Shown here: positions 1 through 64,000 of the stretch, piece after piece
How the letters are laid out: every line of letters starts with the position of its first letter
How positions within the stretch are numbered: the stretch's first letter is position 1
DNA from: Marsupella aquatica
Taxonomy: Eukaryota; Plantae; Marchantiophyta
Reading direction: 5' to 3'
Assembly (NCBI GenBank): GCA_973895155.1
Contig: OZ316899.1
Coordinates: 393,473-457,472, forward strand
Length of the DNA: 64,000 bases
Notes under the pieces: generated by a model
Database searches by the model: none
What the model saw: the letters and a program-made list of their open reading frames with translations, nothing else
Told to the model about the DNA's origin: nothing
Position numbers and translations under genes: made by a program

Positions 1-124
1 AGGAAGATGCATGCAGTGCAAGTTTGCCGACGGACAGGAGATCTCCAAAAACTAGTCAAGACCTGATAGCCTGGCCTTACGAGGGTAGAGGCGATGAGCT
101 TATGATTGTAAAGAGACCGGTACA

Positions 125-138
125 TCGTGCTGATAACG
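125..138 (-). promoter_or_regulatory. Primer-binding site of Copia element B (half-tRNA-Ile type)
   Basis: TCGTGCTGATAACG directly abuts the LTR at 139; the identical 14-mer lies at 4727-4740 next to the other Copia LTR. Confidence 0.7.
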
Positions 139-300
139 TGTTACAAGGTAGGTAACCTTGTGATAGAACGACACACCAATACACCAGCAAGAATGATGAT
201 ATTCATTAGAGGTCCAAGAGGTATATACAAATGGTGGGTAGTTATGGTAACTACCTCTTCCCTAAACTCTAGATGTTAACCTAATCCATGGGTTATAACA
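139..300 (-). mobile_element. 5' LTR (162 bp, TG...CA) of a second Bianca-like Copia element nested in the RT of element A; its internal region runs off the window start
   Basis: TGTTA...TAACA termini, followed on the minus strand by the same PBS as element A; only patchy similarity to LTR 4741-4918 (shared GGTAG...AACTACCTCT motif); element A RT breaks off here. Confidence 0.65.
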
Positions 301-309
301 ATTACCGGA

Positions 310-3300
310 CTCATATCCTTTTGGGAAGTTCTGCATATTGAACTGTTTAAGTATTCTCTTGGTGTATGTTGACTGGTTTATCAGTATGCCAATAGGGAGA
401 TAATCAAACTGTATGCCCATGCAGTAGCTTGGTTCACCAATATCCTTCATCCCAAAGACTCCCTTCAATGTTGCTATTGTGTTTGCAATTAAGCTGGGAG
501 TTCCAAAAATGTTGATATCATCTACGTAAAGTGCAAGAATGAAAAATTCCTTGCCCTCATGTTTGAGGAATAAACAAGGTGCTATGTCTTCATTAATGAA
601 GTTTAAGGCTAGCATTTCTGCCTTGAGTCTTTTATACCAGATTCTACCGCTCTGTTTTAGGCCATTTATTGAGCTTAGCACCTGTATTGCAAAGGCCTGC
701 CTTTGTTTATTTTCTTGGGCATCCATTGGTACATCTAATTCTATTTCCTTGAGTGTGTTTAGCACACTGTCTAACCAGTTGTTGTTTTTGCTTGTTCGGA
801 GGTCCTCCATGGTTATTATGCCCCTTCCAGTGCTCAGTAGGAGTTTCACTGGGCAGTCCAGCTTTGTGCCAATTAGGTGTGTGTAGCACACCTTGTGAAT
901 GGTGGACAGTAGGTCCTTTTTTCCACGTATCAGTAATTTGATTAATGCAGATAATAATTCTGGCTCTAATTTTTTTGCCTCTCCCCCTGAATATGAAACT
1001 CCACTCTTGTGAGTAATTCGGGGGGTGCTTTCATATAAATCTCAGTGTCCAGGATGCCGTGTAGGTATGCCGTGACTATGGTCCATCAAATGCATGACCA
1101 ATTTATGAATCAGTGCAAAAGCAATCATGTACCTGTATGTTGTTGCGTCCATAACTGGGGAGTATGTCAAGTCATAGTCTTTGCCATATATTTGTGTATA
1201 GCCTTTGGCGACCAGTCAAGCTTTACATCATACCACTTCTCCTTTTGCATTTCTTTCCCTCATGAATGTAAACTTGTACCCTGTGAAGCTTTTTTCTGGT
1301 GGGACAGATATTATTGGGCCAAAAATGTGTCTCTTTATAAGTGAGTCTAATTCTGAATTGATTGCCTCCTCCCATAGTGGCCAGTCCTCTTTGTTTTGTG
1401 CTTCCTGGACTGTGAGGGGGTCTGGTGTGTCATTTGTAATCTCTTGTGATATCAAGAATGCAAATTGGTCATCAATTTTGATGTTTTCTCTGGACCAAAC
1501 CTGCCCTCTGTGTGTATACTATATTGAGATTTCTTCATTATCTATTTGAGTGTTAACCTCCATTTTGACCGGGGTCTGTTCCGCTCCCTGTTCCAATGTG
1601 GGTATTGGATTCCTTCTTTGTCGGGGACAAATATCTTTAGACCCCTGGGGGCGTCCCCTCTTAGCTCTTGGTGGGGCCTCTGCTGTTGTCATGTTTGTTG
1701 GTTTCACTCTAGCGGGAGCATTCACAACCTCTATGTGGGACCGTGTGACCTTAGCGGCATCGTTAAATGCATCAGGTAATTTGTCTAACATTTGGTTCAA
1801 ATGTAGGACACGCTGAACCTCCTCATCTGTCTGTCAAGTTCTAGGGTCATTCAAAAATGTGGTCTTTGTTTGCCACATTAACTTAGATACACTTGTTGTA
1901 TCCTCAGTCCTTTCTGATCCCAAGGTCATGTATACGTTCTCAAAGAAGTTACAGTCTTGGAATCTAGCTTTATAAACGTCCCTTGTTGTTGGTTCTAGGA
2001 ATCTTATTATAGATGGCGAGTCAAGCCTATATATATTCCTTTATGGCGTTGGGGGCCCATTTTAGTGCGTTTGGGGCCCAATATTGGGCCTAACATGTGG
2101 CATCCAAATGTTCGTAGGTGGGGGATGTCCGAGGGCAGGCCAAATGCAATGTGGAGAGGAGACGTGGAATTAAATGATGAAGGTCTGTATTTCAATAGGG
2201 AAGCTACATGTAGTATTGCATGTCCCCATGCAATGGCAAGTAGTTTTGTTTGCATTAGGAGTGGGCATACAATCATCTATAGTCGTTTGATAACCGACTC
2301 TGCTATGCCATTTTGAAAATGTACATAGGAAACAGGTACTGGGCGTTTATTCCTGAAATAAGACAGAAGTCATCAAAAGTTGTTCAACTAAACTCTTTGG
2401 CTCCATCAACTTGTAAATTCTGTATAGGGTTTTCTGGGAACTGCGCTTTTAACTTAAGCATGTTGGCCAGGATTTGTGAGAAGACCAGATTTCTTGTGGA
2501 TAACAGTGATACCTGTGACCACTTAGTAGAGGAATCGATGATGACTAAAAAGAATCTAAGTGGTCTGCTAGGTGGTTCAATAGGACCACAACGTCCGCAT
2601 TTAGTTGTTCTAAGAAATTTGGAATAGAGTGGGCTGTTTTAAAGATTGCTGGGCGGACTGTCAACTTGCCTTGGGAGCAGGCCATACATGGGTCTTTCAT
2701 CATGGATGTTTGGGCAGCTGGTGGTATGCCTATGGAATCTTTAAGAATTCTGCTGTACAAGCTTGTACCCGTGTATGTGGCCCAACCTTTTGCACCACAA
2801 TTCTGCAAGGCTTTTGGTGCTTAGTTCAGCGGAGTATGCCTGTATTTGTGTCACATACTGGGGGTTGTGAGGAAGTGTCTCCTTAATATGCAGGCCCTCA
2901 TGATCTTTCTGGAGTATTTGAAGAACTTCTCTTTTCTCCTGGTTGCTAGTGTGTACTACATGCATTCTATTTGCTCTGATATCTTGGAACTTATAAGGTT
3001 TCTTGTGGCTGTAGGTGCGTATATTGCCGCTGCTATTTTAAGGACTGTGCTTTTGGGGAATATTACCATAGCTGGGCCATGTCCTTCCTTGATTTGCTTC
3101 TGACCCGTGATCGTGGTCATTTTTCTGGATGAAGGTGTAATGCTAGTGAAATATCTCTTATTTCTTAAAATTGAATGTGACGTTCCACTGTCCACAATGC
3201 AATTTGTTGGTTCTTCCAAGGGGAATGTGGCATCATCATATATAATTGTGTGGGATTCTGGTGATGCTGGTGCTTTAACGTATTTTGCCAGATCTTTGTC

Positions 3301-3900
3301 AATTTCCAGATAATTGCCTTGTGGTACATTGTTCGATTTATTTATGCTTTCTTGGTATAGTTTGGCCAGATGTGTGGGTATTTCGCACTCTTTCTTATAT
3401 GTCCTTAGATCCACATCTATAGCATTTTGGAGTGTTAGGATTCATATCTGTTGGGGCCATAAACCTTTGCCATAAAAATGTCCACCCCTCCCCCTCAAGG
3501 TACCCCTTCCCCTAGGGCCTCTCTGATCAATATTGCTATTATATGCGGCTGGTGCATGAGTTTTTGTGGGAGGTGGGAGGGTTCCTGGTGGTCTTGATTT
3601 TGAATTTTCTAGGAGTAAAATTTGGTGCTTCTCTGCTATAAGCATTTGTGCTATGAGTTGTGAATATTGCATAAAATTCATATTTTGATATTGGGCCGAT
3701 AAGACAAGGTTTGTTGCATGGAACGTTGATAAGGTCCTTTCTATTTGCTCAGCATCATCGACCGGGTGTCCATATACGGCAAGTTGGGACACTATCCTAA
3801 ACAATTTGCTATTATACTCTGCCACCATTTTATGGTCCTAAACTCTAAGGTTAATCTAGTCATGTCTCGCAGCAGGTAAGGAGACCAATCTCATATGATC
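310..3900 (-). pseudogene. Copia gag-pol pseudogene (gag, protease, integrase, RT), fragmented by stops and frameshifts
   Basis: Gag AEYNSKLFRIVSQL...TLSTFHATNLVL (3442-3828, Bianca-like); PR CIVDSGTSHSIL (2956-3414); LWCKRLGH; INT end HLRTFGC...RTKMGPQR (2007-2276); RT GLKQSGRIWY...LYVDDINIFG (262-891). Confidence 0.88.
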
Positions 3901-4740
3901 AAATCATAGTTTTAACTCGTCCCATAGTTTTCTCGGATTGTATTCATTTAGGTACTGGATTTTAGGGATTTGGCTAGGTGATGTCGTATTAAGATTAATG
4001 CCTTGGCTTTTTCTTGTAATGTAGGGCCGTTATCTATGATGATGGTATCCGGAATAGTTTTGGCTGCAAGGTGGGCCTCCATATCCAGGCTTCACAAAAG
4101 ATAGTTATGCCCATCGATGGCTAGTGCATGAAAACTCAAATTTTTGAGTGTGTTCATAGTTATGCTTTCAACTATCTTTGCAGGATTTAGTCAGTTCCCC
4201 ATCGGATAGATCATGCCTGATTGGAGGTTATCAGGATTTGAGTGTATATCTGTTTTGAGTCCTAGCACATTTGTGTAATTACGTAGGGTCTGTCCTATTC
4301 ATTTGGATAATTTGGCGCTAAGCAAGCCTATGCTCGGTCAATCTGCTTGGTTAATCAGGGGTAATGTCACCCTATAAATTGATCTTGGCAAAATTTGACT
4401 TTAAGCAATAATATTTGTGGTCTATATGCAAACCCAACAAGTTTATAAGCTTGTATGCTTTATAAACTTGTCAATGTATATTGGAGATTAAGTGGAATTG
4501 AATGAATTTGCAAGATTGGTCAATAAATCTTATATTCTTTGTGTGGGTTACTACTGATTTTGGGCAATTGTTCCTCCCGCCTCCAGATTTGTGATCCATT
4601 TAATAGGTCCAAATTTTGTCCAATCTCTTCAGATTTCAACTTTCTCTTCAAATTGCAAGTCCAGGCCACTCTCACACAAGAAGCTATCTGATCTGTGGAT
4701 CGCTTAATGTAATGCTCAGCCATACATCGTGCTGATAACG

Positions 4741-4918
4741 TGTTATATTATAAGGATACCATAGCTAATATACTACAAGCTCCAACATATATTATTATTA
4801 TCAATAGAGTTTGTACATCTCCTAGGTAAGATATAAGGGGTGAGAGGTAGGTGGTTATAACTACCTCTAAACCTATCTAACTAGGGTATCTTACTGGGTT
4901 TAGCTTTAACTCACAACA
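4741..4918 (-). repeat. 5' LTR of Copia A (178 bp)
   Basis: TGTTA...CAACA termini with PBS immediately internal. Confidence 0.75.
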
Positions 4919-7390
4919 TGGTTGAGTCAAGCATCTTTGAATTCTTTGACTCAACTTTCAACAAAGAGGAAAAACCAGAATGGGTGACTAATGTGGAGAA
5001 GTGGGGAGTCGTAGAACTTGACTACCTTAACACTTAGGTCTGGCGTCGCTGACTTCGACGCCGAGTTCCCTTATGGTCCAGGCCCGGATAGGCCATCCGG
5101 GGAGGACTTAGCATGGGGAGACTTGTGGGCAACGAGATGTGGCGCTAGCGAAGGCAAGGAGCCAAGCTGGTGACACACACACTAAGGACTTGGACTAGTT
5201 GAGAGCTTGTCAGGTTAAGGGGAAATGGGCCGGGCTCAAGGACGACCGTCCGGACCTTCGGATAGACTTTCAATTTTGAGGGCTTGAGTGTGAGCTCCTC
5301 TTGGGCCCAAGGCCAATGGAGTTGACGCCATGGGCAACGGATGCTTGGGGCGCAAGTTATGGCCCGATCTGGGTTGGGCCGATTGAGGGCCCCAAGCGGC
5401 GATGAGACCTGAGGGCCTAGGCATGAGCACTGGGTCGGCCCGATCACAACGGGCTAAGGCACTCTGCTTGCGGATGCCTAACAAGAAAGTTATGGGCGTT
5501 GCCAGTTGGTGGCGCGCCCATTATGCGCGATAGGTTCCGGGTTGGGGGCCAAATGTTTAGGGACCAAAGCTGATCCGGGGGTGGCAGGTCTCCAGAATAA
5601 TATATGAGGGGAGTGGTGTCTCCTTGGGGGCTAAGGGCGAGCCGAAGTCGTGAGCCGCGGCGGTTGCGACACTAAGGGAAACTGCCAAACAGAAACCACA
5701 ATATCTTCCCAACGGGAAGTCCGTTGGAGGCAAGGCCAAGTACGTGTGGAGGTTGAGTTCCAAGAGTGTTCGGCCCCTAGACCATCAGTGAGGCAAATTG
5801 GGAGTTGGTTGCTAGAGTCGGGGCCATTCTGGTCCCGACGTGTTGGGACAAGCTTGGGACAAGCTTTAGGACAAGCTACGCTATTTGGGCCATGAGCATG
5901 TCCTGGGGTCAGGGCAGTCAGTTGGTGATGGATAGGTACGAGGGGGAACCTGGGCCGCGCCCAAGGAAGGAGTTGTTCTGGACGAACAGTGGGCGTGGGT
6001 TCTGGTTCCGGCTTATGGCATCGGGAGGACCTATCATTGACCTATTTACCAATGTCTGTTGAGCTCGAGTTAGGATGCTAGACTTGGCGAGTTCTAGATC
6101 CTGAAGGGTTACTTACCAAGGTGCTTGGTTGCCTGTGCAAACAGTGAGGACCGTTGAGTAGCGGTTGTGTTGGAGAGTAAGTGCGGCTTTGTATGGGAGG
6201 GGCCGCTAGTGGTGCAAGGGGCACTAGGGTGCTCGCTCGAGGTATTCCGTGGAGGCATTCAGGCACCATGGGCACTTAGGCGTGAGTGTTGGGATTGGTG
6301 AGGGCGCTGGGTGGCTAGGTCCACCACTTGGGGGAAGGATCTAGTTAAGTTGGGATATAAAGAAAAGGGCGCTATTTGGTGTGGAAAAGAAAGATGGTTT
6401 GGAGTTGACGCAGGCTTCATTTACCTTCCGACATGGTTCAAACCAACAATCCTTGACAAGAAAGTTCCAAAATGGAACATGCCAAATCAGTCCATGGCTA
6501 GTTGTTTTTTCAAATCCATGGACCCTTTTTTATCAGACAACGGGGTCCTCGCAATTTTGCACATCGGAGAGTACGATCCCATGTCTCAAGTCATTGCTGC
6601 CTTTCAGAGAATCAATGTTTGCTGGGAATGCTTGTCTGGCTGTTGGTTTTATGCAATTTGTCATTGAGCTTGTCATCCGTCCTTTGTTGCAGGAGATTTT
6701 TTGGGACGCTTTGAACTTGGTATAGAACATAGGAAAGACTTTATTGAAACCGCTTCAAAGGTTTTCATTGATTTGTTGTCACCCAAAGAGATTCAGGGTT
6801 TACCTCCTCTTGTTCCTTTGAGCAACAAAAAGAAGCAAGATAAGCTTCAATGGATTCTCAATTTTGATTCTGATGATGAGTCCAGCAATGGTGGAGAGCA
6901 ACAAGCTACGGGGCACTCAGGGGAGGAAAAGGGAGAGGCTGGTGTATCTCCTGACAGAAGTGATAGTGATGACTCTTTTGAATAATTTTTGTAAACTCAT
7001 AAGCTTCTTTCTCCATTCCCGTCCATTTTTACCAATGTTGTTTGGTTGTGGAAACAAGTACCTGAAGTGCTGCCATTTCCTTTCATCAGGTCAAAATGGA
7101 ATGCTAGGAGATGTTTCAAGCTCCAAATAGCACGACATGACATAGCAACACCAAAAAAACCTTTTGTGTTGCCCTCCTATGCAGAGAAAGCCAGAAGAAA
7201 AGTTGAGAGTACTAGGACACTTTGTTGGGAAAACAAAGGTCTTAGGTTATGAAGGGGCGTTGGTAGGAAGTTCATTAAAAATCCTTATGTAGATGACATT
7301 TCTTGGAGCCAGTACGTAGATGATGAAGCTATCTCCACAGACAGGTCACAAAGTACAGATTCAAAATCAGAATCTTATGAATCATGAATA
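4917..7390 (+). pseudogene. Old degenerate ORF of unknown function, split by the solo-LTR-like insertion at 5007-6328
   Basis: Removing 5007-6328 plus one TGGGG copy restores an in-frame read VESSIFEFFDSTFNKEEKPEWVTNVEKW-GKDLVKLGYKEKG...; further fragments at 6701-6985 and 7046-7390. Confidence 0.4.
5007..6328 (-). mobile_element. Solo-LTR-like element, AGT...ACT family, copy 1 (about 170 bp internal deletion)
   Basis: Ends AGTCGTAGA / TCCACCACT; flanked by 5-bp TSD TGGGG (5002-5006, 6329-6333); homologous to copies 2 and 3. Confidence 0.85.
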
Positions 7391-9299
7391 GGTATTTAGG
7401 AAGTGATGGAGGATTTCTCTAACAAGCGCCAGACGCTAGTACAAAATTGTATTCAATTCCTTTGTTGAGGTTCCCTATAAATTCAAAAGTTTTGTTGTGT
7501 TTTTTACTAGCACCTGGCGCTCACCAAATGACGGTTCACTGCATGAAGATGTCCTTGTTTGATTGGATTGGTTTTTCACATTTGTCCGTTCAATTTTTAT
7601 TGTGTCTTGGCAACGGTCACTATGATGAGACAAAATGCATGTCGTCGGACATACAAGATACATTTCAGAACCCAACATCTATCTGATATGTGTCAGTTAG
7701 GGTGCCCAAGGAAATTATTTTTTCCTTATTGACCCACGCAAGCATTCTAAGTGCTTGTATATACCCCGACCTTTGGCGGATGAGTACCCTTAGTTGACTG
7801 TGTGCGCATTTGGCAAGAGTGGACATTAAAACTCTTGGTGGCTATCATTCAACACGGAGAGGAAAAACAATATATGACTTGGTTGGGTGGGAGGCAGTGT
7901 TTGTCGCTTCTAGAGTTTGTCATGAGGAGAGTCATTTCAGCTCTTTTGAGTTGAAGATTGAGTCCAAGGATACTGAAACCTCCACTTTTGGAATTGTCAT
8001 GCCTTTACTAGATGATGAGGCTATTAATCCTGGAGAGAAGAACTTGCTGTGTGCTGCCGAGTCTCCTCCGCTGCCGTTTGCTAGGAGGTTTTCATCTCAT
8101 CAGGCTGCACCTATCAATAGTATGCTCCCAATTGAACGGAGAGTTCAAGAAATGTTTGGATGAGTGGACTTTGAGGACAGTAACATCCCCAATGACAGTT
8201 TCAAGAGGGCAGTGCATTGGGGACCTTCTCAGAGATACATTCAATTGCAAGGTGCTGGATCCAAAAAAGATTGGAAGAGGGAATCGGCTGGAGTGGACGA
8301 TGAATGCAACTTGCAAAGCTAGAGACGCTCTTAATATGTTTAGTCCATATAGTTTTTGATAGCAAACTATGTAAGATCATTTGGATCAGGGATAACTTTA
8401 AGCTAGCGCCAAGCGCTGCTAATGTTTAACCAAACATTTTTGGGCCAGAGCCGAGCGCGGCTTATGTTTATGGGACTTCAAAGCCGATTGTTTGTTGGTT
8501 TTAACCGCATTTTTAGGACCAGCGCGAAGCGCGTTTTTTACTTTACCTTTATATATTACATTTTATTTACCTCCTGTGCATATTGGCAGATTTTTCTTGC
8601 GGGTCGTGTTTGTTTTAATTTCTCAATAATTTGGGTTGTTTTCAAACAACAGTTTTCCATTTTGTTCAATATGATTCCAGGGCATGTGGACGGGGTTAGT
8701 CATCTGAGTATCTATATGATTAGTGCCAAACACTTGTTTAGTCCTGGTTTTTTAATACCACAATTCATTGTTAGCAGAAATTGTTTTCCGGTAACTATAA
8801 TTGTTTGCTATTACTGTTACCTATTTGCTGTCATTTGTAAATTCCCTCCTCATACATCTCTACTAGCTGTTGAGCATAGTTGAGTAGTGTTTGCCAAAAA
8901 TGCCTTGCCAGATTGACCTTGGCCATCAATACTTAGACAAACAGATTACAGTGCTAAAAACCTAAACCTTGCAGTTGACAGTCCTGAGAGTTCCACCCGA
9001 TAAACTGTAATATTCTAGGATGTGAAGAGAGGAATAAACAATGACTTTCTGATCTTCCCTCCTTACCCCATGCCATAGATGGGAGTGTAGTACATACGGT
9101 CATTGGAATACTGGTGTTGAGTGATACCGTATACCCCTAAGTAGCCACCAATTAATCAACATGTGCAAGCTCCTAACTCTAAGCCTAATTCTATACTAGT
9201 TTCTACACTATTTGCTTTAAAAAATCATAACCTATGCTAATAATATACACAAAGCTGGGTGTTTGCCCACATTTTTTTTATACAGTGATCCCGATAAGG

Positions 9300-9390
9300 G
9301 TATCACAATGACTCTATGGTAGAGGTTGCCGTTGCATCTGAACGTTCCACCACAAAATCCATATGCTCCACTATAGGAGCAATGACATCT
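9300..9390 (-). mobile_element. Continuation of the Copia pol fragment at 22340-22870, separated from it by the copy-2 insertion
   Basis: Joining across the CATCT TSD continues the sequence after NLYILQKM. Confidence 0.4.
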
Positions 9391-10769
9391 AGTGGTGAAC
9401 CTTGCCACCCAGCGCCCTCACCAATCCCAACACCCATGTCTAAGTGCCCTTGGTGCCCGAACACCTCCACGGAATACCTTGAGCAAGCAACCCAGTGCCC
9501 CTTGCACCACCAGCGGCCCCTCCCATACAAAGCCGCACTTTCTCTCTCACTGCCGCTACTCAACGGTCCTCATTGTCTGCACAAGCAACCAAGTGTCTCG
9601 GTAAGTAACCCTTTAGGATCTAGATCTCTCCAAGTCTAGCATCCTAACTCAAGCTCAACAGACATTGGTAAGTAGGTCAGCGATAGGTCCTCCCGATGCC
9701 ATACGCCGGAACCAGAACCCACGCCCACTATTCGTCCAGAACAACTCCTTTCTTGGGCGCGGCCCGGGTTCCCCCTCGTACCTATCCATCACCAACTAAC
9801 CGCCCTGACCCCAGGACATGCTTGTGGCCCAAATAGTGTAGCTTGTCCTAAAGCTTGTCCCAACACGTTGGGACCAGAATGGCCCCGACTCTAGCAACCA
9901 ACTCCCAATTCTGGCCCCACTGATAGTCTAGGGCCAAGCACCCTTGGAACTCAACCTCCACGCCTACTTGGCCTTGCCTCCCCAATGCAAGCACCCTTGG
10001 AAGATTGAACGCAGCTTGGCTGCTATTTCGGCAGGATTTGGCAAGCGAGCGAGCTAACACCTACAAACCTCAAGAACCCTTGGCACCCCCAGACCCAAAT
10101 AAGCTTAGGAGAACATAGCCCTCCTTGAGATCTTTCCAATGCACCCAAGAAGTCCTCCAACAGACTTCCCATTGGGAAATATCGGCGTTTCCATTTGGCG
10201 CTTTCCTTTAGTGTTGCGACCGTTGTGGCTCACGACTTCGGCTTGCCCTTAGCCCCCAGGGAGACACCACTCCCCTCATATATGGTTTTGGAGACTGTTA
10301 ACCACCAAAGTTGACTAGTTGCCAGCTCCTGGAGTTAACCATCCTCCGGAACTCCTAACTCCTCCACTATCCTTCTGTGTATCAATTAAACATCATACGG
10401 CTTCAATTGATCAAATTTCTCATTCACTTTTCATCTACTATTCAACCTTTTTGACAAACAATTAGTGATGACCTGTACGATTACTCGAGACAATGATCTA
10501 ACTATTCTTAGTTTGATCCTCCGCCTGTTACTTGAATTGAATGTCAATTTCCCTTTTTCCCTCCAGTTAATGTTTCTTCAAAGAGGAATTCCAAACCCAT
10601 TGTAGAAAGTTCCTCAGACACTGACTCTTCTTCTTCTTCTCCAATAATTCTCACCCAACTCTCAATCATGGCTTTACAATCATTCGGGGCATTTTGTAGC
10701 CCAAATGGGATGTGTTCCAATTTAAACGACCAATTAAAGGTAGCTAATTCCATGTTACCTACTCCGGGT

Positions 10770-11099
10770 TGTCACACCATTCTGAGTAGTGTAGTAGTAT
10801 ATCGTGCTATTAGAGTATGTACGGTTGGTATGAGTGCTATTGGAGCCGATAAGGTTCTGTCAGGTTTGTGTGAGAGGGTACTTCTCACTTGTGAGGCATT
10901 GAAAGGTCATCTTTCAATGTTGAGCCTTGGAGAGAGAGGAGCTTGAGTGTGGCTATGGTGGCTGTGAGCTCCGCTTGTGTAACGTGGATTCCTTGAGTAG
11001 TGCAAGGTGCGTTGCCTTGACATACGTGTGTGATCGGATCAGTGCGGGATCGATGGGGTATTGTTGACCGAGATCGTTGTGCCGATTGGATGGAGATTA
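10770..11099 (+). repeat. Terminal repeat A1 (330 bp)
   Basis: Matches 19868-20205 apart from 3 substitutions and one 8-nt indel that I could see. Confidence 0.95.
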
Positions 11100-11110
11100 C
11101 ATTGAAAGAT
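11100..11110 (+). promoter_or_regulatory. Putative self-priming PBS (CATTGAAAGAT)
   Basis: Exact reverse complement of ATCTTTCAATG at 10909-10919 inside repeat A; no tRNA-iMet PBS present. Confidence 0.7.
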
Positions 11111-11370
11111 CACATTCGAAATCTGTTGTACGGACTGTGCGGACAGAAGTTTGATTGATTGAGTTGTCGACGGTTCGTGGTAGCTCGGATTGTGTGCTGT
11201 TATCGAACAGATCGTTGGTATCTTGACCTGTATCGTTGTTGTCCGATCGGCCTGCTTCCCGATCGATGTACAGATCTGTGATTGGTGACAGGTTTTGAGT
11301 TGGAGGTCGATCGATGATTCGTGGAGGAAAGCGAATGTTGAGTAGATGTTGGACAGTGGAAGTCAATCTG

Positions 11371-11460
11371 TGAGGCTTCAGATCCGATTGTCGACTACTA
11401 TGAGGCTTCAGATCTGATTGTCGGCTACTGTGGGGCTTCAGATCTGATTGCCGGCTATTG
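11371..11460 (+). repeat. 30-bp tandem repeat x3 in the Gypsy 5' leader
   Basis: TGAGGCTTCAGATC(C/T)GATTGTCG(A/G)CTACT(A/G) repeated three times with minor changes. Confidence 0.85.
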
Positions 11461-11696
11461 TTGGACGATGTTGGCAAGGCACAGGTGAAGCGACGGCTCT
11501 TTTCCTGAAGGAACGGAGCTGCCAATGCCCCGTGCGACGGTATCATCGTTTCAGTGAAAGAAACGAGGGTCAAAGGTGTTGAATCAAGCTGCTGCCAGTT
11601 CTGTGGAAGGGCTGCGTTTTTCATGAAGGAAATCGACAGTTTTCGGGAGCTTTTCGTGAAGGAATTAGTCATTTTTGGGGTCAGGTGTGAGGCGCA

Positions 11697-11890
11697 CGAG
11701 GTCACCCATCCCGGAAGTGCTCGCGCGAGGCGACGCGTGAGGTCACCCATCCCGAAAGTGCTCCCAACCGCAAGCGCGAAGTCACCCATCGCGAGCGCAG
11801 GCAGACGCGAGGTCGGGGCTATTCCGGGCCGTGAGCGCGAGGAGAGGCACAAGGTCGAGCGCGAGGAGGTCACCCATCCCGGGGCTATTC
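11697..11890 (+). repeat. Four dispersed GAGGTCACCCATCCCG-like motifs in a CpG-rich leader segment
   Basis: Motif at about 11698, 11739, 11778 (variant) and 11866. Confidence 0.75.
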
Positions 11891-12615
11891 CCAGCCGCGA
11901 GCACTTAACTGGCAAGTTCTCATCCCACCTTGTGTACACACAAGCTTTGACAACTTGTTGTTTAGATTCAAGCGCCAGGGGGCTTTATACACTTCCCAAT
12001 TTGTTTAGAGGCCTATTCTAGGCCAAATCAGATGCTGTTTAAGGGTTTTTGATACTTCTGAGTCCATCTAGACTCACAGATTGAACCAATTTTGCCTTGG
12101 TTCTCATCTACAACATTGGAGTGCCATTGTGAAGCCTATTATGAAGGCTCTTCCTTGAACCTTATGCACATTGTCATATTGATTTGCATTTGCTTTTGTG
12201 TGGAGAGTTGAATGGTATCCATTCTTGTTTCTGGATCCTCTTCACACATGTTTCCTGTTTATGCGCCATGTTAGTTTCATGTGGGCGCTTGATTCCATAG
12301 GAGTGATCCGGGTTTGCAACTAGACATTCTAGTGTGCTGTGTATTTCTCTCTTGGTGATGTTGGAGTGATGCCCAACACACCATGGTGAGTGCTTGTGGT
12401 GCTGACAGGGATAGATTGCCCTTAGGGTTAGCACATAGATTAGGTTAGGGTTGGTCACCACGGATTCTTCTGGTGCTGCTGGATTACCCGATGGACGACG
12501 GACCGGTTTCACTCGGAGTGGGGCACAGTTTCGGCCAGCGGCATTGGTAGCAGTGCAGCTTCAGACAGTGATTCTGATGAGGACTCAGTGACCAGTTCTC
12601 CTCATCATCAGGTGG

Positions 12616-13755
12616 TTGCACCTTTGTTGTGGGATATGGACGAGATGTACGGGGCTACAAAGGGGCCCACGACGATACTTTGGTGCAGTTGGCACAATTG
12701 ATCTGGATGACTTCATCCAGGAGTTTGATACGTGGTGCGATATGCAGACATTGCGTAAGGTCACGTTGTTTACCCCTTTCATGGCATGGAAGGGATTATT
12801 CCAGCATTTGGAGGGGCCACCCATGGATGACTACCATGAGTTTCGGAAGGCTCATTTGGTTGAGATTGAGGCATGGAGGCAGCATTGGTCGCCTAATTAC
12901 GTGTCCATCACCTATGGCACTAGTGCGGCTGCCCAACCCATTGCCACAGCTGTTGCTTCTTCTAGCAGCACTAGCCAGAGTGGCACACCATCCACCACCA
13001 GCACTCCAGCAGCATCCACCACTACTCTTACCGGTGTGATTGTGACAGGAACTGGAGTTGCGCCAACATTTAATCTTGTGGTGGAATTCTTTGAGGTACT
13101 GAAGCAGAACTATCAGGGTGTGAGAACTGATAAGTTGAAGGGTCTTCAAGAGTTCCAACGCAAGACTGGAGAGAGCCTACGTGAGGCATACACACGTATG
13201 CGCAGATTGATCACTGTCACCAAGGGAGTGACAGAGGCTCAGGCAGTCCAGTTTTGGTATGCAATTCTGGATAGAGAATTGCGACGCAGAGTGAGAGATG
13301 TCACTCTGCTTAGGGATGCAGATCCCACATTAGCAGTTGTTTTCACCCTTTCTAAGCGCATTGAGCTCAATATGGTGAATGAGAAGGTGGTGACTTCCGG
13401 ATTTGCCAAGGAAGCACCAAAGGCTGCATCTACATCCACTCCACAGCCTACTGCACAGAAGAGCCAGAGGGAGAAGCCTACTGCACGAGAGTCTACCAGC
13501 CAGAGACCTGTGCCCTCTTATGCTGGACAGCAGTCAGGATGTTGGACCTGTGGTGGGGATCATGCACAGAGATATTGTCCAGATCATAGAGGATCAGGGG
13601 GAGCATCAGCGCCTGATCAGCGATAGTGTGATCATTGTGGAGCTCCTGGACACACCAAGGATAGGTGTTTCTCACTCCACCCTGAGTTACGGAGAGGAGG
13701 ATCCCGTACACATGATCAGGGAAGAGGAGGTAGAGGTGGTGGACGTGATCGTGGC
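12616..13755 (+). CDS. Gag with two zinc knuckles (5' start uncertain; in-frame TAG at 13624-13626)
   Basis: DLDDFIQEFDTWC capsid-like N-terminus, QEFQRKTGESLREAYTRM major-homology-like motif, CWTCGGDHAQRYC, then after the TAG CDHCGAPGHTKDRC in frame with ORF 13756. Confidence 0.85.
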
Positions 13756-14479
13756 ATGCCACATGCAGGGAGACAGGGAGGTGACGCTGCCCCTGCTATA
13801 ACCATAGATCCAAAGGATGCTAAGATTGCTCAATTGGAGCAACAACTAGCTGCCATAGCTAGTTCCCAGGTGAGACCTAATTCTGGTGATGGGGCATCTA
13901 CATCCTATGGACCTTCCACATCCCATGGTCCTTCCACATCTTATGGAGCTGATGGAGACCTTGCCACCATGGGATTCATGTGTGGCACTGCACATATTGA
14001 TGCATCAGCAGCTTTGACACGTGGGGCAGCCAAAGCTCTTGAGCCTCGAGGAGCAGTAGTGGAGTTAGATCCACAAAGGGGGGATGCACGTCGGCAGACA
14101 AAGCTTCCTCAGTCTTTTACATTGTCAGAGACAGTTCAGACTGCCTCTATGAACCCGGTTCGGACAAACCCTGATGTGGGTAAGTTGGCAGAATCAGGTA
14201 GTGATGCAGCAGGGATGACATGTACCTTGCTGGGGGCGGCTACTGCCATAGTACGCACCCCATTATTTTCAGCGACAGACATGCTGAACTTGGGAGTTGG
14301 TCCTACAGAAGTGTTCAGATTGGCAGCTACACTCTGTGAGGACACTCCAGTGGTTGCTTCCCATGCAGAAGCAACTTGCAGTGTTGATGCAGTGAAGACC
14401 ATGCCACCTACTACTACTAGTGAGACATGGCATGCAGCAGCAGCGAGGTTGGTGGATTTACCAGCACGCCCTGCATTTG

Positions 14480-14900
14480 AGAGGACTAGGTTTAAACCTA
14501 GTGTTGTGTCATTGGATAATCGGAGTGGTATCTTCCGATTAGTTGGGCCTTCTGGAGCAGTATACCAGCCAGAGAGAGTGTTACTGGATATTGGTGCTCA
14601 GCCCTTGATGTTGGGGAAGTCTGCCATACGTGGATTGGGATTGCATCCAGAGGATTTGGAGGATTGTCCCTTTCCCATTCAGACTTCATTGGGGGGACCT
14701 ACACCTACACAGCATATCACCAGGAGACCACTTGATTTGAGGATTCAGGAAGGTCATACCACAGATAGCTCACAGATACAGGCGCGAGCTATTCTGACTA
14801 AGGCAGAGTCATATGATGTGTTGGTGGGATGTACAGTGCTCTACCCCATGGGATTTATTCTTGATTTTTGGGAGGAATCAATGTCATATAGACCTGATTG
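14480..14900 (+). CDS. Aspartic protease domain (catalytic motif reads DIG rather than DTG/DSG)
   Basis: RVLLDIGAQPLMLG at 14575-14616 and YDVLVG flap-distal motif. Confidence 0.8.
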
Positions 14901-15294
14901 GCAGTCAGGAGATGCTCGATTGAGCAAATTGCCAGTGAGATTTAGTGGACCTGTGGAAGGCCCTAAATCCACACCATTGTCTTTGGCAACATTCAGTGGT
15001 GTAATTGCTAGACTTGATGATTTGATTGAGGGTAATGCGCATGCAGCCGATGTTCCACCATTGGAGGAGTCTCATGAGGAGCACATCATGCGAGGATTAC
15101 CTGTTGGCAGTGTTGTGCCACCAGTGTGGGGCACTGCACAGGCCTTGCCACAGGCAGCAGCACGATTGGTACATGATGCATGGCGTCATGCTTTTACACC
15201 ACAGTCAGGAGCAGAGCAGTCTCTTGCAGATGGACCTGTGACTCTTTCACCATTGGATACCACTCCTATTGCTTGGCAGTATCCACCGGAGGGT

Positions 15295-16250
15295 ATTTGT
15301 TTGTTGGATCTTTTTGGTGGGATTAGCACTGGATTGGCTGCTGTTCTTCAGGCAGGAATTCCTGTGCGTCGTTATTTGTATGTGGAGACAGATGAGACAA
15401 CACGGAGGGTCTCATTGCGACATGTGGCTATGTTGGTGGATAGATATCCACAGTTGCTGCCAGTGGATGCTGTTCGTGGTTATCAGCATGCACTACCTGC
15501 TGATATTTCATTGTTGGGGGCGGATCATCTACATCGTGTTGGCCCCATTGATTTGGTGATTGCTGGTTGGCCATGTCAGGGCCAATCTAGAGCTGGCGTT
15601 GGGCATGGACTTCATGATCCACGCTTTGCATTGTTTTGGGAGATGTTACGGGTGCTACGTCATCTCCAGCTACATCAGACACAGTCTCCAGCATACATTT
15701 TGGAGAATGTGCCATTGTTAGGTGATGATCGTAGTCGGATTGTTGCCAGTGTTCACCAGGTGAGGTCTTGGATTGGACCTGCTGTGTTATTGGATGTTGC
15801 ACGTGTGGGTTCTCATGCACATCGTCCACGCTTGTGGTGGACTAATTTGATCCCATGTGAGGTGCTGAAGCGTGCATTTGACAACATTCCACGCTCACCA
15901 GCCTTAGTGGTGGATGATATTTTGGATCCAGGGCGTCGTGCACAGGGTGTGACCCAACCTGATAGACCTCCATTGGCAATGGTCAATGCAGTTGGGTGCC
16001 CACGTTGTGCATTACCCACTCTTGTAAGCCACTCTGCTTCATATGCATTCAGAGCAGGTGGCCCTGGACTTGTATGGGACACAGCTCTCCAGCAGTTAGT
16101 GGAGCCTACTGCTGATGAGAGAGAGCGTGCTATGGGATTTTTGACTAGCACCACTGCAGTTGCCTCTGTGTCAGAGGGTTTGCGGCGCCAGGTTCTTGGT
16201 CAAGCAATGGATTTGAATTGTTTGACTTGGATTATCAGCTTGGGAGTAGC
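15295..16250 (+). CDS. C5 cytosine DNA methyltransferase domain (DNMT3-like) inside the Gypsy polyprotein
   Basis: Motif I LDLFGGISTG; IV AGWPCQGQS (catalytic Cys 15574-15576); VI ILENV (15703); VIII HRPRLWWTN (15823); X RQVLGQAMDLNCL; all in canonical order. Confidence 0.93.
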
Positions 16251-16473
16251 TGAACAGTTGCGGATGCGCTCTGCCGGAATTACTGATTATCCCTTGGTGA
16301 GCTTGCGGTCCACTGAGACAGTATTGACCACAACTGGGGGCGAGCAGACAGTCCATGGACCTATGACAGGATTGGCGGCTGGACAGATTGTTGAGCAGGA
16401 AGGGACTGCTCAATCTACTGCTAAATAGCAATCATCGGCTATCTCTTCTACCCTACAAAGAGATATTAGGGAT

Positions 16474-19212
16474 TTGGTGGAGAGTTGGGAACCACAGCTT
16501 GGCCCTAAGTTAACAGGGGAGGAGAGACGTTGCATGCATCGATTCCTGAAGAGTTATTGGAATTGTTTTGCATTCAGCATGAAGGATTTGGGGATATTGA
16601 AGGGCCCTGGTATTCAGATTGAATTGGCTAGTGATGCGCCAATCTTTCGTAGACCATACCGTTATAGTGACATGGAGAGAGCTCTGATTCAAAGCAGAAC
16701 TCAAGATTTGTTGGAGGCTGGATTGGTGGAGATTTCATACGGGGAGTATGCATCTGCCACAGTGATGCCAGCCAAGAAGGATGTGCATGGCAATTACACA
16801 GATAGGCGCATGTGTGGTGATTATAGACCTATTAATCGCCAGACAAAATCTGATCGATATGCCATGCCCACACCTGAGGAGATCTTTGATGTTGTGGGGC
16901 ATGCAAAGGTTTTCAGTTCATTGGATCTGAGGGCAGGATACCATCAGCTTCCAATTAGGCATGCTGACAGGTCCAAGACAGCATTCTGGGGGATTGATTC
17001 TTATGGCAAAGATCGTTTGTATCAATGGTTATTCTTACCATTTGGGTTGAAGAATGCACCAGCTGAGTTCCAGAGAGTCATGGATCGAATCCTTGCAGGT
17101 TTGGATTTTGTCAGATGTTATATTGATGATATTTTGGTCTATTCTTCTACTGTGGAAGAACATCAGCAACACTTGCAGACTGTGTTGGAGAGATTGAGAG
17201 CACATGGGTTGAAGCTCCATCCTAGCAAGTGTAAGTTCTTCCAAGACCAGATTGAGTATTTGGGCCACACCATATACCCAGGGGGATTGGGTGTACAGCA
17301 GACTAAAGTGGAGGCCATTACACAGATTCCTTGTCCTACTGATGTGAGTAGAGTTCGTGCATTCTTGGGATTGGCGAGCTACTACAGGAGGTATGTTAAA
17401 GGATTTAGCCAGCTTGCTAAACCTTTGACCATACTCACTAAGTTGGATCAGGAATGGATTTGGGGTGATGACCAGGAGCATGCCTTTCAGGAGTTGAAGC
17501 AAAGGTTGGCATCATCCCCTATTTTGAGAAGACCCATTTCAGGCAAACCATTTCAGCTACACACTGATTGGAGTGGAGTAGGACTTGGAGCAGTGCTGAC
17601 TCAAAAGGATGATGAGGGGAATGAGTTTGTTGTGGCTTATGCCAGTAGATCAAACAATTCAGCAGAGGCTAAGTATAGCTCTTATGAGGGAGAGTGTTTG
17701 GCAGCAGTGTGGGCTGTTGCACACTTTCGTTGCTACTTGTTTGGTAACCCCTTCACCTTGATCACTGATCATCAGCCTCTTAAGTGGTTAATGGAGTCTG
17801 ACAAGCTTACAGGGAAGCTTGCACGATGGGCATTGTTGTTACAGGAGTATGATTTCCAGGTGGTGCATAGGCCTGGAAAAGTGAACTTGGATGCAAATGG
17901 ATTAAGCCGCAATCCATGTACCAGTCAGCAGGATGAGACTGGAGCCAGATGGCATGATGAGTCAAATAAGGAGATGGTGCCAGGATGGCATGCATCTGCC
18001 TTTCTTTGTTGGGTGCCAGCATACAGTGGATCTGTGGACTCTACCTCATTGGATGGAGTGGATGATGAGTCTTCAGATGTGGATGTTGGTGAAGTAACTT
18101 CTGGACAGCAAGATATTCACAATGATGTGAGAGTGTTGGAATATCTGCGCAATAGTTCTATTGTTGGCAGTGTTGATGCCAAGGAACGTGACAGGGTTCT
18201 ACAGAGAGCCAAGAGGTTTCGATGGGAGGGAAACCATCTTTTGAGAGTACTGCATGATGGTAGGATGTTGGTGGTACCAAAACCATCACAACGAGTACAT
18301 TTGGTGCGACATGCGCACGAGGAGTTGGGTCACTTTGGTGTGAAGCGCACTTACAGCTTGCTGCAGACACAGTATTGGTGGCGTGGTATGCACACTCATG
18401 TCCAGCAGTTGATAGCTAAGTGTGTGGTATGTGACAGAGTGAGAGCATCATTTAATGCTCCCACTCCCCAGTTGCACCCGTTACCGATCATGGGTTTGGG
18501 ATATCGTTGGAGTTTGGATTTTGCTGGTCCATTACCTCTTACCCAACGTCATAATCGGTATGTTTTGGTCATGGTGGAGCACTTCTCCAAGTGGATTGAG
18601 CTAGTGGCGTTGCCAGATAAAGCCAGTGGAGGAGTTGCTGCTACATTTTTGGATCGTGTACTCAGTCATTTTGGAGCACCAGCTGAGGTGTTGACTGATC
18701 AGGGAACTGAGTTCCGTGGAGAGTTTGAGAGTTTGTGTGAACAAGCTCTGATTGATCATCGCACTACCTCTCGTGATCATCCTGAGGTAGATGGATTAGC
18801 TGAGAGAGTTGTGCAAACTGTGAAGAGAGGATTGCGTAAGTATGGCTTGCAGGTTGGTCATCTGGGAGATTGGGATCTCCAGCTACCTTGGTTAGCTATG
18901 GGCTACCGTTTCAGTCGGCAAGCATCACTTGCATCCTTCTCACCCTACTTTTTGCTCTATGGTAGAGAGCCAGATTTGCCAGCAGCTATTCGTCGTCACG
19001 TTGCACCAGTTGTGAACTTGGATGATCCTGATGTTTGGGTCAAGGTGTGTTCAGAGAGAGCACGGGTATTTCAGAGAGTGATGCCCATGGCTTTTGACAA
19101 CCTTGCCATTGCCCAACATCGTGATACTTTGAGGTATGCCACTATTCGTGGAGGAGGTTACCGTGCAAGCATTCGACGATTTTATCCTGGTGATTATGTT
19201 TATTTGCAGTAG
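16474..19212 (+). CDS. Reverse transcriptase - RNase H - integrase (HHCC plus DDE)
   Basis: RMCGDYRPIN, LDLRAGYHQ, LPFGLKNAP, YIDD (17119-17130); RH LHTDWS...YEGECLA...TDHQPL; INT HAHEELGH...CVVC, SLDFAGP, LTDQGTEF, DGLAERVVQ. Confidence 0.97.
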   Translation: MVESWEPQLGPKLTGEERRCMHRFLKSYWNCFAFSMKDLGILKGPGIQIELASDAPIFRRPYRYSDMERALIQSRTQDLLEAGLVEISYGEYASATVMPAKKDVHGNYTDRRMCGDYRPINRQTKSDRYAMPTPEEIFDVVGHAKVFSSLDLRAGYHQLPIRHADRSKTAFWGIDSYGKDRLYQWLFLPFGLKNAPAEFQRVMDRILAGLDFVRCYIDDILVYSSTVEEHQQHLQTVLERLRAHGLKLHPSKCKFFQDQIEYLGHTIYPGGLGVQQTKVEAITQIPCPTDVSRVRAFLGLASYYRRYVKGFSQLAKPLTILTKLDQEWIWGDDQEHAFQELKQRLASSPILRRPISGKPFQLHTDWSGVGLGAVLTQKDDEGNEFVVAYASRSNNSAEAKYSSYEGECLAAVWAVAHFRCYLFGNPFTLITDHQPLKWLMESDKLTGKLARWALLLQEYDFQVVHRPGKVNLDANGLSRNPCTSQQDETGARWHDESNKEMVPGWHASAFLCWVPAYSGSVDSTSLDGVDDESSDVDVGEVTSGQQDIHNDVRVLEYLRNSSIVGSVDAKERDRVLQRAKRFRWEGNHLLRVLHDGRMLVVPKPSQRVHLVRHAHEELGHFGVKRTYSLLQTQYWWRGMHTHVQQLIAKCVVCDRVRASFNAPTPQLHPLPIMGLGYRWSLDFAGPLPLTQRHNRYVLVMVEHFSKWIELVALPDKASGGVAATFLDRVLSHFGAPAEVLTDQGTEFRGEFESLCEQALIDHRTTSRDHPEVDGLAERVVQTVKRGLRKYGLQVGHLGDWDLQLPWLAMGYRFSRQASLASFSPYFLLYGREPDLPAAIRRHVAPVVNLDDPDVWVKVCSERARVFQRVMPMAFDNLAIAQHRDTLRYATIRGGGYRASIRRFYPGDYVYLQ

Positions 19213-19554
19213 ACAGCACCCATGACACTTGATGTGACCGCAGGCCGAACAATCTTACGTGTGCGTGAAGTGTTGCCTTCTGGTGTCCTGATGTTGGAGG
19301 GACGCAATGGTATGGTTTGGAAGGATCATGTGCGCAACTGTGCACCATGTCACCTTCCCAACATTGATGGTACAGTAGATCCAAGCTTGGCACATGTTCG
19401 TGCTGGCTTGAAATGTATGTTGTGTGGATCTGCTCAGGGAGCAGCTACTATGTTGATTTGTGATAAGTGTTCTAGAGGATGGCACATGTCATGTTTGACA
19501 CCACCATTGCAGGTGATTCCTAGTGGATCATGGTTGTGTCCTCAGTGTCGGTGA
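19213..19554 (+). CDS. Integrase C-terminal extension with PHD finger (in frame after TAG 19210-19212)
   Basis: C4HC3 pattern CMLC...CDKC..GWHMSC...WLCPQC at 19414-19551. Confidence 0.92.
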   Translation, partial: TAPMTLDVTAGRTILRVREVLPSGVLMLEGRNGMVWKDHVRNCAPCHLPNIDGTVDPSLAHVRAGLKCMLCGSAQGAATMLICDKCSRGWHMSCLTPPLQVIPSGSWLCPQCR

Positions 19555-19718
19555 AGCCGACTAGTTATCATTTGTGTTCTCTTGGCAGATATGGATTGCA
19601 GGTAGGTGATCGATGGGGCTCACTTGCACCCGGCCTCCTGATCTTCACACCTAAAAAGGTGTATATCAACCTTGTAGAACTCATGGCTAGCTAGAGTTAG
19701 GGGACCTTACTCCCAGCT

Positions 19719-19728
19719 AGGGGGGTGA
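19719..19728 (+). promoter_or_regulatory. Polypurine tract
   Basis: AGGGGGGTGA immediately before repeat B1. Confidence 0.8.
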
Positions 19729-19729
19729 T

Positions 19730-19865
19730 TGTGGGTTTTGGACATGTGTGGACATGAGTTCCACTTGTATTCCATTCTCTTGTATTTGTGATGTGGCAGT
19801 GTGACTATGTCTGGATGTATGTGACAAGCGATGTATGTTGTGTAGCGATATGTATGCGCACGACA
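19730..19865 (+). repeat. Terminal repeat B1 (136 bp)
   Basis: Identical by eye to 20207-20342; absent from the 5' end of the element. Confidence 0.95.
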
Positions 19866-19867
19866 GC

Positions 19868-20205
19868 TGTCACACCATTCTGAGTAGTGTAGTAGTATAT
19901 CGTGCTATTAGAGTATGTACGTTTGGTATGAGTGCTATTGGAGCCGATAAGGTTCTGTCAGGTTTGTGTGAGAGGGTACTTCTCACTTGTGAGGCATTGA
20001 AAGGTCATCTTTCAATGTTGAGCCTTGGAGAGAGAGGAGCTTGAGTGTGGCTATGGTGGCTGTGAGCTCCGCTTGTGTAACGTGGATTCCTTGAGTAGTG
20101 CAAGGTGCGTTGGCTTGACATACGTGTGTGATCGGATCGGTGCGGGATCGATGGGGTATTGTTGACCGAGATCGATGGGGTATTGTGCCGATTGGATGGA
20201 GATTA
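19868..20205 (+). repeat. Terminal repeat A2 (338 bp)
   Basis: Copy of A1 with an 8-nt local duplication. Confidence 0.95.
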
Positions 20206-20206
20206 T

Positions 20207-20342
20207 TGTGGGTTTTGGACATGTGTGGACATGAGTTCCACTTGTATTCCATTCTCTTGTATTTGTGATGTGGCAGTGTGACTATGTCTGGATGTATGTG
20301 ACAAGCGATGTATGTTGTGTAGCGATATGTATGCGCACGACA
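20207..20342 (+). repeat. Terminal repeat B2 (136 bp), right end of the element
   Basis: Ends CACGACA followed by TSD GGGT. Confidence 0.95.
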
Positions 20343-22339
20343 GGGTCTTACTCAGAATTTGTCTCTTATCTATTACTCAACATTTCACTTTGGCAAGGAT
20401 TTTTTTAACAATTTATAATCTCAATCACCACATGCCATACTATTCTGATATTTCCTTTTACAGGTTCCAACCAAATCCAAATGAATTCTCCATTGTCAAA
20501 TGTTAATATTTCCAGCCATCTCTTTTTCAGTATCAATTTCTTAGTTTTGATTCTACTGACATACAACAAATATAAGCTATGCAATCGAATGCTTCATGAA
20601 GTCCTGCCAACAGGCCTTGATTGCATCTTTCATTCCATGAACACATCAATTTCTTTACATGGTTTTTCTTCCATGGGCTTCCATCTACCTCCAGATCTAG
20701 CAATCCGACACTACCTCCTCCTGGGCTGCCTCTCGAGCTTCCTGATCCTGAAAGTTTCCACAACAAAAGACCCTTTCCACTCCTACTTTGCTACCCTATA
20801 TTTCTTCTACAGGCAGGTTTGTCCAACTTCCTCTAACAATTAGCAGTTGTAACTGTCAAACTGCTTATTCAGTTTTTCTAACCGCTTTATTCCACTAAAG
20901 GCACATGTTAATCATTACTTGTCACAGTAACTCTTAACTGTTACTTGCTACTGGATCCTGCATCTCTTAACTGGTTGTCTTTTAGTTAATCGTTCTTCGG
21001 AACGATCAGTCGAAGTTTTGTCCTCGGGTTCGGTGGCTCCAATGTTAAGCGCTTGAATGGCGACCTCCACCGGTTCTACTTGGGTTTCACTGACTCTTGC
21101 CCCTGATCGCCGGTATGTGGGGTGGGTCCTCATTCTCTGGAATCCTAATATCTGTTGAGTTTTCTTGTGGCGGTTCTCTGCAATTCTCACTACCCAACAC
21201 TCATTCATTACACGGTGACAGTCTCTCTCTTGTGTACCAAATTGCTTGTGAAATTCATGGCCAGGCACTCCAAACAATTGACATCCAGCTTCTTCCCACA
21301 CTTGATACACAACTGTATTGATTTGCAGAAAGAAATTGTACATGTGTTGGCCTGATCCAACCGTTCTACAAAAATGATTGGTTCGCTTCCGCATCGACAA
21401 CCCTGCATCCTGGTGTTCTCTGTTCACTCTAGCTCTGCAAGCACTTGGACCTAAAGCGCACATTTTCCCATCTTCCAAGGGAATATCACATCCTTCATAA
21501 ACTAACTCGCTACCATGCATGCCCCAAATTGCTTCAATGGTTACTCCAATCAGGCAGAGGACTCCAGGTTGCTCCATCTCTGTAAAGTTGCCACTATACC
21601 ACAAAAACTGAACCTCAACTAGAAAAATGAAGTTCGTCTAGAGGTTTTTAGGGTTAACCTAGTGAAGGCCCTAAAGTCCTTACTTCTACTTAACTATAAC
21701 TCAATGATTAGCTTAATTGCTACTAATCCTGACTTGCTAAAATTTAACATTTCAAAGACTTGCCACCCCCGGACCAGCTTTGGTCCCTAAACTTCTGGCC
21801 CCCAACCTGGACCCTATCTCGCATACTGGGCGCGCCACCAACTGGCAATGCCCATAACTTTCTCGTTAGGCGTCCGCAAGTGGAGTGCCTTAGCCTGTTG
21901 TGATTGGGCCGACCCAGTGCTCATGCCTAGGCCCTCAGGTCTCATTTCCGCTCAGGGTCCCCAATCGGCCAAACCCGGATCGGGCCATAACTCACGCCCC
22001 AAGCGTCCGTTGCCCATGGCGTCAACTCCATTGGCCATGGGCCCAAGAGGAGCTCACACTCAAGCCCTCAGAACTCAAAGTCCGTCCAAGGGTCCGGATG
22101 GTCAACCTTGAGCCCGACCCCTTTTCCCCTTGACCCGACCACCTCTCAGCTAGCCTAAGTCCTTAGTGTGTGTCACCAGCTTGGCGCTTTGCCTTTGCCA
22201 GTGCCACGTCTCATTGCCCACAAGTATCCCCATGCTAAGTCCTCCCCGGATTGCCTATCAGGGCCTGGACTATAAAGGAGCTTGGCGTAGGAGTCAGTGA
22301 CGCCGGAGCTAAGTGTTAAGGTAGTTGAGTTCCACGACT

Positions 22340-23057
22340 CATCTTTTGCAAGATGTACAAATTATTCTGGTATAGTGTCTTAATCAAAGATGTATCACCT
22401 TTGACAACAAAGAGCACACCATGCATCACGTGCAGTGAAAATGCTTCCAAAGCACCAAAGGAAATCAAATTCTTAGAGATGTTTTGTATGTGCCTGATTT
22501 TTGTCAGTGCTCGCATAACATTATCAAACATCCAGAATTTGATAGTGCCCATGCCAACAATTGCACATCAAACACCATTGCCAATTTCCACCATACCGGT
22601 ACAAGGTTGGTAAGTGGAGAAATACAATTGCGTTGGACACACGTGATAAGAGGAATCCAAATCTAACATAGTATACATAGAATTCATAGCACCAATACAT
22701 AGCACTTGAGCAACATCCTCATGATCAGCAATCACAATATCAGCTGAAGACGAGGACGCACCATTAGAAGCAAGACGCCTCTACTTTAATAGAGAAGGAT
22801 AATTCCACTTGATGTGGTCCTTCTCATGGCAATGCCAACACTAAACGTTCTTACTACGGGACTCTTGAAGGATGCATAGCTCATGAGAAACTACATGTGA
22901 AGAATGAGGAAGAGAATGCTCTCCCTCCAACCTATACCCCTCAAGGGGGCAGAGATGATTGGGCCTAAACCAAGCGTAGCTTATCCTAATGTAATCCAGG
23001 GTTAACTAACCCAAGTAAGGCCAAACTAGAAATCAGGAACTCAAGTCAATTCCTAAC
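22340..23057 (-). mobile_element. Copia fragment (zinc knuckle, protease region) fused to a partial LTR (about 22871-23057)
   Basis: CWHCHEKDH, WILDSDSSYHVC, VGMGTIKF...KNLISFGAL; partial LTR is homologous to 24030-24218. Confidence 0.75.
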
Positions 23058-23913
23058 ATTGGCCTTGCACCCTCGCAAAAAAAAAAACTCCTGAGAGAAG
23101 GGGGTCTATTGTAACTTCCCCTTCTTAATGCTCCCTTATTAAAAGCTCCCACAACAAGGGTGCATTAAAGCCCCCCACCTCACCAGCTTTTAGTCACACC
23201 TGCTAGGGCCTCGTGCCCTGCAATAAAGTACACCCCTGACAAGGGAGTTTGCTGCTCCCACTCCCTACTCCCCCTCCCTACGCCCCCTTCCTACTTAATG
23301 CAATATCTTTGGGTAAACTGTATCTCTCCCATGCGCTGCTTGTACGGCCTTGCACCGGCATACAAAAGTACTCACCCTCCCCTTTGCGCCTAGCTCCTCG
23401 TTCCAGTTTCCTTTGGTACAAATACCCGTCCGCGCGGCCGCAAAGAGTTGCGTGCAACAACCTCGAGGAGTGTACAAAGAGGGGAAATGACACCTTTCCT
23501 AAGGAAAAAAACCTTGTTGTTTCCCACAAGAACCCACAACCCCTCCAACCCATAGGTGATAAACTAACCACTAAGAGCCATACTTGAAATTTTCAAACTC
23601 AAAACAACAATACATAAGATAATATTGCTCCGCACTCGCCAAATGAAATATTATGAAATTTCCACCAAAACAAAGTGCCTACTAATACACACAGTAAATT
23701 GTTCTCTCAACAGTACCTTCAATGACACCTCCAACACTTCGATTGAAGTTTCAATTGGGAATCCATCACCTCATTCAAACAAGAAACGATCAATGCAAAA
23801 TGACCAGTAAAACAATCATGCATCCGTCAACGACGACTAAATCTTTCACCCCAATTCAACACAATGAACGATCCCACCATTTTGCCTAGGCACCTAAACC
23901 TTGAACACAAAAA

Positions 23914-24232
23914 TCTGATACACACTTGTAAGAAACTATTGGCTCCAGACTAGACAACAACTACGGCACATGAGAATACTCAATCTCACACTACACCAAC
24001 AAGACACCACAATGGAGAAACTCCTGAAGTATCCATAGCTCATGAGAAAGTACATGTGAAGAATGAGGGAGAGAATGCTCTCCCACTAACCTATACCCCT
24101 AGGGGGGCCGAGATGTGTGGGCCTAAACTAAGCTGATCTTATCCTAATGTAATTCAGGGTTAACTAAGCCTAGTAAGGCCAAACTAACTAAGTCAGGAAC
24201 TCGAGTCAATTCCTAACAATCTCCACCTTGAC
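23914..24232 (-). mobile_element. Copia LTR (23927-24218) with PPT on one side and decayed tRNA-iMet PBS on the other
   Basis: Minus strand: GTCAAGGTGGAGAT then TGTTAGG...TTCTTACA then AGTGTGTATCAGA. Confidence 0.75.
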
Positions 24233-24789
24233 TCCAATGTCATAACGGTGATGATGATTGTCAAGTAGTGATGGGAGGTTCTCCATTGGGTTGACACATC
24301 ATTGTTGGGTTGGCCTGCGTAGTTTGTTGGTGTTGTTCTTGTGTCTCTCCTGGGCAATTTCACCATGGCCTACTGGTTTGCTTTTCATGATAGGTTTTGC
24401 CTTTGCATTGTGACTGTGCTCCTTCCCTTGCATGCAAGAATGATGCCCTAGGAGGGGTTTTTGGGCAAGGTGCTTTTTTATTGTAGTGCCTTGGCCGCTG
24501 AGACCCATGGTTGGTCGACTCAAGTGTTCCCCTTTGGGCCGTTTCGTTGTGTGTTGGTTTCTGATACTAGCCCAATTACCTATTCCTTGAAAATAGATAT
24601 GAAAAAAAACAAATCTTGCACAAGAACATTCTATGCTATTTGATCTTTGCCCATCCCTGTTTTTTTTTCAAAGTCAAAATTTTCAATTTTACGTTTATTC
24701 TGCGTGATGGGGGGAACCAGCGCGGCCAAACGGCATCAGAAACCCATCCCTGTTTTTTGTCCACTCTCAATTCAATTGTGCCTTTATTT

Positions 24790-25155
24790 ATAGTCAATGT
24801 TACTTTTGTCCATCCTCATTTTAAGATTTGTTCTTATTGAGACTCATTATCACTTTTGTATATATTGGGAGTTGCTTTGGGAATTCCGGTCTAAAGACTT
24901 CACTTATACCTAGGCCCTTTAATGTCGCTTCTGTGGATACTCATTTTAAGATTTGTTCTTATTGAGACTCATTATCAGTTTGTCTCTATTGGGATTGTCT
25001 CTATTGGGAGTTCCAGTCTGAGACTTCAGTCTATACCTAGGCCCCTCAATGTCACTTTTGTCCATCCTCCTTATCAGTTTTGTCTCTATTGGGAGTTAGA
25101 GTCTAGAGTCTATACCTAGGCCCTTAAGAGTAGTCTATACCTAGGCCCTTAAGTA
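24790..25155 (+). repeat. Degenerate tandem repeat with CTATACCTAGGCCC core (4 copies, shrinking unit length)
   Basis: Core at about 24910, 25031, 25091-25103 and 25135; longer duplicated block CTCATTTTAAGATTTGTTCTTATTGAGACTCATTATCA at about 24815 and 24941. Confidence 0.7.
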
Positions 25156-26947
25156 GTTTGTAGTTCACGCTTTTATAGTAACTTGGGTCTGTTGTGGTGT
25201 CCTTGTTGAGGCGAGGCAGCTGCCTCCCGGCCTCCTCAGGGAGCTGTCCCTTTTTGTGTTGTATGATGTGGCACTGCTTGCTTCCCCTCATCCCCAGAAT
25301 TTTCATGGAATTGATAAAATCGTAGAAAAAATTCCAAGGAAACCTGTACATTTTTAGATTCAAGAGTTGCTTTGGTGGAGTTGATGACCATTTGGAACGT
25401 GATAGGCCACAACAATGTAGAATTAGTCTTTCTTGGACTGTTTTGGTACATTGAAAGCTTTCATATAATATCTCCATTGTTACTTCGTGGCCTCGTGGCC
25501 ATACTCTCTACGTATACTTTGAGACAAGGTCGCTCCATACTCTCTATGTATATGGTCAGACAAGGTCTAGCAGTCGTCACTCATCCTCAATAAGAATTGT
25601 AGAATCTCAAAGAAATGCAAAGATGGCTTCTTGGGTTACCTCTCGTGCACACATTTCTGCAAGCATTGCGAAGAAGTGAACTGCCTCCTGACTATGTAAT
25701 GTAACTCATAGACATATTTACAAGGATATATTAGTACAAACTCATTGATGAATGTCACACCAGGGAACCAAAAATAACTCAAGGTAACAAATCCAGATGG
25801 AGAGTCTGAGGAAAATCCTTTGAACCCTACTAGACTGCACTGTAATATCTTTTGAAAGCATAATAGCTACCCCAGAAAGGAAATGCCTTTGTGTCCCTGA
25901 CCTGGGTTGAAGAACGAAAAGACTGCATAATGGTATGCAAGGGAGTCCCCTCCCACAATCCTGGAACTCCACTAGAGATTCTAGGGTTCCTGGCAGTCGA
26001 TTCTTGGACAATACATCATGATTGGCGACAAAATGCGAGTCCAGAGTTCCTAGCAGTAGACTCTTAAGACTGTCATGATTAGTCACAGAGAATATGTTCT
26101 TCTTGATTGGTAGGGACTTCGACCTTCCTCCAGAACCTTCGAAATCTAAAAGTGGAGGATGACATGAGTTAGAAGGGTGATATCGTGGACACCACCTTGT
26201 GTGTCATGGTGACATTTGGATTCTAGAAAAGATGGAAATCCCAACTGATATCTGATTATTCTCAGCCTCTTTGAGTTATTTCAAGCTATCACACGGTGAC
26301 CAGAAATAACAGCGTCGAAAACCAAAGACTAGCACTAAAATGAATCTCCGCATTAAACCCAAGCACGATGTGAACACAATTCGATAAGGTTGCTCACTCA
26401 TAACTACACAGGAAGCAAGGCTCTGATCACTGCGTATGCCGTCTGTGCAGCAACAAGTAAACAAACATTACTCCGTGATTTCTCACTTACGAACTAAACT
26501 GAGTAGTCTCAAACCCTTCCAAGAGTTTTGATCTGTAATGCCTGCCAAAGCGGAAAACATTCCTAGGCTCCGTTGTTCCGACCTACAATATGACAGCCGA
26601 ATTACCGAAAAACGGGCAAGACTTGCCTCGACATCCCAATCACAAGAAGAGTTAGAACACACCTCAGCATGGGCCTGATAATCACGCCAATCACTCTGTC
26701 CTCAACAGATGAGCTTATTAGTAAACCCATTTTTTGGCTACTGATCCGTCTTAAATTGGAAACTTTGAGGCCAATATTGAGTTGTGACATCCCAATGTTT
26801 GAGGACCACTTCTCAGGGTCGGCCATTACTAGCAGCAAGCTTTTCCATAGGGCTCCCAGATGTCCAAGTGGCTGCAACAGGTGCACAATATCATAATCCT
26901 TGTAACTTTACAGCGAAGGTAAACAACACTGTTTAAACTGCGAGACA

Positions 26948-28991
26948 TTAGGCGAGATAGCGATAGAGTTTCCTGTCAGATCTATCCCTTTCAAGAAATT
27001 CACGTTCAATAAGAGATTCGATACGCTTTTTAATGACTGCAGGGTTGGGAAGAAATCGGGCTTGTAACTGCTTTGTGACCTCGCTGATAATGTTATTGTG
27101 ATCTAAAACACGTCTCGACTTCATAATTCTAACCACTGCTGCTTCTATCTGTGGCTTCCTATCTTCCTCCACTTTCTGGCGGGTTTCTTGCTTTTCAGGT
27201 TCACTCTCCTTCTGAGCAACTACTGTACTAATCTTGACCTTGTAAAATTTACTCACAAACTTATCATTGAAAAGGAAAACATCGTCCTCCCTAATGTCCT
27301 TGCTCATCGGCTCCTTCCGCAGGACATTTTTGCCTTTCACACATGCTAGTGATTGGAGATTCCTCTTCAGATCCTGACATGGCATATCGGTAGCTTGCTC
27401 AATTTCTCGATAATTTAACTTGTCAGCCATGTTGAAAAGCGAGAGGACACACATTTGATACGTTGAAACATTGAGCTCGTGTTTTTGTCCATTCCCAAAG
27501 GTGGCTTTCAGATCTGCAGTTCCCATGTTGGTTTGCCATGTAAGGCGCCGACCTGTATGTGTAGACAAATAGTAAGCCTTGAACTTGTCGCACATACTGA
27601 GAACCTCTGTTGGCAGATTACACCTAGCACCGGATTGCGTTGGCCAAGAACCGGTTGTGAGCACCTGCACAGCTAGAGTGGGGCCTTCACTAGATTCGGT
27701 AGAAGAGAGCATGGCATTGAAACCATGCATGGTATCCCTTGATGTCTTCATATCAGTGAACATGCCCTCGAGCTTGGATGTGAACTGGTATCCACACTCG
27801 GTCTTCAACTTAACAATCAAGCTTCTTTCAGCATCATCAGACACAGTTCTGCCTGACAAGAGACGCTTTGCCAGATGCTGCTTATAATACTTCTCAAATA
27901 CGTCTTTCTCTTGCAAATACCGGAACAACATCATCACCTTGTCCAGCACGGTCTCAACGTCCTCCTCGCTGACACCCTTCAAACCCTTACGAAGCTTATC
28001 ATCTACAAAAAGAGAAATAAATTCCGGCGACCTAATATTGAGATTGATGAAGTACTCGAAGGAAGAATTCAATGCATTTTGAAAGGTCTTATCGTTGTTA
28101 AAAGACAAGCGTATGACATTGTCATATTTATCCTTCTCATCCAGTAGCCCTTGCACAAACTCTACAGGGTCCTTCAATCTTTCGGGATCCATCACAAGCT
28201 GTTTGCCGGTTTCTCGAAGATGGCTGATCATGACCTCCCGAATAATTTGCAATCCGGTGGTAACACGACGAAACAGACTATACATTCGGGCCAGATCATC
28301 GTACTTATCATCGACGAACATGGACACGAGCCCAGAATTCTCCATCTCCACAAGAAGCTTCATGTGAGAACCGATCATTTCCCTCTCAACGACTGCAGTA
28401 ATTTTCATCTCACTCTGTCCATCAAGATAGTGAGTAACCCGCTCTATTTCTTCGTTGAGCCTCCTCTCTGCCTTTCTCAGATAGTCCGAACAATCACTGG
28501 TTTGAATGAATTGTTGTGATTCGAGTCTGTAGAAGTCGGCCGCGGCGTCCAGAAAGGGCTTCTCAAAGTCTTCCTGATACACAGTTGGCCCCAGATCCAT
28601 TAACATCTTGGTAATGTTGCGCATCAACCCCCTATTTATAACCTCACCAGTTCGTTCCCTATGTACAAGGTCAAGAAGTGTATCCAACAAGCGATCCCTG
28701 ATTTTAGATGATCGGAGAATGTTATCCCTCCACAAATTGAGCCCCAGCTCATGAACAGGAGTCTTATTATAATTAGTCACATACGTTCTGTCCATATACA
28801 TCAGAATGTCCCGAATCATCTGCAAAGATTTGTTGTGCTCCAACCACTTATTGTTGAGTTCTTCCAAAAACAGCCCTCCTTGGGCAGACTCAATCGCCTT
28901 CGCAACTTCACGCAGATGCTGTGTCATGGTGTTAACGAGACCCGAATATAGTTTCTCGCCATACTTATGAAGGACCATGTTGTAGGCATTC
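26948..28991 (-). CDS. CUL3: Cullin-3, exon 2
   Basis: NAYNMVLHKYGEKLY..., cullin homology domain, neddylation motif EAAVVRIMKSRR and C-terminus KKRIESLIEREFLERDRSDRKLYRYLA; acceptor TAG at 28992-28994. Confidence 0.98.
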
Positions 28992-29690
28992 CTACACAAC
29001 AATCCAGGAAGGTACAACACGTTACTGAAATAGCAAGCTACCACCTACAATAGGGACTAAATTTCTTGGATAAGCATGTTTCTGGGGCTTCCCAAATCAC
29101 CAAGAGCCGTCGTAATTCCTAGAGAAAGCATCGCCACAACATCCCGAGCCCCTAAGGGATGCGACAGGACGTACGGGAGGAAGCGAGAGTAGAGTAGAGA
29201 AGAAAAGAGGGACTGTGGGTGTGTGGGGGGGGGGACTGCTATCACGCCGATAACCAGCCTCTAGATACCAGTTCTACCAAAGTGATAACACAGTTGACCA
29301 GGCACGCAGTACCGGGGAGGGACGACAAAATGACGGCGAATACCGAGGAGGGCAGGAACATGCTCCCAAGCACAGTAACGGTTACTCTTTCCCTGACAAA
29401 TTGGTTTAAACTGCACGGAAGACAAGCTCCTCAAGCTCGTGCCCCCTGACCCTCGATAACTGTCCAAGAATACCCAATGCAAACGCAACGGAAGTACTAG
29501 TCTTCCCAAAAACCCGGAGTGGGCGATGTCGGCTGGTGGATATTAATCTGCAAATCGAGTCACATGACTCGAAAAATCGAACCAACAGGATAAATCCGGC
29601 TGAACTGCCGAAATACGTCTCTTTCGGCAAAGCGTGGAAACCTGAGAGAGTGGTTCACTGACCAACGAAGAGAATAGAGTAATTGCATAC

Positions 29691-29851
29691 CTGTACAGTT
29701 CCTCGAAGCTCAATCCGCTTGCATTGTGGTTGTAGATTTCTTGAATGGCATCCTCCAAGATTTTCCACGTCTTCTCTGCATACCGAGGATCCATCTCCAC
29801 CTTATGCTTAAATGGCTCGATCTTAAAGTTCATCCTCTTTGGCTGACTCAT
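29691..29851 (-). CDS. CUL3: Cullin-3, exon 1
   Basis: MSQPKRMNFKIEPFKHKVEMDPRYAEKTWKILEDAIQEIYNHNASGLSFEELYR; GT donor at 29690; 161+2044 nt = 735 codons including stop. Confidence 0.96.
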
Positions 29852-30849
29852 CGTGAAAACACCCGATGGACGGAGATGGAAAGGCACTCCAAGTGGCAGG
29901 GGTAGGAGGATGCGATCCAAATCAGAAGGAGCAGCACTCTTACTTCATGCTCGAACAGCTCCACCAGCTCAGAATAGAGTTCTCTCCCGGCATCCTCAAC
30001 AATGATCTGCGGTGGCCGGTATAAGGAAGCAAGACCTGGAATGCACGTCGTACGAACCGTCTCGAGTAGTAAGATTTACTTCGTAATTTGTTGTACATAG
30101 GTACGAACGACAAAGACACGAGCGGATCTCGACTCGCAATCTGACAGAGGACCAACTGGCTTAGGTCGGTTGGTTAGGGGATTAGTCCGGGACGTGAGAT
30201 GCCCTGGGTTCAATACTGCAAGGGTGGGGTGAGTTTTGTGTATGGGACTTTTGATTATCGACTCTTTTGTGTATGGGACTTTTGACTATCTACTCGGCCC
30301 CTGGTTGAACACTTTATGGCCCTGATTTAACACTCTCTCCCTCCTGGTGGAGTCCCTATGGGATGAGTGTGGGCTCACCCTGAAATGAGTTCCTTACAAT
30401 GAATGTATGTCAAGGGAGAGTCTACTAAGAGCATCTCCAGTGGTTTGGAGTTTGCGCGCTGCTATCCCCATTGGATGGCGGAGAGTATGGCACTTGCCAA
30501 AATAGCAAGTGCCAAGACCTTTGCGCAATCCCCAATGGTGACACCCCATTCTGACCTCCATTCGCTGACCACACGTACCAACTGGGCCCCACACGGATTA
30601 CGAATTTTGATGTGCAAGAGAGAAGCCTGTTGTGCGAGAGAGAAGTCGAGGCGGGAGTCAAAGTCCTGCTGAAGAACCAGATGCGCCAGCATACAGATGT
30701 CGCTCTGGGTGCATCAATTTTTTGTGTTTTGTGCTACATGTGCGCCTTGATTTTGATGCGATCTCATTGAAGCGACCTTCAACTTCTGCGGTTTCAATCA
30801 GAATAAAATTCAGTTTGGCCAGGATTGTACTATATCTGTTCAATGGAGC

Positions 30850-32138
30850 AACTGGAAAGATGGCTGGCGGATCTCGATGAAGAATTGGAAGAGGAGGAGG
30901 CTAAATGGGATGAGGAACAAAGATTGTGGAAGTTGATGATGTTCAGTGGACCCCTTGCTACTGCAAATTTTTCCAGGCAACCCAGGAAAAGAAAGCACAG
31001 AGGGTCTAGGCCAGGCAGGAGTGAGAATGTGGAGAGGTGTAGAAAAGAGGGCAGAATACCTCTGGAATGATTATTTTTCTAATAGTCCAACCTGTGACGA
31101 GTTGAAATTTTGGAGGAGATTTAGAATCAGTAGAAGTTTGTTTAGCAAAATTCTTGTTGATGTGTGTGCACATGACACTTACTTTTGCCTAAAGGTTGAT
31201 GTTGCATGGAAAGTAGACTTGTCTCCACATCAAAAATTTACTGCAACATCTTATGGAATTGGGGCGGATGCTTTGGAAGAGTACTGTAGAATTGGTGAAA
31301 GCAAAGCATTGGAGTCTCTTTATCGCTTTGTGAAAGCCATCACAGAGTGTATGAGGGTCACTATTTGAGGAAGCTAGCTGCTGAAGATTTCCAAAATCAC
31401 CTTCAAATTAATGCAAATAGAGGTTTTCCAGGTATGTTTGGCTCATTGGATTGCATGCACTGGGCGTGGAATATTGCCTATTGCTTGGCAAGGCCAATAC
31501 ACTAACAAGGACAAGAACAAGTTTATCATCTTGGAGGCCATTGTTAATCAAGAATTGTGGATTTGACATGCTTTTTTTGGACTGGCTGGGGGAAACAATG
31601 ATCTCAATGTTCTTGACCGCTCACCACTTATAAATGAATGGTTGCGCAATGATTCAACCAATGTCAGTTTCCATGTGAATGGTACAGAGGGCAACAAGCT
31701 TATTTTGTGGTTGATGGAATTTATCCTGAGTGGTCTATGTTCATATCCACTATGCACATGCCACAATCTGAAAAGTTGAAGCATTTTGCAAGGTGCCAAG
31801 AAGTAGCCAGGAAGGATGTGGAGAGGGCTTTTGGGGTACTCCAAGCTAGATCTGAGATAGTGAAGAGGCCTGCATGGTCTTGGTATGAAAAAAACATTGT
31901 TAACATTTTGCTTGCACGTGTCATCCTTCACAATATGATTATTGAGGATGAAACGGATGATAATTTCCCTCCATATTTAAGAGTTGGCGTTGCAAGAGTT
32001 AACAGGGGAAATCTGCCGTGGTTGGAGTTCCTTGCTGCAATAGCTAAAATTAACAACAAGGCCAACCATTTTTGTCTAAGAAATGACATTGTTGACCACC
32101 TTTGGAGTCGAAGAGGGTCTGGCCTTTCTGACCATTGA
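30850..32138 (+). pseudogene. Harbinger transposase, frameshifted
   Basis: LWNDYFS...FWRRFRISRSLF, GMFGSLDCMHWAW, GGNNDLNVLDRS, DGIYPEW, RKDVERAFGVLQAR, ILHNMIIEDE. Confidence 0.9.
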
Positions 32139-33949
32139 AAGTCAGGTGAGTCTTTCTTTTTGAAATCTGCATTTCTTTTGGAGTCAAAGGTCAAAGTATT
32201 GCAGGAACATCTCGAGGCCAGGGTACAATGACAGGGTACGAGTCACACTTGGATTGACTCGTTGAATAGGTACAACACACTTGGGGGATATTGTCGAGGC
32301 AGTTTGTTTGGTACCAGGGGAACAAAAGTCCACACAAGGAAATGTATGCAGCAGGTTTAAGCAACATAGACTTCTGCCTTTGTCACTCACATTGGAGCTG
32401 AAGTTTTACTTTTCATTTTGCTGCCTCATCTGAAGCAATTGACATACCCTAAAATTTTGCAGGCTGAAATGAGGAGATCAGTTGGTGGAATGAGTGAATT
32501 GCTGGTTGCAAGCAATTGTATTTCACCTGGCCCATCCACTCACGCCAACATGGAGAAACCACAGTCGTTCAAGGAGGTCCATGCAAAACCCAGGGCTTTG
32601 CCAATCAAGGTACCAAGGAAGGGAAATATTTCCAGGAAATCACTGTTGGAGATGAAGGTCATGGAGTTCCTGCCTGAAAATTTCTGAAGAGACACGCCTA
32701 ATGGCAAGCATGGAGGATTCCAAAGAGGATGATGTTGTGACAGATGCAGAGAGCACCAACAATGCATCCTGGAGTGACGATTGCTATGTGGTGATTACTC
32801 AACACCCCCCTAGCCCAATTCGCAGACCGCCGAGAGCTCAATCTTAGGTTTTTGTGGTGGAGCTTGGATTCTATACCATGGGCATGTATGTATTATGTTA
32901 GTTTTTTGCCCACAGACTTATGTTTTGTTATGGCAAAGTTCAACACAAGTAGGGTTGAAACTAGGAATGCCCATGAGGAATATGAAGGCCTTGCATTGCA
33001 TTTAATTTCGTAATGACATTGTTTAAATGTGATGAAACGGCCTCTGTCATTTGCAATTCAGTATGCAATGTCCAATGTTCACTGAGTGCAAGGAAGCAAT
33101 TTTATTCATAAGAAACACATGAATACAGTTGAAGCCATTCAAGGTTGCAAAGAAATCCATGACTACAATTGGCTAGCCAATAAACTTTGGAATGAAAATC
33201 CAGCTTGATCAGGCTGAATTTTGCACTCAAAGTCTGCATTGTCCACAAACACTAAACCCTAATACATGTGGGCTTCTGGTCGGGCCAACCATTCTCTTGA
33301 GAAATATGGGAATTGGTTTCTGAATAGCAAAAGGAGCAGGTCCACTACTTTGCATCTGTGCTTTTAGCTTCATTCACTACAACACTACCGACCCCTTTTG
33401 CGAACCCCGTCCCATCGCAACTAACAAAGGACCAAATTATGAAATTCTGGCGTTTGCGAAACGCTACGCATCGCAACCCTTTCGCATTCTTTGAAACCCA
33501 CAGCTTCGCAATCGGACTTTCGCAACCCCTTTGCAACACCTTCGCACACTGCAAAACTTATTTTATCGCACATAAATCACATTTATGCGATCTCGACAGA
33601 CTCTTTATCGGTTTGCAACGCGCTCTGAACTATAACTTATTTGCGAAGTTGTTGTCTTGACAATTCTGTTGCCATTCATATGGTATCACATAACTGCGTC
33701 AGTCAGGGTGTCGCACAATTGCGGAACCAAAAGTATCGCAATGTTCCAATACTCAATGTATGGCAAGTTTGCGATAGTATGGCGTTTGCATGTGTTTCGC
33801 AAGGATAGTTTGAGGGCTGGGTTTTGTATATTTGGGTTCATAATTGGGTTGGGGTCTTATTGCTCCACATGAAGATACCAAAGCAAAACTTTATATATGC
33901 CAAAAATCCCTGAATGTACAAAAATTAGGGTTTTCTAAAACCCTATGGG

Positions 33950-36038
33950 GTATCAAATACCAAGACACTGTCCTTTGACTAATCCATATGCCATATGGAG
34001 TGAACTACATCTGCATCCTCTAGAATGGAGCCCGCCTACTCCTCTTTGCTGGCCTCTTCCCCTTGTCCTTCTTGCTTTGGGCGGGACGAGCTGGACGAGA
34101 GGGGGGTGGTGGTGGTGGTGGCGGTGGTGGTGGTGCCTGCTGCTCCTCCCCATCTGGCTCATCCTCATCATCGTCATCATCCTCATCATCATCCTCCTGG
34201 TCTCCTGGTGTGCTAGGTGTGGCAGCACTCCCTGCCCCTCTGGACCCACTCGTGGTGGCCCCGGTAGTGTCCCCATCATCAGCGCCGCTATCCTCCTCAC
34301 TGCTATCCTCACTCCCCTCCTGCTCCTCCTTATCCTGCTTCCATGTCACAAGATTAATTCGGGTTTAGGGTTAATAGGAAAAATGTATAAACCTTATAAA
34401 TGGAATGGGTGCGGGTTTAGAAAGGGTACTACAAATCACTCACACTAGCCAACTCTGCATCAACCAACTCAAAGAGATGTCTGGCCCCATGCTCTGCCCC
34501 TATCTCCATCTCCTTTGTTGTTATCTTGCGGCGGTACCTCTTATACTACCACAAAAAAATGAAACACCAAAACATAAGGGGCCCGGGTTAGTAACTAAGG
34601 GTACTTAAGCAAAAAAGGAATCCTAAAAAGGGTAAAAAGGGTACCCTAACCAGAAAAAAACCCCATTACCCTAACAAACATTTGTCACTCGACACTAAAC
34701 GTTTTTCAAAATGAAACAAGCTTTGCGAAATAGACTGCGAATCGGATTGCTTCGCAATGGCTTCGCAAACCTTACGGGAAAAAGGTTATAATAGAGTTTG
34801 CGAAACAATTGCGAGGCAACCCGCTTCGCAATTGTTTCGCAAACTGTGCTTTTAAAAAAATCCAAGAAATGGCTAAGGCACGCAATGTGTCAGGGTGACC
34901 TAAAACGAAAGGGGAGGCCATAAGGGGTAAAGCAGAGGTCTGCGAGGGGCATTGCAGGCAAGCAAACAACAATTGAAGGCGAAGGAAAAGAAGCAGGGGA
35001 GGAGGGGAGAGGACTCACGAAGGTTGCTTTCAGGCCGGGAAGTCCACCTTGCCCCATCTTGTGTGTGGTCTTGGGGCGTTTGCTGACTCGGTCTGCTGCA
35101 AGGATGAACTTCTGGGGTGGTGTCCCCACTTCATCCACGATGTGCTGCAGCTGAGAGACCTTCTCAGCCAATGCCTTGAGGTCTTTGTCTGACTTCCCGG
35201 CCTGAAGTGCCTTGGCCTCCTTCTCCTTCCAGAATTGGAGGTCCTTGGCTGCTTTTAGCTGCACCTCGACCTTATAGAACGCGTTCCACACATCCTCTGT
35301 AAATTGCACTGGCCTCCTCACGTTCCTGTACTCCTGCAAGCTTGCCAGGTAGGCCCTCACCTTCCTCCTATCATGGTATCGTGCTTGAGACATTGAATTC
35401 GAAATTCTATCTGCAAGCCACTGGTCATCAATCTCTGCTCCATTTGTGAATGAATCTTTGACCTGAGTCATTACTTTCCTCTACTCTGCTCTGCTTAGTT
35501 TCCCCCACTCAACACCTCGTGCAAAGCTAGTCCTCACAGCAAGCCTGATAGTGCTCTTTGCCCCAGTGTAGGCCAACTCAGTAGGAATGCCCTCAACCAA
35601 GGCAATCAATGGCAACTTCTTCCTCTCTTCCTCCTTTTTCCGCTGCGCCTCACGTTGTGCTCGAATCTCATCTCGTTCCTCCCTTCTCCTCTTCTTTTCG
35701 AGGGCTACAGGAGAGAGTACTCCTGCCTTAGCCCTCTCCTCCTTCTTTCGTTTCTTCTCTCTGGCCTTCTCCTCAGCTGCAGCCTTTGCCTCTTTCTCCC
35801 TCTGAGCCTGCCCTGCTGCAACCCCGGTTTGCAAAGCTTGCCCTAGAATTGCACTCAAAGAAGCAATCCCAGTTGGTGTACTCAAATCCAAATGGCTCAG
35901 CTGTGTGGCATTGAGATGCTCGGCCATCAAATTCGTCCATTGATTACTCTCCTCATTCCTGTTCCCTCCATTGCCATTGCCACTCCCACTCCCACTTGCC
36001 CCTGCCCCATCCCCTCCACGCCCTCCACTAGAATCCAT
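33950..36038 (-). pseudogene. CACTA second ORF (TnpA-like or unknown), with in-frame TAG at 35481-35483 and a probable intron at about 35020-34340
   Basis: ORFs 35481-36038 and 34890-35471 are in one frame; acidic and Pro-rich tail at 34020-34349; divergent from the transposase. Confidence 0.55.
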
Positions 36039-37391
36039 AGCTATCCAACACCAAGCGCGCGCAAGCTCTCCTCCTGCCCTCCCTCACTTCAAAAAACGTC
36101 GAATGGGCCTCGTAACCCGGTGGGAAGGTCCGAATGCCCAGACAAAACACATTTGCGACGCAGTTCGCATCGCAATTTGCGAATCAGCCCGCTTCGCAAC
36201 TAGTATCTCAACTTTCCAAAACCAATGCGAAACCACACGCTTCGCAAAGCCTTCGCAAAGCTGCAGAGACGCGAAAAAACGCTCTCGGGTTCTATTTTTC
36301 CGAAGCTGTTGCGAAACATTTTGCTTCGCAAATAATGTGACCAAATTCTGAAGCAGGTCGGTTCTCAATATCGTGGCAATTCCTGGCGAAATTTTTTTCA
36401 CATTCTTTCCCTCCTCCTTTTGTTTAGGCCATGTAAGTTATACTATGCCCTTTTGTGTAATTAAGAAATTCCGCCGTTTCAAATCCCGGCGTTTGTTAGG
36501 GTTGGGTCTTGGATGAAGCTGGTTTTTTTAGGGGTTAAAAGCGAGATTACCAGTCAAACCTTCCGTTTTTTAAGCTATACATGGTGTGGGTGTAGGCTAA
36601 TTTTGATAAGAGTTGGGTTTTGGTTTAAAATTAATAAGTGAGGAAAGGGTTTAGGATTAAAGTTGGGTTTGGGTTTAGGGTTTAAGTCTTTAATTTTGGG
36701 TTTAAGCAGGGTTTGCATTTATGGTTGTAGGCTTTTAGGGTTCAAGCAAGGGTTTAGGGTTTAAAACAAAAGAGAGAAAGGGGATTGGGAGTGAGGGTCT
36801 AGGTTTTTGTAATAGGTCAGAGGTTTGGGGGTGAGGGTTTGGAAAAGGCAAAGCAAGGTTAGATGAGATTAATGTTTTAGTTGTTTTACCATGGGTTTTA
36901 TGGGTTTTAATGGGTTTTATGGATCTTTTGGGTTTTAATGGTTTTTCCATGGGTTTTATGCTAACAAAGGAGGAGGAGCTATGACAACTTGCAGGGTGCG
37001 GCACTTTTGCATGAATTGATACTAGCTAATGCGTATGCATCGTATGAGCCCGGGCATCTGGAGGTACGGACTAAAATAGATGGGTCTAGTTAGGCTTATT
37101 CATGTAATTAAAACTTTTGGTTCCCACTATCTATAAAGAGGACATGTATGTAAGGTGTTCGCTTTGTGTACTTGCAGCTTTTCTCATACTTCCAGATTCG
37201 GTTCATTATTTTAGAGCCACAAGACCTATTGGCACCGCTGAGCCTGGGTCTCAGAAAGGTATTTTTTAGTGTTCCTTTTGTGTTTGGTTTCATGTCATCA
37301 TTACTTGAGAACTTACATTTGTCCAGCTTGATATTGTGATGTTATTTGGTAATAACCCCTAACTTGCAAATTATACATCTTTGTAGGGGCA

Positions 37392-37625
37392 ATGTCTTCA
37401 TCTTCTGAGATCTCCACCACAGATTCTTCCTCCTCCGATGAAGATATACCACCTCCTCCTCAACCTCACATGACTGCACCTCCTCCTCGTGGTCCACCCC
37501 GTCAGCTTTGCCAATGTGCCAAATGCGTGGGTCAGGTTTCCCAAAAGTCCTATATATGCACCCAGCATATTGAGAGATATGGACGTTACGGACGTCATAC
37601 AACAGGGGCTTCCTCATCCCATGTG
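37392..37625 (+). CDS. CACTA first exon, transposase-associated Cys/His zinc domain
   Basis: CQCAKC...ICTQHIERYG; ends in phase 0 at donor GTAAG (37626). Confidence 0.75.
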
Positions 37626-37726
37626 GTAAGTGTTTACGCCTTAGTTTCTACCCTATTTCCACATCGCAATGGTGAAGGTTTTTAATTTGACACCTCTTGT
37701 TGTTTGTTTTGGTTTGGATGGAATAG

Positions 37727-38541
37727 GTATCTAGTAGGCCTAGACCTGCGGCATCAGCACCTTATGTCCCATCACAAGGTGTTCTAGATGCTATAGGCAA
37801 TGCATTCTCACAAGCCTTGGGTCTAGCAACAGCCCCCTCCAGTCCTAGGGCAGTTGGGGGTGAGCCTGTTGTCCCAAGAGGGAGAAAGCGTTCCAAGAGA
37901 CGGCCCCGAGGGGATACTGATTTGTACAAGGCAGTGGTTACCGGTAGGTGGGGTGATTGTGAGTTTACTGGCAGATGTGTTCCTATCATCAAGGACTGGG
38001 ATCCCCAGACTCTTGGTTTGCCACAAGAGCTTTCCTATGGTGAGGAGGTAGAGGTTGGGGAAGACGTTGGGTTATCAAACCTTCCACACTTGGGGATAGA
38101 CATGGCTATGGAGTTTTTGCTTGTGAAGACATCATTGTGGATACCGAGAGTGGTAGTGGTGGACGCAGTCGAGAAGGACCTACGTTGTTTCCTTATGGTG
38201 GACCCATCTACAAGAGAAGACATTGGAACATGATCCTTGCACAACATCCTGAGTGGAAGACTTATGCCTTGGAGTTAGATACTTTTGATGGAAACACTAG
38301 GAGGTATAGTGAGCAGCGGGTGATAGATGGGGACCCCATACGAACTGGGAATATAGCTGGTTTCATAAACAGTAATGTGGGGACTCGCCCCAAGCGTAGG
38401 CAAAATTGTGAGTGGGTTTTCATTGAGGGTCCTCCACCAGCCCCTTATGGCCAGACATATCATCATGACCATTGTCTGGTTGTAGCTACTAGGACCATTC
38501 ACTCAGGTGATGAGTTGTTTACTCACTATGTGTGGGATTAG
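37727..38541 (+). CDS. SET-domain (lysine methyltransferase-like) exon inside the CACTA; one frameshift near 38045-38065
   Basis: Frame open 38044-38541: WVIKPSTLGDRHGYGVFACEDI (motif I), FPYGGPIY, GNIAGFINSN (NHS-equivalent), LVVATRTIHSGDELFTHY (pseudoknot, terminal Tyr). Confidence 0.8.
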
Positions 38542-38684
38542 AAAATGACCATACACATGGCGTTTGGCCACATTTTGTATTTACACCAGTACCGATATTA
38601 TTTCATGTTTGCACACCCCCATATATTCTTCTACATGTTGTAACTATTTGCTTTGTAACTTTCAATTGTTTGCATTGTTTTTAG

Positions 38685-41600
38685 AATGTGCGACCCTCTC
38701 AAAATATGTTACCACGGAGATTGAGAGCAGCATATCGGGAAATGGGTATGCCGGAAGAAGGACAAGGCTCTGAGTCACATTCCTCATCAAGTGACAGTGG
38801 AAGCAACAACCCTGATCGCAATGTACCCAGAACATATGAACAGGTTATTGATGACCAAGATAGAGCCATGGATGATTTTATGGTTGATTGGTTTGGTGTT
38901 GACGTCCCTGGTGATGATGCTGAGGTGTCTGCTGATCAAGGAGGTCATGTGCCCCCCAATGATCCACGACCAAGACATACCCCCGAGGGACAGCGCCAAT
39001 GGGAGGAAGCAGAGGAACATGCCCGAACTCCTATCTATGAGGGTGCTCGTTTGAGTCATCTTTCTGTTATCTTGGGGTTGATGAATCTACAGGCCAAACA
39101 CAAGGCAAGCAATGCCTTGTTATCTGATATGTTTGCACTTTGCCATGACCTTATGTTACCTTCTGGCAATGTGTTGCCAGGAACTTGGAAGGAGGCCAAG
39201 CGTGTTCTCTCATCAATTGGCATGGAATATCATATCATTCATGCATGTGTGAATGATTGCATGTTATTTCATGGGGCCGATGAGAAGAAGACACAGTGTA
39301 CTGAATGTCATGAGCCACGATATGACCCCAACATGATTACAAAGAAGGTGCCAAGAAAAGTTGTTCGTTGGTTTCCCATCATTCCTCGGTTGTTGCACAT
39401 GTACAGGTGTTCTGATTTGGCAGAGTTGATGGTATGGCATAAGACTCATCGATCAGAGCCTGGTGTTATGCGGTTGCCAATTGACTCTCTTGCAGTCAAA
39501 CATATTGAGGAAACATGGCCAGACTTTGCACATGATCCTCGTCATGTGAGGTTGGGATTGGCATCTGATGGGGTTAGTCCTCATGCCCTTGGAGGCAAGG
39601 GAAGACCTACATCAGTTTGGCCTGTGGTTGTGATGAATTACAACCTTCCACCATGGCTATCCATGAAGAAGGGGTTCCTCTTGCTGTCTTTGATTATTCC
39701 AGGTCCAAAAAAGGTGAAGAACTTTGACACTTATTTGGCACTATTGATTGGAGAACTCCAAAAACTGTGGGGTGGAGTGTGGGCATATGATGGCAGGAAA
39801 AATACAGGAGGCATTCCACGTGTATTTAAATTGAGAGGGGTAGTTTGTTGGACAATGCATGACTATCCTGGTAAGATGACTTTTTGACCATATGCCACCC
39901 TTCTTTGATATGCTCTTTAATATACTTGTTTGTCATGTGACAACCCTAACATTTAGTCTGGTTTTATTTTTGGTGTAACCAGGGTTTGGCTTTGTCTCTG
40001 GATTGCAAACTCAGGGGTACAAAGCTTGCTCCATCTGTGGTCCACAATTGCAAGATATGACAATTTGGTCCCCATGGCTTAGGAAGATTGTTTACATTGG
40101 GCATACAAAGTTTCTTCCGATGGGGCATGAGATGAGGTCTGACCCACTTTTATTTTCCTCCTTTGACATGCCCCTTGGTGATATGCGGGAAATTCCGGAA
40201 CCAACAACTTTTGGGCATTGGAAGTCACTAGCTGATAGGGTGGCAGACCCTGATGATCCCCTCACCTTTGATGGTACTGGGTTGACGAGGTGGAGTATAC
40301 TAGCCAGTTTGCCCTATTGGTCAGAGTTGAAGATCCGCCATCTTTTAGACCCCATGCACATAGAGGGAAATGTGGGGAAGGCGTTGATAGCTCATTTTAT
40401 GGGGAGAAGGACACTAACTTCAGGGAGGCATGTGAAGAGTTGGAAATGCATCCAGATGTATGGGTACAAGTTGATCCTGCCACAGGTTTGGAACATCGTC
40501 CTTCTGCTCCTTGGGTGCTTAGTGTTGGCCAAAGACGTGAATTCCGGAATCGTATAGGGGAGATGCGGTTTCCTACAGGCTATGGTGCCAATTTGAGGAA
40601 AGCTTTTGGGATGGAGGACAATCACAAATGGCCACGGTATCTCAAGACACATGACTATCACCGCTTATTGCAGCATATATTGCCAGTGGCAATTATAGGG
40701 TTGGGGACCAAAGAAGTGCAAGATGCCATTTGGTCATTGGGTCGTTTGTTGAGATGGATATGCTCAAAGGAGATATATGTGGAAGAGATTCCTGGAATGG
40801 AGGTATTGGCTGCTGAGGTGGTTTGCAAGTTGGAGAAGGCCCTCCCTCCTTCCTTCTTTGATTGTCAGGTTCATTTACTTGTGCATCTTGTGAGGGAGGT
40901 TGTCATTGCTGGTCCAGTTCATTGTCGATGGATGTACTGGCTTGAGCGTTACATGTCAGTCTTGAAGGCTTATGTACGTAACCGTGCACGAGTGGAGGGA
41001 AGCATAGCTATAGGATACTTGGCTGCAGAGAGCATGTTTTATTGTAGTAACATCTTGGCCACCATTGATCGGACTTTACCACGTACTTGGATGGAGGAGA
41101 GGCAAGAGGAGGAGGACCGTTTAACAGGAGCAACAAAAACACGCATGCTTACATCAACAGAGTGGACACAGTTGAATACATTCATGTTGAGTAATAGCAA
41201 TGTCATGGATGAATGGAGGGAGTTTTATGACAATGCCAAAAGAATGAGTCAAAGGGCAAGGATTTTTCCTAAGTTGCATGAGTTTATGAAGGAAAAGTTG
41301 GTTGAGTTGGATGGCATTTTGGCACAAGGAGGAGATGTCTCACAGTTTCCTACTATGACAAATGACATTCGGACCATTGTTCATGGCCCTTTGAGAGTGG
41401 TAACATCCAAGACGGCCATGTGGACCCAAGGGAGACACTTCAGGTTTCACTAGTTCCTAACCTTGTTTTTCATATTCATGTACTACTACTTAAGATATAG
41501 TAATCATTTTACTTAAGATAAGTGTGTTTTTCTCTTTTGGTATGAAAGGTTCCTCATAACATGATTAGTGTTTTTTGTGTAGTAGTAACAATATATGGGT

Positions 41601-42101
41601 CTTGTTAATTTCAGGATTTCTTCCCTTGATGAGAAGAGGGCTCGTACTTTTGATTGTGGAGTTCAAGGGCAGTTTTGTCAGGACTCCCGGAGTAGCCGAC
41701 ATGACAGGAACATTGTTCGTGATGTTGTGCCACACTATGGGAAGATAGAGGAGATTTTGGTGGTCTCATATGACAACCAATCTAAGTTTGAGGAGTATGT
41801 CTTCAAGTGCAAGTGGTTCAAAGTGAACCTTGTTGGTAATAATCGCACTGTACTCCAAGATGAGAGTGGGTTCACACGGTTGAGGACAAGTGCCACTAGT
41901 TTTCAAGCATCTCATTGGCAAACGTCAGAGCCATTTACTTTCCCATCTCACTTGGAGCAATGTTTCTACGTTCCATACCCCTTAGACCCAGAGTGGTCAC
42001 TTGTCATCACATATGTGCCACGGTCTCGTTCCATTGTTTCAGACAAGCCAGACACTATTTTTGTGTCAGATGTAGAGGACATTGAAGGTGACCAAGTGTG
42101 A
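38685..42101 (+). pseudogene. CACTA transposase (Tnp2/Transposase_21, DUF4218, DUF4216), introns 39871-39982 and 41444-41614, 1-nt frameshift near 40395
   Basis: HACVNDCMLF, LGLASDG, NYNLPPW, LLSLIIPGP, MHDYPG, LDPMHIEGNV, KTHDYH, GPVHCRWMYWLERYM; GT-AG sites keep the frame. Confidence 0.92.
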
Positions 42102-43001
42102 GAGACACTTATGGATATTTAAACCAAAAATCTATATCATGGATTGTTCATGTTGTTTCTTAATTAATATTTCATACACCATTAGTGTGGTAGGTATTTT
42201 CATTTTGGACTCCTACTTTCAAAAGAGGTCATGCATATAAGTGACATGGGTACTCCCTCCCTTATCCCTCCTCCCTCTTTGAACCCAAACTCTCCTTCCT
42301 CTTCCAAAAACTCCATAGCTTTTTCTCCTCCCTCCCTCTTCGCTAAAGTCTCTCCTATTTTTAGTAAACCCTCTTTGGACTCCCTTCTTCCTCCGTCCCT
42401 CATCCACCTTCCAACTCCCTTCCTCCCCCTTTCACCTTTCACCTCCCTCCCTCCTCCTCCCCCATTCAAACTCTAACCTAGATGCACACACAAGTCTAAC
42501 ATAAACGTTTGCAAACTGTTTGCGAAACTAAACAAATCCCAACCAAATCGCAATTCTGCCATTTAAACCGTTTCTCAATTATTCCATACTATACGCTTCA
42601 CTATTTTGCGATATCCAGACCATCCCACCTTTACCATCCACATTGTTTCGCACATTTGCCATACAAACCCATCGCAAATTGTTTGAAGCTAACCTTTTCG
42701 CAAACATCCTCCAATACTAATTGTTTCGCATCATTAATGTTACCGTGGTTTCGGACTTTCGGAGCGGTTGCGGGGCCTTCGTAATGTGTTTTGTAATCTC
42801 TGTAGTTTCGCAAACTATTGTGATACAATAAAGTTCGCAAAATGTTTGCGATGCAAATCGCATGGAAGACCAAAGTTGCGATACCACAAGTATCGCAAAT
42901 TGCGATGCGTATTGAGTCATCAATAGTTTGAAGCATCTGGAACCGCAAACGTGTGTCCGGACTCAAATGAGCTTCGCAAAAGGGCAAAATATGTTGTAGT
43001 G

Positions 43002-43870
43002 ATTGCCTCTTCCAACTTCCATTGTTTGGCAAAGCTCCGGTTCCATGTTGTCAGTAGGCAATGTAAGCAGCTTCATGGGAGAATTATTTTGCAAAGTTAT
43101 CACCCGATCTATGTCTGCAAATGCCATCTCCTTCTAATCATTGGCACTAATCTTCATCGCCTCTTGTTCAACCTTCATCCGCTTGTGATCTTCCTTCGCC
43201 CTCTGTTTCCTTTCAGAGGCTTCTTCGGCCTCATATCACTTTGTTGATCTTTACAAGCTTCATCCTGGTCTCTGTCAACACTCTCATTGTCACCATTGTC
43301 TGTGACAATTGGACTTGGTCAAGAGTATTCATTGTGTGTTGCCTCACTCCTAGGTGCTGCTGATTTCTTTCCCTTCCCTTTGGCCATATCATCTAATGGA
43401 TTCCCCCACCGTGGACAATATTTCAAAATCCAGAAGCAAGAATCAAAACCAAAAGATTTCCCTTTCAGATGGTTGAACAATTCTTCTACCTTCACCACTG
43501 TGTCATCAACATTTGTCTCCAAAATTTGAAGGTCTTCTACCTGTTGAAAGCACCCTAGGAACTTTGAGACATCATGTTTAATGTTAGACCATTTCCCTTC
43601 AAGTGATTTTTGGCCTCTTGACTTAGCTCCCTTAGATTTGTGCTTCTCGTAATGCTCAGTGACCCAGTCCCAAAATTGCTCAGCCCTCTGCCCTACACCT
43701 ACACAAGGATCTTGGGAGACATGTAGCATAGTTGTTTGAGCTCTTTGGGACCATAATTTTTCCCACGACTTGCTGCCATCTTTAGAGCCAGGTACACACA
43801 ATCTCATGGAGTCCTCGTGTGCAATGTCAGTTTTGCACGATATGTCTTGGCCCACAAGAATTGTTCATCA
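43002..43870 (-). pseudogene. Harbinger Myb/SANT-like DNA-binding ORF (last codons lie left of the CACTA, about 33230-33374)
   Basis: LHVSQDPCVGVGQRAEQFWDWV...SLEGKWSNIKHDVSKF...FGFDSCFWILKYCPRW. Confidence 0.85.
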
Positions 43871-44816
43871 ATAGTCCAAGCGGGAAGAGTTCATATTCTG
43901 GCGCTAGCGGTGAAGCCTGCACATTGCAAGTGTCATGTGGGCCGATTATCAACTTTGATCACTTTGGGGGCTGGCGCAAGGGCTTTAAATGGCAACCTCC
44001 TTCCTACGTAAAAGCAGCAATAGGGAGTTGGCAAAAGTAGCGGCATCCGTAAAAACAAATACGGATGGCACCACCGCTGGAGACTACTTTCTATCAAACC
44101 CGTCCTCTACTTAGTGGTTTGGCATTTACGGGTTTGGGGGCTCTGCTAGAGATGCTCTGAGGGCTATATTCCATCAGCCCTCAAGTCACCCTCCACCCTT
44201 AACTTCTCCTGACCCCTAGTGGCATTTGAGGGCAGTTGTGAAGCAATTACCATCTACCCCTTTAGTGTGCAAGACCAGTTGACGGTGAATAGGTTTGCTT
44301 GATAAGACACCGGCTCATTCACGCCACAACTGACATTTTTGCCTCATACAACTTGTTCCCCTTTTTTGCCATCTCTATTGACATTGTGCAGTTCTTGGAG
44401 GGCCAAAACTGGGCACGGGATTTCAGCTTGAATTAAGTTTGCATTGGAGAAATTTGACAACATATTTCTTTGGCGCTCTAGGAAAGGGTTGATCAAGGTT
44501 TCCTAGACATACATCATGAGTGGTCAACAAGCAAAAGAAATCAAGGAAGAAATTAAGGGCTAGTCCAATGAGTTCTTGGAGAATTGAGCAGCTTTGGTGA
44601 TCTGCTATGCATCATTCACCCTAAGTCTAGTTGATTATGTGCAATCATAAATGCAACAACTTTTGTATAGGGTAGGCCACAATCTTGTCTCAATCGTCTA
44701 CACTCCACAATTCTCAATCAAGAGAAAGACCTCATTGCAACAATGAAATTGGAGCATACTCTGGGTATATCCAACTAGCTCAATACTTGTGCATTGCACA
44801 AAAGATCGTGAAGAAA

Positions 44817-45060
44817 CAAGATGTTGTAACGCCCAAGATGTCGTGTTGCCAAAGATGTTGCGTTGCCCAAGATGTTTTTAAGAGAAAAGATGTTGTGTTG
44901 CTCAAGATGTCGTGTTGCCCAAGATGACGTCAAGAGATAGATGTTGTGTCACCCAAGATGTTGTTAAGAGAAAAGATGTCATGTTGCCCAAAATGTCATC
45001 AAGAGAAAAGATGTCTTGTTGCCCAAGATGTTGTGTTGCCCAGGCAAGATGTTGTCGCGC
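44817..45060 (+). repeat. Minisatellite, about 17-18 bp unit CAAGATGTYGTGTTGCC alternating with AAGAGAAAAGATGT variants
   Basis: About 13 AAGATGT-like cores in about 245 bp. Confidence 0.85.
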
Positions 45061-45938
45061 CAACAACCCGAGCCTTAAATTAGGGTTAATGCCTTGGGAC
45101 ACGCACGACCACCAATAAAGGTGAGGCTTTGGGCAAGGAGGGGTGTAGTGGCCCGGGTTAGTCTCAATTGGACTAGATCTATTACATTTATGTATCTACG
45201 AACATCATACATGTGTTTTAATTCCACCGCTGGAACATACCCACAGTTAGTGACTAGACTAATTCCTAGCTTGGGGACATTCAAGCCATTGCCAACAACT
45301 AGAACTCGTGACATATTTAGCATGTCCTAAACCCTATACTTCCTTACAATCCCAACCATTAGTCTACACCCAGTACATCCCTTGAAATGGCGCCTTTGTC
45401 CAAGGCAAGCTATATATACTCAATACACAGATTACTCACAAAGATCAAAGGGAAAGGCCAAGTTTACTCAGATAAAGAAGTAGCATGTACATGGTTGACT
45501 TGACTTCTAAGCGACTAGCGGGCCTAACGACAATCAATGCCCAGTCTTTACAAGACTGTGGCTCACACTTGCCCAACAAGCTCAACTCTGGCTCTCACTC
45601 CTTATTGCTCTCTAATCCTACTCAGGTTGGGACTCCCCCTGCACCATACAAGCTTGTTTTACCAAAATAAACCAACATCCCCCCTCACACCGGAAGGGGG
45701 GTCTTAAATACTACTTGCCAAAGGGTCAGGGAAGATGCTACCTCCCCCAGAAAATCCCTGACTAAATACCTACTAGTTGCGGCCTCCAAAATTGATGCAG
45801 TTGATCATGAGCTTACTGACTCAATTGACTGTCAGCAGGCTGGGGTGGTTGACTGTGGTACTAATCCCTAGGTCTTATTGTCAATCACTCATAACACGTT
45901 GATTGACACCTATCCTATGTTTGATGGTCCTAACTTGC

Positions 45939-47438
45939 AGTGATGGACCCTGCCGCCCAACGCCCTCATAGTTCTCAACACCCACGCCTAAGTGCCCCTA
46001 GTGCCCAAATGCCTCCACGGAACTCCTTGAGCAAGCAACCTGATGCCCTTAGCACCACCTACAATCCCTCCCATATGAGGCCACACTTGCCCCCTAACAC
46101 GACCATTGCTCAACGGTCCTCACTGTCTGCACAAGCAACCAAGCACTCCGGTCAGTAACCCCCAAAAGGATCTAGATCTCCCAAGTCTAGCATCCTAAGT
46201 CAAGCTCAACAAACACTGGTATGTAGGTCAGTGATAGGTCCTCCCGTTGCCATAAGCCATAACCAAAGCCGATACCCACTATTCATTCAAAACAACCCCT
46301 CTTTGGGTGCAGCCCGGGTTCCCCCTTGTACCTATCAATCACCAACTGACCGTCCTATCCCCAAGACATGCTCATGGCCCAAATAGCATAGCTTGTCCTG
46401 AAGCTTGTCCAAGCTTGTCCCAGCACGTCGGGACCAGAATAGTCCCGACCCTAACAACCAACTCCCGGCTCTCACCCCACTGATAGCCTAGGGGCCAAGT
46501 GCCCTTGGAACACAACCCCCATGCCTACTTGGCCTTGCCTCCCCAACGCAAGCTCCCTTGGGAGATTGAATGCAACTTGGCTGCTATTTCGGTAGGTTTT
46601 GGCAAGCGGGCAAGGTAGCCCTCGCAAACCTCGAGAATTCATGGCACCCCTAGACCCACCTGATCTTAGGAGAATGTAGTCCTCCTCAAGAGCTTTCCAG
46701 CGCACTCAAGAAGTCCTCCGACAGACTTCTCGTTATTGTCATTTTTGTTTGGCGTTTTCCCTTAGTGTCGCAATCGTCGCGGCTCATGACTTTGGCTCGC
46801 CCTTAGCCCCCAGTGAAACACCACTCCCCTCATATATGCTTCTAGAGACCTGTCACCCCGGACCTACTTTGGTCCCCATATTTTGGCCCCCTGCCTAGAC
46901 CCCAATCCACATGTCTGGGCACGCCACCAATTGACTATGCCCATAACTTTCTAGTTAGGAGTCCGTAGGTAGAGTGCCTTAGCTTGTTGTGGTCGGGCTG
47001 ACCCAGTGCTCATGCCTAGGCCCTCAGAACCCCAAGTGGCCTTCAAAACCTATTGTCGCTCGGGGGCCCCGAGCGGCCAAACCTAGGTTGGGTCGTAACT
47101 CGTGCCCCAAACATCCATTCTGCATGAAGTAAACTCCATTAGCCTTGGGCACAAGAGGAGCTCTCACTCAAGCCCTCATAACTCAAAGTCCATCTGGGGG
47201 TCCAGACGGTCGACCTTGAGTCTGGCCCTTTCCCATTACCCGACCAGCCCTCAGCTAGTCTAAGTCCTTAGTGCGTCTCACCAGCTGAGCGCATTGCCTT
47301 TGCCAATGCCGTGCCCCATTGTCCACAAGTCTCCCCATGCTAAGTCCTCCCCGGATGGCCATTCCGGGATTGGACCATAGGGGAGCGTTGGAGTTGCGAC
47401 GCCAGAGCAAAGTGTTAAGGTAATCAAGTTCCGCAACT
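45939..47438 (+). mobile_element. Solo-LTR-like element, AGT...ACT family, copy 3 (1500 bp, uninterrupted)
   Basis: Ends AGTGATGGA / TCCGCAACT; TSD CTTGC (45934-45938, 47439-47443); TATA-like CATATAT near 46831. Confidence 0.85.
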
Positions 47439-47499
47439 CTTGCTTTGTCCTAATCCTATCTACTGCGCTACCAATCGATGCCCAATGACAACTATTATG

Positions 47500-50400
47500 C
47501 CGCTACGGTTAACCTAAAAAGATTCAACTATGTCTCTCCTGTCCCATGCGTTTGCCTTACCGCCCCCTTCTCTAACCATCCCTCGTGCATGCTACGCTGT
47601 TGGCCTAGGGTTTGTCCCCATGTTGGATTGGGACCTCAAGCCACCTTGGTCAGAGGTATTTCCTACCCCATCCCGCTGGCTCACCAACAGCGTAACCCGA
47701 TCTTGCAAGGCCTGGTTATCCCGAGCTGCCTCCTCTGCCTTGTTGGAGACTTTGGACACCTCAGTCTACAAGCACGCCATCTCCATGTTGAGGAGGCCAA
47801 TTGTTTGGTTGGCGCAATGCTGTTCCAACCACTTATCCCAATTGGTGGTGACGATATTCACTTGCTGGGCAGGCTACACAAACTAGTTGTTTAGATTGGC
47901 CAAGATTTTAACTCGAGCCGCAAAACTCCTCAAACCACACAATGATAGCCTCTAGTCCCTTAAGTTCCGCTTGAACCATAAGTAGCTCTTGGTTTAGTCC
48001 ATCTTGTTGGTCTGAGATGCAGACTAAATCCCCTTGGTGGGTGGCGGTTGTTGTCTCCAGGCGCTCCACAGTCATTTGGAGGGCCCCGACCTCATTTCCC
48101 TTGGGCATAAGTTCATCCTCCAACTGAAGCGGGTCATAAGCCGTGGGTGATCTAACATGAAGAAGGCCGGTTGAAAGTAATGAGCGACCTGCTGGCCGAT
48201 ATACTCCGCTAGCTCCCTTGACAGGCTCAACTAAACTTTTGGACCAGATTGTGGGCTAAGGTATCAAGAACCACTCAGTATTCCTCCATGGTCTCCGGCA
48301 AGGGTGCCTCCATGGCTGGGGCTACAGCTTCCTTTGTAGTCCATATAGGAGAAGGAATGGGATCCACGGGAGGTGGCGGAATTGTTGGTGGCTATGTTGG
48401 AGGCAACTTGGCGGTTCAACAACAAGGGTCAGTGGCGGGGGCCCATTGTTCACAATGGTCCCAAATGAAGTAGGCAAGGGAGTAGGTTGTGGTGGAGCGG
48501 GGTTGGGGTTTCCCCAAACTTTGGTGGTCGGGGTGGTTGGCGTGCTATCACTAGGGGCGGGGCCAGCATCGGCCAAGGCCGAGGTGACAATATTTTTCCC
48601 TCTGACCTCACGTTGTTGTTTGTACCAATCCATAATGCATGATCGCAATATGACTTCCTAGATAGGTCTTCCCACCAATAAGTAGGCCTGACTTACCTTG
48701 GTTAAGCTCCCCAAAAAACCGGCGACTAAAGAATCGGGCCCAATTCTGTTGCTTGCACTACTCAACCTGCATAATTGTATAGAGGGAGATCTTGGAGCGA
48801 GGTTCAATCATGTGCAAGGTGGCCCATGTGAAGTTTAGCCGCTCCATACAGATCAGGTGGGTACACAAACCTTGCTTGTACTCGTTGTCCATTTTTCACT
48901 CTGGCTTGAAGTGCTAGCGGGTATACTCCTTATCTCCAATCTGGAGTTTGACTGACATGGGTCTTGTTGGGAGACAAAAGATTTGGGCTAACTAGTACTC
49001 CATGAGGGAGAAGGTTTGCCCCGATACCTTGGTGGTAGGTGTATCAATGTCAAAGTTTGAGATGAACTCATGCATCTCCCTTGCTCTGAAGATGGTAGGC
49101 CTCCACGTTAAGTGAGCAAATTTATCTAATTGATGCTCCTTGAGATAGTCCGCATGGATTGGGTTCTTGATTGTCAAACAAACCACCTCGGGAACGCGGA
49201 TTATCTGCAGCAAGTTTTGCTATGGAATGGTGGGTCCTTTCTTGGACTAGCTATTGGGCAAGGGGTTGATTGGGGCCAAAATTGGTACGGGGGCAGGGGT
49301 AGTCCACGCAGGCGGTTCAGGTCCTTGTGTTGTCCTAGCCTGCTTCCTCAAGTGTCGGGTCGAGCGTTGCGTTAAGTGCAGGCTACCATTTTTGGCTGAG
49401 TCCAAAGAACACTCAACATTGTTCACCGCACGTACTTGAGTGTGACTAGGTGGTACTCGCTTGGCCGGTTGATATTTGGTTATGGCGGAGTGGCCATATC
49501 CCAATTGAATGCATTGGAACTTTTTCAAGTAAGGTGAGATTCTGCGTCGCCTGTGGTGCATCCCATGGCTCTCTAAACCCAAGAACCTCCCCTGGACAAG
49601 CCGATTCCCACCAGTTTTGCTCTTGCCAAAGCCGGTTCCATGGCTTATCGGCATGGGATGCTATTAATTGCTTTGCTAACTTCTTACCCACATATACTAG
49701 ACAGATCCTTCATCGGGTCATGAGATATGTAGCCGGCCTACTCTAGGCCTCTCTTCATCCTCTTTTGTTGGTCTCCCTTCAGGTATGTTTTGGATTCTGC
49801 CCCCGGAATGATGCCCAATTGGCTTGGGTAGCCCCTAAGACTCTCTCAGCTTGACACATCCAACTCTTATTGCTCCTTTTGACTTCTAATATAACTCTCC
49901 TTCTCTCCTGTAGTTGGTGTGGGCAATCTTCTTACAAGTTGATGCGACACACAAATAGAAAAATGACTCATATTGACTAAGTAATACCATGCAACTTCCA
50001 TACAAATAGTACTTCTCATACACGAGATCTACAAACTAAGCTATAAGGCCAACTCTATTCATCTCTTAAGTATGAGGAAACATGAATAAAAACAAGAGTC
50101 ACTGCATAACTAACCGAGAGCTTCTTTTAGTAATTGGTTCCAGCCTTGCTGGTGCACTAAAAACTTGCTAAGAAAAAAGCCCAGGACTCCCTATTGCTTA
50201 GGTATTTATCCTGGTAGCGTATCTACCTATTTCCTTGCTACGTAAGCCTGATCTATTTCAAACTATAATCTACCTATGTATAGTTGAGCAAGAGCACAAG
50301 TGTTGCTCTTACTAGTGGATCCGCAATCCCACTAATTTAAGCGTCAGGGCTGCCTCTTGGCCCTGATCCTAATCCTAAATTTGGAGTTTTGCTTCCACTT

Positions 50401-51540
50401 TGCCCACTCACGCCTCCTTCCTCCATGTCCGCCTTCTCTAAGAGGGATGACCCTCCACCACCGTCATGACAGTGGTGGCTCGCCCCCAATGGACGCCCCC
50501 AATCCTTCCTCTGTGGCCAATGTTGCAGGTCCGTCCTTTGACAGGTTACCTGCTCTCGATGGGGTCAACCCGCCCTTAGCGTGACCAGGTCCCACTCCGG
50601 CCTTGACCTTGGCTTTTGCTACCTCCCTGGAAGTGGTGGGTCTGTTGCTGCGGCTTTGGCTGTAGCGGGCCTGGCTTTGGCCTCGTTGTTGTAGTGGTCC
50701 TCCTCATAGGCTCATCCTACGGGGTGGGTTGTTTCCTCCTCCCAAGGTTGTGGTTGTTGCTTATCAATGATTACCTTGAGTCCGTCCCTGTCATGGCTGC
50801 ACCAAGCTGATCTTCTTGGACAACCTCCAAGACTGCCAACTTAACTGCCGTGGCCTCGCACAAGGCCGGTGCCATGCTCTCTACCTCAGTTATGGTGGCC
50901 TGAGGAAGCGCATGGACTTCTGAATCGGAAGGTTTTTGCTTCTTCTTCTCCTTCCCTTCCCCTTGCCTATTACTTTGGCAAGGTAAGGGTGCCTTGGCTT
51001 GTCTTTTGGCCAATACCATGCCTTGCAATCTTGTTGTCGCCACTGGGGGTCCACTTGGTGTAGCCGGGCGTTTCAATTCCTCAACTAGTTTCTTCTGTTT
51101 GATTGTCCACCCGCCGTTGCAAGTTCTCCATCTTCCGCGCGATGTCCTCCAACTCCTCCTGGGTCTTGTCCAACTCTCTGCAAGCTTCCTCCAACTCCTT
51201 CTGATTTTTGGCCAACTCCTTTCGCAAGGCCGCTCTCTCCTCCTGGGTTGCTCTCAGCTCCATGTTGAGCTTGTGGACCACATCAGACTCCATCTTGTTC
51301 ATCTTGTTCATCTTCTCATAGGTTTGATCAAGCATGTAGTCCTTCCTACGCAGGTTGGCTTGAAAGTTGGCCAACATGGTAAGAGTCCCTTGATCAGTCA
51401 AGACAAGGTGGACTCCAGTATGGTGCTCCACAAGCTGAAGTCTTGGAGTTCTTCTATGAGGAAGCGCCGGATCATGTGTACCAGATTTCTGCGGGTCCAA
51501 GGAACCTTCAAGGGAGGCTAGCACCTCCAATGGGTTCTCA
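47500..51540 (-). pseudogene. Decayed antisense accessory ORFs of a Gypsy element (coiled-coil ORF and plant-TE-protein-like ORF)
   Basis: 51081-51563 coiled coil is homologous to 61800-62100; 50463-50600 is homologous to 57563-57700; WRPTIFRAREMHEFISNFD...VSGQTF at 48992-49213. Confidence 0.5.
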
Positions 51541-51559
51541 ACTTGTGCCTGGAATTCAA

Positions 51560-54500
51560 CCAAGGCCTGTAGAATTTGGAGGAGCTATGGGAGGAGGTTC
51601 TAATAGAGCGATGGTGATTTTTTTCAACTGTAACAAGGGTGGACATTATGCCAATAACTGCCCGGAACCAAGGAAGCAAGGTTACGGAGCGGTACCTCTT
51701 ATGTGTTTGGTATGTAAGAAGGAAGGGCACACTACCGCTGCCTGTCCTATTGGCATAGCTTCTAAGGTTTTTGTTACTAGGCAGGGAGGTCCTCAACCTT
51801 CTATTGGCCAAGCACCCGGTGAGATGGGAGTGAATTACATCTCCATGGAGTGGCAGACAGAAGGTGAGAAGGTAGATCCTTCTAATAGTTGGGAATTCTC
51901 GGAGGAGCTGGCCGGAATGGAGACCCCTACCAAAGAAACCCATTGCTACAAAGTCTCCACTAGATCCACCAACAAAAGAGGGAAGAGCAAGGAGAAGGAG
52001 CTGGTCAAGGAGCTCAAGAGGAAAGCGAAGGAAGTCCAGCCTTTGGCTCAAAGTGATAGCATTACAAGAGAGATCATCCCAAGGTAGATGAAGAGGTCCG
52101 GAAGCAACTAGATGAGATGGAGGCTTTGGAAAATCAGGAGGCTCTCAACAAAGATGTTGAAAAACTCAAGCATCAAGCTCTAGTTGAGGCTGCTGGAATC
52201 CAAGTGGAGTTGAAGACTACAAAAGAGGCCATTCCCTATGACATCAAGAAGGATGTCAAGGACTGCCCTGTCACTGCTACTGTTGGGCAGCTGATCAAGG
52301 ACAACCCCTTGTATAGAAGGCAGTTGAAGGAGATGTTGGTTGGTAAGAAAAGAAGAAAACTTCCAAGGGTGTGGACTCCAGCGGATGTGATGATGGTTTG
52401 TGAAGATCACGGAGCTCCCGAGATAGACATTCAAATCAATGGGTGTGCTCTCTAGCTCCTATGTGCCAGTTGATGGAGGCTCCGGGGTGAACATCATGAT
52501 TGAATCTACGGCACATCAGCTTGGGTTCACTCAACTTCAACCAACAGTCAGAACCATGCGGCTTGCAAATGGTGCAAGGGTGGTACCAGTGGGTACTCTG
52601 ACCAATATCCCAACTCTGATTGGTGGTAAGGAGTTCTTGCTCAACTATTTAGTGATGAAATCAGCAAGACCTTCCACTTATCCAGTGCTGATTGGGAGAC
52701 CATGGCTCTATGGTGCAAAGGTAGTTACTGATTGGGGAAGGAAAGAGTTCCAGTTTGGCAAAAACCAACTGTGGTGCCTTGGGAACATGTGAAGTATGAA
52801 GGAGAGACCACTGAGATGAAGGAAGAGTACGATTCTGATTTCACAAGTGAGCTGGACTCAGATGAGGATGAAGTCTTCTTGCTGGATTTTATAGCTACCT
52901 TGGAAGAGGAGCAAGTTTTTCCCGATATCAAACCCAACAAGACTACAGAAACCACCCAGCAAGCAAGCCAAGAGGAGAACATTTCAGGTTCAACCAGCAA
53001 GGCAGACCAGCCCAAGAGATCTGCCCAGATAAAGGAGAACACACCTGTCTACGGAGCATCTCGGTTAGCTACCTTGGATGAGGGTTTGGACCCTACCTTG
53101 AGGAACAAGATGCAGGCCATCCAATCAGAGCAATACAGAAAAATATTACTTGAGGATGGTAAGCCTTTCAACGTTGGATATGCTCTTAAATTGCATGAAG
53201 AGAGATCTATGCAACAGTTGCTAGCTGAGTACATGGATGTCTTTGCTTGGAGTCATTGAGATATCACAGGAGTCAACCCTGAACTTGGTGAACTGAAGAT
53301 TGATTTGATGCTTGGAGCTAAGGCAATCAGGCAAAGGCAATATAGGATGAACCCTAGATACTCACTAATGGTGAAGGAAGAGATTGATAGGCTTCTTGAT
53401 GCTGGTTTCATCTATCCAGTTATGACTAGTGAGTGGTGTCTCCACTAGTGATTGTACCAAAGAAACCTGGACCTGATGGAAAACCAAAAATCAGAATATG
53501 TCAAGATTATAGAAAGTTGAATGAGGCCACAATGAAAGATCATTATCCCATTCCATTCACGGATATGATACTAGACATTGTTGCTGGGTGGGAGGTCTAT
53601 AGTTTCATGGATGGTTACTCAGGCTATAATCAGATGTGGATCCAACCAGAGGATCAACTCAAGACTGCCTTTACAACTGAGTGGGGAGTCTTTGCCTTTT
53701 GTAGAATGCCATTTGGTCTTTGTAATGCACCAGGAATGTTCCAGCGATTGATGATGAACATTTTCCATGACTTTTTGCGGATATTTCTGGAGGTTTTCAG
53801 TGACCATGTCAACTACTTGAGACAAACCTTCCAGCGTTGCAGAGAAACCGGTCTCAAATTACATCCAGGCAAGTGCTTCTTTGGAGCAAGTGAGGGTATC
53901 TTGTTGGGGCACAAGGTTTCAAAGCGTGGAATTGAAGTAGACCTGGATAAAGTGGCTGTTTGGTTAGCCATTCTTTTTCCAACTACTATTACCGAGGTCA
54001 AGGGGTTTCTAGGCTGCGTTGGCTACTATCGATGGTTCATTCAAGAGTTTGCAAAGATAGCTTCCCAATGACTTCCATGCTGAAATTAGACTCTGATTTT
54101 GAGCCTACACCTGAGAGGATAGCAAGTTTCAACCAACTGAAGCAAAAGCTTGTAGAAGCTCCCATTCTGATGGTACCTGATTGGAACAAGGCATTCCATG
54201 TCTTTGTTGATGTCTCTAGCTTTTGTATTGGAGTAGTTCTTAGTCAACTAGATAACAATGGCAGAGATCATCCCATCTATTTTGCAAGTAGACTCCTAGC
54301 TGCTGCTGAAAAGAACTATTCTGCTACCGATCGAGAAGCTGTAGGGATAGTCTACTCGTGCAAGAAGTTTTGACACTACTTGCTGGGCTACAAGGTAGTA
54401 TTTCACACTGACCATAATGCTCTGAAATATATGGTCAACAAACCTGATTTGACTGGGAGAGTGGCAAGGTGGATGCTACTACTCCAAGAATTTGACTATG

Positions 54501-55829
54501 AGATCCGGGTGTGGCCAGGTAAGCAACACACAAATGCCGATTTTTTCTCCAGGATTGAAGGACCAGCAGATGAGAAGGTGATTGATGATCAATTCCCTGA
54601 TGAGGACTTGTTCCAAGTCAATCTCAACCCGCCAACCTGGTATAAGGATATCATCAAGTTTCTATCATCGGCAAGGGTACCAAGGGAGATGAACCAAGGA
54701 AGGAGTTGATGGAACGATCAGGAGATGCTTGGAGAAGAAGGAAGTAGAGGTAGTGATAAGAGCTTTACATGAAGAAGAGGCTGGAGGACATTTTGCAGAA
54801 GCAACCACATCAAGGAAGGTCATGGATGCTGGTTATTGGTGGCCTACTTTGCACAAGGATGTTCAATTGTTTATCAGGGCTTGCAACCCCTGCCAACGGA
54901 CAGGTAAACCAGCTTTCTCGCAACATCATCCTCTTACTCCAATTTTGCCTCTAGCTCCTTTTAAGAAGTAAGGTATTGACTTCATTGGTCCAATCACCCC
55001 AGTCACTAAGAGTAGCAAGAATAGATACATCCTGCTAGCTACTGATTATGCTACCAAGTGGGTAGAAGATAGACCAACAGCAAGGGACGATGCCAAAACG
55101 GTGACCAGATTTCTATATGAGCAGATTTTCTGTAGATTTGGACCACCCTTAGAACTAGTGAGTGATCGGGGGACCCATTTCTTGAATACAACTATCAAGG
55201 AGCTTACCAACCAGTACTGGGTGAAGCACCGGAAGACCACTCCTTATCATCCGAAGGCTAATGGTCTGACGGAAAGAGCTAATGGAATCATTGGCAAAAT
55301 TCTCAACAAGACGGTGGCATCTCACAAGACTGATTGGGACGTCAAGCTTTATTCGGCGGTGTATGCTTACAATCTAGCATACAAGACCACAACAGGTCAG
55401 ACTCCATACTTCCTAGATTTTGGACAGCACTCTCTTGTTCCAGTAGAGTTTGAGGTTCCTTCCTTGCAAGTAAGCCTCGAAGACCGATTGCCGGCAGTTT
55501 TGAGTCTGAGAGAACGAACATATGAGCTGGAGAAACTAGAAGAACTATGAGAAGGGGCCAGCAAGCACTTGGAGCATCAACAGCTGCTGACCAAGAAGTA
55601 CCATGACAAGAAGATCAAGCCCATTCCACTGCAGATTGGAGATTTGGTTCTGCTGTTCGACTCTGGGTATGTGCACTTTCCGGGTAAACTTCACACTCGT
55701 TGGTTGGGTCCATATACCGTGCATAGAATTTTCCAGAATGGTTCAGTACAAGTTGCTACTCTGGAAGGAGAGGTGTATCCCGCCAGGGTACATTTTGATC
55801 GGCTCAAAAAGTATTTTATGGGAGTGTAG
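51560..55829 (+). pseudogene. Degenerate non-chromoviral (Athila/Tat-group-like) Gypsy gag-pol; RT catalytic YxDD deleted
   Basis: Knuckles FNCNKGGHYANNC and CLVCKKEGHTTAAC; PR VDGGSGVNIM; RT ICQDYRKLN, MDGYSGYNQ, MPFGLCNAPG; RH FVDVSS, TDHNAL; INT SDRGTHF, TPYHPKANG; many stops. Confidence 0.9.
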
Positions 55830-55853
55830 TGTTCGCGAGGACGCTTCACAATT

Positions 55854-55880
55854 AAGAGGGGAGTTATGTGGGCTGGCAAA
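55854..55880 (+). promoter_or_regulatory. PPT and probable 3' LTR start (TG at 55867); LTR end not resolved
   Basis: AAGAGGGGAG then TTA-TGTGGGC shortly after the integrase stop. Confidence 0.5.
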
Positions 55881-57808
55881 ATATTGGCTTAGTAAATAGT
55901 TAGACTAATTTTTGGTTTTTGAGTCACCCTGACTATATAGTATAGTACTAGTACATGTAGTAAGTAGTTGACATTAGTAAATAAAGGCCTAAGGTGTTAG
56001 TGTACAAGATACGACACATTTCAAGGTGTAAATATGAGGTCGGGTCAATGTAAGTGATCAGATCTTTAGGGGGTATATTTTTAGCTAAGATTTTTTCCAT
56101 GTGCACTAGAGATTCCCTGGAGTACCCTGTGGAAATTTCAAGTCATTTGGGTACTCAGACTAGGAGTTACTCAAAAGTAGGACAAAACTTAAAATAACAG
56201 ATTTGCAGGTCCTATGAAAAATAGTCAAAAGTTAATTAATTAAATTTAGGAATTTAATTTGGGGTTAATATGCCTAAAACTATGCCATGAAACTTTTAAA
56301 ACCATTTTATCTCCTAGGGTTACTTTTTGGGAGCAATTCAAAGTTATAGAAAAGTGTGTAAATAATAGAGCAACAGACTTTGAGCCATTGTATAAAAAGT
56401 CTCTTTAGACTATCTAGCACTTCTAATAGTACCAAGAGTACTTACTAGGTATAGAGAATGAAGGGATATTCTTAGAAGAGTTTTTCATTCAATGAGCAGA
56501 GGTTTTTTACATGTAAAGTCTTAAGCCCCTAACCTGCCTCCCCCATCAGAATCCGCAACTTCCTCCTCCAGCCCACTTACACCAACCAAGCACTTGGCAG
56601 CAATTCACTAGCAGCCCAACAATTGCTCGCCACCTCTCCACCATAAACCGGACACTAAATCCAAGTGAATGTTGAGCAAATGGGGACCAGACAACAGCAA
56701 AACCATGGACCAATCTCAATCCAACCTGAACTCAAGCTCCAACCACCCTCCAAGCCTCCCTAAGACTTGTCAAGGCCTAACTTGCAGTCCAACTAGCTTT
56801 TGCCACCTCTATGAACTCAACTACCTGGTTATCCTCCACAAACAATAGTTCACCACCAAGGCAAGGCTTGACCTTGTCTCCTAGCTTGAGTTGTCATACT
56901 CAAGCTTGAGCTTCACCTTTAGCCATGCCAATACCAATACTTGTCTCCTCTTGAGTTGCTTGCAAATCTGAAACTGTCACCGTTTTGATTGTAACCCAAT
57001 ACTAAACCATAATCAAGTTTGAGCAAGTAGGGGCAGCCAGCATGACCTATCCCTTCCATACTCAAACCCCAAGCCGCCACCACACCATTCAAACAAGTAA
57101 CCAGGGTTTTAACCCTTCAAAATAACTCTCTATCTCCAAAATAAGCAATCAAATGATAAATAAATGGCTAAGACTAAGTCAAATATGCAACAAATGAAAG
57201 TCACTTCATCATCACAACCATTAGACCCGAATTACCGTCGACGATGTCAACGGTTGACAAATAATCCCGCCAACTCACTCTATTTTCTTGTTCCTAAATA
57301 TAGTAAGAAATGCAAAAACTTCTTTGTCATTGGTCCATTTTTGTCAAACTCAACTTCATTGGAAAAAGGAACACCAATGGAATTTAGCCATATAGGACCC
57401 GCCAACCAACTCCTCATTGGCTCAAAACTACTCTCATAATACCATTTTTCACTTATCCATCCATAAAAATGGAAAAAGTTGCATGTTTATCCTTTTACTT
57501 TCTCTTCTTTTGCACAAGCCAAACATGATAATTTATCCCTTAGGAAGAAAACCTCATGACACCGTCATGACACTGGTGGCTGGCTCTCAATGGACACCCC
57601 CAATCCTTCCTCGGCGGCCAATGTAGTCGGTCCGTCCTGTGACAGGTTACCCGCTCCCGACTGGGTCAATCCATCCTTGGCGTGACCGGGCCCCACTCCT
57701 ACCTCGGCTTCTGCTTCCCCAACTTGTGCTTCCCTGGCTTGTAACAGTGGTGGGTCTGCTCCTGCGGCTTTGGCGCTATTAGTCCCGGCTTTGGCGCTAT
57801 TAGTCCCG

Positions 57809-60800
57809 GTGTTTGGCTTGCCAATGGGCAATAAGACCAAATTAGATACCCAAAAGACCTTGTCAGACAAGGAGTTCAGATTGTTCCTAGGGCCATCAAC
57901 AGAGAATGGCTTCTTCTGGAACACCTGCACCAACCCGCACATTGGTGAGATGATCGATTTCTTGCGGGTAACCATGCATTGCAACTTGCCAAGACCAGAG
58001 ATTGGCAAGGCACAGGTCTACCTAGCAGAGAGGCCAGACCCAAGCCGGGACTACAACAGGTACCTCCTCACCCAACTAAAGAAGATCTTGAAGGAGGAAC
58101 AACAGGTGATTGTCCAAGGAAGCGTGTCCCGGCTTGGCTATCACATGCCGTTGTTGTGCCGGTATGCCCGGAGTCAGATCTTTGCCCCAGTACTTCCCCT
58201 GCAGGCAAGGGCACCAGAGGAGGATCCAAAACATAGGCCGGCATCAAAGAAACCCAACCAGCCCGGCAGTCCTACGATCGAGCAAGTGTTTAGGCCGAGG
58301 ACGGAAAACTTGTCGATGCAACAACCAGGCATGCAGAATCTTCTGAAATTGCTGGAGAAGGAAAAGAATGTTGCGGCGGCAACGGCACCGGTACAGGACA
58401 CTGCTCAAGAGGTAGGCCTAAGCCGACTCACAAGGGGAAACCCTTTTACCGGAGCCAAGGAAAGAAGGAGGCCGGAACACGAGCTGGGGGTTTGGATGTA
58501 TGTGGGACCCGCAAGCCCAGAAACCGATGGAGAGCAACCCAAAGCTCCTGGTCGCGATAAAAAGAAGGAGAGGACAGCTTGGAAGTCGGAGGAGGAACCA
58601 GGACCCGTGAGCTGTGTTTGGCAGGAGGCCGCGTTTGCAGCAAGATCAGGAGAGGAGCGAGGGGAGCCGGTAGTCCAAGTTGAGAGGGAGGTGGTGGAGG
58701 ACTACGGCAATGACAACTCCGGCTACGGGTCGGACCATCATGTCCCAGGAGTGAGGACATGTGGCCGCTTGTGATGCCTAGCCAGGAATCACTAGGCCAG
58801 TTTAAATGGTAAAATCAGGAGTGTACCCTGAAAACACATTAGTATAGTAACAAAACAAGGAAAATATAAACAATTAAGGGTATGGAACCCGAGCCGAGGC
58901 CGAAAGTAAGGACGCCACAGCAGGGAACGCGATTAGGGTTAGGGCGCGCTAAGTGTCGGCGGCTATGGGTAACCAACGGGAGGGGAGACTAGGCAAGGTG
59001 GGGGTAAGGACCGATCACAAGGAATGGCGGCTCATTTGCAAGCACGAACCAAGCAGAGGATTGCAAGAAGCCAACTACTGTCAGTTGCTTAGGCAAGCAC
59101 TCTGGGCGAGAGCAAATATTGAGTATCAACTCAAGGAGGGCATGAGCAATGTCAATCAAGATGCTCATTTTTGGGGATGCCTGTTCGAACGAGCAACTAA
59201 GTACATTGGGACCTATGAGGACAAAGAATCAGAAAGGGCAGCACGAGAACGGCGGGAGCTCGCTCGATTGTGGGAACTGCATAAGTTTGCCTTCCTTGGA
59301 GGGGAGCTCATCAAGGCCAAGTTCTTGTGGACTCCTACTACCAATCAACTCGACAACCTTCTGTTTTGTGAGAACATAATTGTTGGCATTCGGGAAGCCA
59401 TCAACCGCTGCAACGATGTACATTGGGACCTAAAGGGTAGCACGGAGGTGTGGACAAAGGCAACCGTGCTTGGAGAAACATCCACAGCAGCCGCCATGAA
59501 GAGGAAAGGGCCCAACAACAAAGAGGCCACCCCCGCAAAGAGAACAAGGTCGACGACACCAAGGAAGCCAGCCGAGCAAGGGAGGAGGAGGCAGGGGAAG
59601 CGGAAGAAGAGGAGGTCAACCCAATCAATGTTGTTCCAATGAGGGATGACACTTGGAGGGGCTGGGCGTCGACCCTCCCAGAGGAAGTGCAATTATAATT
59701 TGCACGAGAGGAGGATGCATGCTTCATGGCTATGCAGACTCGGAAGTACTAGGGCTTCATGGCCGAATCCGACTTGGAAGCCTTTGTGAAATTACCGTGG
59801 CTGAAGCCGGAGGTGCCAGATTCAGACTTATTGGAATTTGTGGGATCATGGGATCCCAAGAAAAATTCCACAAGGGTGTATGGGAAGGATTTCTATCTCA
59901 CTCCCTAGGTGATTGCCAAAGTGTTTGGCTTGCCGATGGGCAATAAGACCAAATTAGATACCCAAAAGACCTTGTCAGACAAGGAGTTCAGATTGTTCCT
60001 AGGGCCATCAACGAAGAATGGCTTCTTCTGGAACACCTGCACCAACCCGCACATTGGTGAGATGATCGATTTCTTGCGAGTAACCATGCATTGCAACTTG
60101 CCAAGACCAGAGATCGGCAAGGCACAGGTCTACCTAGCGGAGAGGCCAGACCCAAGCCGGGACTACAACAGGTACCTCCTCATCCAACTAAAGAAGATCT
60201 TGAAGGAGGAACAACAGGTGATTGGCCAAGGAAGTGTGTCCCGGCTTGGCTATCACATGCCGTTGTTGTGCCGGTATGCCCGGAGTCAGATCTTTGCCCC
60301 AGTACTTCCCCTGCAGGCAAGGGCACCAGAGGAGGATCCAAAACAGAGGCCGATAGCAAAGAAACCCAACCAGCCCGGCAGTCCTACGATCGAGCAAGTG
60401 TTTAGGCCGAGGACGGAAAACTTGCCGATGCAGCAACCAGGCATGCAGAATCTTCTGAAATTGCTGGAGAAGGAAAAGAATGTTGCGGCGGCAACGGCAC
60501 CGGTACAGGACATTGCTCAAGAGGCAGGCCTAAGCCAACTCACAAGGGAAAACCCTTTTACCAGAGCCAAGGAAAGAAGGAGGCCGGAACACGAGCTGGG
60601 GGTTTGGATATGTGGGAGCCGCGAGTCCAGAAACCGATGGAGAGCAACCCAAAGCTCCTGGTTGCAATAAAAAGAAGGAGAGGACAGCTTGGAAGCCGGA
60701 GGAGGAACCAGGACCCGTGAGCTGTGTTTGGCAGGAGGCCGCATTTGCAGCAAGATCAGGAGAGGAGCCGGGGGAGCTGGTAGTCCAAGCTGAGAGGGAG

Positions 60801-61792
60801 GTGGTGGAGGACTATGGCAATGACAACTCCGGCTACGGGTCGGACCATCATGTCCCAGGAGTGAGGACATGTGGCCGCTTGTGATGCCTAGCCAGGAATC
60901 ACTAGGCCAGTTTAAATGGTAAAATCGGGAGTGTACCTTGGAAACACATTAGTATAGTAACAAAAACAAGGAAAATATAAACAATTAAGGGTGACTATGG
61001 GACCCGAGCCGAGGCCAGAAGTAAGGATGCCGGGGGAAGGAACACAATTAGGGTTCGGGCACGATAAGTGCCGGCGGCTATGGGTAACCAACGGGAAGGA
61101 AGACCAAACAAGAGAGGGGTAAGGACCGATCGCAAGGAGTGGTGGCTCATTTTGCAAGCACAAACTAAGCAGACGACTACGTCAAGCCAACTACTGTCAA
61201 TTGCTTGGGCAAACACTCTGGGCGGGAGCAGATACCGACTATCAACTCAAGAAGGGTATGAGCAACGTCAATCAAGCTGCTCATTTTTGGGGATGCCTCT
61301 TCAAACGGGCAACTGAGTACATTGGGACCTACGAGGACGAAGAATCAGAAAGAGCAACTCAAGAACGGCAGGAGCTTGCTCGACTATGGGAGCTGCAAAA
61401 GTTTGCCTTCTTAGGAGGAAACTCATCAATGCTGAATTCCCGTGGACACCTATTGGCGATGAGCTAGACGACCTTCAGTTTTGCGAGAACAGAATCGCCG
61501 ACATCCGGGAAGCCATCACCCGCTGCAACGACATACATTGGGAGTTGAAGGGTAGCACGGAGGGGTGGACAAAGGCAACCGTGCTCGGAGAAACATCCAC
61601 GGCAGCCGCTATGAAGAGGAAAGGGAACAACAATAAAGAGGCCACCCCTGCAAAAAGAACAAGGTCGACGGCACCGAGGAAGCCATACGAGCAGGGAAGC
61701 AGGAGGCAGGAAGAAGCCAAAGAAGAGGAGGTCGACCCCATCAATGTTGTTCCAACAAGGGATGACACCTGGAAAGGCTAGGCGGCGACCTT
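57809..61792 (+). repeat. Tandem duplication, period 2112 bp, of a TE accessory ORF region
   Basis: GTGTTTGGCTTGCC(A/G)ATGGG at 57809 and 59921; ORFs 57770-58774 and 59909-60670 are near-identical; the second halves are visibly more diverged. Confidence 0.92.
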
Positions 61793-61799
61793 GTTCGGT

Positions 61800-62830
61800 T
61801 GTCGGCCCGCCGCTATAAGTTCTCCATCTTCCTTGTGCTTTCTTCCAACTCCTCGTGCGTTTCGTCTAGGTCCTTCCGCGCCTCCTCCAACTCCTTTTGG
61901 GCTTCCTCCAATTCCTTCTGGGCTTCCTCCAATCCCTTCTTTAAGGTAGCCTCTCCTCCTGGGTTGCTCTCAGCTCCTTGTCAAGCTTTGTCACGACCTC
62001 AGACTCCATCTTGTTCATCTTGGCATAAGTCTGATCGAGCTGGTCGTCTTTCTCATGCAGGTCGGCCTTGAAGCTGGCCGTCAGGGATGCAAGCTCCTGC
62101 TGCAGCACAATAATCCCTTGATAGGATTTCCCTAACTCGGCCTCCTTCTGTTCAAGGGCTCCACGGATATCCTTGAGCTCCCCCTTCAATGCCCTCTCCC
62201 TCCTCTGGGTCTCCGCCATGGCCCAATTGTTGGTTGCTATGTGGGCCTCCTTTGCATCCCTCGGCTCTTGCTTCCACTTCTCCCTTTCCTTGACCGCATC
62301 GGCCAACTCCCCTTGGGTCCGAGTCAGTTTATCCTTGATAATCTGATTATCAGACTGAGCGGTATCCAGCTGCCCCTGCATGATTTTTAGTTCATGCCAC
62401 TTAATCCGCAGCTCATCTTGGGCTTTCTTGGCCGCCTTTAGGTCCTCTACCTTGGCTTCCTTCTCTCGAAGCCATTGGATGACCTTGTCCTTCTTTCTTC
62501 TTTCCAAAGCCACCGCTTCTTCCAATCGGCATTTTTCCAACATCTCTCTCTGGAAAAAAGGTCCTTGCTCCAACTCCTCCCCTAAGATGTTGAGCGCAAG
62601 TTCCCCACACATCTCCCCGTACTCCATGGCTCTTTCTTTAGCATAGGTGGAGTGAGTAGTAGTCATCGGCATCAACCACCGCGGCCTTTGTTCCCAAGTC
62701 GCCTTCCTTATTTCTTCTATTGTGGCTGGAGGGCTGCCCCGTCTTTCTGCAAGCCGCCAGATGTCCTCTGGCCATTCTCCCCCAGGTAAATCCTTCTCCC
62801 TAGCCAAGGCTGCCTCTTCTGCTTCCTTGA
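61800..62830 (-). pseudogene. Coiled-coil TE accessory ORF, frameshifted near 61945
   Basis: ORF 61941-62807 with heptad-rich C-half, paralogous to 51081-51563. Confidence 0.6.
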
Positions 62831-63329
62831 GTCGCTCCTGAAACTCCTGTGCCGTTTGTTTTATCTCGTCGAATCTCGGGGGAGCAACATCTGGTGGGGG
62901 ATACTCTGGGCTGCTCTACTGGGTGGGGTCCCCTCAAACTACTCTTGGAAGCATGGGGATGAAACGGCCACAGGTCCTTACTCCTGGGACATGATGGTCA
63001 GTTCTTCCTTTTTGTCAGTTTTTTTACTTCGTTACGTTTGACAGGCGGATTTCCCTGCATCCGGCGGCGGCTATCCGATCCTCGGGCTCTGGAAAGCTCG
63101 TTCGTAAAGCCCTTTGCGCTTTTACTGAAACGCTTATTTCACGGAAATTCGAAAAAGATAAGTATTTTTTTACTTTTTATAAACTTACGTCGCTTTTTCG
63201 ATTAAAAAAAGAACTGAAAGCAAGATGTCCGCCAGGATCCGTAGGCACCAGACTTCGGCTGAGCGATATGCGAGAGGGCCGAAGGTGGCGCGAGTAGCAT
63301 AAACGAGAGGGTCGAAGGGGATTCAGCAA

Positions 63330-64000
63330 GGCCATGGAGAAGCGACGTCTGACCCGTAGCCAGAGTTGCCGTAGTCCTCCACCACCTCCCTGACTTCCAC
63401 TACCGATTCCCCCCGCTGCTTTCCTTGTCTTGCTGTGAACACGGCCTCTTGCCGATCATAACTCACAGGTCTATTTCCTCCTCCGGCTTCCAAGTTGTCT
63501 TCTCCCTCTATTTACCGCAAACAAGAGCTTTAGGCTGCTCTTCCTCGGCTTCGGGACTCGAGGCTCCTACATACATTCAAACCCCCGGCTCGTGTTCCGG
63601 CCTCCTTCTTTCCTTGGCTCCGATAAAGGGGTTTTCCCTCACGAGTCAGCTTAGGCCGACTTCTAGGGCAGTGTCCTGTACCGGTGCCATTGTTGTTGCC
63701 GTTGCTGTCCTCTTCTCCTTCTCCAACAATTTCAGCAGATTCTGCATGCCTGGTTGCTGCATCGGCAAGTTTTTTGTCCTTGGCCTAAACACCTGCTCGA
63801 TCGTAGGACTATCGGGCTGGTTGGGTTTCTCTGCTGTCGGCCTCTATTCCAAAACCTCCTCTGGTGCCCTTGCCTGTAGGGGAAGTACCGGGGCAAAGAT
63901 CTGACTCTGGGCATACCGGCACAATAGCGGCATGTGATAGCCAAGTTGGGACACGCTTCCCTTGCCAATCACCTGCTGTTCCTCCTTCAATATCTTCTTT
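63330..64000 (-). repeat. Inverted diverged homolog of the ORF part of the 2.1-kb tandem unit; runs off the window
   Basis: Reverse complement aligns to about 58080-58745 (YHMPLLCRYAQSQIFAPVLPLQARAPEE, MQQPGMQNLLKLLEKE). Confidence 0.88.

Follow-up and report, generated by a model that had tools for sequence, protein, structure and literature searches.

A liverwort Ty3/Gypsy retrotransposon whose insertions begin and end at a conserved LTR-internal palindrome

How does a retrotransposon insert when its repeats are split as in tyrosine-recombinase elements and its integrase is of the DDE type? The window, a stretch of 64,000 nucleotides from the liverwort Marsupella aquatica, contains a Ty3/Gypsy retrotransposon that begins and ends, once integrated, at a conserved LTR-internal palindrome; its repeat segments are arranged A...B-A-B, a layout shared with split-direct-repeat tyrosine-recombinase retrotransposons such as TOC1. 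A sequence-only reading had proposed that the element circularises its cDNA and integrates from an internal attachment (att) site. With a probability of roughly 0.55, sequence comparison leads us to favour a full chain in which a circle would form first and integrase would then cleave it at the palindrome of the 5′ LTR.

Contigs from all four public runs carry the empty site, in which position 10765 joins 20343 with four shared letters; this excludes misassembly or a chance target-site duplication (TSD) and fixes the element ends and the 4-bp TSD (Table 1). Misassembly, which the sequence-only reading had named as a possible refutation, was thus looked for and not borne out. A1, which starts with the att arm TGTCA, differs from A2 at three substituted positions and lacks 8 nt that are inserted in A2, while B1 and B2 are identical (19730–19865 and 20207–20342) and the spacer GC between B1 and A2 occupies 19866–19867. 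The repeats and the GGGT duplication all lie where first reported, but the A/B boundary moves by 1–2 nt: relatives and the 12-nt match between primer and primer-binding site (PBS) refine it to GAGATT/ATTGTG, with B starting at 19728 and 20205 and A ending at 11098 and 20204. No second copy was found within the 64-kb window. The B terminus runs into unrelated flanks in 42 contigs of run X3 and 49 of run X4, and no junction of an A start with flanking DNA appeared for these runs among the matches listed (12 loose-end rows). Ratios of element to empty-site depth, 715 and 49, are far apart between runs and are read only as "multi-copy", not as copy numbers.

Table 1 Features of the element and its insertion site in the window
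Feature	Position	Strand	Basis or remark
Left TSD GGGT	10766..10769	+	Single GGGT at empty site in 4/4 runs
A1	10770..11098	+	Right-hand part of the LTR unit that reverse transcription makes (U3 end, R and U5)
Predicted self-primer, 12 nt, at inferred transcript 5′ end	10909..10920	+	Perfect complement of 11099–11110
PBS, self-priming type	11099..11110	+	Left edge sets right end of A
Gag-like frame with CCHC knuckles	12592..13626	+	Position and motif; no Pfam match
Rest of gag, aspartic protease motif, C5 cytosine methyltransferase domain	13627..16428	+	PF00145, E 2e-9
Conserved TAG-CAA-TCA stop between methyltransferase and RT	16426..16434	+	Relatives
RT, RNase H, H2C2 zinc finger, rve integrase	16429..19212	+	Profile matches and alignment
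Integrase C-terminal PHD finger	19213..19554	+	PF00628, E 9e-12; fused to integrase in homologs
Polypurine tract (PPT)	19719..19727	+	Right edge sets start of B
B1	19728..19865	+	Left part of LTR unit, start of U3; 3′ end is att arm CACGACA
Internal palindrome GACAGCTGTC (GACA-GC-TGTC), inferred integrase attachment site, 2-nt spacer	19862..19871	.	22 loci
A2	19868..20204	+	Repeat comparison with A1
A2/B2 join	20199..20212	+	PBS-defined end fused to PPT-defined end; without TG/CA
B2	20205..20342	+	Terminal copy, 3′ end CGACA
Right TSD GGGT	20343..20346	+	Flank comparison and empty site

The coding region has the order gag-protease-RT-RNase H-integrase with a Gypsy-type RT. Integrase residues D697, D757 and E792 form a D,D(35)E triad that is invariant in 34/34 aligned proteins and intact in the window, and no tyrosine recombinase was matched in 76 frames of at least 120 aa from eight elements (76 of 87 frames, the 11 left out being minus-strand frames of L083), in line with the DDE integrase of the original description. 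No chromodomain was found on the window integrase with Pfam, and a PHD finger stands in its place. The gag-like frame stops at an in-frame TAG (13624) absent from 13 of 14 relatives, and the RT-integrase frame is closed by a TAG (19210) with no counterpart in 53 of 60 relatives; given these two copy-specific stops, the window copy is probably non-autonomous.

Beyond the features first noted, the polyprotein includes a C5-methyltransferase, the PHD domain and a TAG-CAR stop. Homologs of the methyltransferase region occur in Marchantia, Calypogeia and Sphagnum, and PF00145 was found in the window, L003, L081 and L066, the last a member of the L043/L066 family. The protease is matched weakly in relatives L003 and L081. 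Between methyltransferase and RT, an in-frame TAG or TAA followed by CAR occurs in 28 of 30 close loci and also in L081. The readthrough consensus is a stop followed by CAR-YYA, and the TAG-CAA-TCA stop is likely a programmed readthrough site.

The repeat layout is shared by relatives at 45–74% protein identity. Among 12 distinct insertions with both ends visible, eight are A...BAB, four are A...B and none has ordinary LTRs; none carries two complete LTRs ending at the PPT- and PBS-defined cDNA ends (0/12). A 4-bp TSD is exact in nine, with one mismatch in two and two mismatches in one (chance <1e-16), and lengths of 3, 5 or 6 bp fit worse. Duplicate insertions were counted once (L046 with L010, L047 and L053 with L048, L068 with L067, L070 with L071, L074 with L076, L055 with L054, L037 with L036, and L051 with L050), and a possible fifth A...B insertion, L008 plus L009 (97.5% alike, with matching 4-bp flanks), was excluded from the 12. 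A...BAB is thus the family-wide architecture that had been suspected, the 4-bp TSD extends to other copies, and the ordinary LTRs that would have spoken against the proposal were sought and not seen in these 12.

The window copy alone lets the B+A unit pass as TGTG...TTACA, the LTR of an ordinary element altered by a one-off rearrangement, autointegration or misassembly. We consider this practically inconceivable, since the empty site is present in all four runs, the A...BAB or A...B layout with 4-bp TSDs recurs in 11 other insertions of two other families, BAB also occurs in a fourth, none of 86 loci showed an ordinary B+A or paired A+B end, and the layout has been reported from Klebsormidium too (PMC5890265). 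The TGTG...TTACA unit itself was rejected: the A/B join excludes the CA, and relatives lack TG/CA there.

The integrated ends, TG...CA with a short TSD in the window and relatives, coincide with a single internal sequence. GACAGCTGTC is the sole GACA-NN-TGTC in the window, and the palindrome recurs in 22 loci, either where B1 meets A2 or downstream of the PPT. Elements of 41% (L083) and 51% protein identity are among them; in L030 and L083 the palindrome is visible but no terminal B. Its spacer is 2 nt without an indel in 22/22 loci, 21 of them with GC or a transition of GC, and GACA-GC-TGTC is the sole LTR segment common to distant families. All insertion ends map to the att arms, and the earlier proposal that the ends are two arms of one internal palindrome with a 2-nt spacer is supported. 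We infer that integrase probably cleaves at this internal att, a step that the comparisons support well.

The signals for reverse transcription are those of a Gypsy element. A self-priming PBS adjoins A1 and a PPT adjoins B1 in every family examined in silico. A tRNA-type PBS was ruled out, the PBS being complementary to 10909–10920 within A, as in self-priming elements. The primer/PBS helix is paired in both the MFE and centroid folds, and five differing pairs covary across four families; leader folding z-scores of −1.2 and −1.0 are unremarkable overall, and the claim is limited to this helix. In four related loci the self-primer equivalent lies about 30 nt downstream of a TATA-like box. A likeness of leader repeats at 11698–11902 to 5S rRNA was considered and rejected, as Rfam gave no match. 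Tf1/Tf2, Sushi and plant Tcn1 likewise take a primer from the 5′ end of their own RNA and have the PBS beside the LTR, whereas they carry ordinary paired LTRs and a chromodomain where the window element has split repeats and a PHD finger (PMC5341516, PMC6317226). Reverse transcription is Gypsy-like, yet this is not an ordinary-LTR element: the RT-defined ends read ATTG..GATT, AGTT..TTTC and ATAC..CAAT, with TG/CA in none.

These RT-defined ends meet at the A/B join, which falls at the PBS and PPT edges in the window and relatives, as the sequence-only reading had it. By eye, 17 joins were classed as 11 exact, five altered and one uncertain, the altered ones showing deletions, microhomology or an insertion with a PPT remnant; such a remnant lies at the join of L010, and joins with deletions are likewise present in runs X3 and X4. 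Indels affect 5/17 joins versus 0/22 att sites (Fisher p=0.011).

The joins bear on whether this sequence is inherited. In replication like that of PAT and Ngaro, the RNA would span A1 to B2, the cDNA ends would be rebuilt on the internal B1-GC-A2 template, the A/B join would be inherited, and a DDE integrase would act in place of a tyrosine recombinase at the rebuilt B/A junction. Such a scheme matches the A1...B1A2B2 layout of VIPER, Ngaro and PAT (PMC6681497) and would give A...BAB with no mirror form if the rebuilt junction alone were used. We nevertheless think it improbable: the PBS at A1 and PPT at B1 in each family examined fit standard LTR replication with R inside A, the join lies exactly at the PBS and PPT edges, and copy-specific indels there, with the PPT remnant in L010, are as expected of fresh ligation. 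The window element resembles PAT, Ngaro, VIPER and TATE in its split direct repeats and in integration at the B/A junction, and differs from them in its DDE integrase, TG/CA ends, 4-bp TSD, PBS and PPT, Gypsy-type RT and the lack of any tyrosine recombinase match (PMC6681497).

In the favoured circle route, transcription would start at the self-primer in A1 and end in A2; B2 would then never be copied from RNA, and the A/B join would be made afresh every cycle. Self-primed reverse transcription would yield a linear B-GC-A...B-GC-A cDNA, whose blunt, att-less ends host end-joining would fuse into a 2-LTR circle. Integrase would nick CA^GC on both strands, leaving 5′ overhangs of 2 nt, as processed retroviral ends have, and the nicked att ends would insert with a 4-bp stagger. 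The A...B form could come from capture before displacement (a 1-LTR circle) or from later B1/B2 recombination.

With its two identical att sites, a symmetric 2-LTR circle predicts ABA...B insertions as well. None was seen against eight A...BAB (p=0.004), in relatives that are short-read metagenome assemblies where a young ABA could be collapsed, and B precedes none of 16 5′ ends. The circle route thus requires a preference for the 5′-LTR att, an extra bias, and the 5′-LTR palindrome would be the sole att in use. Speculatively, the plus-strand jump would leave this site double-stranded at once, and the 3′ LTR would have to await about 8.6 kb of plus-strand synthesis. The 3′ ends are about equally B-only (14) and BAB (16), as would also be expected if annealing resolved 3′-att events.

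The same ends, TSD and heterogeneous A/B joins could arise with no circle if integrase acted on an internal att of linear cDNA. Strand transfer would leave the chromosome broken, with the free A end on one side and a short B arm on the other, and host end-joining would repair this break to A...BAB; 3′-att events would set a long free A arm beside a second A, and single-strand annealing would give A...B. This would explain the missing ABA...B and the 16 BAB versus 14 B-only 3′ ends without a cutting bias. We hold it to be a somewhat unlikely alternative, as every insertion would need chromosomal-break repair with an arm of only 115–180 bp, and end-joining is known to turn unprotected cDNA of plant retrotransposons into circles (PMC5338827). 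Free ends joined after strand transfer give the same product as a covalent-circle substrate. L081 assembles as a closed loop, which is not taken as evidence of a physical circle, since collapse of A1 and A2 in short-read assembly is expected to give a loop; the runs from A into PBS-like sequence in L003, L020, L030 and L083 are likewise expected from such collapse and are not circle evidence. The simplest account of a fold-back of L020 at the primer/PBS complement is a chimera of the library.

Insertion from abutted ends has precedents among DDE enzymes. IS3 (IS911), IS30 and IS21 integrate from abutted ends with a 2–3 nt spacer; these are bacterial DNA copy-out circles whose junction is made by the transposase, with no reverse transcription. 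Retroviral integrases cleave palindromic LTR-LTR junctions (PMC1180852, PMC4372172), and in foamy virus and HIV-1, as proposed here, a DDE enzyme cuts such a junction internally to give processed ends (PMC1180852, PMC4372172, PMC1905944). In those viruses the palindrome comes from ligated RT ends and serves a side route (PMC1180852, PMC4372172), whereas in the window element it is templated and inherited within U3, the RT ends lack att, and the route is apparently the normal one.

A quick RT tree places the window element in one green-lineage clade with four Klebsormidium nitens proteins (SH-aLRT 99). These four lack the methyltransferase region, and no K. nitens protein occurs among 62 matches to that region. 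No relatives were found among viral contigs. The sequence-only reading knew of no description of such an element. For the layout this does not stand: the repeats of KnitGypsy-Dnmt3 of K. nitens are arranged as in DIRS, A-coding region-B-A-B (de Mendoza et al. 2018, PMC5890265 Fig. 4c legend), and that element shares the Gypsy domain set and a C5 methyltransferase in the polyprotein with ours (PMC5890265). For mechanism, TSD and att site it stands, as the accessible text of that report contains no TSD, att palindrome, self-priming, join analysis or mechanism, and neither "circular" nor "target site" (0 occurrences each; PMC5890265). No other account of A...BAB on a Gypsy was found in the literature searched, a scope outside which Repbase reports, theses and subscription journals lie.

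We put at even odds the broader proposal of an old green-lineage clade (liverworts, mosses, charophytes and probably chlorophytes) in which an inherited U3 palindrome replaced the cDNA ends as the att, host end-joining became obligate and integration would proceed by double-strand cleavage of an LTR circle at the 5′-LTR site. To our knowledge, integration through an internal palindrome is not known as a normal route for such LTR elements, and LTR circles are mostly regarded as dead ends; according to a paper on plant mobilomes, evidence that they re-integrate is lacking (PMC5338827). The clade described here, natural and widespread, is unable to use its own RT ends, which lack TG/CA, and a 10–16 bp palindrome is the only deeply conserved LTR sequence; the question of a circle precursor thereby becomes testable with a defined DNA substrate. 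The finding points to a DDE integrase that makes symmetrical cuts at an internal site of a duplex, and suggests that this element profits from host end-joining instead of being restricted by it. Where annotation relies on paired LTRs, the bounds of such elements are likely to be misplaced. If the broader proposal is true, the circle-junction precursor model would for the first time describe the obligatory route of an LTR retroelement lineage.

The Gypsy element carries split direct repeats in the order A1...B1-GC-A2-B2 (A...BAB), in which B1 and B2 are identical and A2 differs from A1 by three substitutions and an 8-nt insertion. The ends and GGGT TSD assigned by the sequence-only reading are borne out by empty-site contigs with a single GGGT in each of four public runs from two studies, which show that both are real and exclude the misassembly that reading had allowed for. 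The element lies within another, older repeat family.

Relatives were drawn from the best 80 of 430 confirmed metagenome loci and six loci from a genome scan, with duplicates then removed. Both ends are present in 12 insertions, including the window's: eight are A...BAB (window, L010, L048, L049, L060, L066, L071, and L075) and four are A...B (L011, L015, L017, and L063), so the layout extends beyond a single copy. Nine of these carry an exact 4-bp TSD, two have one mismatch and one has two mismatches, and the fit is poorer at other lengths. Each of the 16 visible 5′ ends begins at the TGTCA arm, and B precedes it in none. The visible 3′ ends, counted by eye, comprise 16 BAB and 14 B-only; in L012, B comes after an incomplete A, and a further six are uninformative, as A continues into PBS-like sequence or to the contig end. 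No visible 3′ end has A directly before host DNA, the arrangement expected from an ordinary B+A LTR, and the ordinary-LTR copies that would have spoken against the sequence-only reading do not appear. Among the joints listed for two public runs containing the window's own family (X3 and X4), 42 and 49 contigs, respectively, exit the final base of B into unrelated flanks (agreement 0.37), 9 and 28 enter B at 19728 from A-like ends, and several joints return shortened A ends to B. No flank-to-A-start junction is among the 12 joints listed for these runs; contigs do begin exactly at 19868.

The two junctions of the element behave differently. At the B|A boundary, the palindrome GACAGCTGTC, the putative integrase attachment site (att), had been read with a 2-nt spacer, which is maintained without indel in 22/22 loci and is GC or a transition of GC in 21. 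It lies 54–173 nt downstream of the PPT in elements with protein identities between 41% and 74%, is essentially the sole LTR sequence that aligns between distant families, and is lengthened to a perfect 16-bp palindrome in L083. The A|B join fuses the base preceding the PBS to the base following the PPT, as proposed for A2|B2: 11 of 17 joins are exact, one (L082) is uncertain, and five are inexact (a 19-nt insertion including a PPT remnant in L010, 147 nt missing from B in L060, 2-nt microhomology in L071, and small deletions in L050 and L076). Inexact joins (5/17) versus att indels (0/22) differ significantly (Fisher p=0.011), a contrast that fits an att site inherited under selection and an A|B join ligated anew every cycle. 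TG/CA is absent from the RT-defined ends in all three families in which both are clear (ATTG..GATT, AGTT..TTTC, and ATAC..CAAT).

The integrase triad (D697, D757, and E792) is invariant in 34/34 aligned proteins, and 76 frames from eight elements, a set leaving out 11 minus-strand L083 frames, give no Pfam tyrosine recombinase match, in agreement with the DDE assignment. If transcription begins within A1 and R lies in A, the product expected of standard replication is a linear B-GC-A...B-GC-A cDNA, and RNA could not serve as the template for B2. The integrated form would correspond to this cDNA with its ends joined and then reopened at the 5′-LTR palindrome with loss of GC. By established DDE chemistry, nicks after CA on both strands would leave 2-nt 5′ overhangs and CA-3′OH ends resembling those of processed retroviral DNA, and the TSD would arise from a 4-bp stagger. 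We consider use of the internal att by the integrase probable (about 0.8). Foamy virus and HIV-1 integrases are reported to cleave palindromic 2-LTR junctions (PMC1180852, PMC4372172); plant LTR circles are described as end-joining products for which evidence of re-integration is lacking (PMC5338827).

The genomic copies are consistent with joining either before strand transfer, as a circle, or after it. A plain 2-LTR circle with two identical att sites predicts ABA...B and A...BAB equally, and the counts of 0 versus 8 (p=0.004) argue against it. Either the 5′ att could be preferred, possibly because it is first double-stranded, or 3′-att events could be turned into A...B by annealing. Young ABA could be concealed by short-read assembly; the A pairs scored are 5.5–14% diverged, so ABA of such age should have been resolved.

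Reverse transcription appears to be self-primed. The 12 nt downstream of A1 are a perfect complement of a segment within A (chance about 2e-5), and this primer/PBS pair is present in both MFE and centroid folds. Complementary but differing pairs occur in five loci of four families; a TATA-like box stands ~30 nt upstream of the primer in all four relatives among these. The arrangement matches the self-priming known for Tf2 and Tcn1 (PMC5341516, PMC6317226). A short inverted repeat directly upstream of the self-primer, seen in three families and not in that of L060, could form a hairpin with the self-primer in the 3′ copy of A. In L020, A enters the PBS and folds back at the self-primer site into a reverse copy that reaches the first base of A. 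A chimera arising in the library or the assembly is the probable cause; the primer/PBS complement is still visible.

Features of the window and of related loci (L-numbers); window positions unless a locus is named
Feature	Position	Observation
Element	10770-20342	GGGT on either flank
Empty-site contig joint	10765->20343	four letters shared
B1|A2 boundary		CACGACA-GC-TGTCACA
Inverted repeat	10897-10920; L015 ~2660-2686; L081 ~7228-7251	upstream of self-primer
Self-primer	10909-10920	within A
Minus-strand frame	11097-11984	295 codons; no Pfam match
Leader tandem repeats	11368-11457	three of 30 bp
Leader repeats	11698-11902	three of 37 bp; possibly antisense 5S rRNA-like; no Rfam match
Long frame	12592-19554	single frame
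TAG-CAA-TCA stop	16426-16434	between methyltransferase and RT
Older host repeat	5006-6328; 9391-10295; 21756-22348; 45939-47439	77-89% alike
Frame	262-1041	resembles Copia RT fragment
Long frame	26948-29044	presumed cullin-3-like host gene, by look of translation
Frame	38685-41453	resembles CACTA transposase
Frame	51383-54071	second, unrelated Gypsy-like (gag + RT)
Duplication	57809-61790; 63347-64000	1.9 kb, plus further inverted copy
5′ end of L039	4602-4631	first 29 nt of A tandemly duplicated
Fold-back in L020	3361-3878	reverse copy of A

The closest named proteins are from the liverworts Calypogeia, Marchantia, and Riccia, and remoter ones from Closterium, Klebsormidium, and Tetraselmis; one clade holds all named relatives in a quick RT-RNase H tree (SH-aLRT 99; 32/40 rows). 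Five members of this plant/algal clade (L081–L085) lie on contigs of bacterial genome bins, probably as eukaryotic contamination; one of them, L081, carries long open frames and its assembly closes into a loop. The claim of no prior description stands in part: the split-repeat layout on a Gypsy has been noted once in print, for KnitGypsy-Dnmt3 of Klebsormidium nitens (PMC5890265), but no account of the att palindrome or integration mechanism was found in literature outside Repbase, theses, and subscription journals. The accessible text of PMC5890265 mentions neither circles nor target sites, and three of its supplementary text files hold no relevant content. The available part of a 2026 preprint names 'streptophytes (Gypsy-DNMT3)' with no structure given, and that of a plant LTR survey (PMC6317226) mentions neither Klebsormidium nor Marchantia.

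The long frame encodes a gag-like region, protease motif, PF00145 C5 cytosine methyltransferase, RT, RNase H, H2C2 zinc finger, rve integrase, and PHD finger. Three in-frame stops interrupt the window element. Two are absent from 13/14 and 53/60 relatives, respectively, and the window's element is therefore probably broken. The third, TAG-CAA-TCA, recurs in 28/30 close loci and L081; the TAG-CAR form is conserved in one subclade and missing from the L043/L066 family, L030, and L083. Judged by the readthrough consensus, it is likely a programmed readthrough site, and if so the methyltransferase would be made at gag-level amounts. From the copies compared, the mechanism appears well constrained, if unproven; the feature itself is real and common to the clade, a variant of Ty3/Gypsy.

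Follow-up and report, generated by a model that had tools for sequence, protein, structure and literature searches.

CACTA elements capture fragments of host genes, and a SET-domain reading frame that lies inside such an element in the liverwort Marsupella aquatica raises the question of whether it is a chance passenger or a working part of the transposon, and, in the latter case, what its product might do. The locus lies in a 64,000-nucleotide stretch of contig OZ316899.1, referred to here as the window. The reading that we favour, and hold to be reasonably probable, is that the element represents, in a decayed state, an autonomous CACTA (En/Spm) DNA transposon of a bryophyte lineage, the transposase unit of which carries an extra exon for a small and highly divergent SET protein, with predicted splicing into a zinc-SET and a zinc-transposase product and a putative methyltransferase role for the former.

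The element and the state of the window copy

The window contains a complete CACTA element of 9.6 kb (33375-43001) with the target-site duplication ATT (Table 1). The ends were located by tracing the subterminal repeats outward, and the TTCGCAA and TTTGCGA motifs of these repeats form further, internal clusters at 34722-34845 and 36152-36332. The identical ten bases, CACTACAACA, open the elements of the related loci L027 (position 1937), L039 (3144) and L040 (1788), of which L027 represents a second, independent insertion with the same terminal inverted repeat and the target-site duplication ACA/ACA. The features that define the CACTA (En/Spm) superfamily were all found, namely CACTA-type terminal inverted repeats, a 3-bp target-site duplication, subterminal repeats in two orientations and a TnpD-type transposase. 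The bona fide CACTA ends described in the original prediction are borne out by the inverted repeat and its complement, by ATT on both sides and by the subterminal repeats.

Table 1. Features of the CACTA element, with their positions in the window, strand and basis.
Feature	Position	Strand	Basis
Left target-site duplication ATT	33372..33374	.	Direct reading; same as 43002-43004
Left terminal inverted repeat CACTACAACA	33375..33384	+	Direct reading
Left subterminal repeats (TTCGCAA / TTTGCGA motifs)	33397..33802	.	Motif positions
Divergent accessory gene, about 380 aa, K/E-rich	34890..36038	-	ORFs; broken by in-frame stop 35481-35483
GGGTTT(A) telomere/telobox-like motif cluster, divergent promoter region	36640..36960	+	GGGTTT counts; TRF arrays
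Exon 1: ATG and CxCxxC...H zinc motif, transposase-associated-domain-like; donor GTAAGT at 37626	37392..37625	+	
Intron 1 (GT...AG)	37626..37726	+	54% nucleotide identity to relatives; acceptor TAATAG/G conserved
Exon 2, linker and pre-SET segment	37727..38055	+	Reading frames, alignment, reads
SET domain	38056..38541	+	GYG 38104-38112, Asn109 38368-38370, Tyr162 38527-38529, stop TAG 38539-38541
Spacer, ends in acceptor AG (38683-38684)	38542..38684	+	About 50% identity to relatives
Transposase exon, acidic N-terminal part and Transposase_21	38685..39887	+	PF02992 E 1.6e-37
Transposase continuation: Transposase_21 end, then DUF4218	40003..41453	+	PF13960 E 5e-34; two overlapping ORFs
Transposase C-terminal exon (DUF4216)	41595..42101	+	PF13952 E 5.5e-8
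Right subterminal repeats	42519..42980	.	TTCGCAA/TTTGCGA motif positions
Right terminal inverted repeat (TGTTGTAGTG), complement of left	42992..43001	-	
Right target-site duplication ATT	43002..43004	.	

The two ORF pieces of the divergent accessory gene share one frame, and the relative at L027 reads through their junction. This gene is conserved at 55-63% identity in L017, L023, L027, L039 and L040 and at 28% in L005, and its product matches no Pfam family and finds no meaningful neighbour in the Atlas. In the divergent promoter region, 15 of the 43 GGGTTT motifs of the whole window are packed into 620 bp.

The window copy is dead, since the SET exon and the transposase are each frameshifted and the divergent accessory gene is interrupted by a stop, so that none of the three proteins is intact. 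The frameshift of the SET exon, which had been noticed at the outset, comes from the loss of one base in the T run at 38055-38056, where each of the ten aligned relatives has one T more; contigs from three of the four sequencing runs carry a T inserted after 38054. A second 1-bp deletion, near 40394, splits the transposase, and three runs show a T inserted after 40394.

The transposase gene

The transposase exon starts 143 bp past the SET stop codon, which agrees with the earlier placement of the SET frame directly upstream of the transposase. The spacer between them is neutral by its low identity to relatives, while the acceptor that closes it (...TAG/AAT) is kept in relatives and conserved coding sequence begins at the very next base. 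The homologues of this transposase are angiosperm CACTA TnpD-like proteins with PF13963, PF02992 and PF13960, and SET-less relatives have PF13963 and PF02992 in a single ORF. In the Calypogeia/Sphagnum group the transposase exon has a conserved in-frame ATG of its own (MLPRRLR), so the transposase might also be translated without exon 1.

The fold and motifs of the SET exon

The frame at 38044-38541 translates as ...WGRRWVIKPSTLGDRHGYGVFACEDI...LFPYGGPIY...IDGDPIRTGNIAGFINSNVG...CEWV...VVATRTIHSGDELFTHYVWD, followed by the stop. It matches Pfam PF00856 with 29.9 bits, above the gathering cut-off of 22.4 (E 7.9e-7), and the match spans residues 21-162 and model positions 1-104 of 105, that is, the whole domain. 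The AlphaFold (AF2) model has a pLDDT of 89 and a pTM of 0.83, and Foldseek searches with it recover SETD8, MLL1/3, LegAS4, ATXR5, ATXR7 and SET1 (probability 1.0, E about 3e-7, TM 0.55-0.61), with a common fold over about 155 residues and an identity of 16-22%. On this modelled structure, the SET exon codes for the SET fold in its entirety, and the SET-domain identity first proposed from short motifs holds at both the profile and the structural level. Neither route assigns the protein to one SET class: profile searches against PDB sequences reach only E 0.006-0.4 (EZH2, MLL, SETD8 and a Plasmodium SET protein), the closest solved sequences lying at E 0.006-0.015, and the Foldseek search likewise does not separate SET classes.

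The profile search of PDB sequences places the family motif GN(I/L)AGYINS opposite GNAARFINHSC of MLL1 and DELFxxY, which reads GDELFTHY in the window copy, opposite EELTYDY and EELFFDY of MLL1/EZH2. The Asn and the terminal Tyr are therefore kept and the His of the NHS motif is replaced by Ser, just as the original prediction had described. It had also reported the lack of a post-SET Cys cluster, and the protein indeed stops three residues past the Tyr with no such cluster. Across 28 aligned family members, the NHS His position is Ser in every one; the SAM-binding Asn is present in 24, including the window copy, and is Gln in one sub-clade; the catalytic-position Tyr is retained in at least 90%; and a stop codon 3-20 residues past it is kept in 27. 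In GxG the second Gly never varies and the first hardly does, and GxG, the Tyr of LFPYxG, GN-A--IN, PN and ELxxxY are all invariant or nearly so in the family, which also has a basic loop of 10-20 residues inserted between INS and PN. The nearest folds, SETD8/KMT5A, ATXR5, MLL/SET1 and Legionella LegAS4, have GxG, the NHS Asn and the ELxxxY Tyr in common with the window protein, but differ from it in retaining the NHS His, in lacking the basic loop before PN and in having a C-flanking or post-SET segment.

An integral part of the element or a captured gene

The SET ORF lies upstream of the Transposase_21/DUF4218/DUF4216 gene, on the same strand and in the same place, in all of the roughly 25 related loci with enough downstream DNA (L001, L002, L005-L012, L014-L017, L019-L021, L023, L024, L026, L027, L031, L039 and L040). 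These loci come from Calypogeia, Sphagnum, Riccia and metagenomes, the last searched with a close 7-sequence alignment, and their SET identities range from 32 to 88%. The SET exon is placed alike in all related elements examined, in liverworts (Calypogeia, Riccia) as well as in peat mosses (Sphagnum). At dS values of 0.5-0.8, the dN/dS of the SET exon is 0.16 between the window and L016 (CI 0.10-0.25), 0.08 between the window and L039 (0.04-0.16) and 0.22 between L016 and L018, compared with 0.09-0.20 for the transposase and 0.3-0.8 for the linker. Purifying selection on SET is as strong as that on the transposase. At the nucleotide level, conservation within the region is highest in the SET exon, with 80% identity to relatives against 54% for the intron and 50% for the spacer, and the identities of SET and the transposase core co-vary over lineages (r 0.95).

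Copies of the SET gene number in the hundreds, and many are degraded. In Sphagnum jensenii, one cluster comprises 360 near-identical full-length gene models of a 343-aa protein, and exon depth far exceeds intron depth in four sequencing runs, which also speaks for high copy number. The dS between the window and Sphagnum copies, 0.8-1.4, equals that between subfamilies within Calypogeia, and the lineage may have passed horizontally between peat mosses and leafy liverworts. A phmmer search against 1.84 billion representatives returned 90 related clusters, all short, the best with E 1e-73.

Capture of the Pack-CACTA type, that is, a host SET fragment that was picked up by a single copy or a young subfamily and drifts neutrally with no use to the element, would fit the known habit of CACTA elements and the frameshift in the window copy. 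However, the identical exon position across at least three genera and 32-88% protein identity, dN/dS values with confidence limits well under 1, and the conservation of SET above everything around it make such an origin extremely unlikely. Furthermore, no host SET class resembles it by sequence among the phmmer clusters, every cluster with genomic context examined adjoins a CACTA transposase, and the elements are of the autonomous type with a full transposase. Because its position is conserved in about 25 loci, its dN/dS is 0.08-0.22 and it lies within the inverted repeats and target-site duplications of two independent insertions, the SET gene is integral to the element and selected, and is not a passenger. 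The original prediction of an integral gene under purifying selection in sister copies is thereby upheld: the profile match exists, and the exon is neither confined to one copy nor neutral. The element was also considered as a member of the Pack-CACTA class and rejected, given that no host parent was found, the distribution is broad, selection is purifying and the transposase is complete.

The SET gene could also be a domesticated host gene that happens to lie amid the remains of transposons, as SET proteins are usually host chromatin regulators and the family is annotated under the name 'SET domain-containing protein'. We find this hardly credible, since the gene lies within terminal inverted repeats and a perfect target-site duplication in both the window and L027, occurs in hundreds of copies with many decayed, and in every case accompanies a transposase that has diverged to a matching degree.

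A first exon apparently shared with the transposase

Exon 1 aligns with the N-termini of CACTA transposases that carry PF13963 (profile-profile comparison with hhalign, probability 78%, E 1.7e-5), and its zinc motif would correspond to the N-terminus of ordinary CACTA transposases. By hmmscan, PF13963 gave no match in the window copy and was found in one of eight relatives (E 0.069). Exon 1 can join in frame to either the SET exon or the transposase exon, both junctions being of phase 0, and its donor and both acceptors are conserved among relatives. The zinc exon precedes the SET exon in distant lineages as well (L005, L003 and Riccia), and the S. jensenii and C. fissa gene models, which may be ab initio, have the junction of exons 1 and 2 where it is predicted. 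Four sequencing runs over 36900-40900 are like genomic DNA, with contigs continuous across the introns and no GT-AG joints. The zinc-motif first exon, predicted to be common to both products, was missing from the original prediction.

Joined to the SET exon, exon 1 would yield a zinc-linker-SET protein of 340-350 aa that ends three residues after the putative catalytic Tyr; spliced past the SET exon to the transposase exon, it would yield a canonical zinc-Transposase_21 protein. Alternative joining of this kind would give both products a common N-terminal module, as in TnpA and TnpD of En/Spm, and the SET exon thus appears to be built into the transposase gene via the shared exon.

A different arrangement would be a SETMAR-like fusion, in which in-frame splicing of the SET exon to the transposase exon would give the transposase a SET domain of its own. 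In the window, a GT immediately behind the Tyr codon (38529/38530) is in phase with the acceptor at 38684, and gene models of Riccia (P0033, P0022) and S. jensenii (P0286) link SET pieces to the transposase. This GT, however, is not conserved, the relatives having TATGAGTGG or TATATTTGG, and for that reason the splice was rejected; L003 has no in-phase donor near the end of SET, and the stop codon shortly after the Tyr is almost universally kept. Moreover, each fused model has its own junction, all three lose part of SET, and P0033 reads past the stop into the following intron. A fusion is thus very unlikely, and two separate products with a common first exon remain the preferred reading.

What the SET product may do

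The SET product is a putative SAM-dependent lysine methyltransferase. The altered residues allow for an alternative, in our view rather unlikely, in which the SET module is under selection but non-catalytic: its fold would offer a surface to which histone tails, a host methyltransferase complex or the transposase bind, and the protein would be an adaptor or decoy instead of an enzyme. The family-wide Ser in place of the NHS His, the Gln in place of Asn in one sub-clade, the missing post-SET region, the basic loop and the low identity to active SET enzymes would all suit such a role, and a His-to-Leu change at the equivalent position inactivates SUV39H1. PRDM9, by contrast, is active with Cys at this very position, minimal SET enzymes such as SETD8 and the viral vSET work without a post-SET region, and the near or full invariance of the remaining cofactor and catalytic motifs also argues against a loss of catalysis.

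If the product is indeed an enzyme, the N-terminal domain that it has in common with the transposase would bring it to the ends of its own element or to the transposition complex, where it would methylate nucleosomal histones or transposition proteins and so favour propagation of the element, through counter-silencing or through repair after excision. We put forward only tentatively the fuller proposal that this widespread bryophyte CACTA lineage makes, from one promoter, two proteins with a common zinc module, a transposase and a self-targeted lysine methyltransferase, the module possibly delivering the enzyme to the element's own subterminal repeats or transpososome, where it might write a histone mark that opposes H3K9/H3K27-type silencing or might aid repair after excision.

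Comparison with other transposon-encoded modifiers

SET accessory genes have been reported in HarbingerS, in Phytophthora MuDR families and in some Helitrons (Kojima and Jurka 2014, cited by PMC12730594 and by bioRxiv 10.1101/2025.02.11.637652). These are, like the window family, autonomous DNA transposons with a SET ORF beside the transposase and a presumed chromatin role, but they belong to other superfamilies and live in oomycetes and other hosts, whereas the present family is a CACTA of bryophytes. The window family is set apart by having its SET exon within the transposase transcription unit, with a first exon that is apparently common to both. The phmmer search found no HarbingerS, MuDR, Helitron or other non-bryophyte-type relatives at E <1e-3. 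The window family resembles transposon-encoded SET accessory genes in its SET ORF inside the ends, its many copies and its purifying selection.

A closer precedent is the Plavaka element (EnSpm/CACTA superfamily) of the red alga Bostrychia moritziana, the accessory gene PAG2 of which has a Pfam SET domain (bioRxiv 10.1101/2025.02.11.637652). [quoted passage not shown] The original suggestion that a SET gene in a CACTA element is undescribed therefore stands only in part: no specific report of a bryophyte or Sphagnum CACTA with SET was found in the literature, but PAG2 and the SET genes of HarbingerS, MuDR and Helitrons precede it (PMC12730594; bioRxiv 10.1101/2025.02.11.637652). With SET accessory genes already known in those groups, the bryophyte CACTA SET gene is a variant and not a new kind.

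SETMAR/Metnase is a single-copy domesticated host fusion that arose when a host SET gene already in existence acquired a mariner transposase (PMC2847698, PMC8704517). It likewise unites SET and a DNA transposase at one locus and is a precedent for a SET activity tied to transposon-end binding and DNA repair, but the window family is mobile and multi-copy, and its SET and transposase are separate polypeptides with a conserved stop between them. The maize En/Spm element has a homologous transposase and makes two proteins, TnpA and TnpD, from one CACTA unit by alternative splicing, as is predicted here. The second product is the DNA-binding protein TnpA in En/Spm and a SET-domain protein in the window family, and the nesting differs, the SET exon lying in the first intron of the transposase here and the transposase ORFs lying in the first intron of tnpA there.

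TET/JBP genes are carried by fungal KDZ/Plavaka/EnSpm transposons (PMC12730594). Like VANC of VANDAL (Mutator-like) elements, they are encoded by transposons and influence the epigenetic state of the element that carries them; both act on DNA methylation, whereas the window SET protein would act on protein lysines, and there is no relation in sequence or fold. The window SET protein may have an anti-silencing effect.

Implications

Transposons that carry chromatin or DNA-modification enzymes include those with VANC, TET/JBP, retrotransposon DNMTs, and SET in HarbingerS and Plavaka. Such transposons afford a rare view of the arms race in which mobile DNA and silencing are engaged. The present family, which seems to maintain a chromatin enzyme of its own, adds to them a canonical CACTA of land plants that is abundant in Sphagnum and liverworts. 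Since intact natural copies, such as those for the 343-aa S. jensenii and the 351-aa C. fissa proteins, are numerous, and both chromatin maps and transformation systems are available for bryophytes, the benefit of a histone-writer-like protein to a transposon is directly testable here. For genome annotation, the finding means that hundreds of bryophyte gene models named 'SET domain-containing protein' are transposon genes and not host chromatin regulators.

A SET domain encoded by the element

The reading frame from position 38044 encodes, in this order and with intervening residues, WGRRWVIKPSTLGDRHGYGVFACEDI, LFPYGGPIY, IDGDPIRTGNIAGFINSNVG, CEWV and ATRTIHSGDELFTHYVWD, and ends with a stop codon at 38539–38541. 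The SET domain originally predicted at 38044–38541 is borne out by both profile and structure, as the Pfam SET model (PF00856) aligns to residues 21–162 over model positions 1–104 of 105 (E 7.9e-7; 29.9 bits, the gathering score being 22.4), and an AlphaFold2 model built from 28 family members (pLDDT 89, pTM 0.83) adopts a SET fold. With this model, Foldseek matched SETD8/KMT5A, MLL1-4, LegAS4, ATXR5, ATXR7, SET1 and MEDEA with probability 1.0 (TM-scores 0.55–0.61 over ~155 columns, identity 16–22%). Sequence comparison alone relates the protein only weakly to SET domains of known structure (E 0.006–0.4). When 1.84 billion representative proteins were searched exhaustively with phmmer, 90 related clusters emerged at E <1e-3, the best at 1e-73.

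In local alignments the family motif GN(I/L)AGYINS corresponds to GNAARFINHSC of MLL1, and (D/E)ELxxxY to EELTYDY of MLL1 and EELFFDY of EZH2, hence the initial reading of the SET motifs was right. The window protein retains GxG, the SAM-contacting Asn and the catalytic Tyr, the NHS His is replaced by Ser in 28/28 aligned family members, a basic loop is inserted between INS and PN, and the chain terminates 3 residues past the Tyr, lacking post-SET cysteines. In one sub-clade of the family alignment A1 (proteins P0022, P0027, P0038 and P0041), Gln occupies the position of the SAM-contacting Asn (IQS/NQS vs INS), together with the invariant Ser and the remaining SET motifs. The His-to-Ser and Asn-to-Gln changes and the basic loop leave room for a module that is selected yet non-catalytic, which we consider rather unlikely; the protein is predicted to be a lysine methyltransferase.

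Element architecture

TTCGCAA/TTTGCGA subterminal repeats are clustered at 33397–33802 and 42519–42980, and therefore the termini could be located. The terminal inverted repeat (TIR) CACTACAACA lies at 33375–33384 and its reverse complement at 42992–43001, both flanked by ATT, which delimits a CACTA element of 9,627 bp. The bona fide CACTA ends claimed around the SET motifs are thus present. The window transposase shares 35–45% identity with angiosperm CACTA TnpD-like proteins that contain PF13963, PF02992 and PF13960.

Internal features of the CACTA element
Feature	Position	Strand	Content
Accessory gene	34890–36038	-	~380 aa, K/E-rich
Promoter region	between accessory gene and exon 1		numerous GGGTTT(A) motifs
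Exon 1	37392–37625	+	zinc motif
Intron 1	between exon 1 and exon 2	+	101 bp
Exon 2	37727–38541	+	linker and SET domain
Spacer	between exon 2 and transposase exon		143 bp
Transposase exon	38685–39887	+	Transposase_21, E 1.6e-37
Transposase exon	40003–41453	+	DUF4218
Transposase exon	41595–42101	+	DUF4216

The accessory gene product is coiled-coil-like, has no match in Pfam or Atlas, and may be the TnpA-equivalent of the element. Additional clusters of subterminal-type repeats flank this gene at 34722–34845 (including a 23-bp palindrome) and 36152–36332. In the left arm, a GC-rich segment at 33945–34448, which reads on the minus strand as an acidic, Pro-rich low-complexity peptide, may be an additional exon of the same gene. 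Between the accessory gene and exon 1, the GGGTTT(A) motifs form a strand-biased, telomere/telobox-like cluster (36640–36960) with 15 of the 43 GGGTTT copies of the window inside 620 bp, and the equivalent spacer is likewise enriched in five related loci (L017, L023, L027, L039 and L040). Teloboxes are known plant promoter elements. Just beyond the right TIR, a minus-strand ORF at 43319–43855 weakly matches the NAM-associated C-terminal domain (PF14303, E 9e-5), and is probably part of another transposon that hosts or adjoins the CACTA insertion.

A zinc-motif exon predicted to be shared by two products

The exon 1 peptide begins with MSSSS, continues into a Ser/Asp/Pro-rich tract and ends with LCQCAKCVGQVSQKSYICTQHIERYGRY; its C-x-C-x2-C ... 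H core is kept in all lineages, including the loci L003 and L005 and Riccia. An exon 1 profile aligns with the PF13963 N-termini of canonical CACTA transposases with matching Cys/His columns (hhalign probability 78%, E 1.7e-5), hmmscan by itself being unconvincing for PF13963, and SET-less relatives of the transposase carry PF13963 and PF02992 within a single uninterrupted ORF. The three exon borders concerned are all in phase 0. Exon 1 runs up to a GTAAGT donor, exon 2 follows TAATAG and the transposase exon follows (T/A)TAG, each of these signals being conserved; the transposase exon also has conserved first codons (N-V/I/A-R-P-S), immediately downstream of spacer sequence that is not alignable among relatives. 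Exon 1 is therefore joinable in frame to either exon. Joined to exon 2 it can yield a zinc-linker-SET protein of 340–350 aa, and joined to the transposase exon it can restore the canonical domain order; from this anatomy, we infer alternative splicing of exon 1 to SET or transposase. Gene models of S. jensenii, S. troendelagicum, S. tenellum and C. fissa, which are possibly ab initio, place the exon 1–exon 2 joint exactly at the predicted site.

A SET–transposase fusion protein was also considered. It appears unlikely, because relatives do not share the GT that follows the Tyr codon of the window copy, a conserved stop lies within 3–20 residues of the Tyr in 27/28 aligned members, and each of the few gene models showing such a fusion breaks the SET domain at a different point.

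Conservation across related loci

We fetched 40 related loci from three annotated genomes, Logan contigs, ENA assemblies and 24 JGI metagenome contigs. A CACTA transposase follows the SET ORF on the same strand in every locus with sufficient downstream DNA (L001 and L002 of Riccia sorocarpa, L005-L012, L014-L017, L019-L021, L023, L024, L026, L027, L031, L039 of Calypogeia fissa and L040 of Sphagnum jensenii). SET identity to the window ranges from 32% to 88%, being 88% in Calypogeia fissa, 73–80% in four Sphagnum species and 40–47% in Riccia sorocarpa, so that the window most probably comes from a leafy liverwort near Calypogeia. The accessory gene is 54–63% identical in the Calypogeia/Sphagnum copies and 28% in L005. 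L039 and L040 start with the TIR of the window element. L027 is a second complete element: its left TIR is identical, its right TIR is degenerate and its flanks carry the duplication ACA/ACA, and therefore it represents an independent insertion. Copy number is high, as clusters at 90% identity reach 360 members, and the exons reach 3–50x the summed contig depth of intron and spacer. Among close metagenome copies, L016-L020 and L023 are intact and L021, L022 and L024-L027 carry stops or frameshifts, which is the usual pattern of a transposon family.

Nei-Gojobori dN/dS (95% CI from codon bootstrap where computed) for SET is 0.16 (0.10–0.25) between the window and L016, 0.18 (0.10–0.28) between the window and L018, 0.08 (0.04–0.16) between the window and C. 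fissa L039, and 0.22 (0.14–0.37) between L016 and L018, with dS of 0.5–0.8. The corresponding values are 0.15–0.20 for the first transposase exon, 0.09 for the transposase core, 0.13 for DUF4216, 0.21 for exon 1 and 0.31–0.82 for the linker. Nucleotide identity between the window and Sphagnum-type copies is highest in SET (~80%) and falls through exon 1 (71%), linker (60%) and intron 1 (54%) to the spacer (50%); thus SET is the most conserved part of the region and is constrained like the transposase. The exon is neither confined to this copy nor neutral, and its fixed position and purifying selection across many loci support the original prediction that it is integral to the element and not a passenger. 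Furthermore, pairwise identities of SET and the transposase core correlate across seven lineages (Pearson 0.95, the pairs being non-independent), which is consistent with a single old acquisition followed by co-divergence with the transposase.

Window segments 38056–38538 (SET) and 38685–39884 (transposase) were compared with Sphagnum-type moss copies (L016/L015) and with L039 of the liverwort C. fissa. For SET, dS to the moss copies is ~0.8, no larger than the 0.80 to another subfamily in C. fissa, which hints that the family may have passed horizontally between peat mosses and bog liverworts.

Damage in the window copy

The T run at 38055–38056 has one extra T in 10/10 aligned relatives, and contigs from 3/4 sequencing runs carry a T inserted after 38054 and another after 40394; therefore the SET exon and the transposase each have a 1-bp deletion, the former accounting for the frameshift noted earlier. 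The accessory gene has an in-frame stop at 35481–35483, where L027 reads through. Contigs in three runs diverge from the window after 39882, as the first transposase ORF comes to its end, and continue CCATGCCATTTGCAACCC, which reflects either a variant subfamily without the following intron or a different junction.

Precedents and proposed role

SET accessory genes have been recorded in HarbingerS and Phytophthora MuDR (Kojima and Jurka 2014, as cited in PMC12730594) and in Helitrons, and within the EnSpm superfamily PAG2 of Plavaka from the red alga Bostrychia combines a DNA methylase with SET (bioRxiv 10.1101/2025.02.11.637652). Transposon SET accessory genes as such are therefore already known, and the supposed lack of precedent fails for the EnSpm superfamily but appears to hold for canonical land-plant-type CACTA elements, where the searchable literature apparently contains no description of a SET gene, of its moss and liverwort distribution, or of its location inside intron 1 of the transposase gene with a shared zinc-motif exon. 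SETMAR, a single-copy host fusion, offers a resemblance only, and VANC and TET/JBP are functional analogies.

To conclude, a full SET fold is kept under strong purifying selection at a fixed place within the transposase transcription unit. The shared zinc module would deliver the predicted methyltransferase to the element or the transposition complex, where its substrate could be a histone or a transposon protein; the fold neighbours span H4K20, H3K4, H3K27 and H3K36 enzymes with no preference. Its effects might include counter-silencing, repair after excision or self-regulation, and since natural intact SET copies exist, direct tests are feasible.
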